Assembly: GCA_030651475.1 (NCBI GenBank)
Contig: JAUSEW010000002.1
Span: 19,927-83,926, forward strand
Direction of reading: 5' to 3'
DNA from: Candidatus Levyibacteriota bacterium
GTDB taxonomy: Bacteria; Patescibacteriota; Microgenomatia; Levybacterales; UBA12049
Length of the DNA stretch: 64,000 nucleotides
Position numbers and translations under genes: made by a program. This document shows positions 1 to 64,000 of this stretch, piece by piece. Below the pieces are notes generated by a model. That model searched no databases. It saw only the letters and a program-made list of their open reading frames with translations, and was not told where the DNA came from. The number at the start of each line of letters is the position of its first letter. Positions within the stretch are counted from its first letter, which is position 1.

Positions 1-66
1 ATCTTCCTCAAACCTTCAGTTTCTAATTGCTAATTTAGGTTTTATTTGTTATCCTATGTAGGAATT

Positions 67-627
67 ATGGACAATACGGTTTCGGAAATGCGGCAGAAGA
101 TGGCAAAGGTTTTGGAGGTTATCAGAGGGGATTTGGCAACGGTTAGAACCGGAAGGGCGACTCCGGCTTTGGTAGAAAATATAGCAGTAAGCGTATATGG
201 AGGAGCGCAAAGGCTTCGAATTATGGAGCTTGCCACAATTGGCGCTTCGGAATCAAATGTTTTGACTCTTACTCCTTTTGATAATTCAATTCTTGACGAA
301 ATTCAAAAAGGAATTTTGGCGGCAAATGTCGGATTAACTCCTTCAACAGACGGACATGTCATCCGCATTATTATTCCGTCTCTTTCCGAAGAAAGGCGCC
401 AGGAATTGACCAAACTTGTGGGACAGAAATTGGAAAACGGCAGAATTATGCTGCGCCAGGTTCGGCATGAGGCAATGGATAGTGTAAAAAAACAATTTAG
501 CGATAAATTAGTTTCCAAAGACGAACTTATGAGACTTGAGAAAGACATACAAAAAGTAACAGACGACATAATGGGGCAGATAGAATTGTTAAGAGAAAAT
601 AAAGAAGCGGAGTTAATGCAGATATAA
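67..627 (+). CDS. frr: ribosome recycling factor
   Basis: ORF 46..627. RRF-like N-terminus (..VRTGRATPALVENIAV..) and ~185 aa length. Start is probably the Met at 67. Confidence 0.85.
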   Translation: MDNTVSEMRQKMAKVLEVIRGDLATVRTGRATPALVENIAVSVYGGAQRLRIMELATIGASESNVLTLTPFDNSILDEIQKGILAANVGLTPSTDGHVIRIIIPSLSEERRQELTKLVGQKLENGRIMLRQVRHEAMDSVKKQFSDKLVSKDELMRLEKDIQKVTDDIMGQIELLRENKEAELMQI

Positions 628-631
628 ATTT

Positions 632-1711
632 ATGGCGAAAAAAATAAGAGTTGGTATCATCGGCGTTGGAAATTGCTTCTCCGGACTAATTCAAGGAATA
701 GAATATTATAAAAAAAACAGAACCAAAGAACCAATCGGTTTAATGCACCCGAAAATCGGACAATACTCTTTTGAAGACATAGAATTTGTTTCCGCCTTTG
801 ATGTCGGCGTCAATAAAATCGGCCAGACTTTGGACAAAGCAGTATTTGCCTCTCCAAATTTGGTGAAATGGACAAAACTTCCCAAGAGCAAAGTTATCGT
901 CAGGGAATCTCCTGTTCTGGATGGGGTGGGATTTTATGTAGAAAACAGAATTAAACCGCTGGCAAAACCAACACCAATCGGTATCCTGGAAAAACAAATT
1001 ATTGCTGAAATCAAGAAATCGAAAACCGAAATTTTGGTAAACTATTTGCCCGTAGGAAGCCAAAAAGCGACTGAATTTTGGGCAGAGATTGCCTTGAAAA
1101 CAGGATGCGCTTTCGTAAATTGTCTTCCGGCTTTCATCGCTTCGAAAGAAAATTGGGCCAAAAGATTTAAAGACAAAAGAATTCCAATTATCGGAGATGA
1201 CATCAAGGGGCAAATCGGAGCGACGATTGTCCACCGCGTTTTGGCTCGCCTTTGCGATGACAGAGGAGCAACGATAGATAAAACTTACCAGATAAATGTC
1301 GGCGGCAACACGGACTTTTTAAATATGCTGGAAAGAACCAGATTGGAAAGCAAAAAAATCAGCAAAACGCAAGCAGTCACCAGCCAAATAAGTAAGGATA
1401 TCCATGCGGATAAGGTTTATATCGGGCCTTCGGATTTCATACCTTTCCTGGGAAATACGAAGCTGGCTTTTATCAGAATTGAAGGTAGAATGTTCGCCGA
1501 TATCCCGTATTCAATTGAATTGAGGCTGGATGTTGACGATAAATCAAACAGCGCGGGAGTGGTTATTGACGCCATACGCTGTGCAAGGCTGGCGTTAGAC
1601 AGAAAACTAGGCGGATATCAGGAAGTAAGTTCATATTTCATGAAGCACCCGCTAGTTCAAGAAACCGACAGTGACGCGAAACAAATCGTCGAAGACTTTA
1701 TTAAAAATTAA
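632..1711 (+). CDS. myo-inositol-1-phosphate (inositol-3-phosphate) synthase, archaeal/bacterial short type
   Basis: N-terminal Rossmann motif IGVGNCFSGLIQGIEYY. The ~360 aa length is typical of archaeal-type MIPS. Confidence 0.65.
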   Translation: MAKKIRVGIIGVGNCFSGLIQGIEYYKKNRTKEPIGLMHPKIGQYSFEDIEFVSAFDVGVNKIGQTLDKAVFASPNLVKWTKLPKSKVIVRESPVLDGVGFYVENRIKPLAKPTPIGILEKQIIAEIKKSKTEILVNYLPVGSQKATEFWAEIALKTGCAFVNCLPAFIASKENWAKRFKDKRIPIIGDDIKGQIGATIVHRVLARLCDDRGATIDKTYQINVGGNTDFLNMLERTRLESKKISKTQAVTSQISKDIHADKVYIGPSDFIPFLGNTKLAFIRIEGRMFADIPYSIELRLDVDDKSNSAGVVIDAIRCARLALDRKLGGYQEVSSYFMKHPLVQETDSDAKQIVEDFIKN

Positions 1712-1714
1712 TTC

Positions 1715-2827
1715 ATGTTTTTAACTATTTTGGTTTTCATCTTAATCCTAAGTGTTCTTGTTCTCATTCATGAAGCAGGACATTTTTTTATGGCAAAAAA
1801 GTTCGGAATAAAAGTAGAAGAATTCGGCTTTGGGCTTCCTCCAAGAATTTTTGGCAAGAAAATTGGCGAGACAATTTATTCTTTGAACTGGCTGCCAATC
1901 GGAGGATTTGTCAAACTTTATGGAGAAGACGACGCCGGAGCGGGACGAGTTAAAAATTCAAAGTTAAAAATTAAAAGTGGGAATATTGGTAGGGCGTTTT
2001 TCGCCAGACCTGCTTGGCAAAGAGCAATGGTTATCGGCGCCGGAGTAGCGATGAATTTTTTGCTCGCAGTTGTAATTATCTCATACCTTTTTGGCGTAGT
2101 CGGAGTAGGAATTCCGGGCAATAAAGTAATAGTCGCAGGTGTTGCCAAAGATGCTCCGGCATATAAAGCCGGATTTATGGTCGGAGATGTTATAGAAAAT
2201 ATAAATGGCGTCAAGATTATTGATCCTGGGCAATTAATTGAAATTACCAAAAACCATCTGGGGAAAAATATAACAGTCAAAATTATCCGAGATTCCAAAG
2301 AAAAGATTCTAAATATAGAACCGCGTAAAACTTACCCAACCAATGAAGGACCGATGGGGATTGCCATAACGCAAAATGTCGAGATAAAAAAATATCCTTG
2401 GTATGAGGCGCCAATCGTTGGTACGAAAGAAGCGCTGAAAAATTCCTGGCTTATCATAGAAGGACTGGGAACGGTTGTTTACGGATTGTTTGTTCAGGGA
2501 GCTTTGCCTAAAGACGTTGCCGGGCCAATTGGCATTGCGCAATTAACAGGACAAGTAGTAACTATGGGAACATTGGCAACTCTTTCCTTCGTATCTTTGC
2601 TTTCTCTAAACCTCGCAATTCTAAATATACTGCCAATTCCGGCGTTGGATGGAGGAAGATTATTTTTCATAATTATTGAGGCTGTGACGAGAAAAAAAGT
2701 AAATCAGAGATTTGAAGCTTGGGCGCACACCGTAGGAATGGTCATTCTTCTTACTTTAATTGCGGTTATTACAGTTCATGACCTGATAAGAGTTATAACC
2801 GGTCAGCCAATTCTTCCAAAACCATAG
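1715..2827 (+). CDS. rseP: RIP metalloprotease RseP (site-2 protease, PDZ domain)
   Basis: HEAGH zinc motif in first TM, central PDZ-like region and C-terminal LDGG motif. Confidence 0.85.
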   Translation: MFLTILVFILILSVLVLIHEAGHFFMAKKFGIKVEEFGFGLPPRIFGKKIGETIYSLNWLPIGGFVKLYGEDDAGAGRVKNSKLKIKSGNIGRAFFARPAWQRAMVIGAGVAMNFLLAVVIISYLFGVVGVGIPGNKVIVAGVAKDAPAYKAGFMVGDVIENINGVKIIDPGQLIEITKNHLGKNITVKIIRDSKEKILNIEPRKTYPTNEGPMGIAITQNVEIKKYPWYEAPIVGTKEALKNSWLIIEGLGTVVYGLFVQGALPKDVAGPIGIAQLTGQVVTMGTLATLSFVSLLSLNLAILNILPIPALDGGRLFFIIIEAVTRKKVNQRFEAWAHTVGMVILLTLIAVITVHDLIRVITGQPILPKP

Positions 2828-2842
2828 AATAGTATAGAAAAT

Positions 2843-3649
2843 ATGAACAAAAGTTTGCAAGAACTAAGACAAAGCTTCGTCAGGTTCTTTCTCAAGGCGG
2901 AAAAAGCAAAATTTACAGATAGGGAAGGACTAACTTTGGTTACAGTTGAGTCTCAAACGAAAGGATTAGGGATTGCAAAACAAATATTATATTTGTTAAC
3001 GGAGAAAAACCCAAATACCGTGCTCTTCCTTTCCGGAGGAAAAACGCCGGAAGATTTATACAGGCAGATTACCGAAGAAGCAAGGCTAAAAGTCGAAGCC
3101 GTTGCGATGGTGGATGAACGATTTGGACCCCGTCTGCATAACAACAGCAATGAAAGAATGATTGGGGAAACAGGATTTTGGTCGTATCTTGAAAAGAAGA
3201 AAATTTCGTTCTATTCAATCTTACGATTACACCCCAAGGGTGTAGCCTCAGACTTTGTGAGAGATTATGATAGAAAGGTTAAATATCTTCTAGGGCATTT
3301 TTCAAAAAAGATCGCAGTTTTGGGCATTGGAAAAGACGGTCATACGGCAGGAATAGCTCCCAACAGAAAAGATTTTATTAATCCTCTTTTTTCGAAATCT
3401 TTATTGGTTGGGTCATTTAAGGATCATAGGAGTATGGATGAGGGAGGTTTTGGGACAAGAATAACCTTAACCTTTGAAGCATTAAGGAAAATGGATATAT
3501 TATTGGTGTTGGCTTTTGGAGAAGAAAAAAAAGAGGCTCTTAGAAAAATGTTCAATAGGGGATCATTGGAGGAAATTCCAGCAAGATTTTATACGTCGGA
3601 ACCGCAAATTGTTCAAAGAACTATTTTAATTACGGATCAGAAAGTATAA
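2843..3649 (+). CDS. pgl: 6-phosphogluconolactonase
   Basis: LFLSGGKTP and GIGKDGHTAGIAP motifs of the NagB/Pgl family. Located immediately upstream of zwf. Contains an in-frame palindromic insertion at 3227-3250. Confidence 0.75.
   Translation: MNKSLQELRQSFVRFFLKAEKAKFTDREGLTLVTVESQTKGLGIAKQILYLLTEKNPNTVLFLSGGKTPEDLYRQITEEARLKVEAVAMVDERFGPRLHNNSNERMIGETGFWSYLEKKKISFYSILRLHPKGVASDFVRDYDRKVKYLLGHFSKKIAVLGIGKDGHTAGIAPNRKDFINPLFSKSLLVGSFKDHRSMDEGGFGTRITLTFEALRKMDILLVLAFGEEKKEALRKMFNRGSLEEIPARFYTSEPQIVQRTILITDQKV
3227..3250. repeat. GC-rich palindromic element (family 2) inserted in frame in pgl
   Basis: TTACACCCCAAGGGTGTAGCCTCA. A near-identical copy lies at 57405-57429 in intergenic DNA. Confidence 0.7.
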
Positions 3650-3658
3650 TATAGTTAT

Positions 3659-5122
3659 ATGCAGAGTTCTTTTGTAATGGTTATTTTTGGTGCAACCGGT
3701 GATTTGGCGCAAAACAAACTTATCCCCTCGCTTTTTTCTCTTTTCAAACAAAAACAACTACCAACAGACTTTTTTATAGTAGGTTTTTCAAGAAGAGAAC
3801 TTAGCGACAGCGATTTTGGATCATATTTCAAAGCTCTTCAAGATAAAGAAGGATGGAATGAGTTTGCCAAACATTTATCTTACCAAAAAGGAAGCTTTGA
3901 TGACATAAGCGGATATTCAGAGCTTATAGATAAACTTAAAAAACTTGACGACAAAATCGGCGCGTGCGTAACTCGCTTTTTTTACCTTGCCACTCCTCCG
4001 GATCATTATCAAAATATTCTTAAGTTTTTGCGGGAAACTAAACTATCGGAGGGGTGCGGTCCCCACTTCGCCCCGCTAAGCGGGGCTTCGAGGAGCAAGC
4101 AAGAGAGTAAGTGGACAAGGATAATTATTGAGAAACCTTTCGGTAAGGATCTAGAGACTGCAAAAGCATTGGATATGAAGCTTTCCGAAGTCTTTGAGGA
4201 GAAACAAATTTTTAGGGTGGATCATTACTTGGGTAAAGAAACAATGCAAAATATTATTGCTTTTAGATTTGCCAATGGAATTTTTGAGCCGGTTTGGAAT
4301 AAAAATTTTATAGACCATGTGCAAATTACTTGGGCGGAGGAACAAGGTGTAAAAGAAAGGGGAAATTTTTTTGACGGAGTAGGATTACTTCGGGATGTCG
4401 GACAAAATCATTTGATGCAGCTTGTTACGGCAGTTGCTATGGAAAGCCCGAAGAGTTTTTCCAAAGAAGGAGTCAGAGATGCAAGAGCAGAGGTTATTAA
4501 AAAAATCCGTTGCGTAGAATCAAGTGAAGTTTCGAAAAATATAGTTAGGGGTCAATATGAAAATTATAGATCGGAAAAAAATGTAGCGAAAAATTCCAAT
4601 ACGGAAACATTCGTTGCTATGAAAATTTTTGTTGATACGGATCGGATGGCAGGCGTGCCTTTTTATATAAGAATGGGTAAAAAAATGCCCAAAAATTTAG
4701 TTGAAATATCTGTTGTTTTTATACAGACTTGCCACATTTTGTTTAAAGAATATGGCTGTCCTGAAATAGGAAATGTTTTGGTGTTTAGAATTCAGCCGGA
4801 TGAAGGAATTAATCTTCGCGTCATCGCAAAAAAGCCCGGCGCCAAGCTTTCTCTAGGAACCGTTAATATGAATTTTTCCTACGAAGATCAATTTAGGACA
4901 AATGGAGCAGATGCGTACGAGAAAGTGCTTCTTGATATTTTTGCAGGCGATCAAATGCTTTTCAATAGATCGGATGAGTTGGAAAGTTCATGGGAATTTA
5001 TAACAAAAATTTTGAAAGGATGGGCTAATTTAGGGGTTGAACCCCTAAAGTATAAGGCGGGAACTTGGGGACCGGAAGAGGCGGAGGCGCTAATCGAAAA
5101 AGACGGGAGGAAGTGGATATAA
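3659..5122 (+). CDS. zwf: glucose-6-phosphate 1-dehydrogenase
   Basis: IFGATGDLA NADP motif, IIEKPFG and RVDHYLGKE active-site motifs. Confidence 0.9.
   Translation: MQSSFVMVIFGATGDLAQNKLIPSLFSLFKQKQLPTDFFIVGFSRRELSDSDFGSYFKALQDKEGWNEFAKHLSYQKGSFDDISGYSELIDKLKKLDDKIGACVTRFFYLATPPDHYQNILKFLRETKLSEGCGPHFAPLSGASRSKQESKWTRIIIEKPFGKDLETAKALDMKLSEVFEEKQIFRVDHYLGKETMQNIIAFRFANGIFEPVWNKNFIDHVQITWAEEQGVKERGNFFDGVGLLRDVGQNHLMQLVTAVAMESPKSFSKEGVRDARAEVIKKIRCVESSEVSKNIVRGQYENYRSEKNVAKNSNTETFVAMKIFVDTDRMAGVPFYIRMGKKMPKNLVEISVVFIQTCHILFKEYGCPEIGNVLVFRIQPDEGINLRVIAKKPGAKLSLGTVNMNFSYEDQFRTNGADAYEKVLLDIFAGDQMLFNRSDELESSWEFITKILKGWANLGVEPLKYKAGTWGPEEAEALIEKDGRKWI
4049..4094. repeat. GC-rich hairpin element inserted in frame in zwf
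   Basis: ~46-bp GC-rich segment in an AT-rich gene with internal stem GCCCCGC-TAA-GCGGGGC. Encodes ~15 extra residues (GCGPHFAPLSGASRS) just before the conserved IIEKPFG. Confidence 0.6.
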
Positions 5123-5233
5123 AGAAAATTCAAAAATCAAATCTCAAAAATCAAAAATAAAGTTTGTAATATTGGGATTTGTAATTTAGAGTTTATTTAG
5201 GATTTAAATATTAGAAATTAGAATTTAAAAAGT

Positions 5234-5557
5234 ATGAATATAACGTTTGATGAGTTTAAAAAGCTTGATATTAGAGTTGGGAAGATTTTGAGTGCGGAGA
5301 AAATTGAGGGAACGGATAAATTGTTGAAATTGGAAGTTGATTTCTCTGATTTTCGCCGTCAAATTGTGTCGGGAATAGCACAGTTTTATAAACCCGAAGA
5401 TTTGGTTGGGAAACTTTCTCCATTTATTCTTAATTTAGAACCAAGGGTAATGCGTGGAGTTGAAAGTCAGGGAATGCTTATGGCAGTTGATGTTGATGGC
5501 AAAGCAGTGCTTTTGAAACCTCTCAAAAAAGTCCCCGCAGGAAGTGCGATAGGATAA
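5234..5557 (+). CDS. tRNA-binding domain protein (CsaA/Trbp111-like)
   Basis: KLDIRVGKI...SQGML EMAP/Myf-type tRNA-binding fold. Confidence 0.7.
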   Translation: MNITFDEFKKLDIRVGKILSAEKIEGTDKLLKLEVDFSDFRRQIVSGIAQFYKPEDLVGKLSPFILNLEPRVMRGVESQGMLMAVDVDGKAVLLKPLKKVPAGSAIG

Positions 5558-5561
5558 AAAT

Positions 5562-6449
5562 ATGAAATTTGGGTTTATTGGATTGGGAAAAATGGGTTCA
5601 AGAATGGTTGGAAAACTTCTTCAAGAAGGGCACGAGGTTGTGGCGTGGAATCGATCGGATAATGAATTAAAAAATACAGAAACCGTTGAAGAGTTAGTAA
5701 AGAGTTTAGGAAAACCTAGAATTGTTTGGTCGATGGTGCCGGCAGGGGAGGCAACGGAAGATATTTTAGATGAAGTTTTAAAGTTTATAGAAAAAGGCGA
5801 TATCGTTATCGACGGAGGAAATTCTCATTTTAAAGATACTCAAAGAAGATTTGATAACTTCAAGAAGAAGGGAATTAGATTTTTGGGAATAGGAGTATCG
5901 GGTGGGATTATTGCGGCAAAAGAAGGATATCCGATGATGGTTGGAGGAGATAAATCAGCATATGAACTTATCAAACCTATTTTAAGCTCACTGGCGAAAC
6001 CGCATGGCGGACATGAATATTTCGGTATTGGCGGAGCAGGACATTTCGTCAAAATGCTTCATAACGGAATAGAGTACGGAATTATGCAAAGTCTTGGAGA
6101 GGGGTTTGAGGTTTTGGAAAAAGCTCCATATAAATTAGATTTATTGAAAGTCGCCAAACTTTGGCAAAAAGGAACGCTTGTTTCCGGTTTTATGCTCGAC
6201 AGAACAGTTGAAGTTTTTGCAAAAGACCCGACGCTATCCGATATTCAAGGCATTATTGCCGAATCCGGTGAAGCACGGTGGACTATTGATCAGGCCAAAG
6301 AAGAAGGAGTAAGAGTTGAGATTATTGAAAGGTCTTTGGATTACAGAAAAAGGTCGCAAAGAGATAAAAAAATCCAGAATTCTTTTACGGCCAAATTAGT
6401 TGCCGCCCTCCGTAATGCTTTCGGAGGTCACAAAGTTAAAAAGATTTGA
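5562..6449 (+). CDS. gnd: 6-phosphogluconate dehydrogenase-like, short NAD(P)-binding form
   Basis: FIGLGKMGSRM Rossmann motif and 6PGDH-family central region, ~295 aa. Ends with TGA. Confidence 0.7.
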   Translation: MKFGFIGLGKMGSRMVGKLLQEGHEVVAWNRSDNELKNTETVEELVKSLGKPRIVWSMVPAGEATEDILDEVLKFIEKGDIVIDGGNSHFKDTQRRFDNFKKKGIRFLGIGVSGGIIAAKEGYPMMVGGDKSAYELIKPILSSLAKPHGGHEYFGIGGAGHFVKMLHNGIEYGIMQSLGEGFEVLEKAPYKLDLLKVAKLWQKGTLVSGFMLDRTVEVFAKDPTLSDIQGIIAESGEARWTIDQAKEEGVRVEIIERSLDYRKRSQRDKKIQNSFTAKLVAALRNAFGGHKVKKI

Positions 6450-7869
6450 GGGCATTGGCAATTATTTTCTTTAGTTTTTCTTCATCTGCTTCGACGAAAA
6501 TCGGTTTATTGGCGAAATTAGATTTAATTGGTCCTTTCTTGCGTATAACTTTAGTCTCCGTAATAAACTCCTCATAAAGCTCGCCGCGATGATAGCGGAC
6601 AGTATAATCAGGATCTTTTAAAATGTGTCCGGTAAGAATTGCAATAACGATTTCATTTTTGTCAAACGCTACATCAGTTCCCTCTTTGACGATTTTTTTA
6701 AGCCCTGCAATAGTAACTGCCGACGCAGGTTCGCAACCAATTCCATCTCTACCAATTATCGCTTTAGCATCGGCAATTTCCTGTTCTGTTACTTGAGCTA
6801 CCCATCCGTCAGTTTCTTTTATCCCGTCCATTGCTTTTTTCCAAGAAATTGGATTTCCGATTTTTATGGCAGTTGCCAAAGTTTTGGCATGAACCGCAAT
6901 AAGATTATCAGGATGATTACTGGTGACTGTTTCGTACAGCGGATTGGCGCCTTTTGCCTGAACAACAGTAATTTTGGGCAGTTTTTTAATAAATCCTAGG
7001 CTTTTTAGTTCCCTAAGAGCTTTTCCTATGGATGATGCATGTCCGAGATTTCCTCCGGGGACAACAATTCTGTCCGGCACTTGCCAATCAAGCTGTTCCA
7101 GTAATTCCAAAACCATAGTTTTTTGTCCTTCTATGCGGAAGGGATTGATTGAATTTACAACATAAACATTAAGAAGAGGCGCAACTTTCATAATTAAATC
7201 CATTGCCTTGTCGAAATCTCCGCCGATTTGAATTGTTAGCGCGCCGTAATCCAAAGACTGGGATAGTTTACCAAAGGAAATCTGGCCTTCAGGAATAAGC
7301 ACAATAGGTAGCATTCCTGCTCGTCTTGCATAAGCTGCTTCAGATGCGGAAGTATTGCCGGTTGAAGAGCAGGCGACTGCTTTGGCTCCCAAAATTTTGG
7401 CTTGAGTTATAGCAGCGCTCATCCCGGGATCTTTGAATGAACCCGTAGGATCAAAGCCTTGATGTTTCACCAAAAGTTTGGGGAGTCCTACATATTTTGC
7501 GCAAGTTGGAGCATTCAAAAGAGGAGTATTTCCTTCGCTCATAGTCACTACATTTTTTGGATTATCGCAAAAAGGCATAATTTCTCTAAATCTCCAAACT
7601 CCGCTTCTGTCCTCCTGTTTTGCAGATATTCTTCTAAGTTTCCATAAAGCTTTTAAACTTTCTGGATCCAGATTTTTGGGGAATTTGTATTTGACATCCA
7701 AAATATCATTGCATTTAGGGCAGTTATAAAGAGGATTTGAATTTGCAGGAAATTTGGATTTGCATTTAATGCATTCGATATAGGCGGTATTGGAAAAACC
7801 GGGATTTGCTTTGAGAATTGCTTCGGTTTCTTTGAGAACATTTATTTGGCGGCTGGATTTGGTAGCCAT
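6436..7869 (-). CDS. thrC: threonine synthase with N-terminal zinc-ribbon
   Basis: PLP fold with SFKDPG lysine motif. N-terminal CxxC...CxxC. Start chosen at MATKSS. Confidence 0.85.
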   Translation of the reverse strand: MATKSSRQINVLKETEAILKANPGFSNTAYIECIKCKSKFPANSNPLYNCPKCNDILDVKYKFPKNLDPESLKALWKLRRISAKQEDRSGVWRFREIMPFCDNPKNVVTMSEGNTPLLNAPTCAKYVGLPKLLVKHQGFDPTGSFKDPGMSAAITQAKILGAKAVACSSTGNTSASEAAYARRAGMLPIVLIPEGQISFGKLSQSLDYGALTIQIGGDFDKAMDLIMKVAPLLNVYVVNSINPFRIEGQKTMVLELLEQLDWQVPDRIVVPGGNLGHASSIGKALRELKSLGFIKKLPKITVVQAKGANPLYETVTSNHPDNLIAVHAKTLATAIKIGNPISWKKAMDGIKETDGWVAQVTEQEIADAKAIIGRDGIGCEPASAVTIAGLKKIVKEGTDVAFDKNEIVIAILTGHILKDPDYTVRYHRGELYEEFITETKVIRKKGPIKSNFANKPIFVEADEEKLKKIIANALKSF

Positions 7870-7961
7870 AAAATTTGCGGATGAAAGAGTTTGGTTAAAC
7901 TTACCAGAATAAACCCCCAAAGTCAAGAAAAAGGAACAGAGAAGAGTATTGAGATTATCGT

Positions 7962-8567
7962 TTATTCTCTTGAAAGTGGATTGTCTTGAGGCATACCACG
8001 TCCTTGGATGATAAGAGTCTGTGCACCATTAAGTACTTTTTGGATAAAACACTCGCGATCGTAAGGAGTAGCGTGTCTAAAGTCTTCCAGCCCTATAGCA
8101 GATATTGTATATACGTGGTGGTCTCCATTCGTAATTATTATATCTCTCGAAGACGCAAATATTTGATTTCGTATCATTTGTTCTTTTTCATCCTTCGTTA
8201 ATTTTCTAAGATCTAATTCCGCTCTAATAACATTATCTGCCAAGTCTGTTGTTAAAGATACGAGCGGTGGTTTGCTGGTTGGTTTTTCGGTAATGGGAGA
8301 AGCCATCCTAACCGTAACTTCGTCTGCTCCTTCGATTGACTCTGCTAATTCCTGAAGAGCTCCTTCACGCCCTTTTTTAGAAAAAGGTACTAGCGACACT
8401 TTTATTGCAGGGGTTCTGGTTTTTTTATGCCTATCAAACCAAACAGCCTCGATTGAACTATCTGGATTTTCCTTTTGCGAATAAATAAGCATTGTTGTTT
8501 CCTGTAAAGTAGGATGCCTAAAGCAAAATCTATATGTAGGTATTTGGCCTTTCTCGATATTAGACAT
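7962..8567 (-). CDS. hypothetical protein
   Basis: 201-aa ORF with no recognisable motifs. Confidence 0.4.
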   Translation of the reverse strand: MSNIEKGQIPTYRFCFRHPTLQETTMLIYSQKENPDSSIEAVWFDRHKKTRTPAIKVSLVPFSKKGREGALQELAESIEGADEVTVRMASPITEKPTSKPPLVSLTTDLADNVIRAELDLRKLTKDEKEQMIRNQIFASSRDIIITNGDHHVYTISAIGLEDFRHATPYDRECFIQKVLNGAQTLIIQGRGMPQDNPLSRE

Positions 8568-8601
8568 AATATGGAATTATACGCTAATTTTTAGAAAATT
8601 T

Positions 8602-8940
8602 CTATTGCGAGGTAATTTTGCCTCTAACGTTTTGATCTATTTGAGCAGGTTGTCTAAGAATTATTTCTTCTGCATCTGTCATAGCGTTAACGATAAGATT
8701 AATAGCATTAGCTCTTTTGTCCTCAGGCAATTTCCTTATTGCGTCTACGGCTTGAGAATTTAAAGATAAAGTTGTCCCATTAGGACTTCTTAGAGCAATC
8801 TGAGTTAGATGGCTTCCATTTAGTTGTCCATTCGCAAGTAACTTAAGCTGCTCCTTATTGTATTTTTTTGGATCCACTACTATCGTAGTCCCTTCAGGTC
8901 CAACAGTAATTTTACTCTTTCTGTGTTCTTCGATTGCCAT
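8602..8940 (-). CDS. hypothetical protein
   Basis: 112-aa ORF with no recognisable motifs. Confidence 0.4.
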   Translation of the reverse strand: MAIEEHRKSKITVGPEGTTIVVDPKKYNKEQLKLLANGQLNGSHLTQIALRSPNGTTLSLNSQAVDAIRKLPEDKRANAINLIVNAMTDAEEIILRQPAQIDQNVRGKITSQ

Positions 8941-9119
8941 AGTTTTGAATTATATAACAATTTTCGAAAATATGCTATACATTTCCCAGATGATGTATGT
9001 TAGTTGAGCATTGAGTAATCAATTGTTCATTATAGAACACCGCTATAGCGTACTGATGCACGGAGATTGGGAAAATTGTTTTTGCCTCAAAACAAGCTTT
9101 CTGGTAGAATAGCTCCACT

Positions 9120-9995
9120 ATGAAAGAGAGAGAAGTGTCGCAATTTGGATCAAATCCAGAATTCGCAATAAGCAAAGATCAAAAGGAACGATTTATTACT
9201 CGTAGAATGGTAGTAAAAATTGGAAGTAGTACCTTGTCTAAGGATGGTGATCCGCTCAATAGGGTGTTTATGGATAGTATTGCTTGCCAATCAAGCAGGC
9301 TTTTTAAAAGTGGAGTTGAGCTTCTTATTGTTTCATCAGGAGCTGTGGTAAGTGGGGATTGGCTAATTAGAGAAAGGGGGATCAATATAAATCAACTTTT
9401 TTCAGGTCACCTGCAGAGCTTAACGGAAAAAGAGGGGAAAGTTTTTTTAGATAGAGTAAGGGCATTTTATGGTCAGGCAGAGTTAATGAGCACATGGAGA
9501 GAGGCTTTTGCACATTACGGAATTTTGGCAGGCCAGGGACTCTATGAAGATAGAAATCTGAAAAAGGAAAACACGAAGGATGTTTTGGAGTCTTGTTGTA
9601 AAATCGGCGTGCCAATAATTAACGCAAACGATGCCGTGAGTGATTTCGAGATGCGACAATTTGCACTTTCTGCCGATAACGATAAGCTTGCCGGGTTTAT
9701 TGCAAGAACCGTAAATGCTGATACTTTGATTCTCTTAACAGATGTTGATGGGGTATTGGATAAGAATGGAGAAGTACTTTCTCACGTTGATAGGCTTGAA
9801 GATATCCAAGAGCTTATAAAAGATACAAGCGGTAGGCCGGGCGGTATGTGGGGTAAAGCCATAGTCGCCAAAACTGCGGCAAGGGATGATAAGCGCGCTT
9901 TTATTGCCAGCGGAAGAGAAAAGGACGTATTGGTTCGAATTGCAAAAGGAGAAAATGTGGGAACTAGATTTAAGAAAGGCTGGATGTTATACTAA
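9120..9995 (+). CDS. amino-acid kinase family protein, glutamate 5-kinase-like
   Basis: VVKIGSS, NANDAV, ADNDKLAG, LTDVDGV and GRPGGMWGKAI correspond to ProB motifs. The true start may be the Met at 9207. Confidence 0.65.
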   Translation: MKEREVSQFGSNPEFAISKDQKERFITRRMVVKIGSSTLSKDGDPLNRVFMDSIACQSSRLFKSGVELLIVSSGAVVSGDWLIRERGININQLFSGHLQSLTEKEGKVFLDRVRAFYGQAELMSTWREAFAHYGILAGQGLYEDRNLKKENTKDVLESCCKIGVPIINANDAVSDFEMRQFALSADNDKLAGFIARTVNADTLILLTDVDGVLDKNGEVLSHVDRLEDIQELIKDTSGRPGGMWGKAIVAKTAARDDKRAFIASGREKDVLVRIAKGENVGTRFKKGWMLY

Positions 9996-9999
9996 AAAT

Positions 10000-10353
10000 A
10001 TGATAAAGACGGTAATTAGTTACGAGGATTTTGATAAAGTAGATATTCGGATCGGGAAAATTATAAAAATAGAAGATTTTCCAGAAGCGAAAAAACCTGC
10101 CTTTAAGCTTACTATCGATTTTGGTTCGGAGGTTGGTATAAAAACTTCCAGCGCACAATTTGTTAAAAACCAGACAAAAGAAGATTTGATGGGGAGGAAA
10201 GTTGCATGCGTTGTAAATTTCGCGCCACGACAGATTGGTCCATTCGTATCGGAAGTTCTCACATTGGGTCCTGACGATGGAACAGAAGATGTAAGCAATT
10301 GGGTCGTGTTGACGCCGTTTAAAGACGTGCCAGTGGGAAGGAATGTAAGGTAA
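10000..10353 (+). CDS. tRNA-binding domain protein (CsaA/Trbp111-like), paralog of 5234..5557
   Basis: KVDIRIGKII...FKLTIDFG EMAP-type fold. Internal ATG at 10000 follows the stop of the upstream kinase. Confidence 0.7.
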   Translation: MIKTVISYEDFDKVDIRIGKIIKIEDFPEAKKPAFKLTIDFGSEVGIKTSSAQFVKNQTKEDLMGRKVACVVNFAPRQIGPFVSEVLTLGPDDGTEDVSNWVVLTPFKDVPVGRNVR

Positions 10354-10354
10354 T

Positions 10355-11620
10355 ATGAGATATTCGAAATTATTTGGGAAGACGATTAAGAATGCGCCAA
10401 GTGATGAAGTCGCGGTTAATGCCAAACTCTTAACGAAAGCGGGATTTATTAGAAAAGAAATAGCAGGCGTTTACAATTTCTTACCCCTTGGCTTAAGAGT
10501 GCTTAACAAAATTTCAAACATCGTCCGTGAAGAAATGAATGCGATAGGAGGTCAGGAGTTGGAGCTTACTACTTTGCAAAATAAACAATCATGGGAGAAA
10601 ACAGGAAGATGGAGTTCTTTTGATGTGCTTTTTAAAGCAAAAAGCCAGCTTGATATAGAATACCCTTTAGGTCCTACTCATGAAGAGGTAATCGTGCCTT
10701 TAGCAAAGCAGTTTGTAAATTCCTACAAAGATTTGCCTCTTTACGTTTACCAAATTCAAACGAAATTTAGGGACGAAAAGAGAGCCCAAAGCGGACTTTT
10801 ACGAGGAAGAGAATTTTTAATGAAGGATTTATATTCGTTCCATACGGATGAAAAGGACTTTGAGAAATATTACGAAATCGCGAAAAAAGCCTACAAGAAA
10901 CTTTTCCAAAGATTAGGACTTGACGCCATAGAAACGCAGGCAGGAGGAGGAACTTTCAGCAAATTTTCCCATGAATATCAAGTGGTTGCAGAAGCAGGAG
11001 AAGATGAGATTATCTATTGTCCCGCCTTCGCCAAGGCTTCGGTGGGCAAGCCGGGCTGTCATTTTTCCCAGAATCAAGAGATAGCAGGGGTAAAAGAAAA
11101 TGAATCATGTCCGATTTGTCAGAAAAAACTCGCCAAAGCCAAAGCGATTGAGGTTGGTAATATTTTTCCCTTGAAGACTAAATTTTCGGAAACTTTTGGG
11201 CTTACGTATAAGGGTAAAGACGGCAAAGAAAATCCTGTTGTGATGGGCTGTTATGGCATTGGCATATCAAGATTAATGGGGACGATTGCTGAAGTTTATA
11301 ATGATGAGAAGGGGATTATTTGGCCGAAAAGTGTGGCGCCATATCAAGTGCACTTGATAATGATTAATGATAAAGGATTAAGGATTAAGAAAAGAGCGGA
11401 TGAGGTTTACGAGAAGCTGCAAAAAGCCGGAATTGAAGTTTTGTATGATGACAGAGAAGATGTTTCCGCAGGAGGGAAATTTGCAGACGCGGATTTAATT
11501 GGAATTCCGGTCAGACTTGTTGTTTCAGAAAAGACTGGGGATAAGATAGAGTGGAAGAAAAGAAGCGAAGAAAAAACAGAATTCTTAAGTGAAGAAGAAC
11601 TAATTAGACGCCTAGTTTAA
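10355..11620 (+). CDS. proS: prolyl-tRNA synthetase (bacterial type lacking INS editing domain)
   Basis: Close N-terminal match to E. coli ProRS (GPTHEEVI, YQIQTKFRDE, REFLMKD). Only 421 aa. Confidence 0.9.
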   Translation: MRYSKLFGKTIKNAPSDEVAVNAKLLTKAGFIRKEIAGVYNFLPLGLRVLNKISNIVREEMNAIGGQELELTTLQNKQSWEKTGRWSSFDVLFKAKSQLDIEYPLGPTHEEVIVPLAKQFVNSYKDLPLYVYQIQTKFRDEKRAQSGLLRGREFLMKDLYSFHTDEKDFEKYYEIAKKAYKKLFQRLGLDAIETQAGGGTFSKFSHEYQVVAEAGEDEIIYCPAFAKASVGKPGCHFSQNQEIAGVKENESCPICQKKLAKAKAIEVGNIFPLKTKFSETFGLTYKGKDGKENPVVMGCYGIGISRLMGTIAEVYNDEKGIIWPKSVAPYQVHLIMINDKGLRIKKRADEVYEKLQKAGIEVLYDDREDVSAGGKFADADLIGIPVRLVVSEKTGDKIEWKKRSEEKTEFLSEEELIRRLV

Positions 11621-11951
11621 GTTTCCACTGCTTGACTTTTTGCCTAGCGTCTGCTGCAACTTCAGCAACAAGCTGTTCTGGCGTAAGAGTTTTTTGTCTT
11701 GCAATTTCTTCTAGAACTGAATCTGCAATGATTGAATGATTCGATGCGACGAATGACGGAGGCAATGGTAATGTGGCGGATCTAATTTGTTTTTCTTTGT
11801 ATTTTTCTATATCCTCCGGAGAAATGTTGCCCGAAAGCATTCTTAATACAGAAGCTTCTTCCGCGATTGTATGACCTCTCATGATATCTCTTACCTTTTC
11901 AGCAAAAGTTTTCCTTACATTACTAACTACTGGTCCTAATTCTATTGTCAT
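11604..11951 (-). CDS. hypothetical protein
   Basis: 115-aa ORF. Confidence 0.35.
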   Translation of the reverse strand: MTIELGPVVSNVRKTFAEKVRDIMRGHTIAEEASVLRMLSGNISPEDIEKYKEKQIRSATLPLPPSFVASNHSIIADSVLEEIARQKTLTPEQLVAEVAADARQKVKQWKLKLGV

Positions 11952-12042
11952 AGAAAATTCCTAAGGTAGATAAAATATCTATTACTTTATTAACAGAAAT
12001 TAGTTTAAAAGTCAAGATGTTGAGCTAATATTATTTTGATAT

Positions 12043-12381
12043 TTAGGGTGCGAAGGGGAGTTTGAAATTGAAGATTTTAACCCACGCAAGCGCATAGATA
12101 ATAACGAAAGTAAATCCTCCCAAAATCCATACCATGGGTGAAATATGTCCATGCGGTTTGACTGAAATAGCTTGAGTTTGGATTTGGGGAGCAGTTGGCA
12201 CTTGCGGCATTTGAGGTTTCGGACTTTCAGGTTGAGGGATTGAGGCAACGGGTGTTGGCATCACCAGTTTAGGCGGAACAGGAGAAGCTTGCGGGCTTGA
12301 GGCAACAGAAGTTCCCATGACCCGTTCGTAAACTTCTTTAAGCTTGGGATCCAGTTGCCCAAATTGCTGCTTGTAATCCAT
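12043..12381 (-). CDS. proline-rich tail-anchored membrane protein
   Basis: Pro/Gln-rich low-complexity region and C-terminal hydrophobic helix. Confidence 0.45.
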   Translation of the reverse strand: MDYKQQFGQLDPKLKEVYERVMGTSVASSPQASPVPPKLVMPTPVASIPQPESPKPQMPQVPTAPQIQTQAISVKPHGHISPMVWILGGFTFVIIYALAWVKIFNFKLPFAP

Positions 12382-12488
12382 AAAATTCCCTCTATTTAAT
12401 AGTAGTTGCCTCGTACTTTATTTGTCAAGTAGTCAGCAAGTTAAGAGTCGATTATTGAATAGGGTTTGGGGATAGAGTATACTAGCTG

Positions 12489-13412
12489 TTGAGTGTAAAT
12501 CGAAACATGAAGATTATAGTTACCCACAGCTCGCCGGATTTAGATGCAATTACCTCTGTCTGGCTGATTAAGAAATTTTTGCAGGGATGGGAAAATGCGA
12601 ATGTTCAGTTCGTGCCGGCAGGAGAAAGACTTGAGAGCTCGGGGCAGCCGCCTCTCACAGCTATAGAAATAATAAATGGAAATGAGGTTGTGCATGTGGA
12701 TACCGGCTTAGGGCCTTTGGATCATCATCAAACCTTGTCAGATGCGGTTTGCGGAGCAAGCCTGACGTGGGATTACGTCAAGACGCATAGCGCAGAATTC
12801 AAATTTGAAAATTCCGATAGAACAAAACAAAAGATTGAAGCGATTTCAAGAATTGTCAGAGTGGTGGTTGAGATAGATCACTTTAAGGAAGTTTTCTGGA
12901 GCGATCCAACGGCTGATTATCACGAATTTGGCTTGGAAGGAATTTTGGACGGTTTGAAGTTGCAAAAACCCGATCAAGACGAATATTATGTGGAATTTAT
13001 TAGTAATTGTCTGGATGCGCTTTTGCATAATTTCGAGAATAGAATTTGGGCAGAAAGAGAAATAAAAGAGAACGGGCAGATATTTGAAACCAGTTTTGGC
13101 AAAGGCATCGGATTTGAGACGATCAATGACGATGTTATCAAGCTTGCCCAAAAAATGGGTTATGTAATAGTTCTGCGAAAAGACCCGCGCAAAGGCTATG
13201 TTCGGATAAAAGCGCTTCCCAAAGCTGAAAATAAGAAAGAAAGCATAGATTTGACGCTTGCCTATGAAAAACTTAGGAAAATGGATCCGGATGCGACTTG
13301 GTTTCTGCATATTTCCAAAAAAATGCTTCTGAATGGTTCTGTAAAAAATCCCAAAATGCGGCCGACAAAATTAAGCTTAAGTGATATAATAAAGGTGTTA
13401 AAAGAGATTTAA
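12489..13412 (+). CDS. DHH family phosphoesterase (NrnA-like)
   Basis: HSSPDLDAITS (DxD) and LDHHQT (DHH) motifs, ~300 aa. Confidence 0.65.
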   Translation: MSVNRNMKIIVTHSSPDLDAITSVWLIKKFLQGWENANVQFVPAGERLESSGQPPLTAIEIINGNEVVHVDTGLGPLDHHQTLSDAVCGASLTWDYVKTHSAEFKFENSDRTKQKIEAISRIVRVVVEIDHFKEVFWSDPTADYHEFGLEGILDGLKLQKPDQDEYYVEFISNCLDALLHNFENRIWAEREIKENGQIFETSFGKGIGFETINDDVIKLAQKMGYVIVLRKDPRKGYVRIKALPKAENKKESIDLTLAYEKLRKMDPDATWFLHISKKMLLNGSVKNPKMRPTKLSLSDIIKVLKEI

Positions 13413-13729
13413 TGAACTGTATTTTTTGCAAAATAAGAGACAGAGAGATTCCGAAAGAATTTACTTATGAAGATGAAGATATTATGGTTTTTCCGGACAT
13501 TAATCCATTAAAACCGATACATCTTTTGGTTATGCCAAAAAAGCACCTGAAGGACTTTTTGGATCTTAAAGATAAGACGCTTTTAGAAAAAATTAAAAAT
13601 ATTATACAAAAAATGATCAAAGAACAAAAACTTGAAGATAAAGGATACCGTTTGGTTATTAATGGCGGAGGAACACAAATAGTAGATCATTTACATGTCC
13701 ATTTGGTTGGACCGTTGGGAGGTGTTTAA
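13412..13729 (+). CDS. HIT family protein
   Basis: C-terminal DHLHVHLVG histidine triad. Confidence 0.8.
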   Translation: MNCIFCKIRDREIPKEFTYEDEDIMVFPDINPLKPIHLLVMPKKHLKDFLDLKDKTLLEKIKNIIQKMIKEQKLEDKGYRLVINGGGTQIVDHLHVHLVGPLGGV

Positions 13730-13732
13730 TTT

Positions 13733-13915
13733 ATGGTAGTTGTTAGAAAAATGCCGGGGGACAGCGATGACGCGCTTATCAGAAAATTTTCCAGAAAAGT
13801 TATCAATGAGGGAATTCTTCAAGAAGCGAAAAGGCGCGCATTTTATCTAAAGCCTTCTTTGGCTCGTAAACAGAAAATACAGGATGCAAGAAGAGCTAAG
13901 AAGATTTGGAGCTAA
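13733..13915 (+). CDS. rpsU: 30S ribosomal protein S21
   Basis: 60 aa, basic, ..FYLKPSLARKQK.. S21 signature. Confidence 0.8.
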   Translation: MVVVRKMPGDSDDALIRKFSRKVINEGILQEAKRRAFYLKPSLARKQKIQDARRAKKIWS

Positions 13916-13919
13916 CTTT

Positions 13920-14306
13920 ATGGACAATATACAAGTCCCAATTTTTGTGGAAAGCAGATATAAAGTTAACAGAAGAAAGATAAAAGAAGCTGTTAATAAG
14001 GTGTTGGGCAAACAGGAAATTACAGGACCGGTTGAGGTTTCTGTGGCTATTGTCGGAGATAGGAAGATGAGGACACTTAGCCGTAAGTACAAAAACGAAG
14101 ATAAAACCAGAAATGTTTTGTCATTTTCTCTAATGGAAGGAGAATCGACACGTATTCCCGATGACATTCTTAGGCTTGGCGATATAATTATTTCTTACCC
14201 GGTAGTGATAAAAGAGGCGTCCAAAGAAGAGATGCTGGTGGATGATAAAGTAAGTCAGCTTGTTGAACACGGGCTAATGCATCTTTTGGGAATTAATCAC
14301 GAGTAA
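13920..14306 (+). CDS. ybeY: rRNA maturation RNase YbeY
   Basis: C-terminal HGLMHLLGINHE metal-binding motif. Start taken at MDNIQ to avoid overlap with rpsU. Confidence 0.8.
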   Translation: MDNIQVPIFVESRYKVNRRKIKEAVNKVLGKQEITGPVEVSVAIVGDRKMRTLSRKYKNEDKTRNVLSFSLMEGESTRIPDDILRLGDIIISYPVVIKEASKEEMLVDDKVSQLVEHGLMHLLGINHE

Positions 14307-14363
14307 TATTTTCGATTACTAGTTAACGGATTAACGAGTTAACGAATAATTGGATAATTAATT

Positions 14364-15833
14364 ATGGTATACTACCGAAAATACCGTCCCCAAACAATTA
14401 ATGAACTCGATAGTAAGGCTGTCAGGCAGACCTTATTGGATGTTTTGTCCGGTAAGGAAATTCCCCATGCGTTTCTATTTACAGGACCAAAAGGACTGGG
14501 TAAAACTTCCACTGCGAGAATTGTGGCGAAAGTAGTTAACTGCGAAAAGAAAAAAAACGATATTGAGCCTTGTAATAAATGCGATCAATGTAGGTCAATA
14601 TCCAACGGCACCAATATGGATATTTTGGAGATTGACGGAGCATCCAACCGGGGAATAGATGAGATAAGGGATTTGAGGGAAAAAGTCAGGCTTTCAGCGC
14701 TTAGGGCAAAAAAGAAGGTTTACATAATCGATGAGGTGCACATGCTAACAACAGAAGCATTCAATGCTCTTCTCAAAACTTTGGAAGAGCCGCCAAGTCA
14801 CGTGATGTTTATTCTCTGCACTACAGAACCGCACAAAGTTCCGGCAACTATAGCTTCCCGATGTTTTCACATCGCTTTTAGAAAAGCAGAGCCGTTGGAG
14901 CTTGTCAGATCGTTTAAAAGAATTGCTAAGAAAGAAAAATTAAATATCGACATGGAGGCTTTGGAGCTTATCGCAAGCCTTTCCGATGGAAGTTTTAGGG
15001 ATGGAGTAAAAATTTTGGAAGAGGTGGTGGGTTTTGCCGGACGAAAGAAAATTACCAAAAAACTCATTGAAGAAAGATATCAAATATCGAATTTAGAACA
15101 CCAAGTTTCTCAAATGATTAAATTTCTGGAAGAGAGAAATACGGCTTCGGCTCTTAAATTAATAAGCGAACTTACGAAACAAGGTTTGGATATGAAATAT
15201 CTGTTGGAACAGATTATTGAAAAGTTGCATTCATTGCTTCTTGCTAGAGCCGGCGTAACCAAAGAAGCCAAAATCTTGGATAGCAATTTGCAGATAGGGG
15301 AGATTAAGGGATTGGTGGAATTGCTGGTAAAAGCCCATCAGGAATTAAAATATGCGATTTTGCCCCAACTGCCGCTTGAAATGGTAATAATTGAATGGGG
15401 AGGCAAAAAAGAAAGAACCGACAATCTGTCGCACATTGCAAATGACGCTCAAAACACTGTTTCTAAAATCCAGTCAAAAACTCCTTCGCTAAGTGAACGC
15501 CAACAGCAAAATTTAACAGAAAATTCAAAGGTTAATCAGTCGGCGTTCAGTTCATTTGCAAGTGAACAGCTAGTCGGTTCTTCAAAAAGAGAGGGCAAGA
15601 GCGATTTTTGGACGAAATTCATAGAAAAGGTCAGACCGTATAATCATTCGGTGGCTGGAGTTTTGCGCGGCTGTTCCTTGAAAGATTATAGCGGAGATAA
15701 GCTTGTGATTGAGACCAAATTCAAATTCCACAAAGAGCGTTTGGATGAAAGAAAAGTTAGGGATATCTTGGAAAAAGCAACGGAAGATATAACAGGCAAA
15801 AAAGTTCAAGTGTCGGTTATATTAAAAAATTAA
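14364..15833 (+). CDS. dnaX: DNA polymerase III subunit gamma/tau
   Basis: MVYYRKYRPQT N-terminus, GPKGLGKTS Walker A and zinc CxxC module. Confidence 0.9.
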   Translation: MVYYRKYRPQTINELDSKAVRQTLLDVLSGKEIPHAFLFTGPKGLGKTSTARIVAKVVNCEKKKNDIEPCNKCDQCRSISNGTNMDILEIDGASNRGIDEIRDLREKVRLSALRAKKKVYIIDEVHMLTTEAFNALLKTLEEPPSHVMFILCTTEPHKVPATIASRCFHIAFRKAEPLELVRSFKRIAKKEKLNIDMEALELIASLSDGSFRDGVKILEEVVGFAGRKKITKKLIEERYQISNLEHQVSQMIKFLEERNTASALKLISELTKQGLDMKYLLEQIIEKLHSLLLARAGVTKEAKILDSNLQIGEIKGLVELLVKAHQELKYAILPQLPLEMVIIEWGGKKERTDNLSHIANDAQNTVSKIQSKTPSLSERQQQNLTENSKVNQSAFSSFASEQLVGSSKREGKSDFWTKFIEKVRPYNHSVAGVLRGCSLKDYSGDKLVIETKFKFHKERLDERKVRDILEKATEDITGKKVQVSVILKN

Positions 15834-15852
15834 AAAAGGGGGGTGAGGATTT

Positions 15853-16137
15853 ATGTTTAATCCGTTCAAACAAATTGGGGATATCAAAAAAATGCGGGAT
15901 CAGGCAATGGCGATTCAAAGAGAGCTTCAGGCTGAAGAAATAGCAGTTGAGAGAAACGGAGTGGCGATTTTGATAACAGGGGACCAGAAAATAATAAACC
16001 TTGCTTCCAACGGCCGTTCGGATGAAGATGTCAAAGAAGCGGTAAATGAAGCGATTAAAAAAGCCCAGGAAGTTGCAGCCCGCAAACTTTCGCAAATGGG
16101 TGGAGGGTTGGGGGGATTATTAGGAGGAGGGAACTAA
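15853..16137 (+). CDS. ybaB: nucleoid-associated protein YbaB/EbfC
   Basis: 94 aa with YbaB-like pattern, in the typical position downstream of dnaX. Confidence 0.7.
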   Translation: MFNPFKQIGDIKKMRDQAMAIQRELQAEEIAVERNGVAILITGDQKIINLASNGRSDEDVKEAVNEAIKKAQEVAARKLSQMGGGLGGLLGGGN

Positions 16138-16140
16138 AAT

Positions 16141-16491
16141 ATGCCAGAAAATAAGCCAGGAGCAGATGCTTTATTTGTTCTTAAGCCAAAAGATGGTAAT
16201 CCAAAGGAAGAATTCAAGAAAGTCATGAAGGGTTTCAATAGCGGAAAGCGAACCGAACGGAAACAGGCAAATAAGCGACTTGTAGAAGAGGCACGAAGGA
16301 TTGGGTTCATGGGTATACTTGGGCCAAGAGAGCGAAAGGCCTTAGATCTTAGATTCCCGGAAGAGGGGGAAGAAGATATAACGCAAAAGGAGTGTGGCAA
16401 ATATTTTGGAGTCAGCCCGACCAGAGTACAACAGATCGAAGCAAAAGCTTTAGCCAAGCTTAGAGTCGCTAGTCGAAAATCTGCAGGATAA
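16141..16491 (+). CDS. stand-alone sigma-70 region 4-like HTH protein
   Basis: LGPRERKALDLRF ... YFGVSPTRVQQIEAKALAKLR matches sigma region 4.2. Confidence 0.6.
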   Translation: MPENKPGADALFVLKPKDGNPKEEFKKVMKGFNSGKRTERKQANKRLVEEARRIGFMGILGPRERKALDLRFPEEGEEDITQKECGKYFGVSPTRVQQIEAKALAKLRVASRKSAG

Positions 16492-16539
16492 ACGCCTTAA
16501 TCCTTATTGATAAGCGCATTTTACAATAGTAGAATAGGG

Positions 16540-16570
16540 TTATGACCCTTCGACTTCGCTCAGGGTCATA
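16540..16570. repeat. palindromic element (family 1) in prs 5' region
   Basis: TTATGACCCTTCGACTTCGCTCAGGGTCATA lies after a TTGATA-17-TAGAAT promoter. Confidence 0.7.
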
Positions 16571-16586
16571 GTGAGGTATTCGAACT

Positions 16587-17507
16587 ATGAAGATATTTAG
16601 CGGAACTTCCAATGAGCCTTTGGCTAAGAAAATCGCGGAAGGCTTAAGACTTACCTTGTCTCCTTTGGAAATCCACGTTTTCCCTGACGGCGAAAAAAGA
16701 ATAAGGGTATTGGATGAAGTTGTGGAAGAAAATTGCATAGTTATCCAAAGCACATCTCCAAACGTTAATGAGAATTACATCGAGCTTTTCTTTATCGTGG
16801 ACGCTTTGAAGCGAAGCGGAGCAAAGTCTGTGATAGCGGTTATTCCGTATCTTGGTTATCAAAGGCAGGATCATGTATTTCGAGAAGGAGAGGCAGTTTC
16901 CATAGAGGTGATGATAAAAACTTTACAGGCGTCCGGAGTAGATAAAATTATAACTTTTGATCTTCATTCCATAAAAATTCCAGAGTTTTTCGCAATTCCC
17001 ATAGCTCATTTATCTGCTTTGCCGCTTTTTGCCGAAAAAATAAGGGTGATATCGGAAGAAGGCGCGTTATCAGGAGCATCACCAATTCTAATCTCTCCGG
17101 ATATGGGAGGAATAAGAAGGATAAAATTGCTTTCGGAGCTTTTGGGAGATATGCCGTATGCGAGCATAGAAAAGGATAGGAATTTAAAAACAGGAGAAAT
17201 TAAAATCAAAAATATTCATGTAGCGCCGAACATCAATCTCAAAGGACGTTTCGCCTTTATCGTGGATGACATGATTGCAAGCGGGGGAACTATAGACAAA
17301 GCAGTAAATTTCCTAAAGAAAAAAGGACTAGCGAAGGTTTGGATTTTCGCAACACATGCGATTTTTGCCGAAAATGCGAAATTGATTTTGAAAAAGATAA
17401 AAGCAGAAAAAATATACGTTACCAACAGCGTTTTTATCCCTAAAGAAAAACAATTTCCCAAGCTCCAGATCCTTTCAATCGCCAGAATAGTAATTGAGAA
17501 TTTATGA
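16587..17507 (+). CDS. prs: ribose-phosphate pyrophosphokinase
   Basis: PRPP synthetase N-terminal domain and DDMIASGGT PRPP-binding motif. Confidence 0.9.
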   Translation: MKIFSGTSNEPLAKKIAEGLRLTLSPLEIHVFPDGEKRIRVLDEVVEENCIVIQSTSPNVNENYIELFFIVDALKRSGAKSVIAVIPYLGYQRQDHVFREGEAVSIEVMIKTLQASGVDKIITFDLHSIKIPEFFAIPIAHLSALPLFAEKIRVISEEGALSGASPILISPDMGGIRRIKLLSELLGDMPYASIEKDRNLKTGEIKIKNIHVAPNINLKGRFAFIVDDMIASGGTIDKAVNFLKKKGLAKVWIFATHAIFAENAKLILKKIKAEKIYVTNSVFIPKEKQFPKLQILSIARIVIENL

Positions 17508-18118
17508 AAATCCCAAAAGCCATACAAAACCTTATAGAGGCATTCGAGAGATTGCCGGGAATTGGACCTAAAACTGCGCAGCGGCTTACATTTTATCTTT
17601 TGCACGTTCCGCAAGGCGAATTGGATAAGTTTGCATCTTCAATTCAAAGCTTAAAAAAAGAAACAGTTATTTGTTCATCCTGTTTTTCAATTGGAGAAAG
17701 TAACCCGTGCGATATATGTTCGGATCAGGCAAGAGATGCTTCAACTATCTGTGTGGTGGAGGAGCCATTGGACATTATCGCTTTGGAAAAAAACGGACAG
17801 TACAAAGGGCTTTACCATGTGCTTCATGGAAGGATAGATCCGCTTAATAATATCGGGCCGGATGAAATTTATATAAAACAGTTATTGGATAGGATAAAAA
17901 ATTCTAAAAACGGAAAAGGGATAAAAGAAGTAATCTTAGCCACGAACCCGACCATGGAAGGCGAGGGGACAGCGATGTATATTGCAAAACAGCTAAGATC
18001 TCAAAACGCAAACTTCAAAATTACTAGGATTGGGCGGGGACTGCCGGTCGGAGCAGATATAGAATACGCTGATGAAGTAACGCTCCAAAGAGCAATGGAA
18101 GGCCGAAGCGAATATTAA
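17504..18118 (+). CDS. recR: recombination protein RecR
   Basis: LPGIGPKTAQR HhH, C4 zinc finger and Toprim region. Confidence 0.9.
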   Translation: MKIPKAIQNLIEAFERLPGIGPKTAQRLTFYLLHVPQGELDKFASSIQSLKKETVICSSCFSIGESNPCDICSDQARDASTICVVEEPLDIIALEKNGQYKGLYHVLHGRIDPLNNIGPDEIYIKQLLDRIKNSKNGKGIKEVILATNPTMEGEGTAMYIAKQLRSQNANFKITRIGRGLPVGADIEYADEVTLQRAMEGRSEY

Positions 18119-18999
18119 GCTTTTTGTAAAACGGCTGGAACGTAAATTTCCCAAGGCCCAATACCTCTTTTTCTTGCTGCTTCAGCGGTAAGTCCGACTA
18201 CTGCGTTACCGTTTGCCGTCTTTGCATAGTAGCCTAAATTGTCAGTAAGCGTCGTTAGATTAAATGCTTCAGAAACATTTAGTGATTTTCCAAAATATGC
18301 CCTGCGTTCATTAAATCTAACCATCAATGCGTTATCGTGAGGGGAACGTATCATATTATCCTTCTCTCGTACTGCTTTCTGCATTTCAGGGGTTATAAAA
18401 GCAGCGGTTTTGTAAGGACGCTTTTTGTACGTCGGAAGAGAGGTCACTAATTGAGAACGAAGATTCCAAGAGGTATCCCAGTCATCGTTTAAATAAGGCG
18501 GACATTCACTATAGGGCATAGATACATTTAATTCTGTAAGACGGTTACCTTCAGTTAGGTCATAAGTAACAGCAACAACTCTATTTTGGATCACACCGGC
18601 AATTCTGATGAGAGAGGGAAAGAATTCCCCTTTTCCATTACGAATTTTTATTTGTCTTGCAATTTCCAAGGTAGCAGCTGCATCGTCTAAATGGTTATTT
18701 ATAAAAGCCTCTTTTTGACTAGGACGTTTGCCTAAAACTAGTAATGGTAGCGTGTCTTCGGAGGGGTTGGCGGGGATCCACTTTATTGACTCTAATTTCA
18801 TGTCTTTGATTAAGGAATCTGGAATCTTTACGCCCGCGTTTACAATAAGAAAAAGCTCGACTGCCGCAAAAGCTGATGGTCGATCTTTGTGTACTGGAGC
18901 AGTTTCAAGTAAACTAGAAAGATAAGATTCCCCTATCCTTTTTCTTCCTGCTGCATCTGGTGAGTAAAGAGTACCTCTCTCTAAAGGTTGTCCTGCCAT
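18115..18999 (-). CDS. hypothetical protein (294 aa)
   Basis: Long ORF, GC-richer than neighbours, no recognisable motifs. Divergent from the TrpR-like regulator. Confidence 0.5.
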   Translation of the reverse strand: MAGQPLERGTLYSPDAAGRKRIGESYLSSLLETAPVHKDRPSAFAAVELFLIVNAGVKIPDSLIKDMKLESIKWIPANPSEDTLPLLVLGKRPSQKEAFINNHLDDAAATLEIARQIKIRNGKGEFFPSLIRIAGVIQNRVVAVTYDLTEGNRLTELNVSMPYSECPPYLNDDWDTSWNLRSQLVTSLPTYKKRPYKTAAFITPEMQKAVREKDNMIRSPHDNALMVRFNERRAYFGKSLNVSEAFNLTTLTDNLGYYAKTANGNAVVGLTAEAARKRGIGPWEIYVPAVLQKA

Positions 19000-19155
19000 A
19001 GGCTTGCTTTATATCATATTGCTTTCAGTTTGTCAAAAAAATGAGAGCTTGGATTAGTTTTTGGCAACTTCCTTTGCTCTTTCGTTCAAATGCCCCAGAT
19101 AAAAAATCGTAGACATTCGTAGGTATTATTACATATTGTTGATATTGACAAGTCA

Positions 19156-19179
19156 CTTTAATAATATATATTATTAAAG
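19156..19179. promoter_or_regulatory. 24-bp perfect AT palindrome overlapping the -10 region and abutting the start codon of the TrpR-like gene
   Basis: CTTTAATAATATATATTATTAAAG, with TTGACA at 19145-19150. ATG at 19181, so the transcript is leaderless. Confidence 0.6.
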
Positions 19180-19180
19180 T

Positions 19181-19624
19181 ATGACACAGATTTCTAAATA
19201 CCCTGTTCATAAAAAAGTTGAAGAGAGAATGTTTGAGGTTCTTCGAGAAACAATCTCTCATCTAAATAACGCAGAAGACATAGAAGATTTTCTAACCGAT
19301 TTCCTTTCTCCTGTTGAAAAGATTATGTTGGCAAAACGGCTTTCTATTGCCATTCTCTTGCATAAGGGATATAAATATGGAACTATAGCGGAAATATTAA
19401 GGGTTACGCCTCCAACAATTGCGACAGTCAGCTTATTGCTTAGATATTCCGGTAAGGGTTACAGAAAGGCTGTAGGGAAAATAGCGGCAAACGAAAAAAT
19501 GAATCTATTTTGGGAAAAAGTGGAGGATATGCTATCTAAAATACCTAATTCAAAAGGGAGCGATTGGGTATATCAGAAGAGAGAATACGAGAGAAAGAAA
19601 AGCGTCCGCAAAAAAGCTTTTTAG
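19181..19624 (+). CDS. TrpR-like DNA-binding protein (YerC/YecD family)
   Basis: LSPVEKIMLAKRLSIAILL and GYKYGTIAEILRVTPPTIATVS helix-turn-helix. Confidence 0.7.
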   Translation: MTQISKYPVHKKVEERMFEVLRETISHLNNAEDIEDFLTDFLSPVEKIMLAKRLSIAILLHKGYKYGTIAEILRVTPPTIATVSLLLRYSGKGYRKAVGKIAANEKMNLFWEKVEDMLSKIPNSKGSDWVYQKREYERKKSVRKKAF

Positions 19625-19632
19625 AATACTCA

Positions 19633-19656
19633 CTTAAATAATATATATTATTTAAG
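19633..19656. promoter_or_regulatory. second 24-bp AT palindrome, near-identical to 19156-19179
   Basis: CTTAAATAATATATATTATTTAAG, upstream of ORF 19741. Confidence 0.55.
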
Positions 19657-19740
19657 TATTTGAGACGTTGGAGTTTTTGAAATGATTAGGGTAGAATCTA
19701 AAATAGAGGATAATTGGGATTATAGGGTTTGGTTTTATTT

Positions 19741-20259
19741 ATGGATGATAGCGGAATTTTGGGTAAAGCATTGGGGCAGTTGGGGACTATTGCCAAAAAA
19801 ACAGGCGAAGAAATTATCAAAAAACCTGAAGAGATGGCAGGCGATGTTGCTTCGGAGTTTGGTTTGAAAACCGATATTGCTCCTCAATCCCCCAAACCGA
19901 CATCTTCCGATGAACAGGCTACGAAAGAGGTCGTGAAAAGTTTATACGCGCCAAGCGAAAAACCAAAAGACACTTCGCAATCTCCAAAACCCGATGATTC
20001 TGAATTTGCCAAGCAAATTGCCAATGAAACTCCGGAAGAACAGCAAAAACTGATAACTCTTAGACAGCAGCTGCACAAAGAGTATTATGAGAAATTAGTC
20101 AATCCGCCGAAGCCTCAGGAAGAAAGACCGGCAGAGAAAGTGGAGAAAGAAAAAAAGCAGGAGATGGCAGAACTCCAAAAAAAAGAAGAGAAAAAACCGT
20201 CACCTTTAATTCAAAGAGCAAGGGAAAGAGTAGAGAAATTTCCCGGCGCATCGGGATAA
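19741..20259 (+). CDS. hypothetical charged low-complexity protein
   Basis: Lys/Glu/Pro-rich protein. Start chosen at MDDSG. Confidence 0.45.
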   Translation: MDDSGILGKALGQLGTIAKKTGEEIIKKPEEMAGDVASEFGLKTDIAPQSPKPTSSDEQATKEVVKSLYAPSEKPKDTSQSPKPDDSEFAKQIANETPEEQQKLITLRQQLHKEYYEKLVNPPKPQEERPAEKVEKEKKQEMAELQKKEEKKPSPLIQRARERVEKFPGASG

Positions 20260-20291
20260 GGATTACGTTGTCAGGATGACATGAAGAATAT

Positions 20292-21707
20292 ATGTTGAAA
20301 ATCTATAATACGCTAACAAAAAAGGTTGAGGAGTTTAAGCCGATTAATTCTCCAAAGGTTAATATCTATTCCTGCGGTCCCACGGTTTATGATTACCAAC
20401 ACATAGGGCATATGAGAAGGTATGTGGGTGATGATATTTTGATTAGGGTTTTGGATTTCAATAACTTCAGGGTTAAGCACGTAATGAATATTACGGATGT
20501 CGGACATTTGGTTTCGGATGCGGATACAGGCGAGGATAAGATGGAAAAGGGTGCCCGAAAGTTTAATAAGACTGTTTGGGAGATTGCGAAAATGTTTGAA
20601 GAGCAGTTTTTTGCATCCGCGAAAGCTTTGAATATCAAAAAACCGGATCTGGTGATGCATGCAACAGATTACATTAAAGAGCAAATTGTTTTTATTCAGG
20701 CGCTTGAAAAGAAAGGATATACGTATAAAATAGATGACGGGATTTATTTCGATACTTCGAAATTCTCAAACTACAACAAGCTTTCCGGTCAAAACCTTAA
20801 GGATATGAAAGCGGGCGCAAGAGTAGAGATGGTTAAAGGCAAAAAACATCCGTCAGATTTCGCTCTCTGGAAATTTAGCCCCAACCCTTCGACAAGCTCA
20901 GGGCAACCTAAAAGGTTGATGGAGTGGGAAAGCCCTTTTGGTATTGGATTTCCCGGTTGGCATATTGAGTGTTCAACTATGGCGATAAAGGGTTTGGAAA
21001 CCGAGACTTTGGATATTCATACAGGAGGAATTGATCATATTGCCATTCATCATACCAATGAAATTGTTCAAAGCGAGGCCGCAACAGGAAAAACGTTTGT
21101 TAAATACTGGATGCATCATAATTTTCTGCTGGTTGACGGGCAAAAAATGAGCAAAAGCCTGGGGAATATTTATACTGTCGAAGATATTATTAAAAAAGCC
21201 ATGCCTGCCGGCAGGCAGGGTTTTGAGCCTCTGGCTCTTCGCTATCTTTATTTGCAAACTCATTATCGGCAGGAAGCAAATTTTACATTTGAGGCTTTGG
21301 AATCGGCGCAAACCGCATTAAACCGCTTAAGGGAGAATATTTCCAATTGGGGAAAACCAAAAGTGGGATGCGCGGAATTTGAAGAAAGATTTTTGCAGGC
21401 GATTAACAATGATTTAAATATGCCGGAAGCGCTTTCTATCGTTTGGGAATTAGTGAAATCCGATTATCCGACATCTGCCAAAGCGGAAAGCTTGTTCAAA
21501 ATGGATCAGGTTCTAGGCCTAAATCTTGGACAAGATCAGAAGCTTGAAGTACCGGAAGAGATAATGAAAATGGTCAAAGAACGAGAAGAGCTAAGGAAGA
21601 TTCAGAGTTACCATCTGGCAGATCAAATGAGAGGCAGAATTAAGAAATTGGGCTACAATGTTTTGGACACGGAAAAAGGCTCTCTGGTAAAAAAGATTGG
21701 AAAATAG
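20292..21707 (+). CDS. cysS: cysteinyl-tRNA synthetase
   Basis: CGPTVYDYQHIGH (HIGH) and KMSKSLGN motifs. Carries an in-frame palindromic insertion. Confidence 0.9.
   Translation: MLKIYNTLTKKVEEFKPINSPKVNIYSCGPTVYDYQHIGHMRRYVGDDILIRVLDFNNFRVKHVMNITDVGHLVSDADTGEDKMEKGARKFNKTVWEIAKMFEEQFFASAKALNIKKPDLVMHATDYIKEQIVFIQALEKKGYTYKIDDGIYFDTSKFSNYNKLSGQNLKDMKAGARVEMVKGKKHPSDFALWKFSPNPSTSSGQPKRLMEWESPFGIGFPGWHIECSTMAIKGLETETLDIHTGGIDHIAIHHTNEIVQSEAATGKTFVKYWMHHNFLLVDGQKMSKSLGNIYTVEDIIKKAMPAGRQGFEPLALRYLYLQTHYRQEANFTFEALESAQTALNRLRENISNWGKPKVGCAEFEERFLQAINNDLNMPEALSIVWELVKSDYPTSAKAESLFKMDQVLGLNLGQDQKLEVPEEIMKMVKEREELRKIQSYHLADQMRGRIKKLGYNVLDTEKGSLVKKIGK
20882..20907. repeat. palindromic element (family 1) inserted in frame in cysS
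   Basis: AACCCTTCGACAAGCTCAGGGCAA encodes PSTSSGQ between the conserved ALWKF and WESPFG segments. Confidence 0.7.
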
Positions 21708-21744
21708 ACATCTAAATGCTATAATTTGCTTACATTTTATATAA

Positions 21745-22503
21745 ATGGCTGAACCAAGAACCGAGACGACACAACCAATAGCTACAATAGAAATTAAGAA
21801 GGGCTTAAGTAGATTGGCAATTAATCCTCATGGTGCAAGAATTGAAGAGTTAACGTTAAAAGGGCAGAAGATTCTTACTAAAGTAAGAAGAGCGGATCTT
21901 ACCCAAGCATCCACCCATCCGTGTATTCCTATTTTTGGTCCCGAAACCACGACTAGATTTGGTATTCCGCAGCATGGATCTGCAAGAAAAAAAGATTTTG
22001 ACGTTTCTATAGTAGAAGGACATATTATTTTATCTCAAGAAATTGTAGACGGTCAATATCCCAAAGGATTAAGCATAAGACAGGTTCATAGTCTTTCGGA
22101 AGAAGAATATTCCTTAACAACAATTGTTTCAAATAGCTCTACAGAAGCACTTCCCGTTAATTTCGCAGAACATTTTTATTGGGATACTCCTGGCGGGTGG
22201 GGTGGTTTGATCATTAACGGCAAAGATGTTGAAGACATCGTGAGAAGAGATGGGGCAATCCCTGCACTAAAAGGAAAAAATGTGATTCATATACCATTGA
22301 GGAGGGAGATAATTTTAGACGCAAAAGGATTTTCTATTCTTCAGCTGTGGACAGGCAAAAATCCAGAAGGTAAATTTGATCAACATTATGTTTGCATAGA
22401 ACCAGCAGAGGGTAATCCTGCAGAGAATTTTTTTGGCTCCAAAGATTCAATGATAAAACCCCAACAATCGAGAACTACAGAAATTAAGATTAGCTTACAA
22501 TGA
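21745..22503 (+). CDS. aldose 1-epimerase family protein
   Basis: INPHGARIEELTLKG and mutarotase-like fold motifs. Confidence 0.65.
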   Translation: MAEPRTETTQPIATIEIKKGLSRLAINPHGARIEELTLKGQKILTKVRRADLTQASTHPCIPIFGPETTTRFGIPQHGSARKKDFDVSIVEGHIILSQEIVDGQYPKGLSIRQVHSLSEEEYSLTTIVSNSSTEALPVNFAEHFYWDTPGGWGGLIINGKDVEDIVRRDGAIPALKGKNVIHIPLRREIILDAKGFSILQLWTGKNPEGKFDQHYVCIEPAEGNPAENFFGSKDSMIKPQQSRTTEIKISLQ

Positions 22504-23267
22504 ATACTTCTTGGCAGAAAGTTTCCGGATGGTATAAAAATTTGGTCAAGGAAAAGGGGCATTATTTTCACGAGCATTTGGTTATCCCAAGATCATTAGC
22601 GCTTCTTTCGTTGGATAGTGAGAGCAGCCTGCCTACCGGCGAGGCAAGTCTTTTGGATTTGGGATGCGGAGAAGGGGTTTTGGCAAGGGCAATCCCTAAA
22701 AATATTTATTATCAAGGGGTTGATATTGCGACCTCTTTGATAGATTATGCTAAAAAAAACGACCATAATCCGTTGCATAAATATGCGGTTGGCAATGTCG
22801 CTAGACCTCTTCCGATATCCAAGAAAGATTTTACTCATGCAGTTTTTATTCTCGCTCTGCAAAATATTTCCGAACCTTTTTTGGCGTTGCAAAATGCTGC
22901 TTCCTATCTCAAAAAAGGCGGAAAACTGCTGATAGTTCTGAACCATCCATATTTCCGAATTCCCAGGCAAACGTCCTGGGGGATTGATGAAAAAAATAAA
23001 ACCCAGTACCGAAGAATCGACCGCTACCTAACGCCTCTTAAAATTCCGATAAATATGCATCCGGGAGAAAAGGAATCTTCAGTAACTTGGTCTTTCCATT
23101 TTTCTCTTTCTGCTTACAGTAAATTTCTTTTTGATTCAGGTTTGGTAATAGAGAAAATAGAGGAGTGGACTTCGGATAAAATAAGCGTTGGCAAAGCGGC
23201 AAAAATGGAAAATAGAAGCCGGGAAGAATTCCCTCTTTTCATGGCAATCCTCGCAAAACTTGGATAA
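22500..23267 (+). CDS. class I SAM-dependent methyltransferase
   Basis: LLDLGCGEGVL motif I. Confidence 0.7.
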   Translation: MNTSWQKVSGWYKNLVKEKGHYFHEHLVIPRSLALLSLDSESSLPTGEASLLDLGCGEGVLARAIPKNIYYQGVDIATSLIDYAKKNDHNPLHKYAVGNVARPLPISKKDFTHAVFILALQNISEPFLALQNAASYLKKGGKLLIVLNHPYFRIPRQTSWGIDEKNKTQYRRIDRYLTPLKIPINMHPGEKESSVTWSFHFSLSAYSKFLFDSGLVIEKIEEWTSDKISVGKAAKMENRSREEFPLFMAILAKLG

Positions 23268-23291
23268 GGATTTTTTGATATAATACAATTT

Positions 23292-24200
23292 ATGGATTTC
23301 GGATTTATCATTTTAACTGTTCTCGGGCTTTCGCTGTTTGAGATAATCACCAGCGTTGATAATGCCATTATCAATGCGGAAGTATTAAGAGGAATGAGCC
23401 AAAGAGCAAGAAAATGGTTTCTCCTGTGGGGTTTTCTTTTTGCAGTTTTTGTCGTCCGCGGTTTACTGCCTCTTCTTATTGTGTGGATTGCAAATCCCCA
23501 GATTGGCGTAATCAGGATATTTTTTGCAGCATTTTCTTCAGATCCTCAAATCGCAGAAGCTGTTGAGAAAACATCGCCTTTTCTTCTTTTGGGTGGAGGA
23601 GTATTCCTTTTATTCTTATTTTTCAACTGGCTGTTTTTGGAACCTAAGAATTTCGGATTAAAAGGAGAACGATTTTTCCAAGCCCAAGGAGCTTGGTTTT
23701 TTGCCATTGTCTCTATTCTTCTTGCCGTAATAGTGTGGTTTGCCTTGCAAAAAGACTCTATGCTCGCATTTGCGGCAGTTATAGGTTCTACGGCATTTTT
23801 TATCATTCATGGATTCAGGCAATTTGCAGAAGAACAGGAAAGAAAGCTTATTGCCGGAAATATGTCGGATATAAGCAAGATTGCCTATCTTGAGGTTTTA
23901 GATTCAACTTTTTCAATCGACGGAGTAATAGGGGCATTTGCTTTTACATTTTCAATACCGTTAATTCTTTTGGGAAATGGCCTTGGGGCATTGGTTCTGC
24001 GGAAGCTGACGGTAAGCAATATAGAAAGAATAAAAAAGTATAAATATTTAAAAAACGGAGCCATGTATTCAATATTATTTTTGGGAATAATAATGATTTT
24101 AGACAGTTTCGGATTCTATATTCCCAATTTCGTTTCTCCTATTATTGCTTTTGGAACAGTTGGCTATTTTTTCCTCAAATCCAAAGCCGAATTATTGTGA
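23292..24200 (+). CDS. integral membrane protein, TerC/DUF475-like
   Basis: Multi-TM protein with SVDNAIINA motif. Confidence 0.5.
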   Translation: MDFGFIILTVLGLSLFEIITSVDNAIINAEVLRGMSQRARKWFLLWGFLFAVFVVRGLLPLLIVWIANPQIGVIRIFFAAFSSDPQIAEAVEKTSPFLLLGGGVFLLFLFFNWLFLEPKNFGLKGERFFQAQGAWFFAIVSILLAVIVWFALQKDSMLAFAAVIGSTAFFIIHGFRQFAEEQERKLIAGNMSDISKIAYLEVLDSTFSIDGVIGAFAFTFSIPLILLGNGLGALVLRKLTVSNIERIKKYKYLKNGAMYSILFLGIIMILDSFGFYIPNFVSPIIAFGTVGYFFLKSKAELL

Positions 24201-24205
24201 AAAAC

Positions 24206-24234
24206 TTGACAATCGACTATTAATCGACTATAAT
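24206..24234 (+). promoter_or_regulatory. perfect consensus sigma-70 promoter upstream of fic
   Basis: TTGACA, 17-nt spacer, then TATAAT. The spacer contains the direct repeat TCGACTAT x2. Confidence 0.6.
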
Positions 24235-24314
24235 CCGATTATCCACCGCATTTTACCTTTCGCCTTTTCAGTACTATTCGTACACGGCTCAAGGAGCAAT
24301 GTTGGCGGACAAGT

Positions 24315-25343
24315 ATGTTCTATCCAAAATATACTATTACCGATCGGCTTCTTGCTAATATAAAAAGAATTAATATCTTAGTAAGCGAATTGAACAATAG
24401 ACGGTTTCCTCATGTTGTTTTATTAGAATTAGAGAGAGTAGCTAGGGAAGTATCTGCTTATGCTTCAACTAGCATTGAGGGTAATCCATTGCCCCTAACA
24501 GAAGTCAAAAAAATTCTTAAATCAACGCCCGTACACATACGAGACAGCGAGAGAGAAATATTAAATTATAATCAAGCACTGCAAGATTTAAATAGAAAAC
24601 TTAAGGAAGAGAGTGCGCGTTTATCCCTTGACCTTATTTTACAAATTCAAAAACAAGTTATGAGGGATTTATTGTCGGAATCTGAAGCAGGAAGACTTCG
24701 AGAAAAACCGGTAGTTGTTAACGATCCGCGAACGGGACAGGTTGTATATTTGCCGCCTGAAATTAAAGACGTAAAACGCCTTATGGAAGATTTGATTTCG
24801 TTTGTCAATTCGAATAGGGAAGCTATTGATTCCCTCATTCTTGCCGGTATTTTCCACAAACAAATGGTTATTATTCATCCCTTTATGGATGGTAACGGAA
24901 GAACAACTCGTCTTGCAACTAAGGTGTTACTTGCTGAAATGGGACTTAACACATTTAATCTCTTTAGCTTTGAAAATTACTATAATAAAAATGTTACAAA
25001 GTATTTCCAAACAGTAGGGGAATTTGGCAATTATTATGATTTAACCGAAGAAATTGACTTTACTTCTTTTCTTGAATATTTTACTGAAGGAATTATCGAT
25101 GAGCTCTTACGAGTAAAAAAAATACTGCCAAAATTTGCGGCAACTCCGCAAACGCAATTACAAACTTATCACTTGAAATTACTTAAGCATATTCGAGAAG
25201 AAGGTTTTATTAACGATAGGAATTATGCTCAATTGACAGATCGAGCTAAAGCAACAAGGACACAAGACTTTAAAAAGCTGCTAAAATTGGGTTTAATTGA
25301 AAAAAAAGGGAAAGGTAAAGCCACATATTATATTTTGAAATAA
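24315..25343 (+). CDS. fic: Fic family protein (class II, AMPylase-type motif)
   Basis: HPFMDGNGRTTR Fic motif, N-terminal inhibitory-helix motif STSIEG ([ST]xxxE[GN]) and C-terminal wHTH-like tail. Confidence 0.85.
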   Translation: MFYPKYTITDRLLANIKRINILVSELNNRRFPHVVLLELERVAREVSAYASTSIEGNPLPLTEVKKILKSTPVHIRDSEREILNYNQALQDLNRKLKEESARLSLDLILQIQKQVMRDLLSESEAGRLREKPVVVNDPRTGQVVYLPPEIKDVKRLMEDLISFVNSNREAIDSLILAGIFHKQMVIIHPFMDGNGRTTRLATKVLLAEMGLNTFNLFSFENYYNKNVTKYFQTVGEFGNYYDLTEEIDFTSFLEYFTEGIIDELLRVKKILPKFAATPQTQLQTYHLKLLKHIREEGFINDRNYAQLTDRAKATRTQDFKKLLKLGLIEKKGKGKATYYILK

Positions 25344-25365
25344 AGATAAAACTCCCAATAAAAAT

Positions 25366-25394
25366 TTGACAAACGCCTTATAGCGTGATATAAG
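25366..25394 (+). promoter_or_regulatory. leaderless promoter, conserved motif copy A
   Basis: TTGACAAACGCCTTATAGCGTGATATAAG. About 26 nt are shared with 27285-27314. ATG follows 8 nt after the -10. Confidence 0.55.
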
Positions 25395-25402
25395 CTAAAC
25401 AT

Positions 25403-25603
25403 ATGCCAGCGGAACGTTTGAAGAAAGGACAACCGACAGATAGAGGAACTAAAAACGCAGTAAACGAATTCAGTTCCCATGTCGCTCATGTTGTCGTTGC
25501 CGACCCTGATGGTGGTTTCAGTGTCGTCGTCGACCGAGGTGTTGCCAATAACCTTGATCCTTTCAGCCGCACTGTTCGTCCGGTAGTGGCAAAAAATAAA
25601 TAG
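25403..25603 (+). CDS. small GC-rich ORF (66 codons) of unknown function; possibly non-coding
   Basis: GC content higher than surroundings and shares a promoter motif with the DGR target. No homology recognised. Confidence 0.3.
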   Translation: MPAERLKKGQPTDRGTKNAVNEFSSHVAHVVVADPDGGFSVVVDRGVANNLDPFSRTVRPVVAKNK

Positions 25604-25676
25604 GAAATTGGGTTTTAGCCTCCGCATATCTTGCGGTATTGCAATTTTAACCACACTGGCTTAAGATTTACTTAAG

Positions 25677-26456
25677 GTGAGATTGGAAAATAAAGTTGCG
25701 ATTGTTACAGGCGGGGGAAGCGGAATCGGGCAGGCGATAGCTATTCTGTTCGCCAAAGAAGGCGCCAAAGTCGTTGCTGCCGGCAGAAGGATTGAGGCTT
25801 TGCAAAGTACAGTAGCGGAAATTGTCCGCCAAAGGCGGATCAGCCTAGGGCTGAAAAAATCAGGCGGTGAAGCTCTAGCAGTAACAGCAGACGTTTCTTC
25901 TTTTTCTTCAATACAAAATCTTATCCAAAAAACTCTGGAAAAATTTGGCAGAATTGATATTCTGGTCAACAATGCTGGCATTTATTTAGCCGGCGACGCA
26001 GTATCGACAACCGAAGAAGATTGGGATAAAGTTCTGGCAATTGACGCCAAAGGAACATTTTTGTGTTCCAAAGCAGCTCTTCCATCGATGATAAAACAGG
26101 GAAAAGGGAAAATCGTCAATACAGCTTCTATAGCCGGATGGATAGGTTTCGAAGAAAGCATAGCTTACTGTGCGGCAAAAGGCGCGGTTGTTAATATGAC
26201 TAGGGAGATGGCTTTGGATTTCGGACCAAAAAATATCAATGTCAATGCAATTGCGCCCGGTGTCGTAGAAACGGATATGACCCAAAGTTTTTTGCAGGAT
26301 GAAAACGCCAAAAAATCCTTTTTGGATAAAATCCCAATAGGAAGAATTGGAAAACCTTTGGATATTGCTTATGCGGCCTTGTATTTGGCATCGGATGAAT
26401 CGGATTTTGTTACTGGAGAAACGCTGATAGTTGACGGCGGATGGACAGCCAGATAA
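25677..26456 (+). CDS. SDR family oxidoreductase (FabG-like)
   Basis: TGGGSGIG NAD(P) motif, NNAG and catalytic YxxxK (YCAAK). Confidence 0.85.
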   Translation: MRLENKVAIVTGGGSGIGQAIAILFAKEGAKVVAAGRRIEALQSTVAEIVRQRRISLGLKKSGGEALAVTADVSSFSSIQNLIQKTLEKFGRIDILVNNAGIYLAGDAVSTTEEDWDKVLAIDAKGTFLCSKAALPSMIKQGKGKIVNTASIAGWIGFEESIAYCAAKGAVVNMTREMALDFGPKNINVNAIAPGVVETDMTQSFLQDENAKKSFLDKIPIGRIGKPLDIAYAALYLASDESDFVTGETLIVDGGWTAR

Positions 26457-26566
26457 TGGAGAGAAAAATTTCGGTAACACATCTAAATGTAAGACAGAGC
26501 ATTTTCTTTTTGCTTCAGAAAAACACGTCTTAGCGGAAAAAGTTATAGAAGAAGAGAAAAGATAGA

Positions 26567-27223
26567 TTATAAAGCTGCGACCGAAACTGTAAGAATTTCG
26601 CCGTCATAATCAAACTTAAATTCTATGGGTACATTTTTATTATTGGTTATATAGAGATTTTGTACCTGATTTGAATAGCTTTTGCCAGGATCATCATAAA
26701 TAGCTACCCCAAACTCTTTTGGAATTTCCGGAATAGGCGTAAAATCATGGTTGGTAGGCGCTTTTGCCTCAAGACCTGCATCTTTCGCAGCCCAATAAAT
26801 AATTGAAGCTAAATGACAAATTCCATCACCTACAAGATAACCGTCGGATTTGAAGCCCTCCTGTGAATTAAAATGAGCATTTGTAGTTTTTACAATCTTC
26901 TCTTGGTATTCCGGCAACACATCATCGTGGAAAGAAAATACCTCGTTTGGTTTTAAAGTCCATTTATAATGGAAAGGTTTTCCTATCTCTTGCCAGTTTA
27001 TGCTCGCGTTTTTGCCAACTTTATCCGCCATATAGGCAATATTTAGCAAAATGTTGTCTTTGAAAATATCATTTACGAATTTATTGGAATAACGTTTTTC
27101 CAAAGATATGGCACGAGAGGATAGCACCTGTTCAGAGGGTTTATTTTGTTGGGGAAGGTTTTGTACGATAGGCAGGTTTATGCCAAAAAACAGCACAGCT
27201 CCTAAAAGTGTTGATGTAAACAT
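26567..27223 (-). CDS. VanW-like protein with N-terminal membrane anchor
   Basis: GDGICHLASIIYWAA resembles the VanW GGGVCQ motif. N-terminal hydrophobic segment. Confidence 0.5.
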   Translation of the reverse strand: MFTSTLLGAVLFFGINLPIVQNLPQQNKPSEQVLSSRAISLEKRYSNKFVNDIFKDNILLNIAYMADKVGKNASINWQEIGKPFHYKWTLKPNEVFSFHDDVLPEYQEKIVKTTNAHFNSQEGFKSDGYLVGDGICHLASIIYWAAKDAGLEAKAPTNHDFTPIPEIPKEFGVAIYDDPGKSYSNQVQNLYITNNKNVPIEFKFDYDGEILTVSVAAL

Positions 27224-27284
27224 AAGTGTTGCAGTATATCACACTATAAGCCCAAAGTCAAGTATAGACTATTCGATTTAGAGC

Positions 27285-27314
27285 TTGACAAGACGCCTTA
27301 TAGTGTGATAATAT
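27285..27314 (+). promoter_or_regulatory. leaderless promoter, conserved motif copy B (DGR target gene)
   Basis: TTGACAAGACGCCTTATAGTGTGATAATAT. ATG at 27324. Confidence 0.55.
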
Positions 27315-27323
27315 CTTAAAATT

Positions 27324-28109
27324 ATGACAATGCGACACATTGAAAGCAAAGAAGGATTAGGAGAATTCGTTGGGGATCCCAATGGCGATAAAGCCAAATT
27401 AGCAATAACTCTCATAGAGGGCGCAAGAAAATGGAGGGAGACATTTGGAGATATTTCTTTGCCATCTGTTACAGCTTCAGTTGAAGTAAAACCATTTTCT
27501 CCAGAAGCAGTTACTAATTATTGGCGAACAAAATTACAAGCAGATGGTAAAAGAATAGGACTTTCTATTTCCGTGCCAGATTGTAGTTGGACAGAAGCAG
27601 AAATAAGAAAGCCAATGGTAGATGTTAAAGGAAACGAAGTTCCTTCAATGTTAGTTTATGTTCCGCAAGAGCTTATGGGAAAAGAAGGATTAGTAAGATT
27701 AGGACAGATGTATCCAAAGATGAATAACTGGTCTGTTCAAGAAGACACTAGCGTGCAAAATAGTCCTGATGCAAACAAAAAAGGCGGATGGGTTAAAGTA
27801 GAAGCAATTGTTGATGCCCCAAATCTTAATACTACTCAGGAAGATCTTGAACAGCATGCCAAAGATAAAAAATATTTCGCACAAACATTAAATACTTTTA
27901 TTCTTGCTTCTCAAGCAAATAAAGATTTAACAGGACGTTACTTAGATGAAGGATCGACATGGTCTCGTTTGCTTGGTTCTCGTCGCGCGAGCGGTGTGGT
28001 TCATGCCGACTTCGGTTCGGGTGGGTACTTGTTTGTCGGTTGGGGTCTGGGTCCGCAGGGTCACGGTTCGGGCATAGGCGGGCGTTTTGAAGAAGTGAAG
28101 AAAGCTTAA
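27324..28109 (+). CDS. DGR variable (target) protein, C-terminal CLec/FGE-like variable region
   Basis: C-terminus carries the VR (..GSTWSRLLGSRRASGVVHADFGSGGYLFVGWGLGPQGHGSGIGGRF..). Confidence 0.8.
   Translation: MTMRHIESKEGLGEFVGDPNGDKAKLAITLIEGARKWRETFGDISLPSVTASVEVKPFSPEAVTNYWRTKLQADGKRIGLSISVPDCSWTEAEIRKPMVDVKGNEVPSMLVYVPQELMGKEGLVRLGQMYPKMNNWSVQEDTSVQNSPDANKKGGWVKVEAIVDAPNLNTTQEDLEQHAKDKKYFAQTLNTFILASQANKDLTGRYLDEGSTWSRLLGSRRASGVVHADFGSGGYLFVGWGLGPQGHGSGIGGRFEEVKKA
27971..28097 (+). repeat. DGR variable repeat (VR)
   Basis: 127 bp aligned to the TR without gaps. 26 of 28 mismatches are at TR adenines. Confidence 0.85.
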
Positions 28110-28430
28110 ACCTTTGCCTCTTTGTCCTTTTAGCTCCTTTGACTTTCGTTTTTTTATAGTCCTCCCAAACTATTTTATGCTACAATACTCCTGAGAGTAG
28201 GTTAATACATTCTTAAGCTAAGACTTTAGAATTACCGAAATCCTTGATTTTCAAAATTTTGTTCGATTTCTGTTGTTTATGGATAACAGAAGAATACAAA
28301 AGAAAAACAAGACACTTCTTGCCTAATGCTTGCGAAGATGTCCTGAGCTTGTCGAAGGACTACTTCCAAATAAAATACAACAGTAAGAGTAATCAAACTG
28401 TGGTGGTAATTGATGGCATAAGGCAAAAAA

Positions 28431-28557
28431 GCTTGGTTCTCGTAACGAGAGCAATGTGGTTAATGCCAACTTCAATTCGGATGGTAACTTGAATGTCAAT
28501 TGGAATCTGAATCCGCAGAATCACAATTCGAACATAGGCGGGCGTTTTGGAGAAGTA
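28431..28557 (+). repeat. DGR template repeat (TR)
   Basis: AAY-codon-rich (Asn) copy: ..NVVNANFNSDGNLNVNWNLNPQNHNSNIGGRF.. Confidence 0.85.
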
Positions 28558-28564
28558 GCTTGTT

Positions 28565-28861
28565 TTAAATTTGAGTTAATGATCTTTTCCATCCTCCAAG
28601 CATCCTGCCAACTTCTTGGAGGAATTGTTCTAACTGTAGATATTTATTATTGTCAAGAGATTGAACATCTTTAGCCAGTCTGAGCAATATCTTTAAAAGA
28701 TCTAATGAGATGATAGCTTTTTCAAGATAAAGAAGCTTTTTGTCTTTCTGACTTGTTCCTGCCATAAGGATTAGTTCGAAAATTGTAAGCGTTAGACTAT
28801 CCAGCTTTTGTCCTAAAGTGTAGCGGTCTTTTTTGGGGAAAAGCTTCAGGTATCCATACAA
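28565..28861 (-). CDS. avd: accessory variability determinant (Avd), four-helix-bundle family
   Basis: C-terminal EVGRMLGGWKRS matches Bordetella phage Avd EVGRILGSWIAR, and FPKKDRYTLGQKL is the helix-2 signature. TTG start. The frame stays open upstream through the (AC)n tract. Confidence 0.75.
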   Translation of the reverse strand: MYGYLKLFPKKDRYTLGQKLDSLTLTIFELILMAGTSQKDKKLLYLEKAIISLDLLKILLRLAKDVQSLDNNKYLQLEQFLQEVGRMLGGWKRSLTQI

Positions 28862-28911
28862 TAATTTGTAGAAATCATAGAATCTTTGAATAAGAGGTAT
28901 GTCAAAGTCAG

Positions 28912-28932
28912 GTGTGTGTGTGTGTGTGTGTG
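28912..28932. repeat. (GT)10 dinucleotide microsatellite between divergent avd and RT
   Basis: GTGTGTGTGTGTGTGTGTGTG. Confidence 0.9.
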
Positions 28933-28947
28933 AATATCTTTATCTGT

Positions 28948-30012
28948 ATGCATATTGATACATTCGACGGTGCCGAGCACCGCTCAGTATCAACCCTGAG
29001 CGAAGTCGAACGGGTTGATTATTCCAAGCTTATCTCAATAGAAAATTTATTTCAAGCATGGAAAGAGTTTAGAAAAGGAAAAGCTAAGCGTTTTGATGTT
29101 GCGGAATTTGAAAGGAATTTAGAAGATAATTTATTTGAATTACATTTAAAATTGAAAAATAAAAGTTATAAACATGGAGGTTACGAATCATTTTATGTTC
29201 ACGACCCAAAACAGCGGCATATTCATAAAGCAAGTGTTATAGATAGGGTAGTTCATCATCTGCTTTACACCTTTTTGTATAAGTTGTTTGACAGAGTATT
29301 TATTTATGATTCCTATTCCTGCAGACTTAATAAAGGAACCCATAAAGGAGTAAAGAGATTAGCGGAACTTACAAGAAAAGTTTCTAAAAACTATACAAGA
29401 CCTTGTTTTGCTTTAAAATTAGATATTAAAAAGTTTTTTGCCAGCGTTGACCATGAAGTTTTACTTACCTTACTTAAGAAAAAGGTTAAAGATAAAGATA
29501 TTATTTGGTTGTTAGTACAGATAATCAATAGTTTTTACTCGGATAAAGGAGAAGGGAAAGGAATGCCTCTTGGCAATTTAACCAGTCAGGTTTTTGCCAA
29601 TATTTACCTCAATGAACTTGACCAGTTTACAAAACATAAGTTAAAAGTAAAATATTATCTTCGTTATGCAGATGATTTTCTGTTTTTATCAAAGAATAAA
29701 GAGTTATTGTGTAAATATATTGACGTATTAAGACAATTCCTGAGCAACGGACTTAAACTTGAACTTCATCCTAATAAGATTATCTTTCGTAAATTAGAAT
29801 GGGGAATTGATTTCTTAGGCTACATAGTTTTACCTCATTATATTTTGCCAAGGACAAAAACTAGAAAAAGGATTTTTAAAAAATTAAAGGAAAATGTTGG
29901 TTCAGAAAACTTTAATCAATCCTTGCAATCCTATTTAGGATATTTAGGGCATGCCAGCAGTTTTAAAATAGCCCAATCTCTACTTTACTTTTACCAAAAA
30001 TATAGCTTATGA
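28948..30012 (+). CDS. DGR reverse transcriptase
   Basis: N-terminus ENLFQAWKEFRKGK resembles Brt. GNLTSQVFANIYLNELD carries the DGR SQ motif. RYADDFLFL is the YxDD motif. Start could instead be GTG 28912. Confidence 0.85.
   Translation: MHIDTFDGAEHRSVSTLSEVERVDYSKLISIENLFQAWKEFRKGKAKRFDVAEFERNLEDNLFELHLKLKNKSYKHGGYESFYVHDPKQRHIHKASVIDRVVHHLLYTFLYKLFDRVFIYDSYSCRLNKGTHKGVKRLAELTRKVSKNYTRPCFALKLDIKKFFASVDHEVLLTLLKKKVKDKDIIWLLVQIINSFYSDKGEGKGMPLGNLTSQVFANIYLNELDQFTKHKLKVKYYLRYADDFLFLSKNKELLCKYIDVLRQFLSNGLKLELHPNKIIFRKLEWGIDFLGYIVLPHYILPRTKTRKRIFKKLKENVGSENFNQSLQSYLGYLGHASSFKIAQSLLYFYQKYSL
28990..29018. repeat. palindromic element (family 1, inverted orientation) within the RT 5' region
   Basis: TCAACCCTGAGCGAAGTCGAACGGGTTGA. 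Confidence 0.65.
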
Positions 30013-30019
30013 TGGATAT

Positions 30020-30700
30020 ATGAAGAGAGTTTCGATTTTCCTTTCAATAGTTTTCCTTCTTGTTTTGGGAGTTTTCGTCTACAAGCACAATACTGATAAC
30101 ACATGCGGGAATTCAATTTCCTGCGCCAAAAATCTTACGGGTAAATACGAAAATACGAATTCGGGGATATTTTTGGGCAGGAAAGTAAGTATTCCCAGCG
30201 AAGTCGCGGATAAGATCCTTGCAGGGGGAGTAAGGTCGGTTTTGGGCGATACAACTGTTCAGAAAAGAATTGAAGTTAATCTTAACACCCAGCATCTTTA
30301 CGCATTTGAGGGTAATGAAGTCGTTATGGATTTTCCCATATCATCCGGCAAATGGTATCCTACCCCAACAGGCACATTTCATATTTGGTCGAAATTTCGC
30401 TTCGTGCGCATGGAGGGCGGAAATCCGGCAGCTAATACGTATTATAATTTGCCCAACGTACCTTTTGTGATGTTTTATTACAATGACGACATCGTACAGT
30501 CCAGAGGCTTTAGTCTGCACGGAACCTATTGGCATAATAATTTCGGTCATCCGATGAGCCACGGGTGCGTAAATATGAGAACAGAAGATGCTCAAAGAGT
30601 TTATTATTGGTCTAATCCGCCTGTTTCGGAGAATTCCACTTTCGCCAAAAACAACGAAGGAACAGAAATTATTGTTTACGGACAAGCTCCGGAGGAATAA
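30020..30700 (+). CDS. L,D-transpeptidase (YkuD domain), signal-anchored
   Basis: HGT...SHGCVNM catalytic motif and N-terminal TM. Confidence 0.8.
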   Translation: MKRVSIFLSIVFLLVLGVFVYKHNTDNTCGNSISCAKNLTGKYENTNSGIFLGRKVSIPSEVADKILAGGVRSVLGDTTVQKRIEVNLNTQHLYAFEGNEVVMDFPISSGKWYPTPTGTFHIWSKFRFVRMEGGNPAANTYYNLPNVPFVMFYYNDDIVQSRGFSLHGTYWHNNFGHPMSHGCVNMRTEDAQRVYYWSNPPVSENSTFAKNNEGTEIIVYGQAPEE

Positions 30701-30704
30701 GTAT

Positions 30705-31316
30705 ATGGGTTTTGGAAAAAGTGAAATCAAGATAATAGTAGGCAGCATCGTATTTTTAATTCTTGCTGCGATTTCTTACAAATTGTATTTTGCCGGGCAA
30801 ACGTCTATATCTCAAAATCAAATACTACGGCCTTATCCAAGCCAAGTTCAGCCTTTGGCAGTTCATTCCGGAGACGGAACAGCACAGCTCATTATGCGCA
30901 AAGCCAGTCAAAAAGACGGTTCTGTTCTTTACTCATTTTTCACTGCCAATGCTTCAGGCAAAATTGAAAGAACCTTATTTACCAAAAATATTCCAACTTC
31001 AGACGCTATGGTAATTCCTGCCAATACTTGGTCTCCGGATAACAAATACGTGTTTTTGCGGGAAAATAATTCTAATTCTTTCAGCATATTCGTATTTAAG
31101 GCATCAGGTGAAACTTTCAGCAACAAAGAGCAATATCTTGATCTGACTTCACTTTTTGACCAACGGAATTTGCCTTATGCTGTGGCTGACGTAACGGGAT
31201 GGGATTCCGAAACGCTTTTGCATATGCATACAACTGCCAAGGAGAAAAACAGCAGAGGACCTTCGTATTGGTTCGACGTTACGGATCGGGCACTCCTCCA
31301 ACTCGCCAATCTCTGA
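30705..31316 (+). CDS. hypothetical membrane-anchored protein
   Basis: GGAGG SD precedes ATG at 30705. One N-terminal TM. Confidence 0.45.
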   Translation: MGFGKSEIKIIVGSIVFLILAAISYKLYFAGQTSISQNQILRPYPSQVQPLAVHSGDGTAQLIMRKASQKDGSVLYSFFTANASGKIERTLFTKNIPTSDAMVIPANTWSPDNKYVFLRENNSNSFSIFVFKASGETFSNKEQYLDLTSLFDQRNLPYAVADVTGWDSETLLHMHTTAKEKNSRGPSYWFDVTDRALLQLANL

Positions 31317-31420
31317 TAACTCGCATTGGGTTTTCCTATTGAGATAAAAAGTTCATAATTCTTTTAAGTGTGTTTTTTTGGCTATTGACAAAGTTATAGC
31401 TTTGTTATAACATGGTTATA

Positions 31421-31441
31421 ACCCTTCGATAAACTCAGGGT
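31421..31441. repeat. palindromic element (family 1) between promoter and antitoxin start
   Basis: ACCCTTCGATAAACTCAGGGT, preceded by TTGACA-17-TAACAT. Confidence 0.65.
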
Positions 31442-31447
31442 AAATAT

Positions 31448-31690
31448 ATGGAACAAACAGTAATGCAAGTTGGCAATTCTTTAGCAGTCACTTTACCCAA
31501 GCAATTTGTTGACGCTAAAAAAATAAAAGCAGGACAAAAAATGCTTGTGGATGCAGACAATGATCTCTCTGTGGTTCAAATAAGAACAAAGAATTCTAAA
31601 GCCTCCAAGATTACTCCCGAATTTAAGAACTGGCTTGACGCATTCAATACCCGCTACAAGACAGCGCTTACTGAGCTTGCAAAAAAGTGA
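31448..31690 (+). CDS. AbrB/MazE-family antitoxin
   Basis: VGNSLAVTLPK swapped-hairpin motif. Overlaps doc by 4 nt. Confidence 0.7.
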   Translation: MEQTVMQVGNSLAVTLPKQFVDAKKIKAGQKMLVDADNDLSVVQIRTKNSKASKITPEFKNWLDAFNTRYKTALTELAKK

Positions 31691-32079
31691 GACAGACTAA
31701 GCACCTTATCCTCGACGAAGTAATTGCGATACACGATAGCATGATCGAACAGTATGGAGGAAGTTTCGGAATTCGCGATATTGGACTACTTCAGTCAGCG
31801 ATTAGCAGGCCGCAGGCATCATTTGGGGGCGTTGATCTTTATCCAACTATATTTGATAAGGCTGCCGCTCTTTTTCATTCATTGATGTTCAACCATGCTT
31901 TCATGGATGGAAACAAGAGGACAACCATGACAACAACTGCCAGATTCCTTGCAATAAATGGTTACTTGGTTGTAGTAGAACAAAGAGAATTTGTAGATTT
32001 TCCTCTTCGAGTGGAGAATAAACACCTCTCTCTTGGGGAAATCGTCGCTTGGCTGAAGAAACATACAAAGAAGATGTAA
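31687..32079 (+). CDS. doc: Doc toxin (Fic-fold kinase)
   Basis: HAFMDGNKRT Doc motif, 130 aa. Confidence 0.8.
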   Translation: MRQTKHLILDEVIAIHDSMIEQYGGSFGIRDIGLLQSAISRPQASFGGVDLYPTIFDKAAALFHSLMFNHAFMDGNKRTTMTTTARFLAINGYLVVVEQREFVDFPLRVENKHLSLGEIVAWLKKHTKKM

Positions 32080-32092
32080 TTTGGGAGAGATA

Positions 32093-32107
32093 AAATTCCC
32101 CAAACCT
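32093..32107 (+). repeat. 3' motif AAAATTCCCCAAACC (copy 1 of 5)
   Basis: Starts 13 nt after the doc stop. Confidence 0.5.
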
Positions 32108-32161
32108 CACTAATTTGTCATATTTTTTGTTTTTAAGCGTGATTTTTGTTATAATAAATAT

Positions 32162-32641
32162 ATGGGTAAAGATACAGCTCCTGTCGTTGATGATTTTAAA
32201 GCTTACTCTGACTGGGTTAAGCTTCCTGAGGGAGCGTCCAATGAAAAGTTGACTAATTGGTTTGACCAGATTTTTGTTCAGTGGAGGCGTGATCCTGGAG
32301 ATTTTACTAGCAGCGGGTTGTTGAAAGCAATGAAGGAGTTGGGTCAAAAGGACTGGACATTTACGTTGACTTTGTTTAAAGGTCAGAATCGGAACGATGT
32401 ACCGGATGGAATAGAAACTGTAGCAAGAGAAGCTTATAAAGGTTCTAATGCTTACCATCACGATATTTCTGCTCGGGCAATCGGATTTGCTAACGCTGAC
32501 TCACAGTTGTTTTTAGGAGTATCCCAAGATCATTTGACGTTGAGTAGACGGAGAGCTGGTTTGATCAAAGCCTTCAAAGCAGATGAGGTTATTGGTCTCC
32601 GGGCGGTGGCGCCTAAAAAAGACGCGAGCAAAATAGGCTAA
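32162..32641 (+). CDS. hypothetical protein
   Basis: 159-aa ORF. Confidence 0.4.
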   Translation: MGKDTAPVVDDFKAYSDWVKLPEGASNEKLTNWFDQIFVQWRRDPGDFTSSGLLKAMKELGQKDWTFTLTLFKGQNRNDVPDGIETVAREAYKGSNAYHHDISARAIGFANADSQLFLGVSQDHLTLSRRRAGLIKAFKADEVIGLRAVAPKKDASKIG

Positions 32642-32690
32642 AAGGTTTCGTGCTCAACTTCTGGGGTCTGGCTTCGGAGTCAGATCTCAT

Positions 32691-32706
32691 AAAATTTCCC
32701 AAACCT
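32691..32706 (+). repeat. 3' motif AAAATTTCCCAAACC (copy 2)
   Basis: Downstream of 32162..32641. Confidence 0.45.
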
Positions 32707-32724
32707 CTTTGCATTTTCAAAATT

Positions 32725-33507
32725 CTACTTTAATCTTTTTATATCGTCTTCTGTTGGCAGACGAACTCCATGTATCCAGATTGGTTCTTTGCGTTCGTTG
32801 AGAATCTCTAACAATGCACTTTCATAGTCAGGAACAGAAAGAGATAGGGTTCTCGTAAGAAGTTTTCTTTTGATGCTTTGGGCAACTAGTCTAGTTCTAA
32901 TGTTTCTATCCGTTTGTATTTTTTGATTTTGATAATTAGCCCATACTGTTTGCGGAAAGATTAAATAAGAAAACCTATCGCTTGGCACTATATGTTCTTT
33001 TGGTTTTCCTATGGTTTCGAGACCTTCAAATCTTTCTTTTCTGGATGTAAATAAAAAGTGACTCGATTTTTTCATTAATTCATCCATAGTCTCATTAATT
33101 ACAATAAGAAATGAGGAGGATATTCTAGCTTCTAAAATTTCCTTTGCGCCGTTTTTATCCACCTCTTCTTGGGACCATGCGGGTAATTGATCAATTGGGT
33201 CAGGCTCTTTAAGACGATAGCTTGGCCTTTCTGTCATTACCGGCAGAACAGAAATATTCCTAAGATAAAGGGCATCTTCTAAATTGTTAGAAAAAGCTTG
33301 AAGGTTCTCATGCAAGTGCGGAGGGAAAATCAGTCTAAAAGATATAAAATCTTTAGGAGATAGATCTCCAGATCCAAAATATAATGAGCTTTCCCTTCGT
33401 AATCTACCAGCTGATTTAAGGCCATCTTTTAGTATGCTGTTAATAATCTCTGCCCGTTGTGCGGCAACTTCAGCTGTAGCATTAATCTTAGGCAATACTT
33501 CTGACAT
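32725..33507 (-). CDS. hypothetical protein
   Basis: 260-aa ORF. Confidence 0.4.
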   Translation of the reverse strand: MSEVLPKINATAEVAAQRAEIINSILKDGLKSAGRLRRESSLYFGSGDLSPKDFISFRLIFPPHLHENLQAFSNNLEDALYLRNISVLPVMTERPSYRLKEPDPIDQLPAWSQEEVDKNGAKEILEARISSSFLIVINETMDELMKKSSHFLFTSRKERFEGLETIGKPKEHIVPSDRFSYLIFPQTVWANYQNQKIQTDRNIRTRLVAQSIKRKLLTRTLSLSVPDYESALLEILNERKEPIWIHGVRLPTEDDIKRLK

Positions 33508-33615
33508 ATAATTTAAAGTCGCTAAATTGTATCAGTCTGATATTATACAATAAATTGCGTTTTTAATCTTGTTAAGGACGAAGTTTTAATAATTTTTCTG
33601 ATATAATGAGAGTTC

Positions 33616-35160
33616 ATGTTGTCCAATATATCAAATTCACAAAAAATAACTGTTATGATCGGGGTTATGCTTGCCATACTTTTGTCTGCGCTTGATCAGA
33701 CGATTGTGGCAACCGCAATGCCGCGAATTGTCAGCGAACTCAAAGGATTAGAACACTTCAGCTGGGTATTTACCGCCTATATGCTTGCCTCTACGGTAAC
33801 GGTGCCAATATACGGAAAACTGTCTGATATTTACGGAAGAAAATGGTTCTTTTTCGGAGGAATTGTCATTTTTATTTTGGGTTCAATCCTGTCAGGGCTA
33901 TCGCAAAATATGACGCAGCTTATTGTCTTTCGCGGTTTGCAGGGAATAGGCGGAGGGGCAATGATGGCAAATTCATTCGCTATTATCGGTGATTTATTTG
34001 TTCCGTCAGAACGGGGAAGATGGCAGGGAATGTTGGGAGGAATGTTTGGCTTGGCTTCTGTTATTGGCCCGACGCTTGGCGGATGGATTACGGATAATGC
34101 TTCATGGAGGTGGAATTTCTTTGTTAATATTCCTATAGGTATTTTAGCGCTTGCGGCAATCGGATTTTTGATGCCAAAAATTACTTCAGGTATAAAAGAA
34201 AGAAGCATTGATTATCTTGGCGCTCTCGCCTTAACGCTTGGATTGGTTCCGTTTCTTTTGGCTCTTGTTTGGGGAGGAAATCAGTATGCTTGGAGTTCTA
34301 TGATGGAAATTGGACTATTTATTATGTCGATGATATTTCTTACCCTTTTTGTTATTACAGAGCGGTTTGCCAAAGAGCCGATTATACCATTGGGACTTTT
34401 TAAAAATTCCATCTTTACTGTTTCAGTTATCATTACTTTTTTAACCGCCATGGGAATGTTTGGCGCCATACTATACATCCCTCTTTTTTCCCAAGTAGTT
34501 CTTGGATTAAGCGCTACGAATTCGGGCACAATTCTGACGCCTCTAATGTTTGCGTTGGTCATCGCAAGTATTATTTCCGGGCAAGTTATTTCCAAAACGG
34601 GAAAATATAAGCGGATAGCGATATTTGGTATGGCAATAGTTGTGGTAGGGATGTATTGGCTTTCAACAGTCACTTCTACGACTACTCAAGTGGAATTACT
34701 GATGCGGATGATTGCGTTGGGAGTTGGTTTGGGAATAACAATGCCTATTTTTACTATCGCCGTGCAGAATTCATTTGACAATTCTAAATTAGGAGTGGTT
34801 ACTGCTTCAACTCAAGTTGCCAGAAGCATTGGGGGAACAGTCGGAGTGGCGATATTTGGAAGCGTATTGAATAATGCTTTGACGGGGAAATTAGGCAATA
34901 TGGCAACCGATCCGTTCGTCCAAACATTATCCAAAGCAAATCCCAAGTTCGCAATTACGAATATTAGTGCGAATAATTTACAGGGATTTCTCGATGTCTT
35001 TACAGGAGCAATTACAGAGGTTTTTCTTCTCGGTACCATTCTTATGGGCGTAGCTTTTGTCGTCACATTTTTCTTAAAAGAAATACCGCTGCGAAAATCT
35101 CACAGCGTACGGCCAATTCTTGAGGAAGCGGGAATTGAAGTAGCAGTGGAAGAGGAATAA
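33616..35160 (+). CDS. MFS transporter, DHA2 (EmrB/QacA) family
   Basis: 14-TM topology with LDQTIVATAMP and GKLSDIYGRK motifs. Confidence 0.85.
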   Translation: MLSNISNSQKITVMIGVMLAILLSALDQTIVATAMPRIVSELKGLEHFSWVFTAYMLASTVTVPIYGKLSDIYGRKWFFFGGIVIFILGSILSGLSQNMTQLIVFRGLQGIGGGAMMANSFAIIGDLFVPSERGRWQGMLGGMFGLASVIGPTLGGWITDNASWRWNFFVNIPIGILALAAIGFLMPKITSGIKERSIDYLGALALTLGLVPFLLALVWGGNQYAWSSMMEIGLFIMSMIFLTLFVITERFAKEPIIPLGLFKNSIFTVSVIITFLTAMGMFGAILYIPLFSQVVLGLSATNSGTILTPLMFALVIASIISGQVISKTGKYKRIAIFGMAIVVVGMYWLSTVTSTTTQVELLMRMIALGVGLGITMPIFTIAVQNSFDNSKLGVVTASTQVARSIGGTVGVAIFGSVLNNALTGKLGNMATDPFVQTLSKANPKFAITNISANNLQGFLDVFTGAITEVFLLGTILMGVAFVVTFFLKEIPLRKSHSVRPILEEAGIEVAVEEE

Positions 35161-35161
35161 A

Positions 35162-35731
35162 TTATTCTTTGGGTTCAGGAGGAAGGAATTCTTCACCGCC
35201 ATTATCAGTTTTGTCAGCTTGTTGGGGGTATTCTTCAGGTTTAAGCCAATAAACATAAGGACATCCGGTTGCTTGGCGCGCAACTTTATCCCATCCCGAA
35301 GTACTGCATTTCTTCATCTTTTTGCCATTGGCGGTTGTATAAAGAACTAGTTTCTCTCCGCACTGGGGGCATTCTTCATCAAGCGGTTCTGTTGTACCGT
35401 TAATCCATTCGATGTAATCGCATCCGATGGCTTTTTTGGCTTCTTTATCCCAACTGCCACTGGAGCATTTTTTCATTTTCTTGCCAAAGCGGGTAACTGC
35501 CAAAATTAATTTACTGCCGCATTTGGGACATTTCTCGTCAAGCTCTTGAGGTTCAACCTCAAACCATTTGACATAATCGCATCCTTCATTCTTTCTGGTT
35601 TCGGGATTCCATGAGCCCTTAGAACATCTTTGAAGCTTGCGTCCTGTTTTGGTAATAGTTATTTCTGCAAGCGGAGAACCGCAATTAGGACACATTCCTT
35701 CTGGAGTTTTTTGTTCATTTGCTTTTGCCAT
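35162..35731 (-). CDS. triple zinc-ribbon protein (topoisomerase-type C4 zinc finger repeats)
   Basis: Three ~55-aa repeats CPxCGxKL..GKKMKKCS.GSWDK....GCDY..W. Confidence 0.6.
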   Translation of the reverse strand: MAKANEQKTPEGMCPNCGSPLAEITITKTGRKLQRCSKGSWNPETRKNEGCDYVKWFEVEPQELDEKCPKCGSKLILAVTRFGKKMKKCSSGSWDKEAKKAIGCDYIEWINGTTEPLDEECPQCGEKLVLYTTANGKKMKKCSTSGWDKVARQATGCPYVYWLKPEEYPQQADKTDNGGEEFLPPEPKE

Positions 35732-35878
35732 AGGTTTCTATAGTACTGTGTTTAAAAGAAATAAGTCAAGGAGCATATTACGAAACAATTTAGGAAAGTC
35801 ATAATTTTGTCAGGTAAATGTCAAGCCGCAGATTTTTTTTCGATTACACTTATTGTCGAGGGTAAATTTTACTAACAG

Positions 35879-38560
35879 ATGACAACTACAGAAATCAAAG
35901 GGTTTGAAATTGGTAACGCTAGGGAAGCTATAGGGCAACTTCCGTTAACAGTTTTCTTAGAAGATCCCCGGGCGAAGAGAATAGATCTTGTTGGAGGAAA
36001 AGGAGCAAGTCTTGCAGAGCTTAATACAATTCCCGGCGTAAAAGTTCCAGAAGCTTTTGTTATAACCACTTCTTTATGCAATCAACTTCTTGAGCAGAAC
36101 TCCGAAATCAGAGAAAAAGTCGATAAATTAGATAGTCTATCGGTTAGTTGGCTAAGAGCAAAGCTAGCCGGAGATAGTGGGGAAGCGGAACGATTAGAGA
36201 AACAAATGTCTATTGGCGGAAAATCTTTAAGAGAGCAATTGATTGGCATAGAGTTATCACCAGGCGTAAAAAACGAAATTATTGAAGCTTACGGTAAATT
36301 ATGTGAGACAACTGGAGTAGAAAATGTAGATGTTGCAGTGCGGAGTTCGGGTAAGAGTGAAGATGGAGGAAGCAACAGTTCTGCCGGACAATACGAAACC
36401 TTTCTTCATCAAGAAGGAGAAAAAGAAGTACTAAATTCCGTTAAGAAATGTTTAGCTTCTCAATTTACAGAAAGAGTAATTGTTTATAGGAATGAGGCAA
36501 GACTTGCAATTACAGATCAAGTATTAAAAGATTATCCAGAAGATATAGAAAAGGCATTGGCAGAAAGCAAAAAGTTTTCCCATAGAGAAGCAGGGCTGGC
36601 AGTTGTTGTACAGAGAATGGTAAATGCTCATTCTGCAGGAGTTGGTTTCTCAATAGATTCGATTAGCGGAGCAAAAGTTGCCCGCATAGACGTAAATTAT
36701 GGTTTAGGTGAATCAGTCGTTAGCGGTAGTGTTACCCCAGACGCTTATTTTGTTGATCCTATTACAGGGGAGATAGTCGGGCGAACTTTAGGAGCAAAAA
36801 CAGTTAGAACTGTTTACATTGAAGGAGGGACGGAAAACGTAGCGGTTCCAGAAGAAGAAAGAAAGAGATTTGTTCTTCCAGATGAGAAAATAAAACAGAT
36901 TGCACGTGCGATTACAGCCATAAGCGAACATTATGAAAAACCCATGGACACAGAATTTGCTTTAGGTGCGGATGGAGAAGTCTATTTTACTCAAGCAAGA
37001 CCCGAGACAGTTGCTTCAAATAAGGATCAGATGGTAGTACGAATGAAAGAATATGTTGTTTCTGAAGAGGCAGCTGGGGCAGCAGAGGAAATTTTTAAAG
37101 GTGGAGTATCCGGTTGTCCGGGAGCTGCTGCCGGAATAAAGCTAATTGCAGGGACGGTAGATGAAGCAAATATTCTTCTTAAGTCTGACAGATATAAAGG
37201 CAAAGAGGTAATTTTGGTGACTGATAGAACCGACCCTGATTGGGTTCTTATAATGAAAAAGGTTAAGGGTATTATTACTCGTGTAGGAGGACCGAATTGT
37301 CATGCTGCAATTGTTAGTCGTGAATTAGGTATTCCTTGTCTTGTAGGAGTAGGGGATAAAATAGAAGCCCTTAAGGATAGTGAGGTTCAAGAAATAACAT
37401 TAGATGTTAGAGGATTGAAAGTTTACAAAGGCAAATTGCCTTTGAAGGAGGTAGGAGTAGATATAGATGTCAGAGAAATACTGAATAATCCTACAGAAAC
37501 CATAGTGGGAGTAAATATGGCGATGCCTGAAGAAGCGAGGAAACTGCATGCCTTAGCGGAATTGGGAGAAAAGTTTAAGATTTCTCTTTTGCGTATTGAG
37601 TTCCTTCTACAGGATATTGGAGTACATGTAAATGCCTTAGTGGATTTCGATGAGAGAAAGATAGATCCCAACTCCGATTTATATAAAGGAATAGCAGATA
37701 AAATTGCAGGCTATGGAAGTGGAAGAGAGTACTATATAGGGAAACTTTCGGAAGGGATTGCCAGCATCGCTTCTACTTTCCCCAATAGCGATATAGTTCT
37801 AAGAACTACAGATTTTAAAACGAATGAATATCGAAGCTTAATTGGCGGTGAAAGATACGAGGTCATTGAAGCTAATCCCATGATGGGAGAAAGAGGGTTA
37901 GTCCGCTCGTTATTTCCAAAAAATAGAGCGGCATTTAAATGGGAGTTAGAGGCAATTAAAAAAGCTAGAGATATGGGATATAAAAGTGTCAAGATTATGT
38001 TTCCTGTCGTACGGGATCCTAAAGAATTAACAGGCGGTCCTGAATTAGTTGCAATCCGTTTTAAAGGTGCATATGAGATTATGGAAGAGGTTGGTATGAG
38101 AAGAGGCAAGGATGGGCTGAAGGTTGGAATAATGGTTGAGGATCCGGCAAATGTAGTAAGGATAAATGATTTCATTGATGCGGGTCTAGATTTTATTTCC
38201 TTTGGGACGAATGACCTTACCCAATTTACTTTGGCAGTTGATAGGGATAACGGCGTGTTAGCAAAGATACCATGGTATGGGGAAACAAATCCTGCGGTTG
38301 TCAGTCAAGTCAGGAGAGTGATTCAGATTTGTAAGAGCCGTGGTGTGGAAACTGGCATTTGCGGTAATGCCCCATCTAATAGTCCAGAATTTGTCCGAAT
38401 GTTAGTTGAAGAAGGAATAGATTCAATTGGAGTTACGCCGGATAGATTATTGCCGACTTATGAATTGGTGAGGCAGGAGGAGAGAAAAAGAAAGATAAAG
38501 GGGGGAACAATATTTATTAGTGCTTCTGGAAGCGTTGGCGGAAATGGTAGCCGTCCATAA
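35879..38560 (+). CDS. ppsA: phosphoenolpyruvate synthase / PEP-utilising enzyme
   Basis: VGGKGASLAEL ATP-grasp start, GPNCHAAIVSRELGIPCLVG phospho-His domain and SFGTNDLTQFTLAVDRDN PEP-binding domain. Confidence 0.8.
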   Translation: MTTTEIKGFEIGNAREAIGQLPLTVFLEDPRAKRIDLVGGKGASLAELNTIPGVKVPEAFVITTSLCNQLLEQNSEIREKVDKLDSLSVSWLRAKLAGDSGEAERLEKQMSIGGKSLREQLIGIELSPGVKNEIIEAYGKLCETTGVENVDVAVRSSGKSEDGGSNSSAGQYETFLHQEGEKEVLNSVKKCLASQFTERVIVYRNEARLAITDQVLKDYPEDIEKALAESKKFSHREAGLAVVVQRMVNAHSAGVGFSIDSISGAKVARIDVNYGLGESVVSGSVTPDAYFVDPITGEIVGRTLGAKTVRTVYIEGGTENVAVPEEERKRFVLPDEKIKQIARAITAISEHYEKPMDTEFALGADGEVYFTQARPETVASNKDQMVVRMKEYVVSEEAAGAAEEIFKGGVSGCPGAAAGIKLIAGTVDEANILLKSDRYKGKEVILVTDRTDPDWVLIMKKVKGIITRVGGPNCHAAIVSRELGIPCLVGVGDKIEALKDSEVQEITLDVRGLKVYKGKLPLKEVGVDIDVREILNNPTETIVGVNMAMPEEARKLHALAELGEKFKISLLRIEFLLQDIGVHVNALVDFDERKIDPNSDLYKGIADKIAGYGSGREYYIGKLSEGIASIASTFPNSDIVLRTTDFKTNEYRSLIGGERYEVIEANPMMGERGLVRSLFPKNRAAFKWELEAIKKARDMGYKSVKIMFPVVRDPKELTGGPELVAIRFKGAYEIMEEVGMRRGKDGLKVGIMVEDPANVVRINDFIDAGLDFISFGTNDLTQFTLAVDRDNGVLAKIPWYGETNPAVVSQVRRVIQICKSRGVETGICGNAPSNSPEFVRMLVEEGIDSIGVTPDRLLPTYELVRQEERKRKIKGGTIFISASGSVGGNGSRP

Positions 38561-38573
38561 GTAAAAGGTTTTC

Positions 38574-38912
38574 TTATTCAGAAAAAGACTTTTGTTTTTT
38601 GAGAGCAGCGATATAAACTCCATATAGTGCGAAATCAAATGCCGCGCTAGGGGTACGCTTGACGCAATTTATCCAAGGACCGAATTTCCAGAGAGCTTCT
38701 GCTACTTGGCTATGGGAATGTACTATACCATTTGTTATGTCCGACGCTAGTTGAAGGAGCTTTTTCTCTCCTCCCTGAAGAGTTAAAGAGCTATCCATGG
38801 GAACGTTATTGTTGGGATATCCGTAGAAGCTTGCTAAAGTTCTAACTGCAGTTTCAGCCTGTTCAATAGTGGGTCTAAGCAAATCTGAATGTCTTCCAAG
38901 ATCTTTTTCCAT
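38574..38912 (-). CDS. hypothetical protein
   Basis: 112-aa ORF. Confidence 0.35.
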   Translation of the reverse strand: MEKDLGRHSDLLRPTIEQAETAVRTLASFYGYPNNNVPMDSSLTLQGGEKKLLQLASDITNGIVHSHSQVAEALWKFGPWINCVKRTPSAAFDFALYGVYIAALKKQKSFSE

Positions 38913-38970
38913 GTGCCAAATTATAAGTCTGTATTAATAGATTGTCAATAATTTCTGTTATAATGTTTCT

Positions 38971-39591
38971 GTGAAACTTTTTTTGGCTTCGGAAGTAAAA
39001 AATCCTCAAACGACAAAGAAATTGGAGGAATATATGGGCGGATTTAAAAGAAAGAAAATTGCTTATATTCCAACCGCCGGAAATGGGGAAGGATGGGGAT
39101 CTTGGAAAAGCGGCGGATCTTGGAAGCTGGTTCAAAAACTTGACGCGGAAATTACTTTATTGCAATTAGAAAATTATTGGGATAAAGATGTAATAAATAA
39201 ATTAGAGGGAAAAGATGTTATTTGGTTTGCAGGAGGGCAAGCGGGATACCTTATGTATTGGATAAGAAGAACCCAAATTGATAAACACATAAAAAGAATA
39301 TTGAATAACGGTACTCTTTTTTTGGGTTCTAGCGCAGGAAGTATGATTACAGGAAAAACATTGGATGTTACAGGTTGGTACATTAAAGAGAATGAGTACG
39401 GGGCAAACGTTATTCCCGGTCTTGGTTTAGTTGATTTTGACATTTATCCTCATTACCAAGAAAGCTTCCTTAATGAAATAAAAAGTCATTATAAAGGCAA
39501 TAAGTTATATTTGCTAAAAAATGGGGAAGAGATTATTGTCGAAGATCAAAAGATCACTGTAATAGGAGAAGAAAGAATAGTTACCGGTTAA
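38971..39591 (+). CDS. peptidase S51 (dipeptidase E-like) family
   Basis: IAYIPTAG and LGSSAGSMI motifs. Confidence 0.6.
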   Translation: MKLFLASEVKNPQTTKKLEEYMGGFKRKKIAYIPTAGNGEGWGSWKSGGSWKLVQKLDAEITLLQLENYWDKDVINKLEGKDVIWFAGGQAGYLMYWIRRTQIDKHIKRILNNGTLFLGSSAGSMITGKTLDVTGWYIKENEYGANVIPGLGLVDFDIYPHYQESFLNEIKSHYKGNKLYLLKNGEEIIVEDQKITVIGEERIVTG

Positions 39592-39605
39592 AATAAATCC
39601 CGGTA

Positions 39606-39620
39606 AAATTCCCCAAACCC
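39606..39620 (+). repeat. 3' motif AAAATTCCCCAAACC (copy 3)
   Basis: Starts 14 nt after the stop of 38971..39591. Confidence 0.5.
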
Positions 39621-39703
39621 CAGAGCGCAATCTCCACGCATTATAACAGTCAGTGGTACGGCATTGACATGAAAAAGTAATTGTGATAGATTGTCGCTAA
39701 TAA

Positions 39704-40098
39704 TGAACGAAGCATTAAGGCCGGAAAATTCAGGAAAACCAAACATTATAAATACCACTATTTTGGTAAAAGAAAATGAGGTCGTAATTCCGACAGTCGA
39801 TGGTAAGCCATATAGAGAAAGAAAGCCCGCCCAATTGGGAAAAAGATTTGTTTGCGCACAGGAAATAGTGAGCGTATCGACTCGTGAAATTGTAGATCCT
39901 AAAACAAATGAATCCACTATGGTTACTACTCAAACATCCGAATTACAATCGGGCGAATTCAAAGATACAAATGGAAATTCTATTAATTTAGGTTGCGGAA
40001 CTCAAGTATTATGTACAAAAGCATCTGATGGTATACCATCTTGTTGTGATATTCCTATGACTTTAGTGCAGCCGAAGCCTCTTCCTTCCTCGGATTAA
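39704..40098 (+). CDS. hypothetical protein
   Basis: Preceded by TTGACA-17-TAGATT. Cys-rich C-terminus. Confidence 0.35.
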
Positions 40099-40137
40099 GA
40101 TAATAAAATTATACCAGGTAATATTTTGGGTTGAGAG

Positions 40138-40152
40138 AAAATTCCCCAAGCC
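40138..40152 (+). repeat. 3' motif AAAATTCCCCAAGCC (copy 4)
   Basis: Downstream of 39704..40098. Confidence 0.45.
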
Positions 40153-40652
40153 TACGCTGTAATTAATTTTAGGATTTCTTTTGGAGATAGTGTTCCATCA
40201 ATAAATCGGATACCGAGAGCTTTTGCTTCTTCCTCATTTTTGTCTGCCCATTCAAGAACTACCTGTTTTTGGAAATCTGTTTTTCCCATAGGATTTTTTC
40301 GGCTTTGATGATCGAGTCTTTGAATCAGTACATTCTTTGGGACTTTAAGAAAATATATTTTGTCAAACAAATCTATCATCTTTGACGCATTGCCTGAATT
40401 CCCAAATAAGTAAATATCAGGATTTTGTGCAAGAAAATTCTTCAAGAATTTTCTATCCCAAAGAAATTCGTGGTTGTCCATAAATTCTTTTCCTGCATCA
40501 CGAGGGAAGGGAACTTTTTTCTTTTGTGAATCATACCAACCATGTAATCCTTCCAACTCATCGGTATCAAAGACATTTAATCCCATTTTCTTAAACTCTT
40601 TTGAGAGATGGGTTTTTCCTGCTCCTGATGGTCCAATAATCAATATTTTCAT
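40152..40652 (-). CDS. P-loop NTPase / small-molecule kinase-like protein
   Basis: IIGPSGAGKTHLSK Walker A. Confidence 0.6.
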   Translation of the reverse strand: MKILIIGPSGAGKTHLSKEFKKMGLNVFDTDELEGLHGWYDSQKKKVPFPRDAGKEFMDNHEFLWDRKFLKNFLAQNPDIYLFGNSGNASKMIDLFDKIYFLKVPKNVLIQRLDHQSRKNPMGKTDFQKQVVLEWADKNEEEAKALGIRFIDGTLSPKEILKLITA

Positions 40653-40721
40653 AGATTAATTATACCTTAGTATTTCAAATTATGGTAATACTTTCAAACA
40701 CGGCATTTTATTTAAAAATTC

Positions 40722-40730
40722 TGCTATAAT
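40722..40730 (+). promoter_or_regulatory. extended -10 promoter TGCTATAAT (family AAAATTCTGCTATAAT)
   Basis: TTAAAAATTCTGCTATAATC lies 5-7 nt upstream of the TTG/GTG start of 40737. Confidence 0.5.
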
Positions 40731-40736
40731 CAGGTT

Positions 40737-41075
40737 GTGATAATTACGAAAACAACTCCTTTTACCAAAGAAGAAATTAGAAAGTTAAGAGAGCAATTTG
40801 GCGTTTATATAAAAACAGTTATTGATATCAAGAAAAAGATTTGTTCTGCTGGTTGTGATAGGCATTTTGAATCAGAAAAAATTCTTCTTGACGCTGGATC
40901 AAAACAAGAAGATATCTGGGGTGGAGGATTGGATATCGAAACAAAAATTATAGACTGTAACTCTTTTATCAATATCAGACCTGCTGATAAAAATACCAGT
41001 AATGAGATTCAAGACGCTAATAAAAGGAAGAAATTTGAAATTTTGACAAAGTATTTCTTTGGAGAAATCTTATGA
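40737..41075 (+). CDS. hypothetical protein
   Basis: 112-aa ORF with a non-ATG start. Confidence 0.35.
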   Translation: MIITKTTPFTKEEIRKLREQFGVYIKTVIDIKKKICSAGCDRHFESEKILLDAGSKQEDIWGGGLDIETKIIDCNSFINIRPADKNTSNEIQDANKRKKFEILTKYFFGEIL

Positions 41076-41338
41076 ATAATAAAGTGGCCTTATCTTCTTT
41101 GGCAATGGATTTGAAGAGGGTAGCATTGGGATACCATCGCGGATCTTGGGCTTTAGCGAATCGCTTTTTCGCTGAAGCATTAAAAAGAAGAGGAGAAATA
41201 AATAAAACCTCATTGAAGCCTTACCTAATAAGATTTTTAAAGGATATGGACAAACTTAAAGATGAACGAGATAACATGAAAAAAGCAGAAGATGCTTTGA
41301 TGTATAGCACGCTTTTCCAAAACGCCGCTCTTAAATAA
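41072..41338 (+). CDS. hypothetical protein
   Basis: 88-aa ORF overlapping the previous gene by 4 nt. Confidence 0.35.
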   Translation: MNNKVALSSLAMDLKRVALGYHRGSWALANRFFAEALKRRGEINKTSLKPYLIRFLKDMDKLKDERDNMKKAEDALMYSTLFQNAALK

Positions 41339-41346
41339 GATTCGGT

Positions 41347-41360
41347 AAAATTCCCCAACC
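41347..41360 (+). repeat. 3' motif AAAATTCCCCAACC (copy 5)
   Basis: Downstream of 41072..41338. Confidence 0.45.
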
Positions 41361-41372
41361 TGTTATAAAATC

Positions 41373-41381
41373 TGCTATACT
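41373..41381 (+). promoter_or_regulatory. extended -10 promoter TGCTATACT
   Basis: AAAATCTGCTATACT lies 14 nt upstream of ATG 41396. Confidence 0.45.
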
Positions 41382-41395
41382 TCTGGTGTTGGAAT

Positions 41396-42343
41396 ATGAA
41401 ATTCAAGAAGGCTCTGATAATAAATATCAGCGAAGATAAATTAGACCCGACCTATTGGGAAAAGTTAGATAAGTTAGTTGAGAATAGAGTAGGTCTTCCA
41501 AAAGACAGTCCTCAAATTCAAAAAGAATTATCTGATGCAGATTGTATATTAACAGGATTTCAAGTAAATATTGGTAAAAAGGAAATAGATTCTGCGCCAA
41601 ATTTAAAATATATCAGTGTTTTGGCTACGGCTTATGGAAAAATTGACGCAAATTATGCAAAGAAAAAAGGGATAGTTGTAACTAATGTTCCGGGTTATGC
41701 TACAGAATCAGTAGCGGAACTCGTTTTTGCAGTAATTTTAGACAAAATAAGGGAGATAGCTAAAGCAAAGAAGCGGGGAAGTAAGGGTGATTATTCAGAA
41801 GTAGGATTAAAAGCAACAGAGATAAAGGACAAAATATTTGGAGTAATTGGTTTGGGAAGAATTGGAAGAAGAGTAGCGGAAATTGCAAAAGGTTTTGGGA
41901 CAGATGTCAGATATTGGTCGAAAAATAGAAAAAAGGATTTAGAGAAAGCAAGCATTAAATATCAAGCTGCCGACAAATTAATTTCCCAAGCGAATATAAT
42001 TTCTCTCCATTTGGCAGAAACTCCTGAAACAAAACATTTTTTGAACAAAACAAGGATAAATAATGTTAAATCAGGCAGTTTGATTATAAGTACAGTTCCC
42101 AATGAAATTACAGACTTAATTGCATTGGAAGATAGACTTAAAAAAGGAGATATAACTTTTATTACTGATCATGCAGATGAATTAGATCCAAAAGACGCTA
42201 AACGATTATCTAAGTATGAAAATTGCATATTCTATCCACCTATTGGTTATATTTCGGATGAAGCAAGGATTGCCAAGCAAGAGATTTTTATTGGTAATAT
42301 GGAAAGTTTTTTAAATGGAGAACCCCAAAACGTAGTGAATTAA
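41396..42343 (+). CDS. D-isomer-specific 2-hydroxyacid dehydrogenase
   Basis: GVIGLGRIGRRVA NAD-binding motif. Confidence 0.8.
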   Translation: MKFKKALIINISEDKLDPTYWEKLDKLVENRVGLPKDSPQIQKELSDADCILTGFQVNIGKKEIDSAPNLKYISVLATAYGKIDANYAKKKGIVVTNVPGYATESVAELVFAVILDKIREIAKAKKRGSKGDYSEVGLKATEIKDKIFGVIGLGRIGRRVAEIAKGFGTDVRYWSKNRKKDLEKASIKYQAADKLISQANIISLHLAETPETKHFLNKTRINNVKSGSLIISTVPNEITDLIALEDRLKKGDITFITDHADELDPKDAKRLSKYENCIFYPPIGYISDEARIAKQEIFIGNMESFLNGEPQNVVN

Positions 42344-42381
42344 ATCTCGATAGCTTCCAAAAGATTTTAGAATTAAAATTC

Positions 42382-42390
42382 TGCTATAAT
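42382..42390 (+). promoter_or_regulatory. extended -10 promoter TGCTATAAT
   Basis: TTAAAATTCTGCTATAATC. ATG at 42399, about 8 nt after the -10, so the transcript is leaderless. Confidence 0.5.
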
Positions 42391-42398
42391 CTTCAAAG

Positions 42399-43148
42399 AT
42401 GAGCTTTACTTTAAAAGACTATAAAAAGATAAGAACGCCTTTTGCATTTTTTGATGAGACGGGAAGCATTAATGATAAAGCTAATAGATTTTTCTGCCTA
42501 GGAATGATTAAATGCATGCAGCCGTTTTTCCTTGATTCAAGAATTAGGGAAGTGCGAGAAAGGAATCATTTTTACGATGAAATTAAATGGAATACTTTAT
42601 CAAAGGCAAAGTCAGCAGTGATTTTGGATATAATAAAAGCCGTTTTCGATACGCCGGGCATATATTTCTCATGCATAGTTATTGATAAAAACAATGTAAA
42701 TTTTGAAAAAGAATTTGATAATAATCCATATAAAGCTTACCAAGAATTTACCGAAATTCTTTTAAAGCAAGGCATAGAGGAGGACGAGATATTAACGATT
42801 TTAGCGGACTTCGTTACCACTCCTAAAAATATTAAATTTGAAGTTGATGTTAAACATAACATCAATAAAAATCTAGATAGATTAGCAATTGGAGGAATAC
42901 ATAGGGTGGATTCAAAAGGAGTAAATATAATACAAATTGTAGATTTGTTTATAGGGGCGGTTTCTTATTCTTACAAAATAAATTTGAAATTGGTATCAGG
43001 GGACAAAAATAAAATTAAGGTTTTAAATGCTATTTTACGTAAGCTTAATATGAAAAGTTTTGCAGGAGGATTAAACTTAAAATACTTCAAAGTGTTTGAG
43101 CATAATAATGGACTAGGAACAGGAAACAAAAAAGGGCCATCATCCTAA
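42399..43148 (+). CDS. DUF3800 family protein
   Basis: N-terminal FFDETGS, 249 aa. Confidence 0.5.
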   Translation: MSFTLKDYKKIRTPFAFFDETGSINDKANRFFCLGMIKCMQPFFLDSRIREVRERNHFYDEIKWNTLSKAKSAVILDIIKAVFDTPGIYFSCIVIDKNNVNFEKEFDNNPYKAYQEFTEILLKQGIEEDEILTILADFVTTPKNIKFEVDVKHNINKNLDRLAIGGIHRVDSKGVNIIQIVDLFIGAVSYSYKINLKLVSGDKNKIKVLNAILRKLNMKSFAGGLNLKYFKVFEHNNGLGTGNKKGPSS

Positions 43149-43220
43149 CGGTTGACGCCCTATTTATAAATATATGTTATCAGATGTTAGTATGAGTGTC
43201 AATAGTCTATTTTATAATTT

Positions 43221-44318
43221 ATGAATTTGTCGGTTGGGATAGTTGGGCTGCCGAATGTGGGGAAGAGTACGCTGTTTAATGCGCTTCTAAAAAAGCAGGC
43301 GGCATTTGTGGCAAATTATCCTTTCGCCACAATTGAGCCAAATGTCGGAGTTGTTCCTGTGCCGGATTCAAGACTTCAAAAGTTAGCAGAAATTACCAAG
43401 GAAGAAGAAAAAATGTCCGCGTTTCCTCCGATAAAACCAGCTATTGTAAATTTTGTGGACATTGCCGGACTTGTTAAGGGTGCCAGTGAGGGAGCGGGTT
43501 TGGGAAATAAATTTTTGTCTCACATCAGAGAGGTTTCGATAATTGCTCATGTTGTCCGCGCGTTTGAGGATTCAGATATTATTCGTGAAGGTTCTATGGA
43601 CCCCAAAAGCGATTACGAAACTATAAATACAGAGCTGATGCTGGCTGATTTGCAAACAGTTAAGCAGGCCCAAGGCAGGGCTAGGAAGTTTCAGAAGCAG
43701 TCGGAAAAAGACGCAATTGATAAATTGTATAAAGGTTTGGATAGCGGAAAACCCGCAAGGGAAATAGAGCTGACGGATGAAGAGCGGGAATTCGCAAATA
43801 CCTTTTTTCTGCTTTCTGCAAAACCGGAACTTATTGTCTTGAATGTTTCGGAACAAACGCTGAAAGACGCGGACAAGATAATTCAGAACTACGCGGAATT
43901 GTTGGGAATTAGTAAGGAAAAGTTTGTTGTCATATCTGCCAAAATCGAAGCGGAGCTGGCAGAACTTTCCGAGGAAGAACAGAAAATATATCTTGCGGAT
44001 TTGGGCTTACAAACTTCAGGTTTGGAACGACTTATCAAAAAAGCCTACGAAACTCTTGGTTTAATCTCGTTTTTAACTTGCGGGGAAAAAGAGGTAAGGG
44101 CATGGACCATTCGGCTCGGTTCAACCTCGCTCATGGCCTCCGGCACTATACACACTGATTTCATGAAAAACTTTATCAAGGCAGAGATTGTTTCATTTAA
44201 AGATTTTGTAAGTTTGAATGGTTGGAAAAAAGCCAGAGAACAAGGGCGCGCAAGATCCGAAGGCCGGGATTATATAATGCAGGATGGGGAAGTGGTGGAA
44301 TTTAAGATTGGACAATAG
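43221..44318 (+). CDS. ychF: ribosome-binding ATPase YchF
   Basis: GIVGLPNVGKSTLFNAL G1 motif and C-terminal TGS domain. Confidence 0.9.
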   Translation: MNLSVGIVGLPNVGKSTLFNALLKKQAAFVANYPFATIEPNVGVVPVPDSRLQKLAEITKEEEKMSAFPPIKPAIVNFVDIAGLVKGASEGAGLGNKFLSHIREVSIIAHVVRAFEDSDIIREGSMDPKSDYETINTELMLADLQTVKQAQGRARKFQKQSEKDAIDKLYKGLDSGKPAREIELTDEEREFANTFFLLSAKPELIVLNVSEQTLKDADKIIQNYAELLGISKEKFVVISAKIEAELAELSEEEQKIYLADLGLQTSGLERLIKKAYETLGLISFLTCGEKEVRAWTIRLGSTSLMASGTIHTDFMKNFIKAEIVSFKDFVSLNGWKKAREQGRARSEGRDYIMQDGEVVEFKIGQ

Positions 44319-44462
44319 GGATGGGTCTTATACGCTCTCGTGATTTTATCTTTTTATCCGCAATAAGTTTTTTAATAAGATTATCGTATGCTTTTCTTTG
44401 TGTTTGTAATTTTAGCATTTTGATTATTGTTTCATTCGTAAGACCTTTTCCCCTTAGATTTA

Positions 44463-44875
44463 TTATTTCGCTGATTGCTTTTGGGAGATAAGGTTTGGTT
44501 TAATACGCGGACTTTTAAGTAGCTCGAGATTTTTTTTCGCTTCTAGGTCTATTTCAACTTCCAACTTTGTCCAGATATCTCCTGAGTTGGGATCGTAAAT
44601 AACCGCATTTATATGCCGTGTTACTCGTTCTAATGGGATTTTCAGAATAGTAGCAACAGCATTAGGGCTTTTTAGCTTTTTGGCTGACACTCCTCTTTTT
44701 TCTCCAAAGAGAGACCGTTTAGTCTGTCTATGCAACCGGCTATTATTTTCCCAATAGGATAGCTCTCGAAAAGAGCAATATTTAGATTTGCCAGTAAGCT
44801 ACTATTATCTGGCTTAGTAGGTTCGGTAACTTGTTTTCCTAAAGAATTGATCGTTTCAGGTGCCATAATAAACAA
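44463..44875 (-). pseudogene. possible frameshifted HTH-protein gene remnant
   Basis: Two overlapping minus-strand ORFs in different frames (44672..44875 and 44463..44735). Confidence 0.3.
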
Positions 44876-44943
44876 CCCATAGTTTACAAGATTAAGCGGA
44901 ATATGTCAACCCGCATATCAGCTCCAATAATTTTTTTGACTTT

Positions 44944-45525
44944 TTGAATTCACTTCTGTATACTCTCTGCCATATGTCAATTGAGACAGGAGAGCGAGCA
45001 GGAATTGGTGATGGTTTTAGGCCAATGGAAGGATTTAATTATAATGGTAGCTTTTCTACCGTAATGCAGGTGAATGAGGAAGCTATTAATAAGGCTTTTG
45101 GGATTGCCGGTCTAGCTTACGGTGGGATAGATATTAAATCTATGCCTCAATCAGGCAAAGATATAGACAAAGGCCTGCGTAAAAATCCCTTACTTACAAC
45201 TGCTAAGGTAAATAACCGATGGAGAATTGAAATCGATGATGTGGCAATGGTTACAAAATTAGTAAAAGAAGGATCAGGAGGAGGTAATCAGAAAAGATTT
45301 ATCCAACAATTCGACAGTCTTATGAAAGCTGCAGTTTTAGAATGTGTAATAAAAGAGAAGCATTTAGAGACGCAATCAGAAGACTTTTCAGCCTTAGTTT
45401 TAAAGACAATTACATTAGACTTTTCAGCTCTAGCTTTGAAGACATTTCCTTGGTACGACATCGCAAGGTGCTGGCTTTTCCTTTATCCAAAAAATGGAAT
45501 AACGCTGGTTAGAGAGAGTAAGTAA
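44944..45525 (+). CDS. hypothetical protein with internal 30-bp tandem repeat
   Basis: Protein repeat DFSALVLKTITL / DFSALALKTF. Confidence 0.35.
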   Translation: MNSLLYTLCHMSIETGERAGIGDGFRPMEGFNYNGSFSTVMQVNEEAINKAFGIAGLAYGGIDIKSMPQSGKDIDKGLRKNPLLTTAKVNNRWRIEIDDVAMVTKLVKEGSGGGNQKRFIQQFDSLMKAAVLECVIKEKHLETQSEDFSALVLKTITLDFSALALKTFPWYDIARCWLFLYPKNGITLVRESK

Positions 45526-45662
45526 AATCCGCATTTTTCTGGCTTGGATTTTGACAATTCCTGCAACCATGATCTTCGGAGGCCTCCTTAGCCTGGTATT
45601 TAAATTCTAAAACCACAAAGGGGCTTGTTTTGTATTTTTTTATATGATAGGATAATTGCATT

Positions 45663-45941
45663 ATGCGTACATACGAGTTGGTTTTGGTTCTGAAAACCTC
45701 CCTTACCAAAGACAAAGTAAAAAAGCTTATCGGAGAAATTGGTAAATGGTTAAAAGACATAAAAATTGTTAAACAGGATGAATTAGGAGAAAAAGAATTG
45801 GCTTTTAAAATAAAAAAAGAAACAAGAGGAATTTTTTTGGATTTAAAGCTGGAAGGAAAAGACGTGGTTTCTTCGGATTTTGAAAAAAGAATTCGGGAAG
45901 AAGCAGATATTTTAAGACACTTACTGTTAAGGGAACAATAA
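45663..45941 (+). CDS. rpsF: 30S ribosomal protein S6
   Basis: MRTYELVLVL start and rpsF-ssb-rpsR synteny. Confidence 0.8.
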   Translation: MRTYELVLVLKTSLTKDKVKKLIGEIGKWLKDIKIVKQDELGEKELAFKIKKETRGIFLDLKLEGKDVVSSDFEKRIREEADILRHLLLREQ

Positions 45942-46034
45942 AATTATAAGCACTAAGCACTAAATTCTAAATAAATTCAAAGAACTAAAATACAAAATTC
46001 AAAACAGTTTAGGATTTAGGATTTTTGAAGAATT

Positions 46035-46571
46035 ATGGCACGAAGTTTGAATAGGGTACAATTAATCGGAAATTTGACTAGAGATCCGGAACTGCGATAC
46101 ACGCCAAACGGCACAGCTGTTTGCTCTTTCTCTATCGCAACCAATAGAACTTGGAAAACAGAAGCCGGAGAGAAACGCGAAGAAACGGAATTTCATAGGA
46201 TTGTTTCCTGGAATAAGCTGGCGGAATTATGCAGCCAGTTTTTAACTAAAGGAAGAAAAGTGTACGTTGAGGGACGGCTTACAACTAGAAGCTGGACAGG
46301 ACAGGACGGAAATCAAAGGACAACAACGGAAATAGTTATCCAAGACATGATACTTCTTGATCGAAGACCTGAGGGAGTTGCGGCTTCGGAAAATGGCAAT
46401 GAACAGACAACGGGAGAAGATGAAAAGAAAGCGCCTAAAGTGAGTAAAGAGCCTGTTAAAAAAGAAAAAAGCGAAGAAGTAACTGAAGAGACGGCCGCCT
46501 CCGCTAAGAGCTCCGGCGAGCCAAAGGAAGAAGGAAGCGAAGAAGTTGCACCGGACGATATACCTTTTTAA
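46035..46571 (+). CDS. ssb: single-stranded DNA-binding protein
   Basis: OB fold and acidic DDIPF tail. Confidence 0.9.
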   Translation: MARSLNRVQLIGNLTRDPELRYTPNGTAVCSFSIATNRTWKTEAGEKREETEFHRIVSWNKLAELCSQFLTKGRKVYVEGRLTTRSWTGQDGNQRTTTEIVIQDMILLDRRPEGVAASENGNEQTTGEDEKKAPKVSKEPVKKEKSEEVTEETAASAKSSGEPKEEGSEEVAPDDIPF

Positions 46572-46573
46572 AT

Positions 46574-46816
46574 ATGGCTAAAGAAAAATTTACAAAACGA
46601 AGAAGAATAAAGCCTGCACCCAAAGAGTGTTTTTTCTGCAGTAAAAAACTGGAGCCTTCTTTTAAAGAGGCGGAAGTTCTAAGAAGATGGCTTACGGAAC
46701 GGGGCAAGATTGTTCCTGCATCCAGAAATGGTCTTTGCTCAAAACACCAAAAGGCTCTTGGTAAAAATATAAAACTTGCCAGATTTTTGGCTCTTTTGCC
46801 ATACGTCGTAGTTTAA
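46574..46816 (+). CDS. rpsR: 30S ribosomal protein S18
   Basis: CFFCSKK...RRWLTERGKI S18 signature. Confidence 0.85.
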   Translation: MAKEKFTKRRRIKPAPKECFFCSKKLEPSFKEAEVLRRWLTERGKIVPASRNGLCSKHQKALGKNIKLARFLALLPYVVV

Positions 46817-46823
46817 TCTTCTG

Positions 46824-48092
46824 ATGAAAAACAATACTGCCTTTCGCATAGTTCTAATAATTTTAATTTCTGCGCTTTTTGGCTACTACATCGGCGTTAA
46901 TAAAGTTGCAGTTGATTGGAAAAACTACAAACCCAAGATTTCTATATCAAGCAAAGAGCCTCCTTCAGTTTTGACCAATATTGATTTTTCACTTTTTTGG
47001 ACAGTGTGGGATAAACTTTCCCTTGATTACTACGATAAGTCCAAACTCGATTCCCAAAAAATGCTTAACGGCGCAATTTCAGGTATGATTCAAAGTCTTG
47101 GAGACCCATACACTGTTTATCTTCCGAAAGTACAAAATAACAATTTCAAAGAGGGATTGGCAGGACAGTTTTCTGGAATCGGAGCAGAGCTTGGGATGAA
47201 AGATAAAGATATTATAGTTATAGCTCCTCTTAACGGAAGTCCTGCGGAAAAGGCAGGGATAAAACCTGGAGATACTATTCTTAAAGTTGATAAAGAAACA
47301 ATTGCAGGATGGTCGCTTCAGCAGGCAGTTTCCAAAATACGAGGGGAAAAAGGTACGCCGGTTACATTAACATTAGTGCATAAGGATGCCACCAGTCCTT
47401 CAGAAATTACCATAGTAAGAGATATAATTACAATTAAAAGCGTTGATGGATGGATCAAGCCTTGGAAGATAGAAAATGGAAGATGGAAGATAGATGAAGA
47501 ATGTAAAAATTGCGCTGAAGTGGCTTACATCCAGCTTTCGCAGTTCGGAGACGCTACCAATCAGGACTGGACGAATCTTATAAATAAATTAAATTTGCGA
47601 ATTCAGCAGAACAAAAATGTAAAAGGTTTGGTTTTGGATCTGCGTAACAATCCGGGCGGGTATCTTACTGATGCTGTTTTTATTGCTTCTGAATTTCTTA
47701 AACAGGGTCAACCGGTGGTTATAGAAGACAGAGGGGAAAAAGGACAGAAAACTCTTTCTGTTTCACGCAAAGGAACGCTGTATGACACGCCTTTGGTGGT
47801 TTTGATGAATAAAGGTAGTGCTTCGGCAAGCGAAATTGTTGCCGCAGCCTTAAAAGATAATAAGCGGGCGATTTTGATAGGCGAGGTTTCATTTGGAAAA
47901 GGAACAATACAGCAGGCGGAAGATTTGGGAGATGGAGTAGGCCTGCATGTGACAATTGCCAAGTGGTTAACGCCAAAAGGCATATGGATTAATGGCGAAG
48001 GACTTAAACCGGATATTCAGATTGCCCTTGATCCAAAAGATCCAACCAAAGATACCCAGCTTGAAAAAGCAGTAGAAGAGCTAATAAAATAA
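46824..48092 (+). CDS. carboxy-terminal processing protease (S41), PDZ domain
   Basis: PDZ (GIKPGDTILKVD) plus S41 catalytic region GSASASEIVA. Confidence 0.8.
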   Translation: MKNNTAFRIVLIILISALFGYYIGVNKVAVDWKNYKPKISISSKEPPSVLTNIDFSLFWTVWDKLSLDYYDKSKLDSQKMLNGAISGMIQSLGDPYTVYLPKVQNNNFKEGLAGQFSGIGAELGMKDKDIIVIAPLNGSPAEKAGIKPGDTILKVDKETIAGWSLQQAVSKIRGEKGTPVTLTLVHKDATSPSEITIVRDIITIKSVDGWIKPWKIENGRWKIDEECKNCAEVAYIQLSQFGDATNQDWTNLINKLNLRIQQNKNVKGLVLDLRNNPGGYLTDAVFIASEFLKQGQPVVIEDRGEKGQKTLSVSRKGTLYDTPLVVLMNKGSASASEIVAAALKDNKRAILIGEVSFGKGTIQQAEDLGDGVGLHVTIAKWLTPKGIWINGEGLKPDIQIALDPKDPTKDTQLEKAVEELIK

Positions 48093-48135
48093 TTCTGCTT
48101 TGTAAACTTTTAAAAAACGTGTTAGTGTAAATATT

Positions 48136-49827
48136 GTGGGAGATTTTTTCCTTGAGCTAACAATCCTTGTTTGCATAGCTTCCTTTCTTGCTATTGTTTT
48201 TAGGATTTTAAAACAACCCCCAATACTTGCTTATATCTTAACAGGTATATTAATTGGACCTCTAAGTTTTTTTAATTTTTCAAATAAAGATTTTCTTCAA
48301 ACTATGGCTGAGTTGGGCGTTACTCTTCTTTTATTCATGATAGGCCTTGAGCTTAGATTTAGTGAGCTTCGTACCGTAGGTAAGGTGGCGGTATTAACAG
48401 GCATTGGGCAAATTGTCTTTACTTCTGTAATTGGTTATCTTATCTGTATTGCTCTTGGATTTTCTCCACTTACATCTTTATATCTTAGCATTGCACTGAC
48501 TTTCTCAAGCACGATAATTATCGTAAAGCTTTTGTCCGATAAAAAAGATCTAAATAGTCTATACGGAAAAATATCAGTGGGTTTTTTGCTAGTTCAGGAC
48601 TTTTTTGCAATTATATTCCTAATCTTTCTTTCCGGCTTTAATAATGTTGGCGGTAATACTATAAACATTTGGGATTTCCTAATTGTATTTATTAAGGGGG
48701 CAATTTTGCTAGGGGGTATAGTTTATCTAAGCAAAACATTTTTGCCAAAACTTGTTGATGTAATTGCTCGTTCTCCGGAAACACTGTTTTTATTTAGCAT
48801 CGCTTGGGCTTTTGGATTAGCTGCTTTAGTAAGTTCTCCAATCATAGGATTTTCGATAGAAATTGGAGGATTTTTAGCTGGTCTTTCTTTGGCTAACTCA
48901 AGCGAAAATTTTCAAATAGCCTCGAAAATAAAGCCGCTAAGGGATTTTTTTATTACCATTTTCTTTGTAATCCTAGGCACAAATCTTGTATTTAATAACA
49001 TGCAGGAAATACTCTTGCCATCGCTTATTCTTTCAACATTTGTACTCATAGGCAATCCTTTAATTGTAATGGCAATAATGGGTTTTATGGGTTATCGCAA
49101 AAGAACTTCATTTTTGGCAGGCTTAACTGTGGCTCAAATTTCTGAATTTAGCTTAATTTTGGTTTTTTTGGGACAAAGGCTTGGTCATTTAGATTATAAA
49201 GCTGTATCTTTAATAACAGCTGTTGGAATAATTACGTTTACACTTTCGACATATATGATAGTTAATGGCAATAAGCTATATTTATTTTTAAGTAGATTTT
49301 TAGGAATATTTGAGAGAAGAAATGCCCATAGTGAGCAAATGGCTTATGGCTTAGAAGATATGGAAAATCTTAAAGACCATGTAGTATTGGTAGGAGCAGA
49401 CCAGATGGGACAAAGAATTCTGGATGCCTTGGGGGATTTAGGAAAAGACGTTGTAGTAATTGATTTTGATCCGGATATCGTCAGAAGGCTTGGAGAAAAA
49501 CATGTCCGCAGACTTTTCGGAGACATAGGCGATTATGAAATTCAAAAAAAGGCAAATCTTGATACGGCGAAACTTGTTATTTCTACAATACCAGATACGG
49601 AAGATAATTTACTCATTCTTAAGGAACTAAATAAAGAAAATAGAAGAGCGAAAGTTGTAGTTATGGCTCTTGATTCCCAGGATGCGAAAATTTTATACAA
49701 AGCAGGTGCGGATTATGTGATTTTGCCTCATTTGGCAGGCGGACGGCAAATAGCGAGACTTATTAGGGAAAACAATCTGGAAAATATTGGAAAGCTAAAA
49801 GAAAAAGACTTAAGCTATCTTGTCTAA
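48136..49827 (+). CDS. monovalent cation:proton antiporter (CPA2) with C-terminal RCK/TrkA-N domain
   Basis: ~12 TM followed by [11 protein letters not shown] Rossmann motif. Confidence 0.8.
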
Positions 49828-50712
49828 ATTTTCCCTTACAGTTTCGATAACTTTAATCAACTCTTCACCCTCAAGTATTGATTCGATGTTTCGCCAGGAT
49901 TTGCCTATCCGATGATCCGTAAGTCTGTCCTGCGGAAAATTATAGGTTCTGATTTTTTCCGCTCGCATACCTCTTCCTATCTGCGTAGATTTAAGAGAAG
50001 AAATTTCGCTATGTTGTTTTTCAACTTCTATTTCCCAAAGTTTGGATCTTAAAAGTTCCATAGCAATACTTCTATTTTGTATTTGGAAACGTTCGGTTTG
50101 GGCGGTAACTACAATGCCTGTAGGTTTATGAGTAAGCCTTACCGCTGTTGAAACTTTGTTGACATTTTGGCCTCCATGACCGCCGCTTCTATACGCTTCA
50201 AATTGTATATCGTCGGGATTTATATGAAGATCAATATCCTCAAGCTCCGGAAGCACCGAGACGGTGGCGGTAGAAGTGTGAATACGGTCTCTTTTCTCTG
50301 TGGTTGGAATTCTTTGGACCCTGTGTACTCCAGCCTCGTATTTAAAAAGACCGAAAGGATTATTTTCTGGTACACCTGCTATCTTGATAACATTTTCGTC
50401 AACTTTTTCAACTTTAAATGCTTTTTTTTGGGAGTACCTGACATACATTTTCATTAGTTCTTCTGCCCAAAGTTTGGCTTCTTCTCCTCCTGCAGCCCCT
50501 TTTATTTCCAGAATAACGTTTCTCGTATCTAGAGATTCTTCTACCGTCGGCTGGCTCTCTTTAATACTTTTTTCAAGCTCGTTTTTTTGCTGTTCCAAAC
50601 CTTTTAGCTCCGTATCTGCCAACGCGGAAAGTTCAGGATCGGAAAGCAATTTCTTGGTTTCTTCTATTTTTTGCAGTAACTCTTGAAGCTGTATGTATCT
50701 ATAGTCATCCAT
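49810..50712 (-). CDS. prfA: peptide chain release factor 1 (short N-terminus)
   Basis: GGQ motif, RIPTTE (PxT tripeptide type) and [16 protein letters not shown] match RF1 rather than RF2. Confidence 0.85.
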
Positions 50713-50856
50713 AATATATTTTGACGGTAGAAAATAGAATGTAGAATATGGAACATATGAAGATAGAAGATTGAGGATGGATTATTAAGAGAATTTCTAA
50801 TTTCTATTTTCCAGTTTCAAATATCTATCTTCTAGTTTCCATCATCTACCGTCTAG
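50713..50856. promoter_or_regulatory. AT-rich intergenic region with imperfect long inverted repeat (GACGGTAGA arms)
   Basis: ..ttgacggtagaaaatagaatgtagaat.. / ..ccatcatctaccgtctag.. Confidence 0.35.
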
Positions 50857-51156
50857 CTACTTTATTGCCATGAGCATCTCTCGGAGTGTTTTTGGCGCTT
50901 CCTGCTTTTTCTTTATTTCCTCATGCTTTTTCTCTCTTAATGTCTCATACTTTTTGGCAACTTCTTGTTTTTGCTGGAACTTTTGGATTTTGGAAGCGCT
51001 GTCTACGAATCTTTGCTCTCCGGTATAAAACGGATGGCATTTATTGCAAAGCTCCACATGAATTAATTCTTTGGTTGAGCCAATGGTAAATTTATTGCCG
51101 CAAACACAAATAACTTGCGCACTTTCGAAATACTTTGGATGAATAGCTGTTTTCAT
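50857..51156 (-). CDS. rpmE: 50S ribosomal protein L31 with C-terminal Lys/Glu-rich extension
   Basis: IHPKY..CVCGN..CNKCHPFYTG. Confidence 0.8.
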   Translation of the reverse strand: MKTAIHPKYFESAQVICVCGNKFTIGSTKELIHVELCNKCHPFYTGEQRFVDSASKIQKFQQKQEVAKKYETLREKKHEEIKKKQEAPKTLREMLMAIK

Positions 51157-51196
51157 ATAGTATAATTATACCCTATTTTGAAAAACCAAGCAAGCA

Positions 51197-52390
51197 TTAA
51201 GAGGCTAGCAATTTTTCGATTTCGTTTTGTAAAACTGTTTTTTGGTTGCGGGTTTTCATATTTTTAAGAGTAACCATATTTTTCGAAACTTCATCCGGGC
51301 CGATAATTATCGCATAAGGAATTTGTTTTTTGTCAGCGTATTTTAATTGTTTATCCATTTTGACATTTTCCTCCAAATATATTTCCGTATTTATTCCTTT
51401 CTCACGAAGAAGCGTTGTGATTTGTAAAGATTTCTCTTTTAATTCCGGGGAAAAAACAGTGACCAAGATTTTTGTTGTCTGCAGATCTTTTGGAAAAAGA
51501 TTAAGATCTTCCATCGCTTCCATAAGCCTGTCAAATCCAAACGCAAACCCAACAGCAGGAATTTGTTTCCCTGCAAACATTCCGATCAAATTATCATATC
51601 TTCCTCCTCCGCAAACACTTCCTGCAGAATATCCCTCAATTTCAATTTCAAAAATCATTCCCGTATAATAATCAAGTCCACGAGCTAAAGTCGGAAAAAA
51701 TTCACAGTTACTTTGGTTAATTCCCAGATTGTTAAGCGTTTTTAAAATAACGTCAGTCGTTTCTAAGGGCTTTGAATTTTCGATTTTGTTCAAAATCTCC
51801 TTACTGTTAATTCTTTCTAATTCTTCCTCAACTTTCTTCGGTCCAATCTTTCCCAGTTTGTCTAAAATTTTGATTGATTCCAAATCGATATTTTCAAAAA
51901 TTTTTCTGTCATTCACTTTTATTTTATATTTTTTAAAACCAAGCGTTTCCAAGCTTTTATTCGCGAGGGCTATTATTTCCGCGTCGGCAAGGGGAGAGGA
52001 AACGCCGACAATATCTGCATCGCATTGGAGGAATTCTCTATAGCGGCCTTTTTGGGTGTTTTCTGCGCGCCAGACATTTTGAATTTGATAACGTTTAAAT
52101 GGCATTGGCAGTTCGTTTTGGCCTTGGGCGACAACGCGGGCTAGAGGAACTGTCTGATCGTATCTTAAAGCGACTTTTCTTTTTCCATTATCTTCAAATC
52201 TGTACATCAATTTATCGCCTTCGTCTCCGTACTTGCCCAGCAAAATTTCCTCGTACTCCAAAGCCGGAGTCTCCAAAGGTTCAAAGCCATAGGACTCAAA
52301 CACTTTTTTCAAAGTGTCCAAAACGTACTGTCTTTTTTTCGCCTCCTTAGGCAAAAAATCTCTAAAACCCTTCAGAGTTTGATTAACCAT
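51197..52390 (-). CDS. hisS: histidyl-tRNA synthetase
   Basis: LKGFRDFLP motif and class II core. Confidence 0.9.
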   Translation of the reverse strand: MVNQTLKGFRDFLPKEAKKRQYVLDTLKKVFESYGFEPLETPALEYEEILLGKYGDEGDKLMYRFEDNGKRKVALRYDQTVPLARVVAQGQNELPMPFKRYQIQNVWRAENTQKGRYREFLQCDADIVGVSSPLADAEIIALANKSLETLGFKKYKIKVNDRKIFENIDLESIKILDKLGKIGPKKVEEELERINSKEILNKIENSKPLETTDVILKTLNNLGINQSNCEFFPTLARGLDYYTGMIFEIEIEGYSAGSVCGGGRYDNLIGMFAGKQIPAVGFAFGFDRLMEAMEDLNLFPKDLQTTKILVTVFSPELKEKSLQITTLLREKGINTEIYLEENVKMDKQLKYADKKQIPYAIIIGPDEVSKNMVTLKNMKTRNQKTVLQNEIEKLLAS

Positions 52391-52476
52391 ATCAATATCA
52401 TATCATAAATTATTGTATTTTAAGTTTCGGATTTAGTTTATCTAGCTGGGTATGAAATCTTTAGAGAAGAAAGAGA

Positions 52477-52974
52477 CTATCTTGGATTAAATTGCCATTT
52501 CCGGGGTACTTTACCTAGGGCTGCTTTAATTATCGATTTTGCGTCTCTTTCGGAAAGTCTTGTGAATAGCTTAATTTTGTCAACAAACAATAATCCTAGA
52601 TTATCTTCTAAGTCTTTATTAAATGCTATTCCAGCAACAAATTCCGTAGGACGCCATATTTGTCTTTCCTCTTTTCCCCTAGTCTCTGGTTCTCTTCTCT
52701 TGAGCGGGCCGGTTATATAAATAATCGAATCAAATTCTTTAAGTTTATTTACCCTAAAGAGAGTAGGGGTAGGGAATATAATCCCTAAATCTCTTTCGGA
52801 TTGATTAGTCCGTATGGATGTATTTACATCAAGACCTTTAATAAATGCAATTACTTCATGAAGTGGATATCCAGCGTTAATATTGCCTAGTCCTTTTCCT
52901 AGTGTTTCTAATTTGAGCGGTGGTAGAATTCTCTCTTGTTGTTTTGGTTTATCAACTGTTACCAACTCAGTCAT
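52477..52974 (-). CDS. hypothetical protein
   Basis: 165-aa ORF. Confidence 0.4.
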   Translation of the reverse strand: MTELVTVDKPKQQERILPPLKLETLGKGLGNINAGYPLHEVIAFIKGLDVNTSIRTNQSERDLGIIFPTPTLFRVNKLKEFDSIIYITGPLKRREPETRGKEERQIWRPTEFVAGIAFNKDLEDNLGLLFVDKIKLFTRLSERDAKSIIKAALGKVPRKWQFNPR

Positions 52975-52992
52975 ATGAATGTCTAGGTAATA

Positions 52993-54135
52993 TTATAATT
53001 CAATAAGTTCTCTTGAGCAACGGGTTAAGAAGCGGGGACCGGATTTTCCTAGGACTACCAAATCTTCAATTCTTACCCCTCCAAATCCGGGAATGTAGAT
53101 CCCCGGTTCTATAGAGAAAACCATATTTTCTTTTAAAATATCTTTCGAAAGGGGAGAAAGGCGAGGAGATTCATGTACCTCAAGGCCAATGCCGTGGCCA
53201 AGAGAATGAGGAATTGTCGGGAATCCTTTCGTAGTAATATAATCTCTGGCGATTTTATCAATTTCGGATGCCTTTATTGCTAATTGCTTCATTGTTAAAT
53301 TGTTTAATTGCTGAATTGCTTTTTGCTGGGCTTCTAGAACCGTTTGGTACATCTTTTTAAATTCTGCATTTGCAGAACCAAAGAAAACGGTTCTTGTCAT
53401 ATCGGAACAATAATTATTCAGTTTCACGCCAAAATCCAGCAATACGATTTGGTCTTTAGCCGTTAGTCTTTGGTCGCTAGCTTGATGGTGGGGGACAGAA
53501 GAATTTTTTCCAAAGGCAACGATAGGAGGAAAAGATATATTAGCCCCCTGTTTTTTGATAAAAAATTCTATTTCAAGGGCAATTTCTTTTTCACTTATTC
53601 CTTCTTTTATTTTCTTTAAAACATATTCAAAAGCTTTGTCTCCCAATTCGCATGCTTTTTCAATTTTAGAAATCTCATCAGGCGTTTTAACGCTTCGTAG
53701 ATTCGAAATACTTAAATGATATATATTATTAAAGTATTTTGACAGCCTTTTGTGTTCTAGAAAACTAATATTGTGACCTTCGAATCCTAATCGTTTTATG
53801 TTATTTTTTTGTGTAAGATTTTTTATTGCTTCTCCAAAAGAAAGTTTTGAAGAAATTTCAATAAGTTCAAAATCTTTGACTTGTTTTTTAACGGCTTCAG
53901 AATATCGCCCATCGGTAAGAATATACCCCAAAACCCCAGGGGTTCCGTGCGTCAACCCCTGGGGTTGAGCCACGATTAAAAGGAAAGCTTCCCGTTCATC
54001 CTTGGAGAAATTGGAAAATCCTGTTAGGTAAGTAATGTTAGGAACGGAGGAAATGAGTAGTCCGTCAATGTTCTTATTTAGCATTAAACTTTTTAAATTT
54101 AAGAGACGATTATTCATAAATTTAACATGTTTCAT
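52993..54135 (-). CDS. pepP: Xaa-Pro aminopeptidase (M24B)
   Basis: HGLGHGIGLEVHE and pita-bread fold motifs. In-frame palindromic insertion near the N-terminus. Confidence 0.85.
   Translation of the reverse strand: MKHVKFMNNRLLNLKSLMLNKNIDGLLISSVPNITYLTGFSNFSKDEREAFLLIVAQPQGLTHGTPGVLGYILTDGRYSEAVKKQVKDFELIEISSKLSFGEAIKNLTQKNNIKRLGFEGHNISFLEHKRLSKYFNNIYHLSISNLRSVKTPDEISKIEKACELGDKAFEYVLKKIKEGISEKEIALEIEFFIKKQGANISFPPIVAFGKNSSVPHHQASDQRLTAKDQIVLLDFGVKLNNYCSDMTRTVFFGSANAEFKKMYQTVLEAQQKAIQQLNNLTMKQLAIKASEIDKIARDYITTKGFPTIPHSLGHGIGLEVHESPRLSPLSKDILKENMVFSIEPGIYIPGFGGVRIEDLVVLGKSGPRFLTRCSRELIEL
53932..53966. repeat. duplicated 13-bp GC palindrome inserted in frame in pepP
   Basis: AACCCCAGGGGTT-ccgtgcgtc-AACCCCTGGGGTT encodes ..QPQGLTHGTPGVLG.. 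Confidence 0.65.
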
Positions 54136-54220
54136 TTTTCATTTATCATTGGTTTCTTCATTTAAGCAATTATTGATTATGTGAATAAATGGTAAATGGT
54201 GTCTGATAAATGATAAATAT

Positions 54221-54961
54221 TTACTTCGTGATTGGAGTTAATTTTTTTCCGCTTCCTGTTGAAGGTATAATTGCCTGATTAGGACTTAATGCTTCTTGGG
54301 CCACGGTAATATTGGGATTTTTGGGAATGTTAGGGAAAATATACAGGTTATTTCCTACAATTATGATATTTTGATTTTCTTTAACTTTGGAAAATCCCAA
54401 ACGCGCAAGCCCTGCGTCTTTGGTATAAGAAAGAATTTTAGTTGTCGTTTCTATGTCAACACTTAGTATTTTATTGCTGTCAGTCGCAACAGAGAAATTA
54501 AAATTTTTGCTGTCAATAGAGATGATTACTCCATGGGTAATAGTTGGAAGAGAAATTACGTTTACGAAACGCCCCAAAAGTCTTCGAGATTCTTTATTGT
54601 ATAGTCCTAAAACCTCCAAGGTGTCACCTTTTGAAATATCGGAAATGCCGAAAGAGCCTTTCGCATTCGGAGAAGAAAACTTAGTTAATTCATCTACGTC
54701 AACAAATCTAATTCTTCCCGCAAGATCGGAAAGGGTAACTTGGGTATTGGACACATCCGAAACTTTGCCGACAATTCCGCGTTTTTCAACCAGTTTTAAT
54801 TGAGCTACTTTAGAGGCGATATTATTGATTAGATCTTGTTTTATTTGATCGGTTGCATTAGGAGTAGGCGTTGCGGCAGAAACAGAAATGAAAAATGAAA
54901 AATGAAAAATGAAAAATAAGGAAAAAAAGAATAAAATAAATTTAGACAAGTTTTTTTTCAT
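54221..54961 (-). CDS. secreted hypothetical protein with repeat-containing signal peptide
   Basis: Hydrophobic N-terminus FILFFFSLFFIFHFSFFISVSAATP. Confidence 0.5.
   Translation of the reverse strand: MKKNLSKFILFFFSLFFIFHFSFFISVSAATPTPNATDQIKQDLINNIASKVAQLKLVEKRGIVGKVSDVSNTQVTLSDLAGRIRFVDVDELTKFSSPNAKGSFGISDISKGDTLEVLGLYNKESRRLLGRFVNVISLPTITHGVIISIDSKNFNFSVATDSNKILSVDIETTTKILSYTKDAGLARLGFSKVKENQNIIIVGNNLYIFPNIPKNPNITVAQEALSPNQAIIPSTGSGKKLTPITK
54886..54917. repeat. heptanucleotide tandem repeat (AAAAATG / TTTTTCA) x ~4.5 in signal-peptide coding region
   Basis: aaatgaaaaatgaaaaatgaaaaatgaaaaat. There is also an A8/T8 tract at 54951-54958 next to the start codon. Confidence 0.85.
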
Positions 54962-54963
54962 AG

Positions 54964-55443
54964 TTAGAATTCCTCCATGGAATAAGTTACAGTTCTGGTA
55001 ATTTTTGTTTCCTCACCGTTGGCCGCGATAGCGGTTATTTCTATAACACTTGATCCGTTACCTAAATTTACCGTTGTTGAAAAATCTCCATTGAGCGATG
55101 GCGAAACAACCTGTTCGAAGTTGTTGGAAATTATTACGATTGTTGCATCCGGCATAGATTTGCCAGAAATAGTCAGCGTTTTATTGTTAACAACGCTTTC
55201 GTCAGCGGGAGTTATTAGATTTAAGAAGATAGATGGTTTTGGCGTTGGAGTTGGTATAGTTATCGCTATCGGCTTTATTTTGGACGAGGGTATAGCTCTT
55301 GTTGTTTGATATATATAGAAGACTATTCCTGCAACTAAAAGTCCGCCCAATATTGCAATAAAAGATAATACAAGTTTTTCTGTTTTCATCTGGGTGCGGG
55401 GTTGATAATACGATAAAAATATCCTCTTGTCAAGGAAAGGCAA
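54964..55443 (-). CDS. hypothetical membrane-anchored protein
   Basis: One TM followed by a Pro/Thr-rich linker. Confidence 0.4.
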   Translation of the reverse strand: MPFLDKRIFLSYYQPRTQMKTEKLVLSFIAILGGLLVAGIVFYIYQTTRAIPSSKIKPIAITIPTPTPKPSIFLNLITPADESVVNNKTLTISGKSMPDATIVIISNNFEQVVSPSLNGDFSTTVNLGNGSSVIEITAIAANGEETKITRTVTYSMEEF

Positions 55444-55462
55444 GCTATGTTAGGATTGGGGA

Positions 55463-55987
55463 GTGGATATAGCAATCGTTAATGAAAGTTCAATAAAAAT
55501 TCGGGGAAAACACGTTGGTTTTATTATAGACCCGCCCATAGATGGTCCAAAAATAAGCGCGGACGGCGTTATTTATCTTTCCAATGATTTACCCGTTGAC
55601 GTTTCCAGAGTAGAGGAATATAGAGTAATAATTAAAGGTCCGGGCGAATATCAGGTAAGCGGAGCAATGATTACAGGAGTAAAAGCGGACAAAGAATATG
55701 TTTATAAAATAGTCCTTGATGATGTACAAATTTTAGTTGCCAAAGCAAGCGACATATCTAAATTTAAAGGAGATATGGATTCATCCGAAGTTCTAATTTT
55801 GAATGTAAATTCTGAAATTGAAGCATCGGTTATAACGAATATGGAACCCAGGGTTGTGATATTGTACGGGGAGAAAAAAGAAGAGGCTGCAAAAATTTTG
55901 GGCAAAAGCGAAATAAAAAAAACGGAAAAAGCAACCGTTTCCAAAGAGCAATTACCGGAAATGATGGAAGTAATAGTATTGGGATAA
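55463..55987 (+). CDS. hypothetical protein
   Basis: 174-aa ORF. Confidence 0.4.
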   Translation: MDIAIVNESSIKIRGKHVGFIIDPPIDGPKISADGVIYLSNDLPVDVSRVEEYRVIIKGPGEYQVSGAMITGVKADKEYVYKIVLDDVQILVAKASDISKFKGDMDSSEVLILNVNSEIEASVITNMEPRVVILYGEKKEEAAKILGKSEIKKTEKATVSKEQLPEMMEVIVLG

Positions 55988-55994
55988 ACTTCAT

Positions 55995-57323
55995 ATGGCA
56001 AACATTAAAGTTCCTCCGCATAATGACGAAGCAGAAGAAAGCGTCTTGGGCGCTATACTTCTTGACAAGGATGCGGTAAGTACGGTTTCTCAAATTATCT
56101 CCCCAATGGATTTTTATAACCAGATAAACGGAATAATTTTCGATTCCATGCTCTCTTTGTATGAACAAGGAAAACCGATTGACATTCTGACTCTTAAAAC
56201 TCATCTCAAAAAACAAAAAGGCGAGACGAAGATTGAATCTTCTTATCTTACGGAATTGGTGAATGCTGTTCCAACCGCAGCCAATGTAGAGCATTACGCA
56301 ACAATTATTAAGGAAGCATCTACGAAAAGGTCGCTAATTCAAACAGGCTCACGAATGGTGGAAATGGCTTTTATGGAAGACAAAGAAGTGGGCGACCTTT
56401 TAAATAAAGCGGAATCTTCGATATTTGCTATTTCTCAAAAAAGTTCGCTTAAAACTTTTATTCCGCTTAAGGAAGCTCTTGCGGAAAGTTTTGATAGGAT
56501 AGATGAGCTTCATAAAAAAGGAGTAGGGTTTAGAGGGCTTCGGACAGGATTTGTTGATTTGGATAATATGTTATCCGGAATGCAGCCGTCAAACCTGATA
56601 ATTCTTGCGGCAAGACCAGGACAGGGAAAAACCGCGATGGCTGTAAACATCGCCCAAAATGTGGCGGTAATTGATAAAAAAGCAGTAGGAATATTTTCTT
56701 TAGAAATGAGCAAGGAAGAGTTGGTAGACAGGCTTTTGGTTGGACAGGCAGATGTGGATGCTTGGAGAATAAAGACAGGCAAACTTTCAGAAACAGATTT
56801 TACTAAACTTTCGCGCGCGATGGGAGAATTGGCAGATGCGCCGATTTTTATAGACGATACTCCGGGAATTTCAATGTCCGAAATGAGAACCAAAGCCAGA
56901 AGGCTCCAGCTTGAACACAACGTATCTTTATTTATAGTTGATTATTTACAGCTTGCCGATCCGGGAAGAAGATATGACAACAGGGTACAGGAAGTTTCTA
57001 TTGTTTCCCAATCGCTGAAAAATTTGGCAAGAGAATTAAAGGTTCCTGTTCTCGCAGTTTCCCAGCTTTCCCGTGCAGTTGAGCATAGAGGAGAGAAGAG
57101 GCCCCAGCTTGCGGATCTAAGAGAGTCAGGGGCTATTGAACAGGATGCGGACGTGGTAATGTTTCTGTATAGGCCCGAAGATGAATATGCTCCGACAATG
57201 CAAACCAAACTTTTGGTGGCAAAGCATCGAAACGGGCCTTTGGGAGAGATAGATTTACTTTTCCGCGGAGACAGGGTAAAATTTTATAATGTTGACAGAA
57301 AACGAACCGAAGAATCCGCCTGA
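55995..57323 (+). CDS. dnaB: replicative DNA helicase
   Basis: N-terminal PHNDEAEESVLG, Walker A GQGKTA and RecA-like core. Confidence 0.9.
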   Translation: MANIKVPPHNDEAEESVLGAILLDKDAVSTVSQIISPMDFYNQINGIIFDSMLSLYEQGKPIDILTLKTHLKKQKGETKIESSYLTELVNAVPTAANVEHYATIIKEASTKRSLIQTGSRMVEMAFMEDKEVGDLLNKAESSIFAISQKSSLKTFIPLKEALAESFDRIDELHKKGVGFRGLRTGFVDLDNMLSGMQPSNLIILAARPGQGKTAMAVNIAQNVAVIDKKAVGIFSLEMSKEELVDRLLVGQADVDAWRIKTGKLSETDFTKLSRAMGELADAPIFIDDTPGISMSEMRTKARRLQLEHNVSLFIVDYLQLADPGRRYDNRVQEVSIVSQSLKNLARELKVPVLAVSQLSRAVEHRGEKRPQLADLRESGAIEQDADVVMFLYRPEDEYAPTMQTKLLVAKHRNGPLGEIDLLFRGDRVKFYNVDRKRTEESA

Positions 57324-57404
57324 ACTTGCCTCGATTGAAGAAAAGTTAGCAGCAATTTCTGCAAAACTCGGCGCTTAGAACAGGCTTTTTAGACTTTGTA
57401 TAGC

Positions 57405-57429
57405 TTTACACCCCAAGGGTGTAGCCTCA
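57405..57429. repeat. GC-rich palindromic element (family 2), intergenic copy
   Basis: TTTACACCCCAAGGGTGTAGCCTCA lies between convergent dnaB and the hydrolase gene. Confidence 0.7.
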
Positions 57430-57433
57430 AACT

Positions 57434-58021
57434 TTATAGTGAAAGCTTGAGGAGGGAATTTAAAACGATGGGGAGTTTGACTACATCATCTTCATCGGTA
57501 AAATGTCCCCTTGCGTGTTCAATAATTGTTTTTGTTCCCAATTCTTTTTCAAATATTTCTTTATTGTCAAGCGGAACATAAGGATCATTATCGGAGAAAA
57601 TGGCAATACTTTTAGGAAGATGAGATTTAACTTTTGCTAAATTTATAGAAGTATTTAGCCATGGAGATATAATTTCTTTTTCTTCATCCGTTAGGTTTGC
57701 GAGAGTAGATTCTCCAGTTGAAAAGAAACCGGCAACGAAAACTGTTCCGCCAACTTTTATATTTTCAGGTAATTTTTCTAGAAATCTTAAAATCGTTTGG
57801 CATCCTACGCTATGTCCTACGAAATAAGTTTTGTCATCGGGTTTGTTGACGGATTCATAAAGACAATCAACCCAGTCTTTGATTGTAGGTTCTTCCGGAT
57901 GAGGCATTACTGGGATATAAACTTCAAAATTATTTTTCTCAAGTTCCTTTTTAAGCCAAGAATACCAATCTCTTTTTGGATGTCCATCCCATCGGTGAAC
58001 AATAAAAACTCGCTTCTTCAT
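57434..58021 (-). CDS. alpha/beta hydrolase (RBBP9/YdeN-like serine hydrolase)
   Basis: VGHSVGC nucleophile elbow. Confidence 0.7.
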   Translation of the reverse strand: MKKRVFIVHRWDGHPKRDWYSWLKKELEKNNFEVYIPVMPHPEEPTIKDWVDCLYESVNKPDDKTYFVGHSVGCQTILRFLEKLPENIKVGGTVFVAGFFSTGESTLANLTDEEKEIISPWLNTSINLAKVKSHLPKSIAIFSDNDPYVPLDNKEIFEKELGTKTIIEHARGHFTDEDDVVKLPIVLNSLLKLSL

Positions 58022-58023
58022 TG

Positions 58024-59400
58024 TTATTTTTCAAGCGCGATAATTTTGAGCTGTGTTAATTCGCGAAATCCATGTTCTCCATGCTCGCGTCCCATCCCTG
58101 AATTCTTATATCCGCCAAAAGGATTACAGGGCAGCCAATGATTCCCTTGATTAATATCAATTGCACCTGCATCTATCTTAGATATCATCTTGAGAGCGCG
58201 ATTTTTGTCTTTGCAATAAATCTGCGCGCCCAAGCCATAGCTGGTATCGTTGGCAAGTTCTATCGCTTCCTGTTCTGTTTTAAAAGGTACAATTACCAGG
58301 ACGGGACCAAAGGTTTCCTCTGCCCAAACCCTCATATTTTTCTTAACATTAGTTAAGATAGTTGGTAGATAATAAGCGCCTTTCAAATCTCTTGGTCTTC
58401 TTCCGCCGGTAATAATTTTAGCCCCTTTTCTAATCGCATCCTCAACTTGCGATTCAAGCAGATCTAATTGTCTTTTTGCCGCTAGGCTTCCGATATCTGT
58501 GTTTTTATTTTGCGGATCGTTGACTATTTTTGTCTCAATTAACGCTTTGAGTTCTTTCACGATTTTATCAAAAATCGATTCGTGTACGATTAATCTTTTT
58601 ACAGCATCGCAAACCTGACCGCAATTCAAAAACCTCCTGATATAAATCTTGCTAATAATTTCTTCTACGTTTACGTCAGCAAAAACAATCGCCGGATTTG
58701 ATCCTCCCATTTCCAGAACGGTCTTGATAAATTTCCGGCCGGCAATTTCATAAAGTTTTTTTCCTACCTTCGTACTGCCTGTAAACCAGATAAGATTAAC
58801 ATCTTGGTTTGCTAATTGTTCGCCGACTTTGCCATCGCCATAAACTTCAGCAAATACGCCTTTTGGAAGCTGGCTTTTATTCATAACTTCTTCTATAAAC
58901 TTTCCCGTCAGGGGACATTCTTCAGAATGTTTGAATACTACGGTATTTCCGGCAATTAGATTAGGAATTACTGCCCAAAGAAATGTATCGAAAGGGAAAT
59001 TCCATGGTGTTATGACTGCGGCAACACCGATTGGCTCATAAACTATTTTATGAACGGATTTATCATCTTCAAAAGTTTTCTCCGCAGCTAAATATTTTTC
59101 GCCATTTTCCAAAAACCATTTAAAGTAACCTTCGTCCCAAGCGATATCATCCAGGCTTTCCGTTATCGGCTTACCTATTTCTTTGGTGATAAGAAGAGCA
59201 AGCTCTGCTTTTTTACTCATGAATTCGCTAAGAAGCGGTTTGATTAGCTCAATTCTTTTTGCAACTCCAAGTTCTTTCCAGAGAGTTTTTGCTTTTTGAG
59301 CCATTGCCACTTTCTGTTTTATTTCGGAAAGAGTAGAAATGGGAACAGAGCCAACTTGTTCATAATTTCGAGCAGGATTAGTAGAGATTAGTTGCTTCAT
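58024..59400 (-). CDS. NAD(P)-dependent aldehyde dehydrogenase
   Basis: FTGSTKVGKKL, EMGGSNP and catalytic Cys (CGQVCDA). Start taken at MKQLIS. Confidence 0.85.
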   Translation of the reverse strand: MKQLISTNPARNYEQVGSVPISTLSEIKQKVAMAQKAKTLWKELGVAKRIELIKPLLSEFMSKKAELALLITKEIGKPITESLDDIAWDEGYFKWFLENGEKYLAAEKTFEDDKSVHKIVYEPIGVAAVITPWNFPFDTFLWAVIPNLIAGNTVVFKHSEECPLTGKFIEEVMNKSQLPKGVFAEVYGDGKVGEQLANQDVNLIWFTGSTKVGKKLYEIAGRKFIKTVLEMGGSNPAIVFADVNVEEIISKIYIRRFLNCGQVCDAVKRLIVHESIFDKIVKELKALIETKIVNDPQNKNTDIGSLAAKRQLDLLESQVEDAIRKGAKIITGGRRPRDLKGAYYLPTILTNVKKNMRVWAEETFGPVLVIVPFKTEQEAIELANDTSYGLGAQIYCKDKNRALKMISKIDAGAIDINQGNHWLPCNPFGGYKNSGMGREHGEHGFRELTQLKIIALEK

Positions 59401-59451
59401 TATTATTTGTTGATAGGGAATATCGAAAAGTATATAATATGTTGAGGTTTT

Positions 59452-59534
59452 GGGCAAGTGGCGGAATGGTATACGCGGTAGTCTCAAAAACTACTGGTCG
59501 CAAGGCCATGAGGGTTCGACTCCCTCTTTGCCCA
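59452..59534 (+). tRNA. tRNA-Leu (anticodon CAA), type II with long variable arm
   Basis: Acceptor GGGCAAG/CTTTGCCC, D-arm GCGGAATGGTATACGC, anticodon stem GTAGT/ACTAC with loop CTCAAAA, T-arm GAGGGTTCGACTCCCTC. The 3' CCA is not encoded. Confidence 0.7.
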
Positions 59535-59541
59535 CAAAAAT

Positions 59542-62085
59542 ATGGCAGAAAAAAACACAAAAAATGTAAGACTCCCGAATCATGTTGTTCCAGAGCGTTA
59601 TTCGATAACTCTTTTTCCCAATCTTAATGAATTTACTTTTAAAGGAGAAGAGGAGATTCTTCTGGAATTTACAAAATCTGCGAAAGAAATTACTCTTCAC
59701 GCGGCAGAATTGGAGATTGAATCTTGCGAAATGCTTGTGGGGGCAAAAAAAATGAAAGCTCAAAATATTTCCTATGATGAGCAATCTGAAACTGCAACAA
59801 TTTCATTTGACAGAGTTGTTTCAAAAGGTCAAAGCAAATTAAAACTTAATTTTACAGGAATTTTGAATGACAAGATGCGTGGATTTTATAGAAGTAAATA
59901 TGAAATTGAGGGAAAAGATCACCATATGGCTGTTACGCAATTTGAATCAACAGATGCAAGACGGGCTTTTCCTTCATTTGATGAACCGGCAAAAAAAGTA
60001 ATTTTTGACGTTCGGCTAATTGTTCCGCAAGATCATACTGCAATTTCAAATACTATCGAAACAGAAATTGCAGAGCATTCGCCCGGATATAAAATTGTCA
60101 CATTTGAACCAACTCCTAAAATGTCAACCTATCTTTTGGCTTTTATCGTTGGGAAATTTGAGCATATAGAGACCAAAACAAAAGCTGATGTAAAAGTTAG
60201 GGTTTTTACAACCCCCGGTAAAAAACACCAAGCCAAATTTGCTTTGGAAACAGCAGTGAAGGTTCTGGAATTCTACGAAGAATATTTTGGAATTCCATAT
60301 CCTTTGCCTGTTTTAGATCTAATCGCGATTCCGGATTTTGCTGCCGGGGCAATGGAAAATTGGGGAGCAGTCACATATCGCGAAACAGCATTATTAGTTG
60401 ACGAAGAACTTTCTTCAACAGCGAACAGACAGCACGTTGCGCTTGTCATCGCGCATGAATTGGCGCACATGTGGTTTGGGAATTTGGTGACAATGGAATG
60501 GTGGACGCATTTGTGGCTTAATGAAGGATTTGCGTCATACATAGAATATTTGGCAGTTGATCATTTATTCCCTGCCTGGCATGTCTGGACGCAATTTGTT
60601 TTTATGGATCATGCAAGAGCTCTAGGGCTGGATGGGTTGAAAAATACACATCAGATTGAAGTCGAGGTATATCATTCATTGGAAATAAGTGAAATTTTCG
60701 ATGCAGTCAGTTATTCAAAAGGAGCATCAATCATAAGAATGCTGGCCGCTTATTTGGGGGAAAAAGTTTTCCAAAAAGGCCTTCAGGCGTATCTAAAAAA
60801 ACATCAATATGCCAATGCAAAAACGATAGATTTATGGGCATCTTTGGAAAAAGTATCCGGAAAAAAAGTGCAAAAAATTATGGAAAATTGGACAGGCAAA
60901 CCCGGATATCCATTGGTAAATATTTCAGATGTAGGCAAAAAATTAAAACTTACTCAAGCAAGATTTTTTTCCAGCCCCATTTCCGCAAAGGAATCAAAAG
61001 ACAAAACACTTTGGTCAATTCCCTTAGATTCTCTTCTATTTTCCAAAAAATCTCTTTTTATACCAAAATCAAAAGGATGGGTGAAATTTAATAGGGGAGA
61101 AACCAGCTTTATTCGCGTTCAGTATCCGTCCTCTCTTTTGAAATTGTTGGGAAAACCAATAAGCGAAAAAGTTCTGTCTCCGGAGGACCGCTATGGATTA
61201 ATTAGAGATGTATTTATGCTGGCTCAATCAGGACACAGTTCAACTGTTGATGCTTTACGTCTGACGCAGACTTTTGAAAAAGAAGATGATTATATAGTTT
61301 GGGTAGAAATTGCCTCTAATTTGCATTCGATTGATAATCTGATTTTTAAAGAAAATTTTTATGAGGAATATAGATCTTTTTGCCGAAAAGTTTTTAAGCC
61401 AATTGCCGAAAAATTAGGATGGAATAAAAAAGAAGGGGAGTCGCATTTTCAAACACTTTTAAGAAGTATGGCTTTGTATGGGTTAGGAACAAATGGGGAA
61501 GAAAGCATTATTCAAAAAGCAAAAGAATTTTTTGAGAAATCTGTTTTGGGAAGAACTAAACTGGATTCTGATTTGCGAAGCGTTGTTTATAATTTGGTTG
61601 CGGAAAATGGAGGAGAAAAAGAGTATTTAGAGCTTAAAAATCTTTATGCAGGGACTCCTTTTCAGGAAGAGAAAGACCGTATCTTTAGGGCGCTTTGTTC
61701 GTTTAGAAACGAAAACTTACTGGAAAAATCACTGGAAATGGCATTTTCGGAAAAAATGAGAGCTACCGATCGAGTTAAGGCAGTGAGTTTCGTTTGGGCA
61801 AATCCTCTGGGACAAGATTTGGCTTGGGAGCATGTTAAGAAAAACTGGAAATCAATTCAGAAGACCTTTGCCGGAGGACATCTATATTCGAGATTTATTC
61901 AACCGGCTGTTAATTTCGTAGACAGCAAAAAAGCCAAAGAAATAGAAGATTTTTTCAAAAAAAATACGCCAAAAGGGCTTGAGCGGACAATAGCTCAAGT
62001 TGCAGAACAAATTCGGGCAAATGATCTTTGGTTAAAACGGGACAGAACCAAAATCTCCGTGTTTCTTCGTCAGACAACGAATTAG
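59542..62085 (+). CDS. pepN: aminopeptidase N (M1 family)
   Basis: GAMENWG and HELAHMWFGNLVTMEWW...E gluzincin motifs. Confidence 0.9.
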   Translation: MAEKNTKNVRLPNHVVPERYSITLFPNLNEFTFKGEEEILLEFTKSAKEITLHAAELEIESCEMLVGAKKMKAQNISYDEQSETATISFDRVVSKGQSKLKLNFTGILNDKMRGFYRSKYEIEGKDHHMAVTQFESTDARRAFPSFDEPAKKVIFDVRLIVPQDHTAISNTIETEIAEHSPGYKIVTFEPTPKMSTYLLAFIVGKFEHIETKTKADVKVRVFTTPGKKHQAKFALETAVKVLEFYEEYFGIPYPLPVLDLIAIPDFAAGAMENWGAVTYRETALLVDEELSSTANRQHVALVIAHELAHMWFGNLVTMEWWTHLWLNEGFASYIEYLAVDHLFPAWHVWTQFVFMDHARALGLDGLKNTHQIEVEVYHSLEISEIFDAVSYSKGASIIRMLAAYLGEKVFQKGLQAYLKKHQYANAKTIDLWASLEKVSGKKVQKIMENWTGKPGYPLVNISDVGKKLKLTQARFFSSPISAKESKDKTLWSIPLDSLLFSKKSLFIPKSKGWVKFNRGETSFIRVQYPSSLLKLLGKPISEKVLSPEDRYGLIRDVFMLAQSGHSSTVDALRLTQTFEKEDDYIVWVEIASNLHSIDNLIFKENFYEEYRSFCRKVFKPIAEKLGWNKKEGESHFQTLLRSMALYGLGTNGEESIIQKAKEFFEKSVLGRTKLDSDLRSVVYNLVAENGGEKEYLELKNLYAGTPFQEEKDRIFRALCSFRNENLLEKSLEMAFSEKMRATDRVKAVSFVWANPLGQDLAWEHVKKNWKSIQKTFAGGHLYSRFIQPAVNFVDSKKAKEIEDFFKKNTPKGLERTIAQVAEQIRANDLWLKRDRTKISVFLRQTTN

Positions 62086-62148
62086 ATTGATAATTGCAGC
62101 GCGCTCGTTTTATGAGTATAATTGAAAAACCTTTAACAATTTTATTTT

Positions 62149-62703
62149 ATGATTCCAGTGACATCACTTAGAAGCGGTATTACTTTCAGAGAGGACGGCG
62201 ATATTTTCGTAATCGTTTCCTACAGCCATCTCCATCTTAGAAAAACAAGCGCGGTTGTTAAGGTAAAGGCGAGAAATATCAGAAACGGTTCTTTGGTTGA
62301 GAAAAGTTTTGGCAGCAATGCGAAAGTGAACGATGTGCATGTTGAGAAAAAGGATTTGCAATTTCTTTATAAAGACGCTGACAGCGCGTATTTTATGAAT
62401 CCTACGACTTTTGATCAAATTACCATTCCTCTTTCGGTAATTTTAGATTATCAATACCTAAAAGAAGGAGCTTCCTTTACCATCAGCTTTTTGGGAGAAG
62501 ATCCAATAGCTGTAGCTTTTCCTCCCAAAATGGATTTTAAGGTTACGGAAACAGGTCCGTCGGTCAGGGGAAATTCCGCAACCAATGTTTTTAAAGACGC
62601 GACTTTGGAAAACGGACTTAAGACAAAAATTCCTTTATTTGTCGATGCCGGCGATATAATCCGTGTGGATACCAGGACAGGGGAGTACAGCGAAAAAGCC
62701 TAA
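62149..62703 (+). CDS. efp: elongation factor P
   Basis: 184 aa with a three-domain EF-P pattern. Confidence 0.9.
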   Translation: MIPVTSLRSGITFREDGDIFVIVSYSHLHLRKTSAVVKVKARNIRNGSLVEKSFGSNAKVNDVHVEKKDLQFLYKDADSAYFMNPTTFDQITIPLSVILDYQYLKEGASFTISFLGEDPIAVAFPPKMDFKVTETGPSVRGNSATNVFKDATLENGLKTKIPLFVDAGDIIRVDTRTGEYSEKA

Positions 62704-62712
62704 ATAGAATCT

Positions 62713-63981
62713 ATGACTAACGATATTTTCAAGGTTTTGAAGGTTAGGCCATTTCTCTTTATGATGGTTTCCGAGTTCTTTTCCCAATTTGCTTTCAACA
62801 TGCAGAATTTCGTGCTGATATTTATTGTCTATGGGATTACCCATTCCAATACTGCGGTTTCCGGAATAGTGCTTTCGTTTACCATACCCGCAGTTTTCTT
62901 AAGCTTGGTAAGCGGGGTATATGTGGATAGATGGGATAAGAAAAAAGTGCTGTTTTTTACCAATCTTATTCGGGGGCTACTGCTTTTGTTTTTCTTAATC
63001 CCAAACCTTCATGTTGGGTTTATCTACACTCTTACATTTTTCATCGCTGTTGCAACGCAATTTTTTATCCCCGCGGAATCTGCTTTTATTCCAAGACTTG
63101 TTCCTCAAAGACTTATTTTGTCCGCCAATTCAATCTTTTCCTTAGGAATATACAGTACTATTTTGATAGGCTATGTGGTTTCAGGACCTTCGCTTCTTCT
63201 TTTGGGGAAAAATGCCACGATAATTTTTCTTTCATCATTATTTCTGCTGGCATCTCTGGCAACGCTTCTTATAAAACCCCTAACTAAAGGAAATGCCATG
63301 GAATTACAGCCAAAAAACAATGGCGTTTCGGATTTAAAGCTTGAGATACAGGAGATATTTACTTTTCTTTCAAAAGCCAAAAAAGTAATGAGGGCGTTAA
63401 TTGCCATAACGTTGGCGCAGGCAATAATTTTCACCTTTTCGGTATTGGCTCCGGGATATATGACCAGCATTCTGAATGTCCAGATAGAAAGCCTTTCCTG
63501 GATTTTGCTTGCTCCTGCTGGTTTGGGAATGGGATTTGGCGCGCTTTTGCTAGGCACTATTGGCAAAAGATATGAGCATAAGTGGCTTATCAAAGTTGGT
63601 TTTATAATTTCAGGCGTTATCTTTATTCTTTTTCCCTTCGCCAGCAAAGTCACGTCCAGAGCATTCATACAAACCCTAAATGATTTCTTGCCCAACTTTC
63701 TAGATGTAACCATATTGCATTTAGTAATTGTCCTGGCTTTTATTGTAGGTTTTGCCAATTCTTTGATTTTCGTTACCTCAAATACCGCAATCCAAGTTTC
63801 GGCAGGGGAGGGAATTAGAGGAAGAATATACGGGCTTTTAAATGCTTTGGTTGGGGCAGTTTCATTTCTCCCCGTAGTTTTGGCAGGAGCACTCGCTGAT
63901 CTCTTGGGAGTCGGAACTGTAATTACAGCGATAGGAATTTTGATGCTTTTAGTTGCTGTTCTATTTTCTGTCTTCGATTGA
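62713..63981 (+). CDS. MFS transporter
   Basis: 12-TM protein with YVDRWDKKK motif between TM2 and TM3. Confidence 0.75.
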   Translation: MTNDIFKVLKVRPFLFMMVSEFFSQFAFNMQNFVLIFIVYGITHSNTAVSGIVLSFTIPAVFLSLVSGVYVDRWDKKKVLFFTNLIRGLLLLFFLIPNLHVGFIYTLTFFIAVATQFFIPAESAFIPRLVPQRLILSANSIFSLGIYSTILIGYVVSGPSLLLLGKNATIIFLSSLFLLASLATLLIKPLTKGNAMELQPKNNGVSDLKLEIQEIFTFLSKAKKVMRALIAITLAQAIIFTFSVLAPGYMTSILNVQIESLSWILLAPAGLGMGFGALLLGTIGKRYEHKWLIKVGFIISGVIFILFPFASKVTSRAFIQTLNDFLPNFLDVTILHLVIVLAFIVGFANSLIFVTSNTAIQVSAGEGIRGRIYGLLNALVGAVSFLPVVLAGALADLLGVGTVITAIGILMLLVAVLFSVFD

Positions 63982-64000
63982 AATTATGTATTTTTTATTC

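Follow-up and report, generated by a model that had tools for sequence, protein, structure and literature searches.

The locus examined here raises the question of why a short palindrome should be present twice in one stretch of bacterial DNA, once in frame in a housekeeping gene and once between two genes. The stretch analyzed, a 64-kb segment from a metagenome-assembled genome of Candidatus Levybacteria (Patescibacteria, within the Candidate Phyla Radiation) that is referred to throughout as the window, possesses two exact occurrences of the 24-mer TTACACCCCAAGGGTGTAGCCTCA, at positions 3227–3250 and 57406–57429, both on the plus strand. A sequence-only reading of this DNA had described two near-identical 24-bp copies. 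The match is in fact exact and non-random, and the coordinates given for the first copy were correct; the second copy starts at 57406 rather than at 57405. Chance was rejected as an explanation, since no matches to a 24-mer are expected at random and none occurred in 100 dinucleotide shuffles. The window contains no third site at up to three mismatches, and no more diverged copies were recovered from it by mismatch search, hairpin regular expressions, or an nhmmer profile.

The two copies and their hairpin

Resemblance between the copies extends beyond the 24-mer. Identity reaches 30 nt with a single mismatch (3227–3256 and 57406–57435) and may run slightly further if a 3-nt indel is allowed, and alignment to the family profile covers 35 nt of either copy (3222–3256 and 57401–57435). 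The first copy, TACGATTACACCCCAAGGGTGTAGCCTCAGACTTT (3222–3256, plus strand), lies in pgl, a 268-aa open reading frame (ORF) of the Glucosamine_iso type that encodes 6-phosphogluconolactonase (PF01182; 2843–3649, plus strand). Position 3227 is the first position of a codon, which confirms an earlier claim that the copy is coded in frame and translates as LHPKGVAS. The second copy, together with its conserved flanks (57385–57437, plus strand), is located between the stop of dnaB (55995–57323, plus strand) and that of a convergent, minus-strand Ser_hydrolase gene (PF06821; 57434–58021), whose stop codon (57434–57436) abuts the 3′ tail of the element.

The core of the element is a hairpin in which the arms TACACCC and GGGTGTA form a 7-bp stem around a 3-nt CAA loop. 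In copy 1, this core occupies 3228–3244 (stem 3228–3234 and 3238–3244, loop 3235–3237), and in copy 2, it occupies 57407–57423 (stem 57407–57413 and 57417–57423, loop 57414–57416). Its DNA folding energy is −5.6 kcal/mol (z = −3.4). The element thus has the form expected of repetitive extragenic palindromes (REPs), which are short (20–40 nt) imperfect palindromes able to form a hairpin. The full form, of ~45 nt, can be written as TCCGCAGGTGTA-N9-ACACCCCAAGGGTGTA(G/A)YC..., and a longer form, TCCGCAGGTGTA-N9-ACACCCCAAGGGTGTAGCCTCAAAAC, is seen at intergenic copies; overall, elements range from 24 to 47 nt. Among 20 distinct copies, pairing at the five inner positions of the stem is nearly invariable. 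The C-G pair that closes the loop is replaced by T-A in four of the 20 and is left unpaired in none. These four copies come from three kinds of locus: two lie in pgl, one is intergenic, and one sits downstream of dnaB. The stem is kept by compensatory changes, which indicates that the hairpin is maintained.

Several features bear on how the element should be classified. The tetranucleotide GTAG overlaps the 3′ arm of the hairpin in both window copies (GGGTGTAGCC), and the canonical layout of a 5′ GTAG followed by a hairpin is absent from both. In the full-length relatives L016, L020, and L026, GGT-GTAG-CT sits 5′ of an extended imperfect hairpin, and other relatives have GTAA or GTAC at the GTAG position. 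Neither window copy is part of a REPIN doublet; each is a single short hairpin whose extended arms pair no further than 7 bp. Nor does the element resemble an intrinsic terminator, as no terminator-like site was found in 57200–57600 and the window copy there has no U-tract; a TTTTT run follows only one copy, a diverged element located right after dnaB in L022. [quoted passage not shown] DNA uptake sequences (DUS/USS) occur about once per kb genome-wide, a density far from the two copies present in 64 kb. The element is neither an uptake sequence nor a terminator, and it does not belong among MITEs that generate target duplications or among the Rickettsia palindromic elements (RPEs).

A flanking motif, GACTTTGT, had been noted on opposite sides of the two copies, and its placement was correct: on the plus strand, it follows copy 1 at 3251–3258 and precedes copy 2 at 57392–57399, where it sits 6 nt 5′ of the copy and is conserved in a close relative (L002). 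The accompanying proposal of a target site or terminal repeat is not supported. The first six bases of the downstream instance are the element’s own RACTTT tail, and RACTTT recurs after the core in several copies as the 3′ tail of one sub-family. The upstream instance is confined to the dnaB site of the window and L002 and is not found at other copies, so that GACTTTGT stands on both sides of the element solely at that site. Since the upstream instance occurs only there and no consistent direct repeat exists, the motif does not represent a target-site duplication general to the family; the upstream instance may derive from a proximal GGTGTA arm that has decayed or from the tail of an adjacent copy now lost. 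In all, GACTTTGT occurs three times in the window versus two expected.

Other origins for the pair of copies were also considered and rejected. The copies are not attL and attR sites of a 54-kb island, as the DNA between them consists of syntenic housekeeping genes (RRF-M50-pgl-zwf in relatives) and each copy is conserved independently in other genomes. The dnaB site does not hold a pgl pseudogene remnant, since similarity ends at ~40 nt. A phage origin was rejected following a search of viral contigs that gave no match, and a known RNA family was rejected because the window has no match at the Rfam gathering threshold; the intergenic region yields just a meaningless miRNA match (E = 0.68).

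The window also contains repeats of other kinds. A second, AT-rich palindrome family, ACTTTAATAATATATATTATTAAAGT, is present at 19153–19182, 19630–19659, and 53708–53737. Two of its copies bracket a TrpR-like HTH gene (19181–19624, PF01371), the upstream one just after a TTGACA hexamer, and the third falls within an M24 peptidase gene. The three sites are candidate operators of the TrpR-like regulator. The M24 peptidase gene also contains a different, perfect palindrome of 17 nt, TCAACCCCTGGGGTTGA (53951–53971), and a similar sequence, CAACCCCTGGGGTCG, occurs in the N-terminal part of pgl in L001 (1846–1866) and L021; with 14 of 21 positions matching, the similarity is probably coincidental to the element family. 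The 17-mer AAAATTCTGCTATAATC has two exact copies (40715–40731 and 42375–42391) and one near copy (32719–32735), includes a hexamer resembling TATAAT, and possibly represents a shared promoter. Finally, a 126-nt direct repeat with 79% identity (27971–28096 and 28431–28556, 460 nt apart) is probably an intragenic duplication.

Copies in related genomes

A 20-nt core of the element, CACCCCAAGGGTGTAGCCTC, was scanned against 185,579 species genomes (one per species) and then against metagenome contigs. Only two exact matches were found among the species genomes: one in the pgl of a Patescibacteria metagenome-assembled genome whose Pgl protein is 53% identical to that of the window, and the other in the orthologous dnaB–hydrolase spacer of L002. 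In metagenomes, exact matches occur in 14 contigs or loci and in many contexts. Taken over Levybacteria and Patescibacteria contigs, the core occupies at least 12 contexts, four of which are intragenic. For instance, pgl carries the element in at least five genomes, the UvrC gene of L014 (PF08459) encodes it in frame as LHPKGVAS, and the PfkB kinase gene of L017 encodes it in frame as SHPKGVAS. The fourth host is a hypothetical gene, at orthologous loci in L018 and L025, where the element lies on the opposite strand and is read as EATPLGCNR. Four of the six reading frames through the core are open, which helps explain the survival of the element in ORFs. Among intergenic copies, those downstream of dnaB, known from four genomes (the window, L002, L022, and L023), are all oriented alike; others are found in L013, L016, L019, and L020, as well as in L024, where the copy is located 44 nt upstream of a Y1_Tnp ORF. 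Copy number is low throughout, with two copies in the 64-kb window and one or two exact 20-mers per contig of 0.6–0.72 Mb.

This distribution bears directly on the simplest account of the two copies, namely that they reflect a private micro-duplication involving pgl (in either direction) or a trans-acting antisense RNA and its target in the regulation of pgl. The window does contain just two copies, one of them in pgl, and a minus-strand run-out transcript from the hydrolase gene would be fully complementary to 30 nt of pgl mRNA. However, contexts that have nothing to do with pgl number at least 12, and on a single 724-kb contig the pgl copy (L010) has decayed while the intergenic copies (L020 and L024) are intact. 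Neither a promoter nor a terminator indicative of a small RNA was found. Such a duplication or antisense pair is largely refuted by the distribution of the element, and we regard it as highly improbable.

The sequence-only reading had named, as the combination that would tell against a mobile palindrome, absence of the element elsewhere together with a pgl segment that was ordinary conserved coding sequence. Instead, the same 20–36 nt were recovered from many related contigs, both within unrelated genes and at intergenic sites. Its description of a dispersed, mobile palindrome that tolerates ORFs is therefore borne out as to dispersal and presence in ORFs; mobility is something we infer, and the window copies themselves are old and retained at orthologous sites in relatives. 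No recent transposition event or clean pair of empty and filled sites was seen in the contigs compared.

The intergenic copy offers the clearest view of such retention at the nucleotide level. A 53-nt block (57385–57437) is identical between the window and the orthologous site of L002, barring a 15-nt tandem duplication in the latter, whereas the neighboring sequence is 75% identical and dnaB 89%. Identity of the block amid diverged flanks points to selection on copy 2.

Some further observations concern the region downstream of dnaB. The tandem duplication in L002 (1242–1290) consists of TATAGCTTTACACCC present twice over the left arm of the element. L002 is labeled “uncultured Gammaproteobacteria”, yet its dnaB is 89% identical to that of the window, and it is probably mis-binned. 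A small ORF of 29 aa (MLTENEPKNPPELASIEEKLAAISAKLGA) follows or overlaps the end of dnaB in the window (57290–57378). Its counterpart in L002, on the reverse strand just after dnaB, is ~60 aa long, with a Pro/Gly-rich middle and a C-terminus, IEEKLAAIS, common to the window version, which looks like a deletion derivative of the longer one. The gene convergent on dnaB is a different one in every genome (encoding a hydrolase, a NUDIX protein, or a protease). In L022 (reverse strand, 2350–4270), the 2 kb that follow dnaB contain three element copies. The first of these, which is diverged and has a G-T wobble and a T-run, directly follows the dnaB stop; the other two are direct copies that bracket a gene for a 360-aa SDH/ClpP-like protease beside a tRNA gene, in a cassette-like arrangement.

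Copies within genes illustrate how the element is accommodated in proteins. When the UvrC of L014 is compared with the solved UvrC of T. maritima (2NRT), a clean, in-frame insertion of seven residues (lhpkgva) is seen in otherwise collinear proteins. The situation in Pgl is less simple. Alignment of 30 orthologs places the element in a surface loop of hypervariable length between FYSIL and DYDRKV, and about half of the aligned Levybacteria-type orthologs do not have the motif. Others possess HPKGVAS or variants such as LHPMGVAL, LHLEGV, FHPKGG, and RHPGVAST, and in the second-closest group, YAPNGV is accompanied by a long additional insert. The loop of the window protein is ~3 residues longer than that of motif-less Levybacteria-type orthologs and is the same length as that of P. 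falciparum Pgl; this small net change in length suggests replacement of loop sequence rather than simple insertion. Aligning Pgl orthologs, a check proposed at the outset, thus showed that the motif is not an ordinary conserved stretch.

The Pgl loop holds three left-arm sub-families in different lineages. The left arm TACGATTA is found in the window, L001, L003, and L007. In L032, the arm is TTGTATTCA, 34 of 36 nt are identical to the pfkB copy of L017, and the core is displaced five codons further on relative to the window. The third arm, TTAGCCTTA, occurs in L008 and resembles the intergenic copy of the window. The presence of different sub-families in one loop argues for repeated insertion or conversion at a tolerant site.

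Selection on the pgl copy may act largely at the protein level. Identity at synonymous sites in this copy (6/7, 6/8, and 7/7) is not significantly higher than the gene background of 0.54–0.76, a comparison that involves few codons. The Pgl of L010 retains HPGVAS, but the third position differs in each of the six codons and the hairpin is gone, a pattern indicating that in this lineage selection is on the peptide. Such data raise the possibility that HPKGVAS is simply an ancestral Pgl peptide whose resemblance to a palindrome is coincidental, a view with which the P. falciparum loop length, the different codons of L010, and the lack of significantly raised synonymous conservation all agree. It is nevertheless scarcely credible. 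The window pgl copy is identical over 35 nt to the L018 copy in an unrelated gene, and coincidence is refuted by this and the L032 pgl–L017 pfkB identity noted above; the absence of the motif from roughly half of the aligned Levybacteria-type orthologs and the chance expectation of zero for the 24-mer stand against it as well.

The Y1 transposase gene and its flanks

The ORF adjacent to the L024 copy matches Pfam Y1_Tnp (PF01797, “Transposase IS200 like”) with 32.8 bits against a cut-off of 23. Its HUH motif is HFH, and its tyrosine lies in RYIHLNP. The sole NCBIfam match is to NF047646, REP-associated tyrosine transposase (E = 2e-11), with a score of 44 bits that falls below the equivalog cut-off of 80. 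The protein family, ~215 aa in length, has >7000 relatives, the top matches being 62–73% identical and several of them annotated as Levybacteria or Patescibacteria. Sequence and profile searches of solved structures (PDB) gave only a weak match, to the HUH region of ISDra2 TnpA, and an AlphaFold model of the protein built from 20 close homologs was poor (pLDDT 49). The 64-kb window itself has no Y1 transposase gene, as judged by tblastn, and its source protein (MDO8620687.1) belongs to a different assembly from the RAYT-bearing contigs read here.

In all three independent genomes fetched (L026/27, L028/29, and L030), the Y1 gene is flanked on both sides by inverted copies of the element, with the TCCGCAGGTGT end facing the gene on each side. 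One flanking copy lies no more than ~60 nt from the start codon; the other comes immediately after the stop. In L030, a third full copy lies 1.9 kb from the gene, and in L028, both flanking copies have the loop variant CGA in place of CAA. A stretch of ~22 nt between the upstream element and the Y1 start (AAATTTGTGATTTAATGATTGT-ATG) is also conserved in three genomes (2480–2500 in each of L026, L028, and L030) and may be a 5′ UTR or regulatory signal.

The Y1 gene behaves like a domesticated gene and is apparently single-copy. Each Y1 protein cluster was seen at one locus only in the neighborhoods fetched, and two genomes share the same pheT-tnp-PBP synteny, with Y1 proteins 73% identical versus 38% for PheT, values that fit vertical inheritance. 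A REPtron is defined as a conserved single Y1 gene (RAYT) that carries inverted, dispersed palindromes on both flanks and shows housekeeping-like behavior (PMC3116915, PMC5581495, PMC6006769). An apparently single, conserved Y1 gene, inverted palindromic flanks, and housekeeping-like behavior together give the present locus that layout.

An ordinary, autonomous insertion sequence of the IS200/IS605 type might also be envisaged, with the window copies as solo ends or MITE-like (PATE) derivatives. Pfam places the protein in Y1_Tnp, ISDra2 TnpA is its only match among solved structures, and the elements are subterminal hairpins beside the gene. Against this, the ends of IS200/IS605 elements are not inverted repeats, and the inverted flanks seen here correspond to the REPtron or TIRtron layout. 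Occupation of the same pheT-PBP locus in two genomes with such unequal identities, restriction of each protein cluster to one locus, the RayT family as sole NCBIfam match, and the absence of tnpB from the fetched neighborhoods likewise make an autonomous insertion sequence unlikely.

The two 24-mers of the window are very likely the core of a REP-like family of Levybacteria and related Microgenomates that, in related genomes, is arranged in inverted orientation around a RAYT-type Y1 gene, forming a REPtron. By analogy to E. coli TnpA-REP and the IS200/IS605 transposases, the Y1 enzyme would recognize the hairpin in single-stranded DNA and would cut and rejoin beside it, thereby seeding copies elsewhere. 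In genomes with almost no intergenic space, surviving copies would be those at the 3′ ends of genes, such as between convergent genes downstream of dnaB, and others would survive in frame in tolerant protein loops. The window copies are probably under selection, since they are kept at orthologous sites and their hairpin is held by compensatory changes; they would be retained as recognition sites of the transposase-derived protein or as DNA or RNA hairpins and, in Pgl, also as a peptide.

How far such sites still move is a separate matter. The copies could instead be host-functional sites that are not, or are no longer, mobile, serving as protein-binding sites or as hairpins that form or stabilize mRNA 3′ ends, with the transposase-like protein domesticated for work at them. 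Consistent with this are the very low copy number per genome, the orthologous conservation of both window copies, the identity of the 53-nt block where flanks are 75% identical, the compensatory changes in the stem, the much greater conservation of the transposase than of PheT, and the uniform orientation of the element downstream of dnaB in four genomes. Yet the in-frame presence of the element in four unrelated genes and of different sub-families in one Pgl loop is hard to explain without a process of insertion or conversion, and the window copy has neither a U-tract terminator nor an Rfam match. Host function of this kind overlaps the REP/RAYT explanation rather than excluding it, and we consider it possible on present evidence, at rather less than even odds. 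A related and more specific proposal, in which a domesticated RAYT-type protein acts with a few fixed, functional hairpin sites (replication, transcription, or RNA-processing signals) that are not selfish DNA, and in which intragenic copies are doubly constrained by hairpin and peptide, is speculative and somewhat doubtful. If true, one of the smallest bacterial genomes would contain a REP/RAYT system that is minimal and integrated into the host.

On the basis of the window alone, the conclusion would be a modest one, namely two copies of a known type of repeat. The wider interest is that a strongly conserved RAYT-like gene with very few hairpins, in streamlined Candidate Phyla Radiation (CPR) genomes with scant non-coding DNA, would offer a simple system for studying the role of the protein and its sites in the cell. 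In addition, repeat DNA can yield short, conserved peptides in housekeeping enzymes of CPR bacteria (LHPKGVAS in Pgl, UvrC, and PfkB), and repeat-derived peptides of this sort matter for annotation and for alignment-based phylogeny.

Comparison with known systems

Several families of palindromic elements share some properties with the element described here. Rickettsia palindromic elements do so in outcome only, since they too are palindromes found between genes as well as in frame in housekeeping ORFs, where a short peptide is added in tolerant regions. They are unrelated in sequence, belong to another phylum, and are larger (100–150 bp for RPE-1 versus 24–47 nt), and the present element is not a member of that family. 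To our knowledge, no dedicated transposase is known for RPE-1.

Similarity to IS200/IS605 elements lies in the Y1/HUH transposase fold family and in subterminal hairpins on single-stranded DNA. Hairpins of this kind are recognized and cleaved in single-stranded DNA by E. coli TnpA-REP and by the transposases of IS608 and ISDra2 (PMC3479197, PMC6006769). In contrast to IS200/IS605 elements, which are multi-copy mobile units often accompanied by tnpB, the Levybacteria gene is apparently single-copy, syntenic, and strongly conserved.

TIRtrons are arranged in the same manner as REPtrons but with longer inverted-repeat flanks (Di Nocera et al. 2013, PMC3733652). The Levybacteria system resembles TIRtrons and their TIRYT genes in that a RAYT-like gene is bordered by ~45-nt inverted repeats that contain the palindrome, and in that the family is moderately or weakly abundant. 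The TIR motif GGGGWSAS, however, is not exactly matched, GGGGTGTA being found in the Levybacteria element, and the TIRtron class was described in Acidobacteria, Stenotrophomonas, and others rather than in CPR bacteria (PMC3733652).

The closest parallel is with REP/RAYT systems such as E. coli TnpA-REP/RayT and the REPINs of Pseudomonas. Most known examples come from Proteobacteria whose genomes are large and carry hundreds of copies. Like them, the Levybacteria element is a short, dispersed, imperfect palindrome that is inverted around an apparently single-copy and vertically conserved Y1/HUH gene, and its copies occur at gene 3′ ends. Its occurrence within genes also has precedent, as REPs inside genes, often those for DNA repair (PMC3733652), and in-frame REP insertions (PMC6006769) have been reported. 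Differences are nonetheless considerable. The stem is far shorter (5–7 bp with a 3-nt loop), only a handful of copies exist per genome as opposed to the tens to hundreds of REP families, and REPIN doublets are absent from the window. Both window copies have GTAG within the 3′ arm of their hairpin, not 5′ of its foot, and the Y1 protein, at ~215 aa, scores under the NCBIfam RayT cut-off. The hosts, too, are different, being CPR/Patescibacteria with genomes of ~0.7–1 Mb, and the element is deeply conserved across them.

No report combining RAYT genes or palindromic elements with CPR/Patescibacteria was found in the literature searched. As far as found, then, this is a REP/RAYT-type system of a known kind that has apparently not previously been described in these ultra-small bacteria. 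It is unusual among such systems in its very low copy number, in how deeply the two window copies are conserved at orthologous sites, and in the repeated occupation of one Pgl loop by different sub-families.

Follow-up and report, generated by a model that had tools for sequence, protein, structure and literature searches.

What is the short GC-rich hairpin that lies in frame in zwf of a Levybacteria genome, just 5' of the codons for IIEKPFG, and how did it come to be there? The 64-kb window (the whole stretch of DNA that was analyzed) had been read before without database searches, and the earlier note on it proposed that a palindromic element, mobile or repetitive, had been inserted there in frame. 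Here, we compare the segment with orthologous genes, with the DNA of relatives (loci designated by L numbers), and with known repeats.

An insertion in a loop of Zwf

The host gene and the inserted codons are as follows.

3659..5122, + strand: zwf, encoding glucose-6-phosphate 1-dehydrogenase (G6PD), 487 aa; from the open reading frame list, Pfam, and PDB matches
4061..4099, + strand: 13 codons inserted (net) compared with the base loop state, PHFAPLSGASRSK at residues 135-147; from codon-level comparison with L002 and L083

The zwf product matches the Pfam families G6PD_N (5e-55) and G6PD_C (4e-106) as well as G6PD structures in the PDB (best match, 4e-120), and its translation contains IIEKPFG and RVDHYLGKE, the counterparts of the G6PD motifs EKPxG and RIDHYLGKE. 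An identical protein, with the annotation Candidatus Levybacteria G6PD, appears in NCBI as well as in Logan. Relative to its orthologues, the segment is an insertion. A short loop, CGQGSSKW, is present in 60 of the 120 nearest Zwf proteins, 52 of the zwf loci compared at the DNA level have the base loop state (TGYGGNCARGGNAGY), and alignment with the human and cyanobacterial G6PD structures leaves a gap of 17 to 18 residues opposite the segment. The 39 nt are flanked by Gly134 (GGT) and Gln148 (CAA) and fall in the loop joining the helix of residues 114-126 to the beta-strand that runs into EKPFG; AlphaFold gives a pLDDT below 50 at residues 135-149. A lengthening of about 15 residues had been proposed, which is slightly too much, since Gly-Cys-Gly belongs to the conserved flank LSEGCG. 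The insertion is not confined to this genome, as a shorter version with identical arms occurs in a 71%-identical Zwf. Nor are the related extended loops of ordinary composition: those of L081, L163, L167, and L164 have 57 to 74% GC, versus 38% for the gene. The same loop also holds many unrelated inserts in relatives, among them one AT-rich extension in L088.

The 46-mer singled out earlier occurs once in the window, at 4048-4093 (one nucleotide upstream of the position first given), and its hairpin is exactly as described, with the stem halves GCCCCGC (4070-4076) and GCGGGGC (4080-4086) around the loop TAA. Its GC-richness had been called striking. In GC content, the segment indeed exceeds all other 30-, 46-, and 60-nt stretches of the window (80, 74, and 68%, respectively; mean, 38%), but it is only moderately unusual in second-order Markov simulations, 23% of which reach the 30-nt maximum of 0.80 and 8% the 46-nt maximum, while an all-G/C stem of at least 7 bp arises in 3.3%. 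The DNA fold of the inner hairpin has −9.2 kcal/mol (z = −1.7). The window shows no enrichment of GC-rich perfect hairpins as a class (18 observed versus 14.4 ± 4.0 expected), and neither CCCCGCTAAGCGGGG nor the 46-mer recurred there in an exact or near-exact search. The decisive evidence against chance is comparative, not compositional.

A nested-palindrome repeat dispersed among genes

Diverged copies were found by way of the relatives' DNA, and they constitute a repeat that we define here as family A, with a consensus of about 33 nt (YCCNCC TTC GCC AA GGC TTC GGNGGR CAAGCA). Sequences were assigned to it by a full-length covariance match comprising an outer 6-bp stem, TTC, an inner stem, TTC, and the tail CAAGCA. 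Covariance model R1 was built from 20 other copies, with the zwf copy outside the training set, and it matched positions 4061-4101 of the window over the whole model (positions 1-32; 36.4 bits; E = 1.9e-6), 11 nt standing in place of the apical 2 nt; nhmmer gave a match to the family at 4060-4103. By these sequence matches, the zwf segment is a member of family A, with the following parts.

4061..4101, + strand: element, long-stem variant of family A, CCCCAC TTC GCCCCGC TAA GCGGGGC TTC GAGGAG CAAGCA; covariance model R1
4061..4066, + strand: outer 5' arm CCCCAC, 4 of 6 positions pairing with 4090-4095; R1 alignment and family architecture
4067..4069, + strand: 5' TTC spacer, one side of an asymmetric internal loop; (nearly) invariant family columns
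4070..4086, + strand: inner hairpin GCCCCGC-TAA-GCGGGGC, a perfect 7-bp all-G/C stem; hairpin scan
4087..4089, + strand: 3' TTC spacer; family alignment and R1
4090..4095, + strand: outer 3' arm GAGGAG, degenerate with respect to the consensus GGCGGG; R1, with the identical degenerate arm in L081
4096..4101, + strand: conserved 3' tail CAAGCA, the last CA(A) being the Gln codon of the uninterrupted loop

The element measures 41 nt in the zwf gene of the window and 32 to 33 nt in the short copies, whose GCC-AA-GGC is replaced here by the inner hairpin. The outer arms are terminal inverted repeats of 6 bp, or up to 11 bp when complete (GCTTGCCCNCC / GGNGGGCAAGC in L131 and L165). Across 21 family copies, 92.6% of the cells pair and double (compensatory) changes are found at five of nine stem pairs (25 cells), counts that inheritance within subfamilies may have inflated. 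None of 500 shuffles reaches the observed pairing values, and the covariation score is 0.324, compared with at most 0.09 for slid partners. At position 2 of the inner stem, the window copy has C-G and L163 has T-A, both changes being nonsynonymous. The alignment of copies thus indicates a nested palindrome kept through compensatory changes.

Family A occurs at non-orthologous sites, namely, in five genes and at six sites in the Levybacteria loci, plus two sites in the window, in a sample whose loci were all picked via zwf and which covers the same few neighboring genes. Copies are located in pgl (L003, L144, L153, L081, and L135), gnd (L165:6983), proS (window position 11021 and L165:8858), an M50 protease gene (L088:86), and, besides the loop described above, a site around residue 394 of zwf (L110 and L123, the latter a long-stem variant). 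The window itself contains only two clear copies, and its proS copy splits a CxxC knuckle (CP[AFAKASVGKP]GCH, versus CEKCD in L166). A third, weak candidate lies in a gene with a Pfam match to SSB, in a GC island.

11021..11052, + strand: second family A copy, short form, in frame in proS, CCCGCC TTC GCCAAGGC TTC GGTGGG CAAGCC; R1, 52.9 bits (in the training set)
46496..46518, + strand: possible diverged relative in the C-terminal tail of ssb, CGCC TCC GCT AAG AGC TCC GGCG; weak, R1, 11.3 bits, E = 1.3

The same DNA is thus found in several genes and also in several reading frames. It is translated as P.FAKAS.GKQ, ASPKLQRGE, or LRQGFGGQ, the first frame being used by about 16 of 23 copies (hand count). 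None of the six frames of the CAAG-type consensus is closed. In 426 kb of loci, 20 of 22 R1 matches are on the strand of the host gene. These biases of frame and orientation could also reflect selection on the encoded peptide or RNA.

We therefore consider it likely that the zwf segment is a copy of a REP/RPE-like selfish repeat, inserted in a permissive loop and read through. Family A would have been copied into the zwf loop at the DNA level, the central stem having been lengthened to 7 bp in the window copy. Because the length of the segment is a multiple of three and the frame used has no stop, the ribosome would read through the element, adding 13 residues of a surface loop predicted to be disordered, and the enzyme presumably works as before, with a neutral insert. 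Orthologues, the presence of the motif in other genes and frames, and the covariance model all support the earlier proposal of an in-frame insertion of a palindromic repeat; as to the suggested mobility, the repeat is probably mobile.

Turnover at the zwf site and alternative explanations

In the nearest relatives of the window gene, L161 (85% identical) and L162 (80%), exactly the 30-nt core of the element is missing, while the ends, TCYCAC and AAGCAA or AATCAA, are kept. The element arms of the window and of L081 match at 28 of 28 positions, while the identity of the two zwf genes is 70% overall and 49% at third positions; in the sister pair L081/L164, with a gene identity of 80%, the arms match at only 22 of 28 positions. 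Similarity among the elements is thus at odds with the tree of the host genes. In a simple neighbor-joining tree, drawn without support values, family-type inserts at this site fall into at least seven separate clades (L163; L081 and L164; the trio of the window; L082 and L086; L093 and L131; L165; L167), beyond which L095 carries a decayed copy. The nearest neighbors of most of these clades are base-state lineages, a distribution that may alternatively reflect repeated precise loss of one ancient insertion. In L131, the L093 element is present on the opposite strand with an equal model score. As judged from these core deletions, subtype differences in sister lineages, and reversed orientation, the element turns over at the zwf site.

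An alternative that we regard as unlikely is a cis-acting nucleic-acid structure with a function for the host, for example, a site that stabilizes the mRNA or directs its processing, a pause in translation between structural units, or a palindrome bound by a protein, in which the stem would be selected at each locus and not for the spread of the element; such a role would be compatible with a mobile origin. The compensatory changes, the identical arms in zwf genes of 70% identity, and the strong preference for the sense strand of the host gene are all in keeping with it, and E. coli REPs have been reported as RNA elements (PMC3733652). However, the core is gone from the two nearest relatives, half of the near Zwf proteins have no insert, and the copies in unrelated genes occupy arbitrary loops, even the inside of a CxxC knuckle. 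Moreover, the short family members are thermodynamically ordinary, their folds being no more stable than those of shuffled sequences (z from about 0 to +1), and their inner 3-bp stem with a 2-nt loop is impossible in RNA and resembles a feature of palindromic duplex DNA or of single-stranded DNA. A search of Rfam at gathering and permissive thresholds returned tRNA-Leu as the sole match in the window and nothing better than E = 0.11 in 3980-4170; ARAGORN gave no sign of a tRNA-like origin of the element.

A local origin is less probable still. Template switching or quasi-palindrome correction could have stretched a short palindrome of a preexisting loop extension, converting GC-TAAA-GC (as in L081) to GCCCCGC-TAA-GCGGGGC. 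The sole difference between the window element and that of L081 is a symmetric 9-nt gain around the center, as such a process would produce, and in L131 and L165 the 5' flanks are perfectly complementary to the 3' tail (TGCTTGCCC versus GGGCAAGCA) with loss of the conserved Gly, as if they had been “corrected.” Other small hairpin inserts in zwf also resemble local inverted duplications (e.g., TCTGGC-TCT-GCCAGA). Yet the same inner sequence recurs in other long-stem variants, namely, in the distant L163 at this site and in L123 (TTCGCCCCGCTTAAGCGGG) at the other zwf site, and the long form is therefore a subfamily and not a private event; a local origin also leaves unexplained the near-identical 31-mers that are present in different genes and genomes.

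Adaptation at the protein level, in which a longer Zwf loop was selected for regulation or interaction and its GC-richness is incidental, seems very improbable. The strong preference for the frame P.FAKAS.GKQ and the proximity of the loop to the catalytic EKPFG motif would fit this explanation, whereas the use of three frames in different proteins, stem-preserving double changes that are nonsynonymous, the predicted disorder of the peptide, the lack of the segment in the nearest relatives, and the many unrelated inserts in this loop do not. An assembly or binning artifact, i.e., a chimeric high-GC piece in a low-GC contig, might be suspected from the occurrence of the same 26- to 31-mers in contigs of 60 to 65% GC, but it is scarcely credible for a segment that keeps the reading frame, has a length divisible by three, is flanked on either side by continuous conserved codons, is found in an identical protein from NCBI and Logan, and has homologous inserts at that codon in a large number of independent assemblies.

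Possible mode of spread and relation to known elements

If the zwf segment is a copy of a selfish repeat, family A may have spread as a hairpin formed by single-stranded DNA, as the substrates of HUH/Y1 transposases do (IS200/IS605 and REP-RAYT), a mechanism that we propose tentatively and by analogy. Three features agree with it: the absence of a target-site duplication, the asymmetry of the internal loop, and the pronounced bias toward one strand. Comparison of filled and empty zwf sites revealed no such duplication, only the CAR codon being shared, and no conserved 5' target was seen at the insertion sites. Pfam searches found no transposase among 16 open reading frames of the window (11 were assigned to families) or among 10 of two phage contigs. 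At other sites, the AT-rich flanks resemble each other (e.g., AAAGAT on either side in L088) but are ambiguous, and because the insert lengths that they imply are incompatible with the reading frame, we do not count them as target-site duplications. The zwf target, GCGGRCAGG, might attract the element by its resemblance to the 3' arm GCGGGCARG, but we regard this as no more than an idea, given that other sites are dissimilar and that the loop takes unrelated inserts. In view of the latter, the zwf hotspot may come from tolerance of the loop and not from targeting.

Several known repeats resemble family A in part. In-frame insertions have been documented for both REP and RPE (PMC3733652; PMC10969869). 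Like the RPEs (Ogata et al., 2000), family A consists of palindromic repeats scattered over a small genome that is AT-rich and densely packed with genes; it is found in frame in unrelated housekeeping genes, where it is read through and apparently tolerated in loops, and it comprises several families or subtypes. However, the passages cited give RPE-1-type elements as about 100 to 150 bp (PMC10969869, PMC3733652), versus 33 to 42 nt for family A, which, judged by descriptions, is a different sequence family in a different phylum (CPR/Patescibacteria). In addition, unlike RPEs, family A uses several reading frames, recurs at one codon, and has near-identical copies in high-GC phage contigs.

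Some REPs (GTAG- or CGTC-tagged) lie inside genes and code for 10 to 30 extra residues, with tRNA synthetase genes among the known hosts of intragenic copies (Di Nocera et al., 2013, PMC3733652). Like REPs, family A is a GC-rich imperfect palindrome of 20 to 40 nt with polarity from its asymmetry, and, as for REP/REP-RAYT, there is no target-site duplication and there is a strand bias. It differs in that neither end of the consensus CCCNCCTTCGCCAAGGCTTCGGNGGGCAAGCA or of its reverse complement carries a GTAG or CGTC tag (CGTC occurs only as an internal variant in L163 and L165b), that the clear copies in the sampled CPR loci are all intragenic and not extragenic, and that it is a nested palindrome with TTC/TTC spacers. 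The imperfect hairpin, the absence of duplication, and the strand bias (20 of 22) are consistent with a substrate of the IS200/IS605 type, for which a fixed short target 5' of the insertion and a Y1 transposase would be expected; no conserved 5' target is seen at family A sites, and the open reading frames searched included no transposase.

GC clusters of yeast mitochondria are GC-rich hairpins that spread selfishly in an AT-rich organelle genome. Palindromes have also been described in Volvox organelles (PMC2670323) and in coding sequences of Nematomorpha (PMC6649704). As far as the cited passages describe them, these organelle palindromes share with family A the prominence of GC-rich hairpins in an AT-rich genome, selfish spread, and possible residence inside coding sequence; they differ in being organellar, unrelated in sequence, and in some cases bypassed or located in introns or spacers, whereas the family A element belongs to a free bacterial genome and sits in a reading frame that is not interrupted, so that it is presumably translated. 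MITEs are likewise short and nonautonomous and have terminal inverted arms (PMC10969869). A typical MITE, however, is far longer (50 to 500 bp), and family A has no detectable target-site duplication at zwf.

Rickettsia is the textbook case of palindromic repeats that lie in frame within genes, a curiosity known further from a few REP-rich bacteria. In the open-access papers searched, we found no account of such elements in CPR bacteria, and an analogous, much shorter family in Levybacteria would extend the phenomenon to the Candidate Phyla Radiation. Because CPR genomes are tiny and have almost no intergenic DNA, a selfish repeat there would be confined nearly to protein loops. Such inserts could account for many lineage-specific GC-rich indels in CPR proteins, and they are a potential source of error in alignment, phylogeny, and structure prediction. 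They would also explain the peptides FAKASAGKQ, ASPKLRRA, and LRQGFGGQ, which we take to be recurrent in translated metagenome proteins. A search of a protein database with concatenated element peptides yielded three word-sharing candidates and no match, a result that is uninformative on distribution.

Family A shares 26- to 31-mers with Mu-like phage contigs of 60 to 65% GC. The long-stem motif TTCGCCCCGCTWAAGCGGG had no match in IMG/VR, and BLAST of the consensus against PLSDB plasmids gave matches at chance level only (best E = 0.08). The occurrence of the same 31-mer in CPR genes of 38% GC and in these phage contigs leads to a more speculative and, in our opinion, rather doubtful proposal, that family A is an undescribed cross-phylum mobile hairpin that survives in gene-dense CPR genomes only inside permissive loops and is actively turning over there, as repeated insertion at one zwf codon, the excision scar TCYCAC|AAG, and orientation flips would suggest. 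Candidate movers would be an HUH/Y1 transposase or a reverse transcriptase, e.g., the enzyme of a diversity-generating retroelement. If this proposal is true, the element would continually supply core metabolic enzymes with loops of varying length. If the repeat is truly mobile, it would offer a tractable case of coding sequence tolerating and recycling selfish DNA, with the zwf loop as a natural hotspot at which filled, scarred, inverted, and empty states can be compared.

Separately, a diversity-generating retroelement lies 25 kb away, and the end of its repeat has the heptamer GGCGGGC in common with the element arm, the one feature that would link the two.

An in-frame insertion in the zwf loop

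The zwf gene of this Candidatus Levybacteria MAG (3659-5122) encodes a 487-aa glucose-6-phosphate dehydrogenase (Pfam G6PD_N and G6PD_C; PDB G6PD match at 4e-120). The earlier note had singled out a GC-rich 46-mer in it as a palindromic insert. The 46-mer is real and occurs once in the window, at 4048-4093, one base away from the position first assigned to it. It contains the perfect hairpin described (GCCCCGC, 4070-4076; TAA; GCGGGGC, 4080-4086) and supplies the GC maximum of the window at 30, 46, and 60 nt (80%, 74%, and 68%; mean, 38%). In second-order Markov simulations, the 30-nt maximum was equalled in 23% and the 46-nt maximum in 8%, while an all-G/C stem of at least 7 bp arose in 3.3%; a scan of the window found no enrichment of GC-rich hairpins as a class. 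Base composition alone is only moderately unusual, and, with hairpins not enriched, the significance of the segment therefore has to be judged by comparing it with other sequences.

Of the 120 most similar Zwf proteins (65 to 85% identical), 60 have a short loop, LSEGCG-QGS(S/N)KW-TRIIIEKPFG, and the remaining 60 carry inserts of varied kind and length. In 52 of the fetched Levybacteria loci, this base state reads TGYGGN CAR GGN AGY ... at the DNA level. Relative to it, the window gene has a net insert of 13 codons, PHFAPLSGASRSK, at 4061-4099, flanked by GGT (Gly) and CAA (Gln). These comparisons establish, at the sequence level, that the segment is an insertion, as proposed, except that the G-C-G residues originally counted with it are conserved flank. 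In an alignment with cyanobacterial and human G6PD structures, residues ~128 to 145 lie opposite a gap of 17 to 18 positions. The AlphaFold model (pLDDT, 78.7 overall) falls below 50 at residues 135 to 149, a stretch bounded by helix 114-126 and by strand 153-158, the strand that runs into IIEKPFG. The segment is open in the zwf frame and encodes a surface loop that, from the structural gap and the low pLDDT, is predicted to be disordered. In relatives, this loop also holds unrelated inserts (such as HPSTSSGQ, YPSAEYGK, and one AT-rich 17-mer), so that tolerance explains at least some of the "hotspot."

A dispersed, structurally constrained DNA repeat

Copies in other Levybacteria genes were sought with an nhmmer profile and then with a covariance model. 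The aligned copies of this repeat (family A) follow the plan of a nested imperfect palindrome, [YCCNCC] TTC [GCC AA GGC] TTC [GGNGGR] CAAGCA. L numbers denote the compared loci, mostly from Levybacteria relatives.

Parts of the zwf copy and further family A copies
4061-4066, outer 5' arm, CCCCAC
4067-4069, 5' spacer, TTC
4070-4076, inner stem, 5' side, GCCCCGC
4077-4079, apical loop, TAA
4080-4086, inner stem, 3' side, GCGGGGC
4087-4089, 3' spacer, TTC
4090-4095, outer 3' arm, GAGGAG
4096-4101, tail, CAAGCA
11021-11052, + strand, short-form copy in proS (ORF 10355-11620), CCCGCC TTC GCCAAGGC TTC GGTGGG CAAGCC
L003, L144, L153, L081, and L135, copies in pgl directly after the GIGxDGHTAG motif
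L165:6983, copy in gnd
L165:8858, copy in proS
L088:86, copy in an M50 protease gene
L110, copy at a second zwf site (residue ~394); L123, L127, and L128, long-stem form, TTCGCCCCGCTTAAGCGGG

The covariance model R1 was trained on 20 copies without the zwf copy, and the membership test is therefore independent. R1 matches the zwf element end to end (4061-4101; 36.4 bits; E = 1.9e-6), with 11 nt where the model has an apical AA. The zwf segment is one copy of a dispersed DNA repeat under structural constraint. The earlier idea of a palindromic repeat insertion is thus upheld by orthologues lacking the insert, the R1 match, and the copies in other genes; that the repeat is mobile, we infer.

In the 21 copies used to test the structure, pairing is present in 92.6% of cells, with both-sided changes in 5 of 9 pairs (25 cells), values equalled in none of 500 shuffles. 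The covariation score is 0.324 (slid controls, at most 0.09); the outermost pair is C-G (n = 13) or T-A (n = 8) with no exception, and the inner pairs covary (3 of 3), counts that are open to inflation by subfamily inheritance. At inner-stem position 2, the window has C-G and L163 has T-A, both changes being amino-acid altering. Short copies have no folding advantage over shuffled sequence (z about 0 to +1); the zwf hairpin has a z of -1.7. Because a 3-pair inner stem with a 2-base loop is impossible in RNA, the conserved symmetry points to recognition of duplex or single-stranded DNA over a stable RNA fold. A protein-level motif is ruled out, since three reading frames are in use for the same DNA (P.FAKAS.GKQ, ASPKLQRGE, and LRQGFGGQ). 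The CAAG-type consensus is stop-free in all six frames.

The proS copy is an in-frame GC island, read as PAFAKASVGKP, whose DNA has a motif in common with the inserts of several relatives, and it splits a CxxC knuckle (CP[AFAKASVGKP]GCH versus CEKCD in the L166 orthologue). In the C-terminal tail of ssb (46035-46571), the sequence CGCC TCC GCT AAG AGC TCC GGCG (46496-46518, + strand) follows the nested design of family A, but its spacers are TCC; its R1 match is weak (11.3 bits; E = 1.3), and it may be a decayed relative of family A or a product of chance.

Beyond CPR bacteria, seven IMG/VR contigs (L168 to L174; 60 to 65% GC) have exact matches to a degenerate 26-mer of the element, several of them sharing a full 31-mer, CCCGCCTTCGCCAAGGCTTCGGCGGGCAGGC. 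These copies are apparently intergenic and adjoin perfect palindromes with arms CTTGTCCGCC and GGCGGACAAG, which correspond to the 3' arm of the element plus its tail. Two of the contigs carry phage genes (GemA, ORF6N, and an adaptor protein), and no transposase was found on these two. PLSDB plasmids gave matches at chance level only.

Gain, loss, and inversion among relatives

Homologous inserts, scars, and other small inserts in zwf of relatives
L081 (Zwf 71% identical to that of the window), CCCCAC TTCGC TAAA GCTTCG AGGAGC AAG
L167 (67%), near variant of the L081 insert
L163 (65%), long-stem insert, TCCCAC TTC GTCCCAC TGA GCGGGAC TAC GCGGGA CAAG
L161:1314-1450 and L162:769-905, scarred loops of the two nearest relatives
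L092 and L104, further hairpin-forming in-frame inserts at residue ~59
L002, L088, L101, L110, and L115, further hairpin-forming in-frame inserts at residue ~458

In a neighbor-joining tree of 86 zwf genes, built with the loop left out, family-type inserts are spread over seven or more distinct clades (L163, L081+L164, the window's trio, L082+L086, L093+L131, L165, and L167), and L095 has a further, decayed copy. The nearest neighbors of most insert-bearing clades are base-state lineages. Similarity between elements is out of step with host divergence: the window and L081 elements have arms identical at 28 of 28 positions, with zwf genes 70% identical (49% at third positions), whereas the sister pair L081/L164 shares 22 of 28 at a gene identity of 80%.

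L161 and L162, the closest relatives (85% and 80% identical), are both missing precisely the same 30-nt core. Both element ends are retained (TGC GGT TCY CAC and AAK CAA, read SH-N/K-Q), and their loop is a deletion scar of the element, different from the base state. Informative sites favor the grouping (L162,(L161,window)), with 43 versus 30 versus 18 nucleotide sites and, likewise, 12 versus 3 versus 2 amino acid sites. With L161 sister to the window gene, the shared absence of the core implies two identical losses, regain, or exchange between lineages.

In L131, L165, and L015, the 5' flank is altered to TGC TTG/CTG CCC, which yields an 11-bp perfect outer stem; this "corrected" flank swaps the conserved Gly of LSEGCG for Leu. 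The L131 element (1900-1931) is that of its sister L093 (1903-1934) at the orthologous site but on the opposite strand, with an equal model score, and 42-nt palindromes at orthologous positions in pgl of L118 and L135 (~300-345) are exact reverse complements of each other. These sequence comparisons show that, over the period in which Levybacteria diverged, the element has been acquired, deleted, modified, or inverted. The zwf site has no visible target-site duplication; there, the empty-site Gln codon coincides with the final CAA/CAG of the element. The host-gene sense strand holds 20 of the 22 model matches in 426 kb scanned. GC skew is positive throughout the window, so its + strand is probably the leading strand.

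Examples of zwf inserts in relatives include AGGGGTTCAACCCCT, TCTGGC-TCT-GCCAGA (read ARSGSARQ), and the tandem ACGCGATTGGATGGATCGCGT. The position after GIGxDGHTAG in pgl is a second insertion hotspot (L003, L083, L109, L118, L135, L153, and L166), and the GC-rich palindromes there sit inside or beside translated tandem heptamer arrays such as (AAAATTC)n, (AAGTTCA)n, and (CAATTTC)n, with KFKIQNSK as one example of the encoded peptide. A further GC-rich motif, CCTTCGACAAGCTCAGGRC, read PSTSSGQ or IRQAQDK, recurs in pgl and zwf loops.

Possible mechanism and related elements

The repeat is probably selfish DNA that is copied from site to site, with survival only of copies that add harmless in-frame, stop-free, hydrophilic residues. 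Such survival would explain why the P.FAKAS.GKQ frame and surface loops are favored. Template switching at quasi-palindromes probably helps to lengthen stems, "correct" arms, and produce flips. Movement by an HUH/Y1 single-strand transposase is a rather unlikely route: the element resembles the substrates of such enzymes (IS200/IS605 and REP-RAYT) in its nested hairpin, asymmetric TTC/TTC internal loop, lack of duplication, and strand bias, but no such enzyme was found among the 16 window ORFs and the 10 ORFs of two phage contigs examined with Pfam.

The element works similarly to Rickettsia palindromic elements (PMC3733652; PMC10969869) and to intragenic REPs (PMC3733652; PMC10969869), the latter catalogued by Di Nocera et al. 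(PMC3733652). We file it as a new case that extends this already known class of in-frame palindromic repeats. Its likeness to the GC clusters of AT-rich mitochondrial genomes is one of analogy only. REP superfamily membership was rejected because the element has no defining GTAG/CGTC tag, identity with the Rickettsia elements because size, phylum, and sequence family all differ, and a MITE because both the duplication and the MITE size are missing. The element matched zero Rfam families, and full-text searches of open-access papers found no account of elements of this kind in CPR bacteria.

Other features of the window
27324-30012, + strand, diversity-generating retroelement
27324-28109, + strand, target ORF of the retroelement, with the variable repeat at 27971-28096
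28431-28556, template repeat, 79% identical to the variable repeat, with differences at template adenines
28912-30012, reverse transcriptase ORF (PF00078, 1.2e-22)
28913-28932, (GT)10 run at the start of the reverse transcriptase ORF
52993-54135, minus strand, Xaa-Pro peptidase M24 gene, with a hairpin at 53930-53977
5234-5557, small tRNA-binding-domain (PF01588) ORF, assigned from same-position orthologues in L161, L165, and L167
9886-10353, small tRNA-binding-domain (PF01588) ORF (Pfam)

The second GC island of the window (27966-28097) is the variable region of the retroelement, whose shared repeat end, CATAGGCGGGCGTTTTG, includes GGCGGGC, also present in the family A 3' arm. The peptidase-gene hairpin is perfect over 13 bp and in frame (AACCCCAGGGGTT-9 nt-AACCCCTGGGGTT; AQPQGLTHGTPGVLG), with a DNA fold of -14.8 kcal/mol (z = -3.6). 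Its sequence is unlike family A and resembles the AGGGGTTCAACCCCT insert of L092 zwf; the site aligns ambiguously to solved structures, and the hairpin is a putative insertion. The two PF01588 ORFs are separate and less than 5 kb apart, and the second overlaps the end of an amino-acid kinase ORF (9120-9995).

Follow-up and report, generated by a model that had tools for sequence, protein, structure and literature searches.

Hairpin repeats with a conserved loop in leaders and coding sequences of a Candidatus Levybacteria genome and their resemblance to REP elements

REP and REPIN sequences are mobilized by RAYTs, which are IS200/IS605-like Y1 transposases (PMC2817692, PMC3116915, PMC3733652), and small REPs have already been documented within genes of several species (PMC3733652). 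The RAYT-flanking REP of Coxiella burnetii reads GTAG-GTTGGGC-TGAGCTTGCGAA-GCCCAAC (PMC2817692 Table 1). The palindromic elements of Rickettsia (RPEs) are about 150 bp long and encode a conserved peptide of 30 to 50 residues, and they are described as confined to Rickettsia (Ogata et al. 2000, summarized in PMC10969869). The insertion sequences IS608 and ISDra2 read a target of four or five nucleotides by base pairing with an internal guide and integrate 3' of it; for ISDra2, this target is TTGAT (PMC5934647, PMC8612924).

Here, we describe short hairpins in a 64-kb stretch (the window) of the ~1-Mb genome of a member of Candidatus Levybacteria (38% GC), compared with relatives at ~74-88% DNA identity. 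The window holds six copies and one variant copy of a hairpin that we call family 1. With a probability of roughly 0.6, we consider family 1 to be a local branch of a very widespread class of hairpin repeats that are miniature and non-coding, resemble REPs and REPINs, and would be selfish and fold as single-stranded DNA.

Family 1 in the window and beyond

The units and doublets of the window are as follows, with the bit scores and E values of a covariance model.

16541-16570, minus strand: copy 1, prs 5' leader; core 16545-16566, ACCCTTCGACTTCGCTCAGGGT; stem TATGACCC/GGGTCATA; 32.1 bits, E = 1.6e-6
16564-16592, plus strand: copy 6, degenerate inverted partner of copy 1; stem CATAG/CTATG, loop TGAGGTATTCGAA; 16.6 bits, E = 0.03
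16541-16585: doublet of copies 1 and 6, a 45-nt insertion missing in the relative L002 (pairwise alignment)
20880-20908, minus strand: copy 2, inside cysS (20292-21707); core 20884-20903, read as NPSTSSGQ; 35.9 bits, E = 1.3e-7
28336-28364, plus strand: copy 5, between the variable repeat and the template repeat of a DGR; stem GTCC/GGAC, outer GAAG/CTTC; 31.3 bits, E = 2.7e-6
28955-28993, minus strand: variant copy, left half of the RT doublet; TTGATAC-A-TTCGAC[GGTGCCGAGCACC]GCTCA-GTATCAA
28989-29019, plus strand: copy 3, right half of the RT doublet; core 28993-29016, inverted orientation; stem ATCAACCC/GGGTTGAT with one bulged C; 17.7 bits, E = 0.016; fold z = -2.2
28960-29019: RT doublet insertion, 60 nt in frame, 20 codons TFDGAEHRSVSTLSEVERVD after codon 4
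31417-31445, minus strand: copy 4, before the start (31448) of a mazE-like antitoxin gene; core 31421-31441; stem ACCC/GGGT, loop TTCGATAAACTCA with two substitutions; 20.0 bits, E = 0.004

The covariance model was trained solely on 87 instances from other organisms, and its six best matches in the window are the six family-1 copies (E = 1e-7, 2e-6, 3e-6, 4e-3, 0.016, and 0.03). The pattern CCTTCGA-N2-10-CTCAGG has four matches in the window compared with 0.02 expected from dinucleotide shuffles, and none of 100 shuffles reached four. A sequence-only reading of this DNA had reported copies 1 to 4, all of which are present where it placed them; as a total, four was an undercount, with copy 5, copy 6, and the variant having been missed. 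The loop of the variant is broken by a 13-nt mini-hairpin, and its covariance match is weak (E = 4.4), so that its membership in the family rests on its context. Three units lie in plain intergenic leaders (copies 1 and 6 at prs and copy 4 at mazE); the others comprise one in the non-coding DGR spacer and three genic ones. The six copies are split 3:3 between the strands in a region where GC skew marks one leading strand. A further candidate at 44102-44141 (E = 0.49) was rejected: it lies in the YchF C-terminal domain, which is colinear with Pfam, 83 residues to 83 positions.

A family-1 unit consists of an arbitrary stem, at least 3 bp and often 5-9 bp long, closing a conserved loop of 13-14 nt that reads 5'-TGAGC(YT or GNA)GTCGAA-3' on the folding strand. 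Single units measure 22-30 bp and doublets 45-60 bp, and the residues added number 6-20. The element had been called palindromic, which holds for the stem of 3-9 bp and the hairpin that it makes but not for the conserved loop. Each of the three closing positions forms a pair in 86-87 of the 87 instances and uses up to five types of pair, and the covariation score of 0.53 compares with 0.19 for shuffled controls and no more than 0.15 for slid ones. Three Watson-Crick closing pairs are present in 71 of 84 instances that were not chosen for their stems. On the TTCGAC strand, isolated A.C oppositions outnumber G.T by 42 to 11 (p = 2e-5), which argues that the opposite strand is the one that folds. 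Across 276 instances, the pentamers GTTCG, TGTCA, and GCCTG recur 5' of the element on one strand, and 11 of them have a GTAG in the 20 nt that precede the loop on its 5' side; every window copy is without GTAG. The idea that stem extensions repeat the target in inverted form is weakened by ATGACCC/GGGTCAT, which recurs as an element-intrinsic stem in the relative L004. The tRNA T/D-loop, the 5' segment of 16S rRNA, the hammerhead, the K-turn, and attC do not fit in register.

Outside the window, the loop with its covarying stem was found from Saccharibacteria to Actinomycetota, in other CPR groups, on phage contigs, and on plasmids, and it was not found in E. coli. Motif scans yielded at least 120 matches in genome contigs and at least 120 in viral contigs. 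This breadth overturns the earlier view that such a system was not expected in this lineage. Low-GC loci of the wider family hold 61 intergenic and 20 genic instances, and there are 37 inverted doublets in 2 Mb of other loci; a doublet in L004 (2945-2996) has the same layout as the window doublets, which with both partner units span 16541-16592 and 28955-29019. Sphingobium replicons carry up to 22 motif sites each, mostly in unannotated DNA. In doublets from other phyla, flanking direct repeats did not exceed the null and no T-L1-T'-L2-T layout was seen. Searches of Rfam at gathering and E-value thresholds, covering the window and six motif-rich loci, returned tRNA alone in the window and no family for the motif. 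Literature searches with strings of the DNA core and its three-frame peptides gave nothing relevant, and the core strings are absent from the REP papers except in the Coxiella REP. REP-like hairpins in genes are already known; this loop family is without an Rfam family or a name in the searchable literature.

Insertion sites compared with relatives

The sequence-only reading had taken the cysS copy for an in-frame insertion of this lineage, and comparison with relatives bears this out. The insertion comprises 18 nt in frame (CCCTTCGACAAGCTCAGG, 20885-20902) and forms part of a PNPSTSSGQP loop; at the position of PNPSTSSGQPKR in the window, the closest ortholog, in L002 (88% nucleotide identity), reads PKDS-KR, a difference of 18 nt. 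A second in-frame palindromic insertion in cysS, 21 nt long, is of another palindrome type, and solved CysRS homologs are gapped at both inserts. The family-1 copy is identical in L001, an independent Logan assembly from the same sample. It had been envisaged, as a refutation, that relatives might have the peptide in the absence of the nucleotide signature; this did not hold for the relatives with similar peptides, as L246 (CCTTCGACAAGTTCAGGA) and L245 (CCTTCGACTCCGCTCAGGA) keep the signature, L003 has a similar peptide with a decayed copy of it, and L004 has a perfect 16-nt palindrome in place of the family-1 sequence. Other Microgenomates have family-1 DNA in the same CysRS loop in two reading frames. 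Among 120 CysRS homologs, the loop is short in 43, of the AA type with the DNA in frame A in 16, and of the TNC type with the DNA in frame B in 42. The short forms are the commonest class, resemble the loops of other bacteria, and include the closest relative. An AlphaFold model of CysRS, with a mean pLDDT of 63, is too poor to establish that the inserts are surface-exposed and shows just that the two of them are coil (pLDDT below 50).

At prs, copy 1 sits 6 nt downstream of a promoter-like TTGATA-17-TAGAAT (16507-16535) and has a predicted fold of -16.9 kcal/mol (z = -2.5); its plus-strand loop, TTCGACTTCGCTCA, is a GNA-type loop on the folded minus strand. The arm TCATA belongs to both copy 1 and copy 6, and copy 6 overlaps the start codon of prs (ATG at 16587). 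A direct repeat of TATGA marks the borders of the doublet (16541-16545 and 16586-16590); L002 has TATGA once at this site, and its prs is apparently leaderless (TAGAAT-6 nt-ATG). The 45-nt insertion adds a hairpin and a GAGG to the leader, and the two alternative hairpins predicted there share an arm that could mask the AUG. Copy 4 is similarly preceded by a promoter-like TTGACA-17-TAACAT (31385-31413), at a locus with the Pfam domains MazE and Fic/Doc.

The DGR cassette holds two further sites. In the reverse transcriptase gene (28948-30012), TTGAT stands as a direct repeat at the borders of the doublet (28955-28959 and 29015-29019). The ortholog L247 has TTGAT once at this site, and the 60-nt insertion is absent there according to both the DNA alignment and the BLAST indel list. 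Judged by N-terminal length, the insertion is also missing from most of 120 orthologous RTs, in which the conserved ...LISIENL motif is preceded by just 5-7 residues (e.g., MHIDYSNLISIENL). Copy 5 forms the apical part of a hairpin that also exists in L247, whose tip differs in the alignment; it looks like a replaced hairpin tip and not an added segment. It lies within a sub-threshold match to the RT-16 RNA (32 bits compared with a gathering score of 50), the consensus of which does not contain the family-1 motif.

Three other GC-rich palindromes in the window are in-frame insertions peculiar to this genome and absent in relatives: the 21-nt one in cysS, one of 21 nt in a methyltransferase gene, and one of 30 nt in an SDR gene. 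In the aligned stretches covered by the BLAST indel list, palindromic in-frame insertions make up the majority of indels of at least 9 nt. For family 1 itself, there are presence/absence differences from close relatives at three sites and a hairpin-tip replacement at a fourth. Because of these differences and the further in-frame palindromes, the Rickettsia-like behavior, namely, in-frame palindromic insertion in essential genes, is real. The earlier proposal is supported in part: the insertions in cysS, the DGR RT, and other genes bear it out, but the hairpins are not RPEs, which are ~150 bp long compared with 22-30 bp here (45-60 bp as doublets).

A REP-like mobile repeat and its alternatives

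If family 1 is a REP-like repeat, its copies would have multiplied within the genome as DNA, either one at a time or in inverted pairs (the doublets of 45-60 bp), and would have landed mainly between genes. Genic copies would persist only where the length inserted is a multiple of three and the loop or end of the protein tolerates it, as in the WK...W.SP.G loop of CysRS or at the N terminus of the RT. The folded form would be single-stranded DNA, and the copies would be moved by a trans-acting enzyme, most plausibly a RAYT-like HUH Y1 transposase of the IS200/IS605 type. The central arm of the doublets, complementary to the 5-nt flanks (TATGA and TTGAT), may serve as a guide that matches the target. 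Since HUH Y1 enzymes make no target duplication, the 5-nt repeats would then have to be read as a target identical to the right end of the insert. Effects on the host, such as the hairpin and GAGG in the prs leader and the extra, possibly surface-exposed residues in CysRS and the RT, would probably be neutral by-products.

No transposase was found in the 64-kb window (best phmmer E = 0.26 with approximate IS200 TnpA and E. coli RAYT queries), a weak test since the queries were approximate and the window covers roughly 6% of the ~1-Mb genome. Y1_Tnp (PF01797) is not among the 25 most frequent of the 100 Pfam families in 145 genes adjoining instances. Where two inverted motifs lie 0.4-3.5 kb from each other, the genes between them, 10 in all, include no transposase and are ordinary (capsid, PIG-L, PMT, YkuD, and peptidase U32). 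The REP-like reading also has against it the tip replacement at copy 5, the 3:3 strand split, the scarcity of a GTAG/CGTC tag, and the absence of the T-L1-T'-L2-T layout from doublets of other phyla. To our knowledge, species-specific REPs usually share no loop across phyla.

The failure to find a transposase in the window, the neighbors, or the enclosed genes would suit a spread that needs no dedicated enzyme, by replication errors (template switching, or gene conversion from one hairpin to another) that start from short homologies at the junctions, with the loop simply copied along. Such a process would also account for the 5-nt identity at either end of the two insertions that were resolved, for central arms that are inverted copies of the flanks, for the tip swap in a preexisting hairpin at copy 5, and, by quasi-palindrome correction, for the perfect 16-nt palindrome of L004. 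It leaves unexplained, however, why a loop of 13-14 nt is constant across phyla while the stems vary and why the 5' pentamers are confined to one strand, and bursts such as the up to 22 copies per Sphingobium replicon are more typical of enzyme-driven spread; we regard this origin as rather improbable. A different proposal would make the hairpins host cis-regulatory RNA elements, either 5' leaders or 3' stabilizers, that are kept for their use, with the genic copies as accidents. Two sites lie between a promoter-like -10 element and a start codon, a leaderless prs would gain a hairpin, a GAGG, and an AUG-masking alternative arm, on phage contigs, five genes next to instances encode major capsid proteins, and a folded transcript would likewise give an asymmetry of the G.U type. 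Nevertheless, regulation seems an unlikely explanation: the sense transcripts of prs, cysS, and mazE carry the non-folding strand, and orientation to flanking or host genes has no significant bias (the folded strand is in the transcript in 45 instances and not in 35). In addition, copies vary among close relatives at otherwise conserved loci, coding-region copies occur in two frames, terminator-like T runs are absent at the prs and mazE sites, and there is no Rfam match.

As the DGR cassette contains three of the seven units, including the one inside the RT-16-like RNA match, the copies could also be parts of the DGR, as hairpins for cDNA priming or homing, and the remainder off-target products of the retroelement. 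We reject a DGR origin as very improbable because orthologous DGRs are without the copies: L247 and most of the 120 RT orthologs do not have the RT doublet, and the copy-5 tip of L247 differs. Furthermore, the RT-16 consensus is without the motif, which is abundant in loci and plasmids with no evident DGR (RT genes there were not searched). We give almost no credence to a chance or compositional likeness in which PSTSSGQ is simply the ordinary ancestral CysRS loop. Similar peptides do occur in several relatives, but they are encoded by the same motif DNA, the short loop is the commonest form and that of the closest relative, and neither the shuffle expectation of 0.02 nor covariance-model E values down to 1e-7 fit such a view.

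Returning to a REP-like repeat, a loop common to many phyla with freely covarying stems suggests that some conserved system recognizes this minimal repeat. We tentatively raise a bolder possibility, in which all TGAGC(YT|GNA)GTCGAA hairpins, from CPR to Actinomycetota, phages, and plasmids, would belong to one cosmopolitan minimal lineage of mobile DNA, with the loop as the recognition determinant of a conserved machinery and the doublets as self-guided REPINs, whose internal arm, complementary to 5 nt of the target, would select the insertion site. If true, bacteria at large would share a class of selfish DNA that has no name so far and that, in reduced genomes, also reshapes essential proteins. 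The remodeling of essential proteins by tiny palindromes extends beyond Rickettsia, which has a bearing on the alignment and modeling of CPR proteins and on the assessment of recent genome dynamics in supposedly streamlined organisms. In gene calls from MAGs, junk peptides such as PSTSSGQ, FDKLRA, and LSLSKG derive from palindrome DNA. The loop, the folded strand, the doublet layout, and the 5-nt junction repeat offer handles for finding the enzyme.

Relation to known repeat systems

Like RPEs, family 1 persists as in-frame insertions in conserved, unrelated genes of an AT-rich, reduced genome, in apparently tolerant surface regions, and several palindrome families coexist. It is set apart from them by size, with units of 22-30 bp (doublets of 45-60 bp) that add 6-20 residues, and its loop is cosmopolitan, whereas RPEs are Rickettsia confined. 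Elhai et al. reportedly described in 2008 the small dispersed repeats of Nostoc punctiforme, which are 21-27 nt long and form cyanobacterial families. By description, these are similar in being too small to encode anything, in forming hairpins, and in being present or absent at orthologous sites; they have been listed as an unexplained class of short repeats (PMC3116915).

Family-1 doublets recall MITEs in their inverted terminal motif copies, their apparent 5-bp target duplication (n = 2), and their in-frame fusions. Typical MITEs, however, exceed 100 bp, whereas the doublets measure 45-60 bp and single hairpins also occur, and the search between inverted motif pairs gave no parent insertion sequence that has the same ends. 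The IS200/IS605 family offers a likeness in the recognition of hairpins on one strand, and the RT doublet sits 3' of TTGAT, as ISDra2 would. IS608 and ISDra2 carry tnpA and make no duplication, whereas the family-1 pentanucleotide also ends the insert; a guide role of the central arm would rest on three doublets.

The differences from REP and REPIN elements lie first in what is conserved: REP super-families are defined by a GT(A/G)G or CGTC head, which most family-1 instances do not have, and family 1 conserves the loop and not the head. REPs are described as species-specific, whereas the family-1 loop is common to many phyla, no RAYT gene was found near family-1 instances (among the most frequent neighbor Pfams and the enclosed genes), and the doublets have a 5-nt repeat at both junctions. 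In their likeness, family-1 elements are GC-rich imperfect palindromes of 20-40 bp that would fold as single strands. They are mostly intergenic in the wider family, with frequent inverted doublets and occasional copies in ORFs, and they show compensatory stem changes and G.T pairs on one strand. The REP of Coxiella burnetii Dugway, GTAGGTTGGGCTGAGCTTGCGAAGCCCAAC, has a loop, TGAGCTTGCGAA, that is one base shorter than the family-1 loop TGAGCTTGTCGAA, and this REP as published is on the strand that probably folds in family 1.

Family-1 hairpins in the window

The four family-1 copies described by the sequence-only reading are all present at the positions it gave, and a search with the pattern CCTTCGA-N2-10-CTCAGG, which gave 4 matches in the window (38% GC) against 0.02 expected, adds a copy that had been overlooked, at 28342-28358 (copy 5). 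All copies fold as hairpins with a near-constant 13-14-nt loop and stems that differ from copy to copy (TATGACCC/GGGTCATA; ATCAACCC/GGGTTGAT; GTCC/GGAC with outer GAAG/CTTC). The six window copies are the top matches of a covariance model built from foreign sequences, and the same model finds five matches in 66 kb of relatives' DNA. The window copies are split 3:3 between the strands, the plus strand being the leading strand across the whole window by GC skew. A split-loop variant, in which a 13-nt mini-hairpin interrupts the loop (TTCGAC-GGTGCCGAGCACC-GCTCA), adjoins the copy at 28989-29019 in the opposite orientation.

The diversity-generating retroelement (DGR) of the window comprises the following features.

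27324-30012, complete DGR
27324-28109, DGR target gene, with the variable repeat at 27971-28096
28267-28432, sub-threshold hit of 32 bits (gathering score 50) to RT-16 RNA, preceding the template repeat
28431-28556, DGR template repeat, 79% identical to the variable repeat
28565-28861, minus strand, bAvd gene
28948-30012, DGR reverse transcriptase

Copy 5 lies within the hit to RT-16, an RNA associated with reverse transcriptases. In a DNA alignment with an orthologous DGR (L247), which has a hairpin at this place too, copy 5 adds no length but substitutes the hairpin tip, and the outer stem covaries between the genomes (GAAG/CTTC in the window versus GGAG/CTCC in L247). Directly upstream of the reverse transcriptase start is a (GT)n run of ~20 nt (28911-28931; L247 about 5965-5990), which is kept in orthologous Levybacteria DGRs and appears as VCVCVCV in over-extended gene calls.

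Insertions into genes and leaders

The CysRS protein was aligned with 25 homologs, and its DNA with the three closest orthologs from public assemblies, L002, L003 and L004 (88%, 85% and 85% nucleotide identity). Where L002 reads AGT CCT AAG GAT TCC AAA (SPKDSK), the window has AGC CCC AAC CCT TCG ACA AGC TCA GGG CAA CCT AAA, 18 nt longer and in frame. A decayed family-1 copy occupies the site in L003 (TTCGGCAAGCGCAGGAC), and in L004 the same position is taken by another palindrome, 16 nt long and perfect (TCCGCCAGCTGGCGGA). These alignments show that family 1 did insert in frame into cysS, which bears out the earlier proposal. The solved CysRS structures 3sp1 and 8qhp have gaps aligned to the insert, and an AlphaFold model, poor overall (pLDDT 63), shows both cysS inserts as coil of low confidence. 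Short forms of the loop (PKDS, PKNS, PKGE) occur in 43 of the 120 closest homologs, P[ST][AT]SSG-like peptides in 16, ...FD[LS]A[KQ]D... peptides in 42 and TPGVSS in 6. DNA of representatives shows the second and third classes to be one motif, read in two frames and with two types of loop (L246, CCT TCG ACA AGT TCA GGA; L245, TCC TTC GAC TCC GCT CAG GAT), so the loop has been struck at least two times independently. In these relatives the similar peptide comes with the nucleotide signature; the outcome named in the sequence-only reading as refuting, a common peptide lacking that signature, did not occur.

Two further insertions are inverted doublets. In L002 the DNA ahead of prs is TAGAAT-AGGGT-TATGAAG; in the window, AGGGT and TATGAAG are separated by 45 additional nucleotides, which start with TATGA and are followed by TATGA again. 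This insert, which begins 6 nt downstream of a promoter-like -10, consists of copy 1 (16541-16570) and a degenerate partner detected by the covariance model (16564-16592). Orthologs of the DGR reverse transcriptase mostly have 5-7 residues ahead of the conserved ...LISIENL motif, several beginning MHIDYSNLISIENL, and the window protein has 20 additional residues after MHID. Against L247 this is a clean 60-nt insertion that starts with TTGAT, is followed by TTGAT again, and consists of the split-loop variant and copy 3. The middle arm of both doublets (TCATA in prs; ATCAA in the reverse transcriptase) is complementary to the 5-nt flank on either side, so that each has two alternative hairpins with one common arm; an L004 doublet is laid out likewise, with GTCA/TGAC. 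The L002 prs mRNA (60-100) is suggested by sequence to be leaderless because its start codon lies only 6 nt past the -10-like TAGAAT; in the window (16507-16590), the insertion yields a leader of 50 nt that contains a hairpin and GAGG.

A BLAST survey of indels between the window and its relatives found window-specific, GC-rich in-frame palindromes beyond family 1.

21198-21218, second cysS insertion, 21 nt, perfect palindrome CCTGCCGGCAGG, adds AMPAGRQ ahead of GFEPLALRYL
22628-22648, insertion in a methyltransferase gene (22500-23267), GC-rich quasi-palindrome of 21 nt, CCTGCCTACCGGCGAGGCAAG, in-frame addition of SLPTGEA
25825-25854, insertion in an SDR gene (25677-26456), 30 nt in frame, two perfect mini-hairpins TCCGCCaaaGGCGGA and TCAGCCtagGGCTGA

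AMPAGRQ is missing in 25/25 aligned homologs and lies opposite gaps in the solved structures, SLPTGEA is missing in 3/3 close relatives, and the SDR insertion is shorter or missing in L002 and L003. The SDR arms TCCGCC/GGCGGA recur in the L004 cysS palindrome. GC-rich palindromic in-frame DNA also underlies inserts that orthologous CysRS genes have at positions of their own, among them a 42-nt insert in L002 cysS (ARPPASSLAGEVGR, L002 4693-4734), a 24-residue insert in P0053, and a PPAG insert ahead of GFPGWH in P0018 and P0032. GC-rich palindromic islands lie inside two conserved genes, for G6PD (4045-4097) and a class II aaRS (11019-11061), both with Pfam domain matches exceeding the profile length, and are possibly further in-frame insertions.

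The window holds other repeats. An AT-rich perfect palindrome of 26-30 nt (ACTTTAATAATATATATTATTAAAGT) occurs at 19153-19182, 19630-19659 and 53708-53737; the first two flank a Trp-repressor-like gene (19181-19624), and the palindromes look like operator sites. Three GTTATAAC-like repeats overlap the promoter-like site of a MazE-like antitoxin and Fic/Doc toxin pair (31385-32079), as would be expected of an autoregulated operator. A 30-nt direct repeat, TTACACCCCAAGGGTGTAGCCTCAGACTTT, is found at 3227-3256 and 57406-57435 (97% identity, 54 kb between), and ATAAAATTCCCCAAACC(TC) recurs at 32090, 32689, 39586, 41328 and 60201, often close to gene ends. The coordinates place a strong GC hairpin (53933-53974; stem of 13 bp, AACCCCAGGGGTT...AACCCCTGGGGTT) within the minus-strand ORF of an M24 peptidase (52993-54135), in its 3' portion.

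Distribution and folding of the wider family

The sequence-only reading held that a family with such behavior would be unexpected in this lineage; family 1 is not specific to the lineage, and the same loop proved to occur in many phyla. There were at least 120 matches in viral contigs (CCTTCGAC-N2-4-GCTCAGG) and at least 120 in a set of one genome per species (ACCCTTCGAC-N2-3-GCTCAGGG). Among the matches listed, the loop gap is mostly AA or AG, which together make up by chance 2/336 of the gap options for the viral pattern and 2/80 for the genome pattern, and otherwise T-N-C with all four bases at N. Hosts among these matches, ranging from 31 to 73% GC, include Saccharibacteria, Parcubacteria, Peregrinibacteria, Curtissbacteria, Flavobacteriia, Actinomycetota, Acidobacteriota, Chloroflexota, Cyanobacteria, Planctomycetota, Nitrospirota, several Proteobacteria and isolates such as Moraxella caviae. 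A 33-nt consensus matched Sphingobium replicons, at as many as 22 places in one, as well as Moraxella, Sinorhizobium and Comamonas plasmids; most of these sites are in DNA that lacks annotation. It had no match in 5,426 complete E. coli genomes.

By a crude ORF call, 61 of the instances at loci of less than 50% GC fall between genes and 20 within them, with no significant bias of orientation relative to genes. Inverted doublets are frequent (37 in 2 Mb), and direct repeats flanking them do not exceed the null expectation. Neighbouring genes are ordinary; capsid genes rank first because viral contigs make up half of the loci. No transposase occurs among the 25 most frequent of 100 Pfam families of neighbouring genes or among 10 genes lying between inverted motif pairs.

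Instances found by the loop only have three Watson-Crick closing pairs in 71/84 cases, from 20 different stems. In an 87-sequence alignment 86-87 rows form these pairs, with as many as five types of pair, and the covariation score is 0.53 versus 0.19 for shuffled alignments and no more than 0.15 with the partner slid. After positions fixed by the search patterns were dropped, isolated mismatches on the TTCGAC strand were A.C in 42 cases versus G.T in 11 (p = 2e-5); therefore, the opposite strand, TGAGC(YT|GNA)GTCGAA, is the folding one. There the T-N-C gap reads G-N-A. GNA is a stable triloop, and UGAG/CGAA is able to form U:A, tandem G.A and G:C pairs; we infer that the loop folds in this way. 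Recurrent 5' pentamers on the folding strand are GTTCG, TGTCA and GCCTG, not GTAG.

Comparison with known hairpin repeats

We favor, with a probability of roughly 60%, a model in which family 1 is a selfish, REP/REPIN-like hairpin, folded as single-stranded DNA and kept in genes only where an in-frame insertion is tolerated; the mobilising enzyme and the insertion chemistry in this model are putative. The behavior first proposed, like that of Rickettsia palindromic elements (RPEs), is supported by in-frame insertions in cysS, the DGR reverse transcriptase, the methyltransferase and the SDR gene. RPEs resemble family 1 in behavior but not in size (PMC10969869). Small REPs within genes are documented (PMC3733652). 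In IS608 and ISDra2 an internal guide reads a short target sequence, TTGAT for ISDra2, and the element inserts on its 3' side (PMC5934647, PMC8612924). The reverse transcriptase doublet, like ISDra2, is located 3' of TTGAT; with three doublets, a guide of this kind would be a lead, not a finding. The sole link found to a characterised system is in Coxiella burnetii Dugway, where the REP GTAGGTTGGGCTGAGCTTGCGAAGCCCAAC flanks a RAYT gene; it is written on the inferred folding strand, and its loop is 1 base shorter than that of family 1 (PMC2817692).
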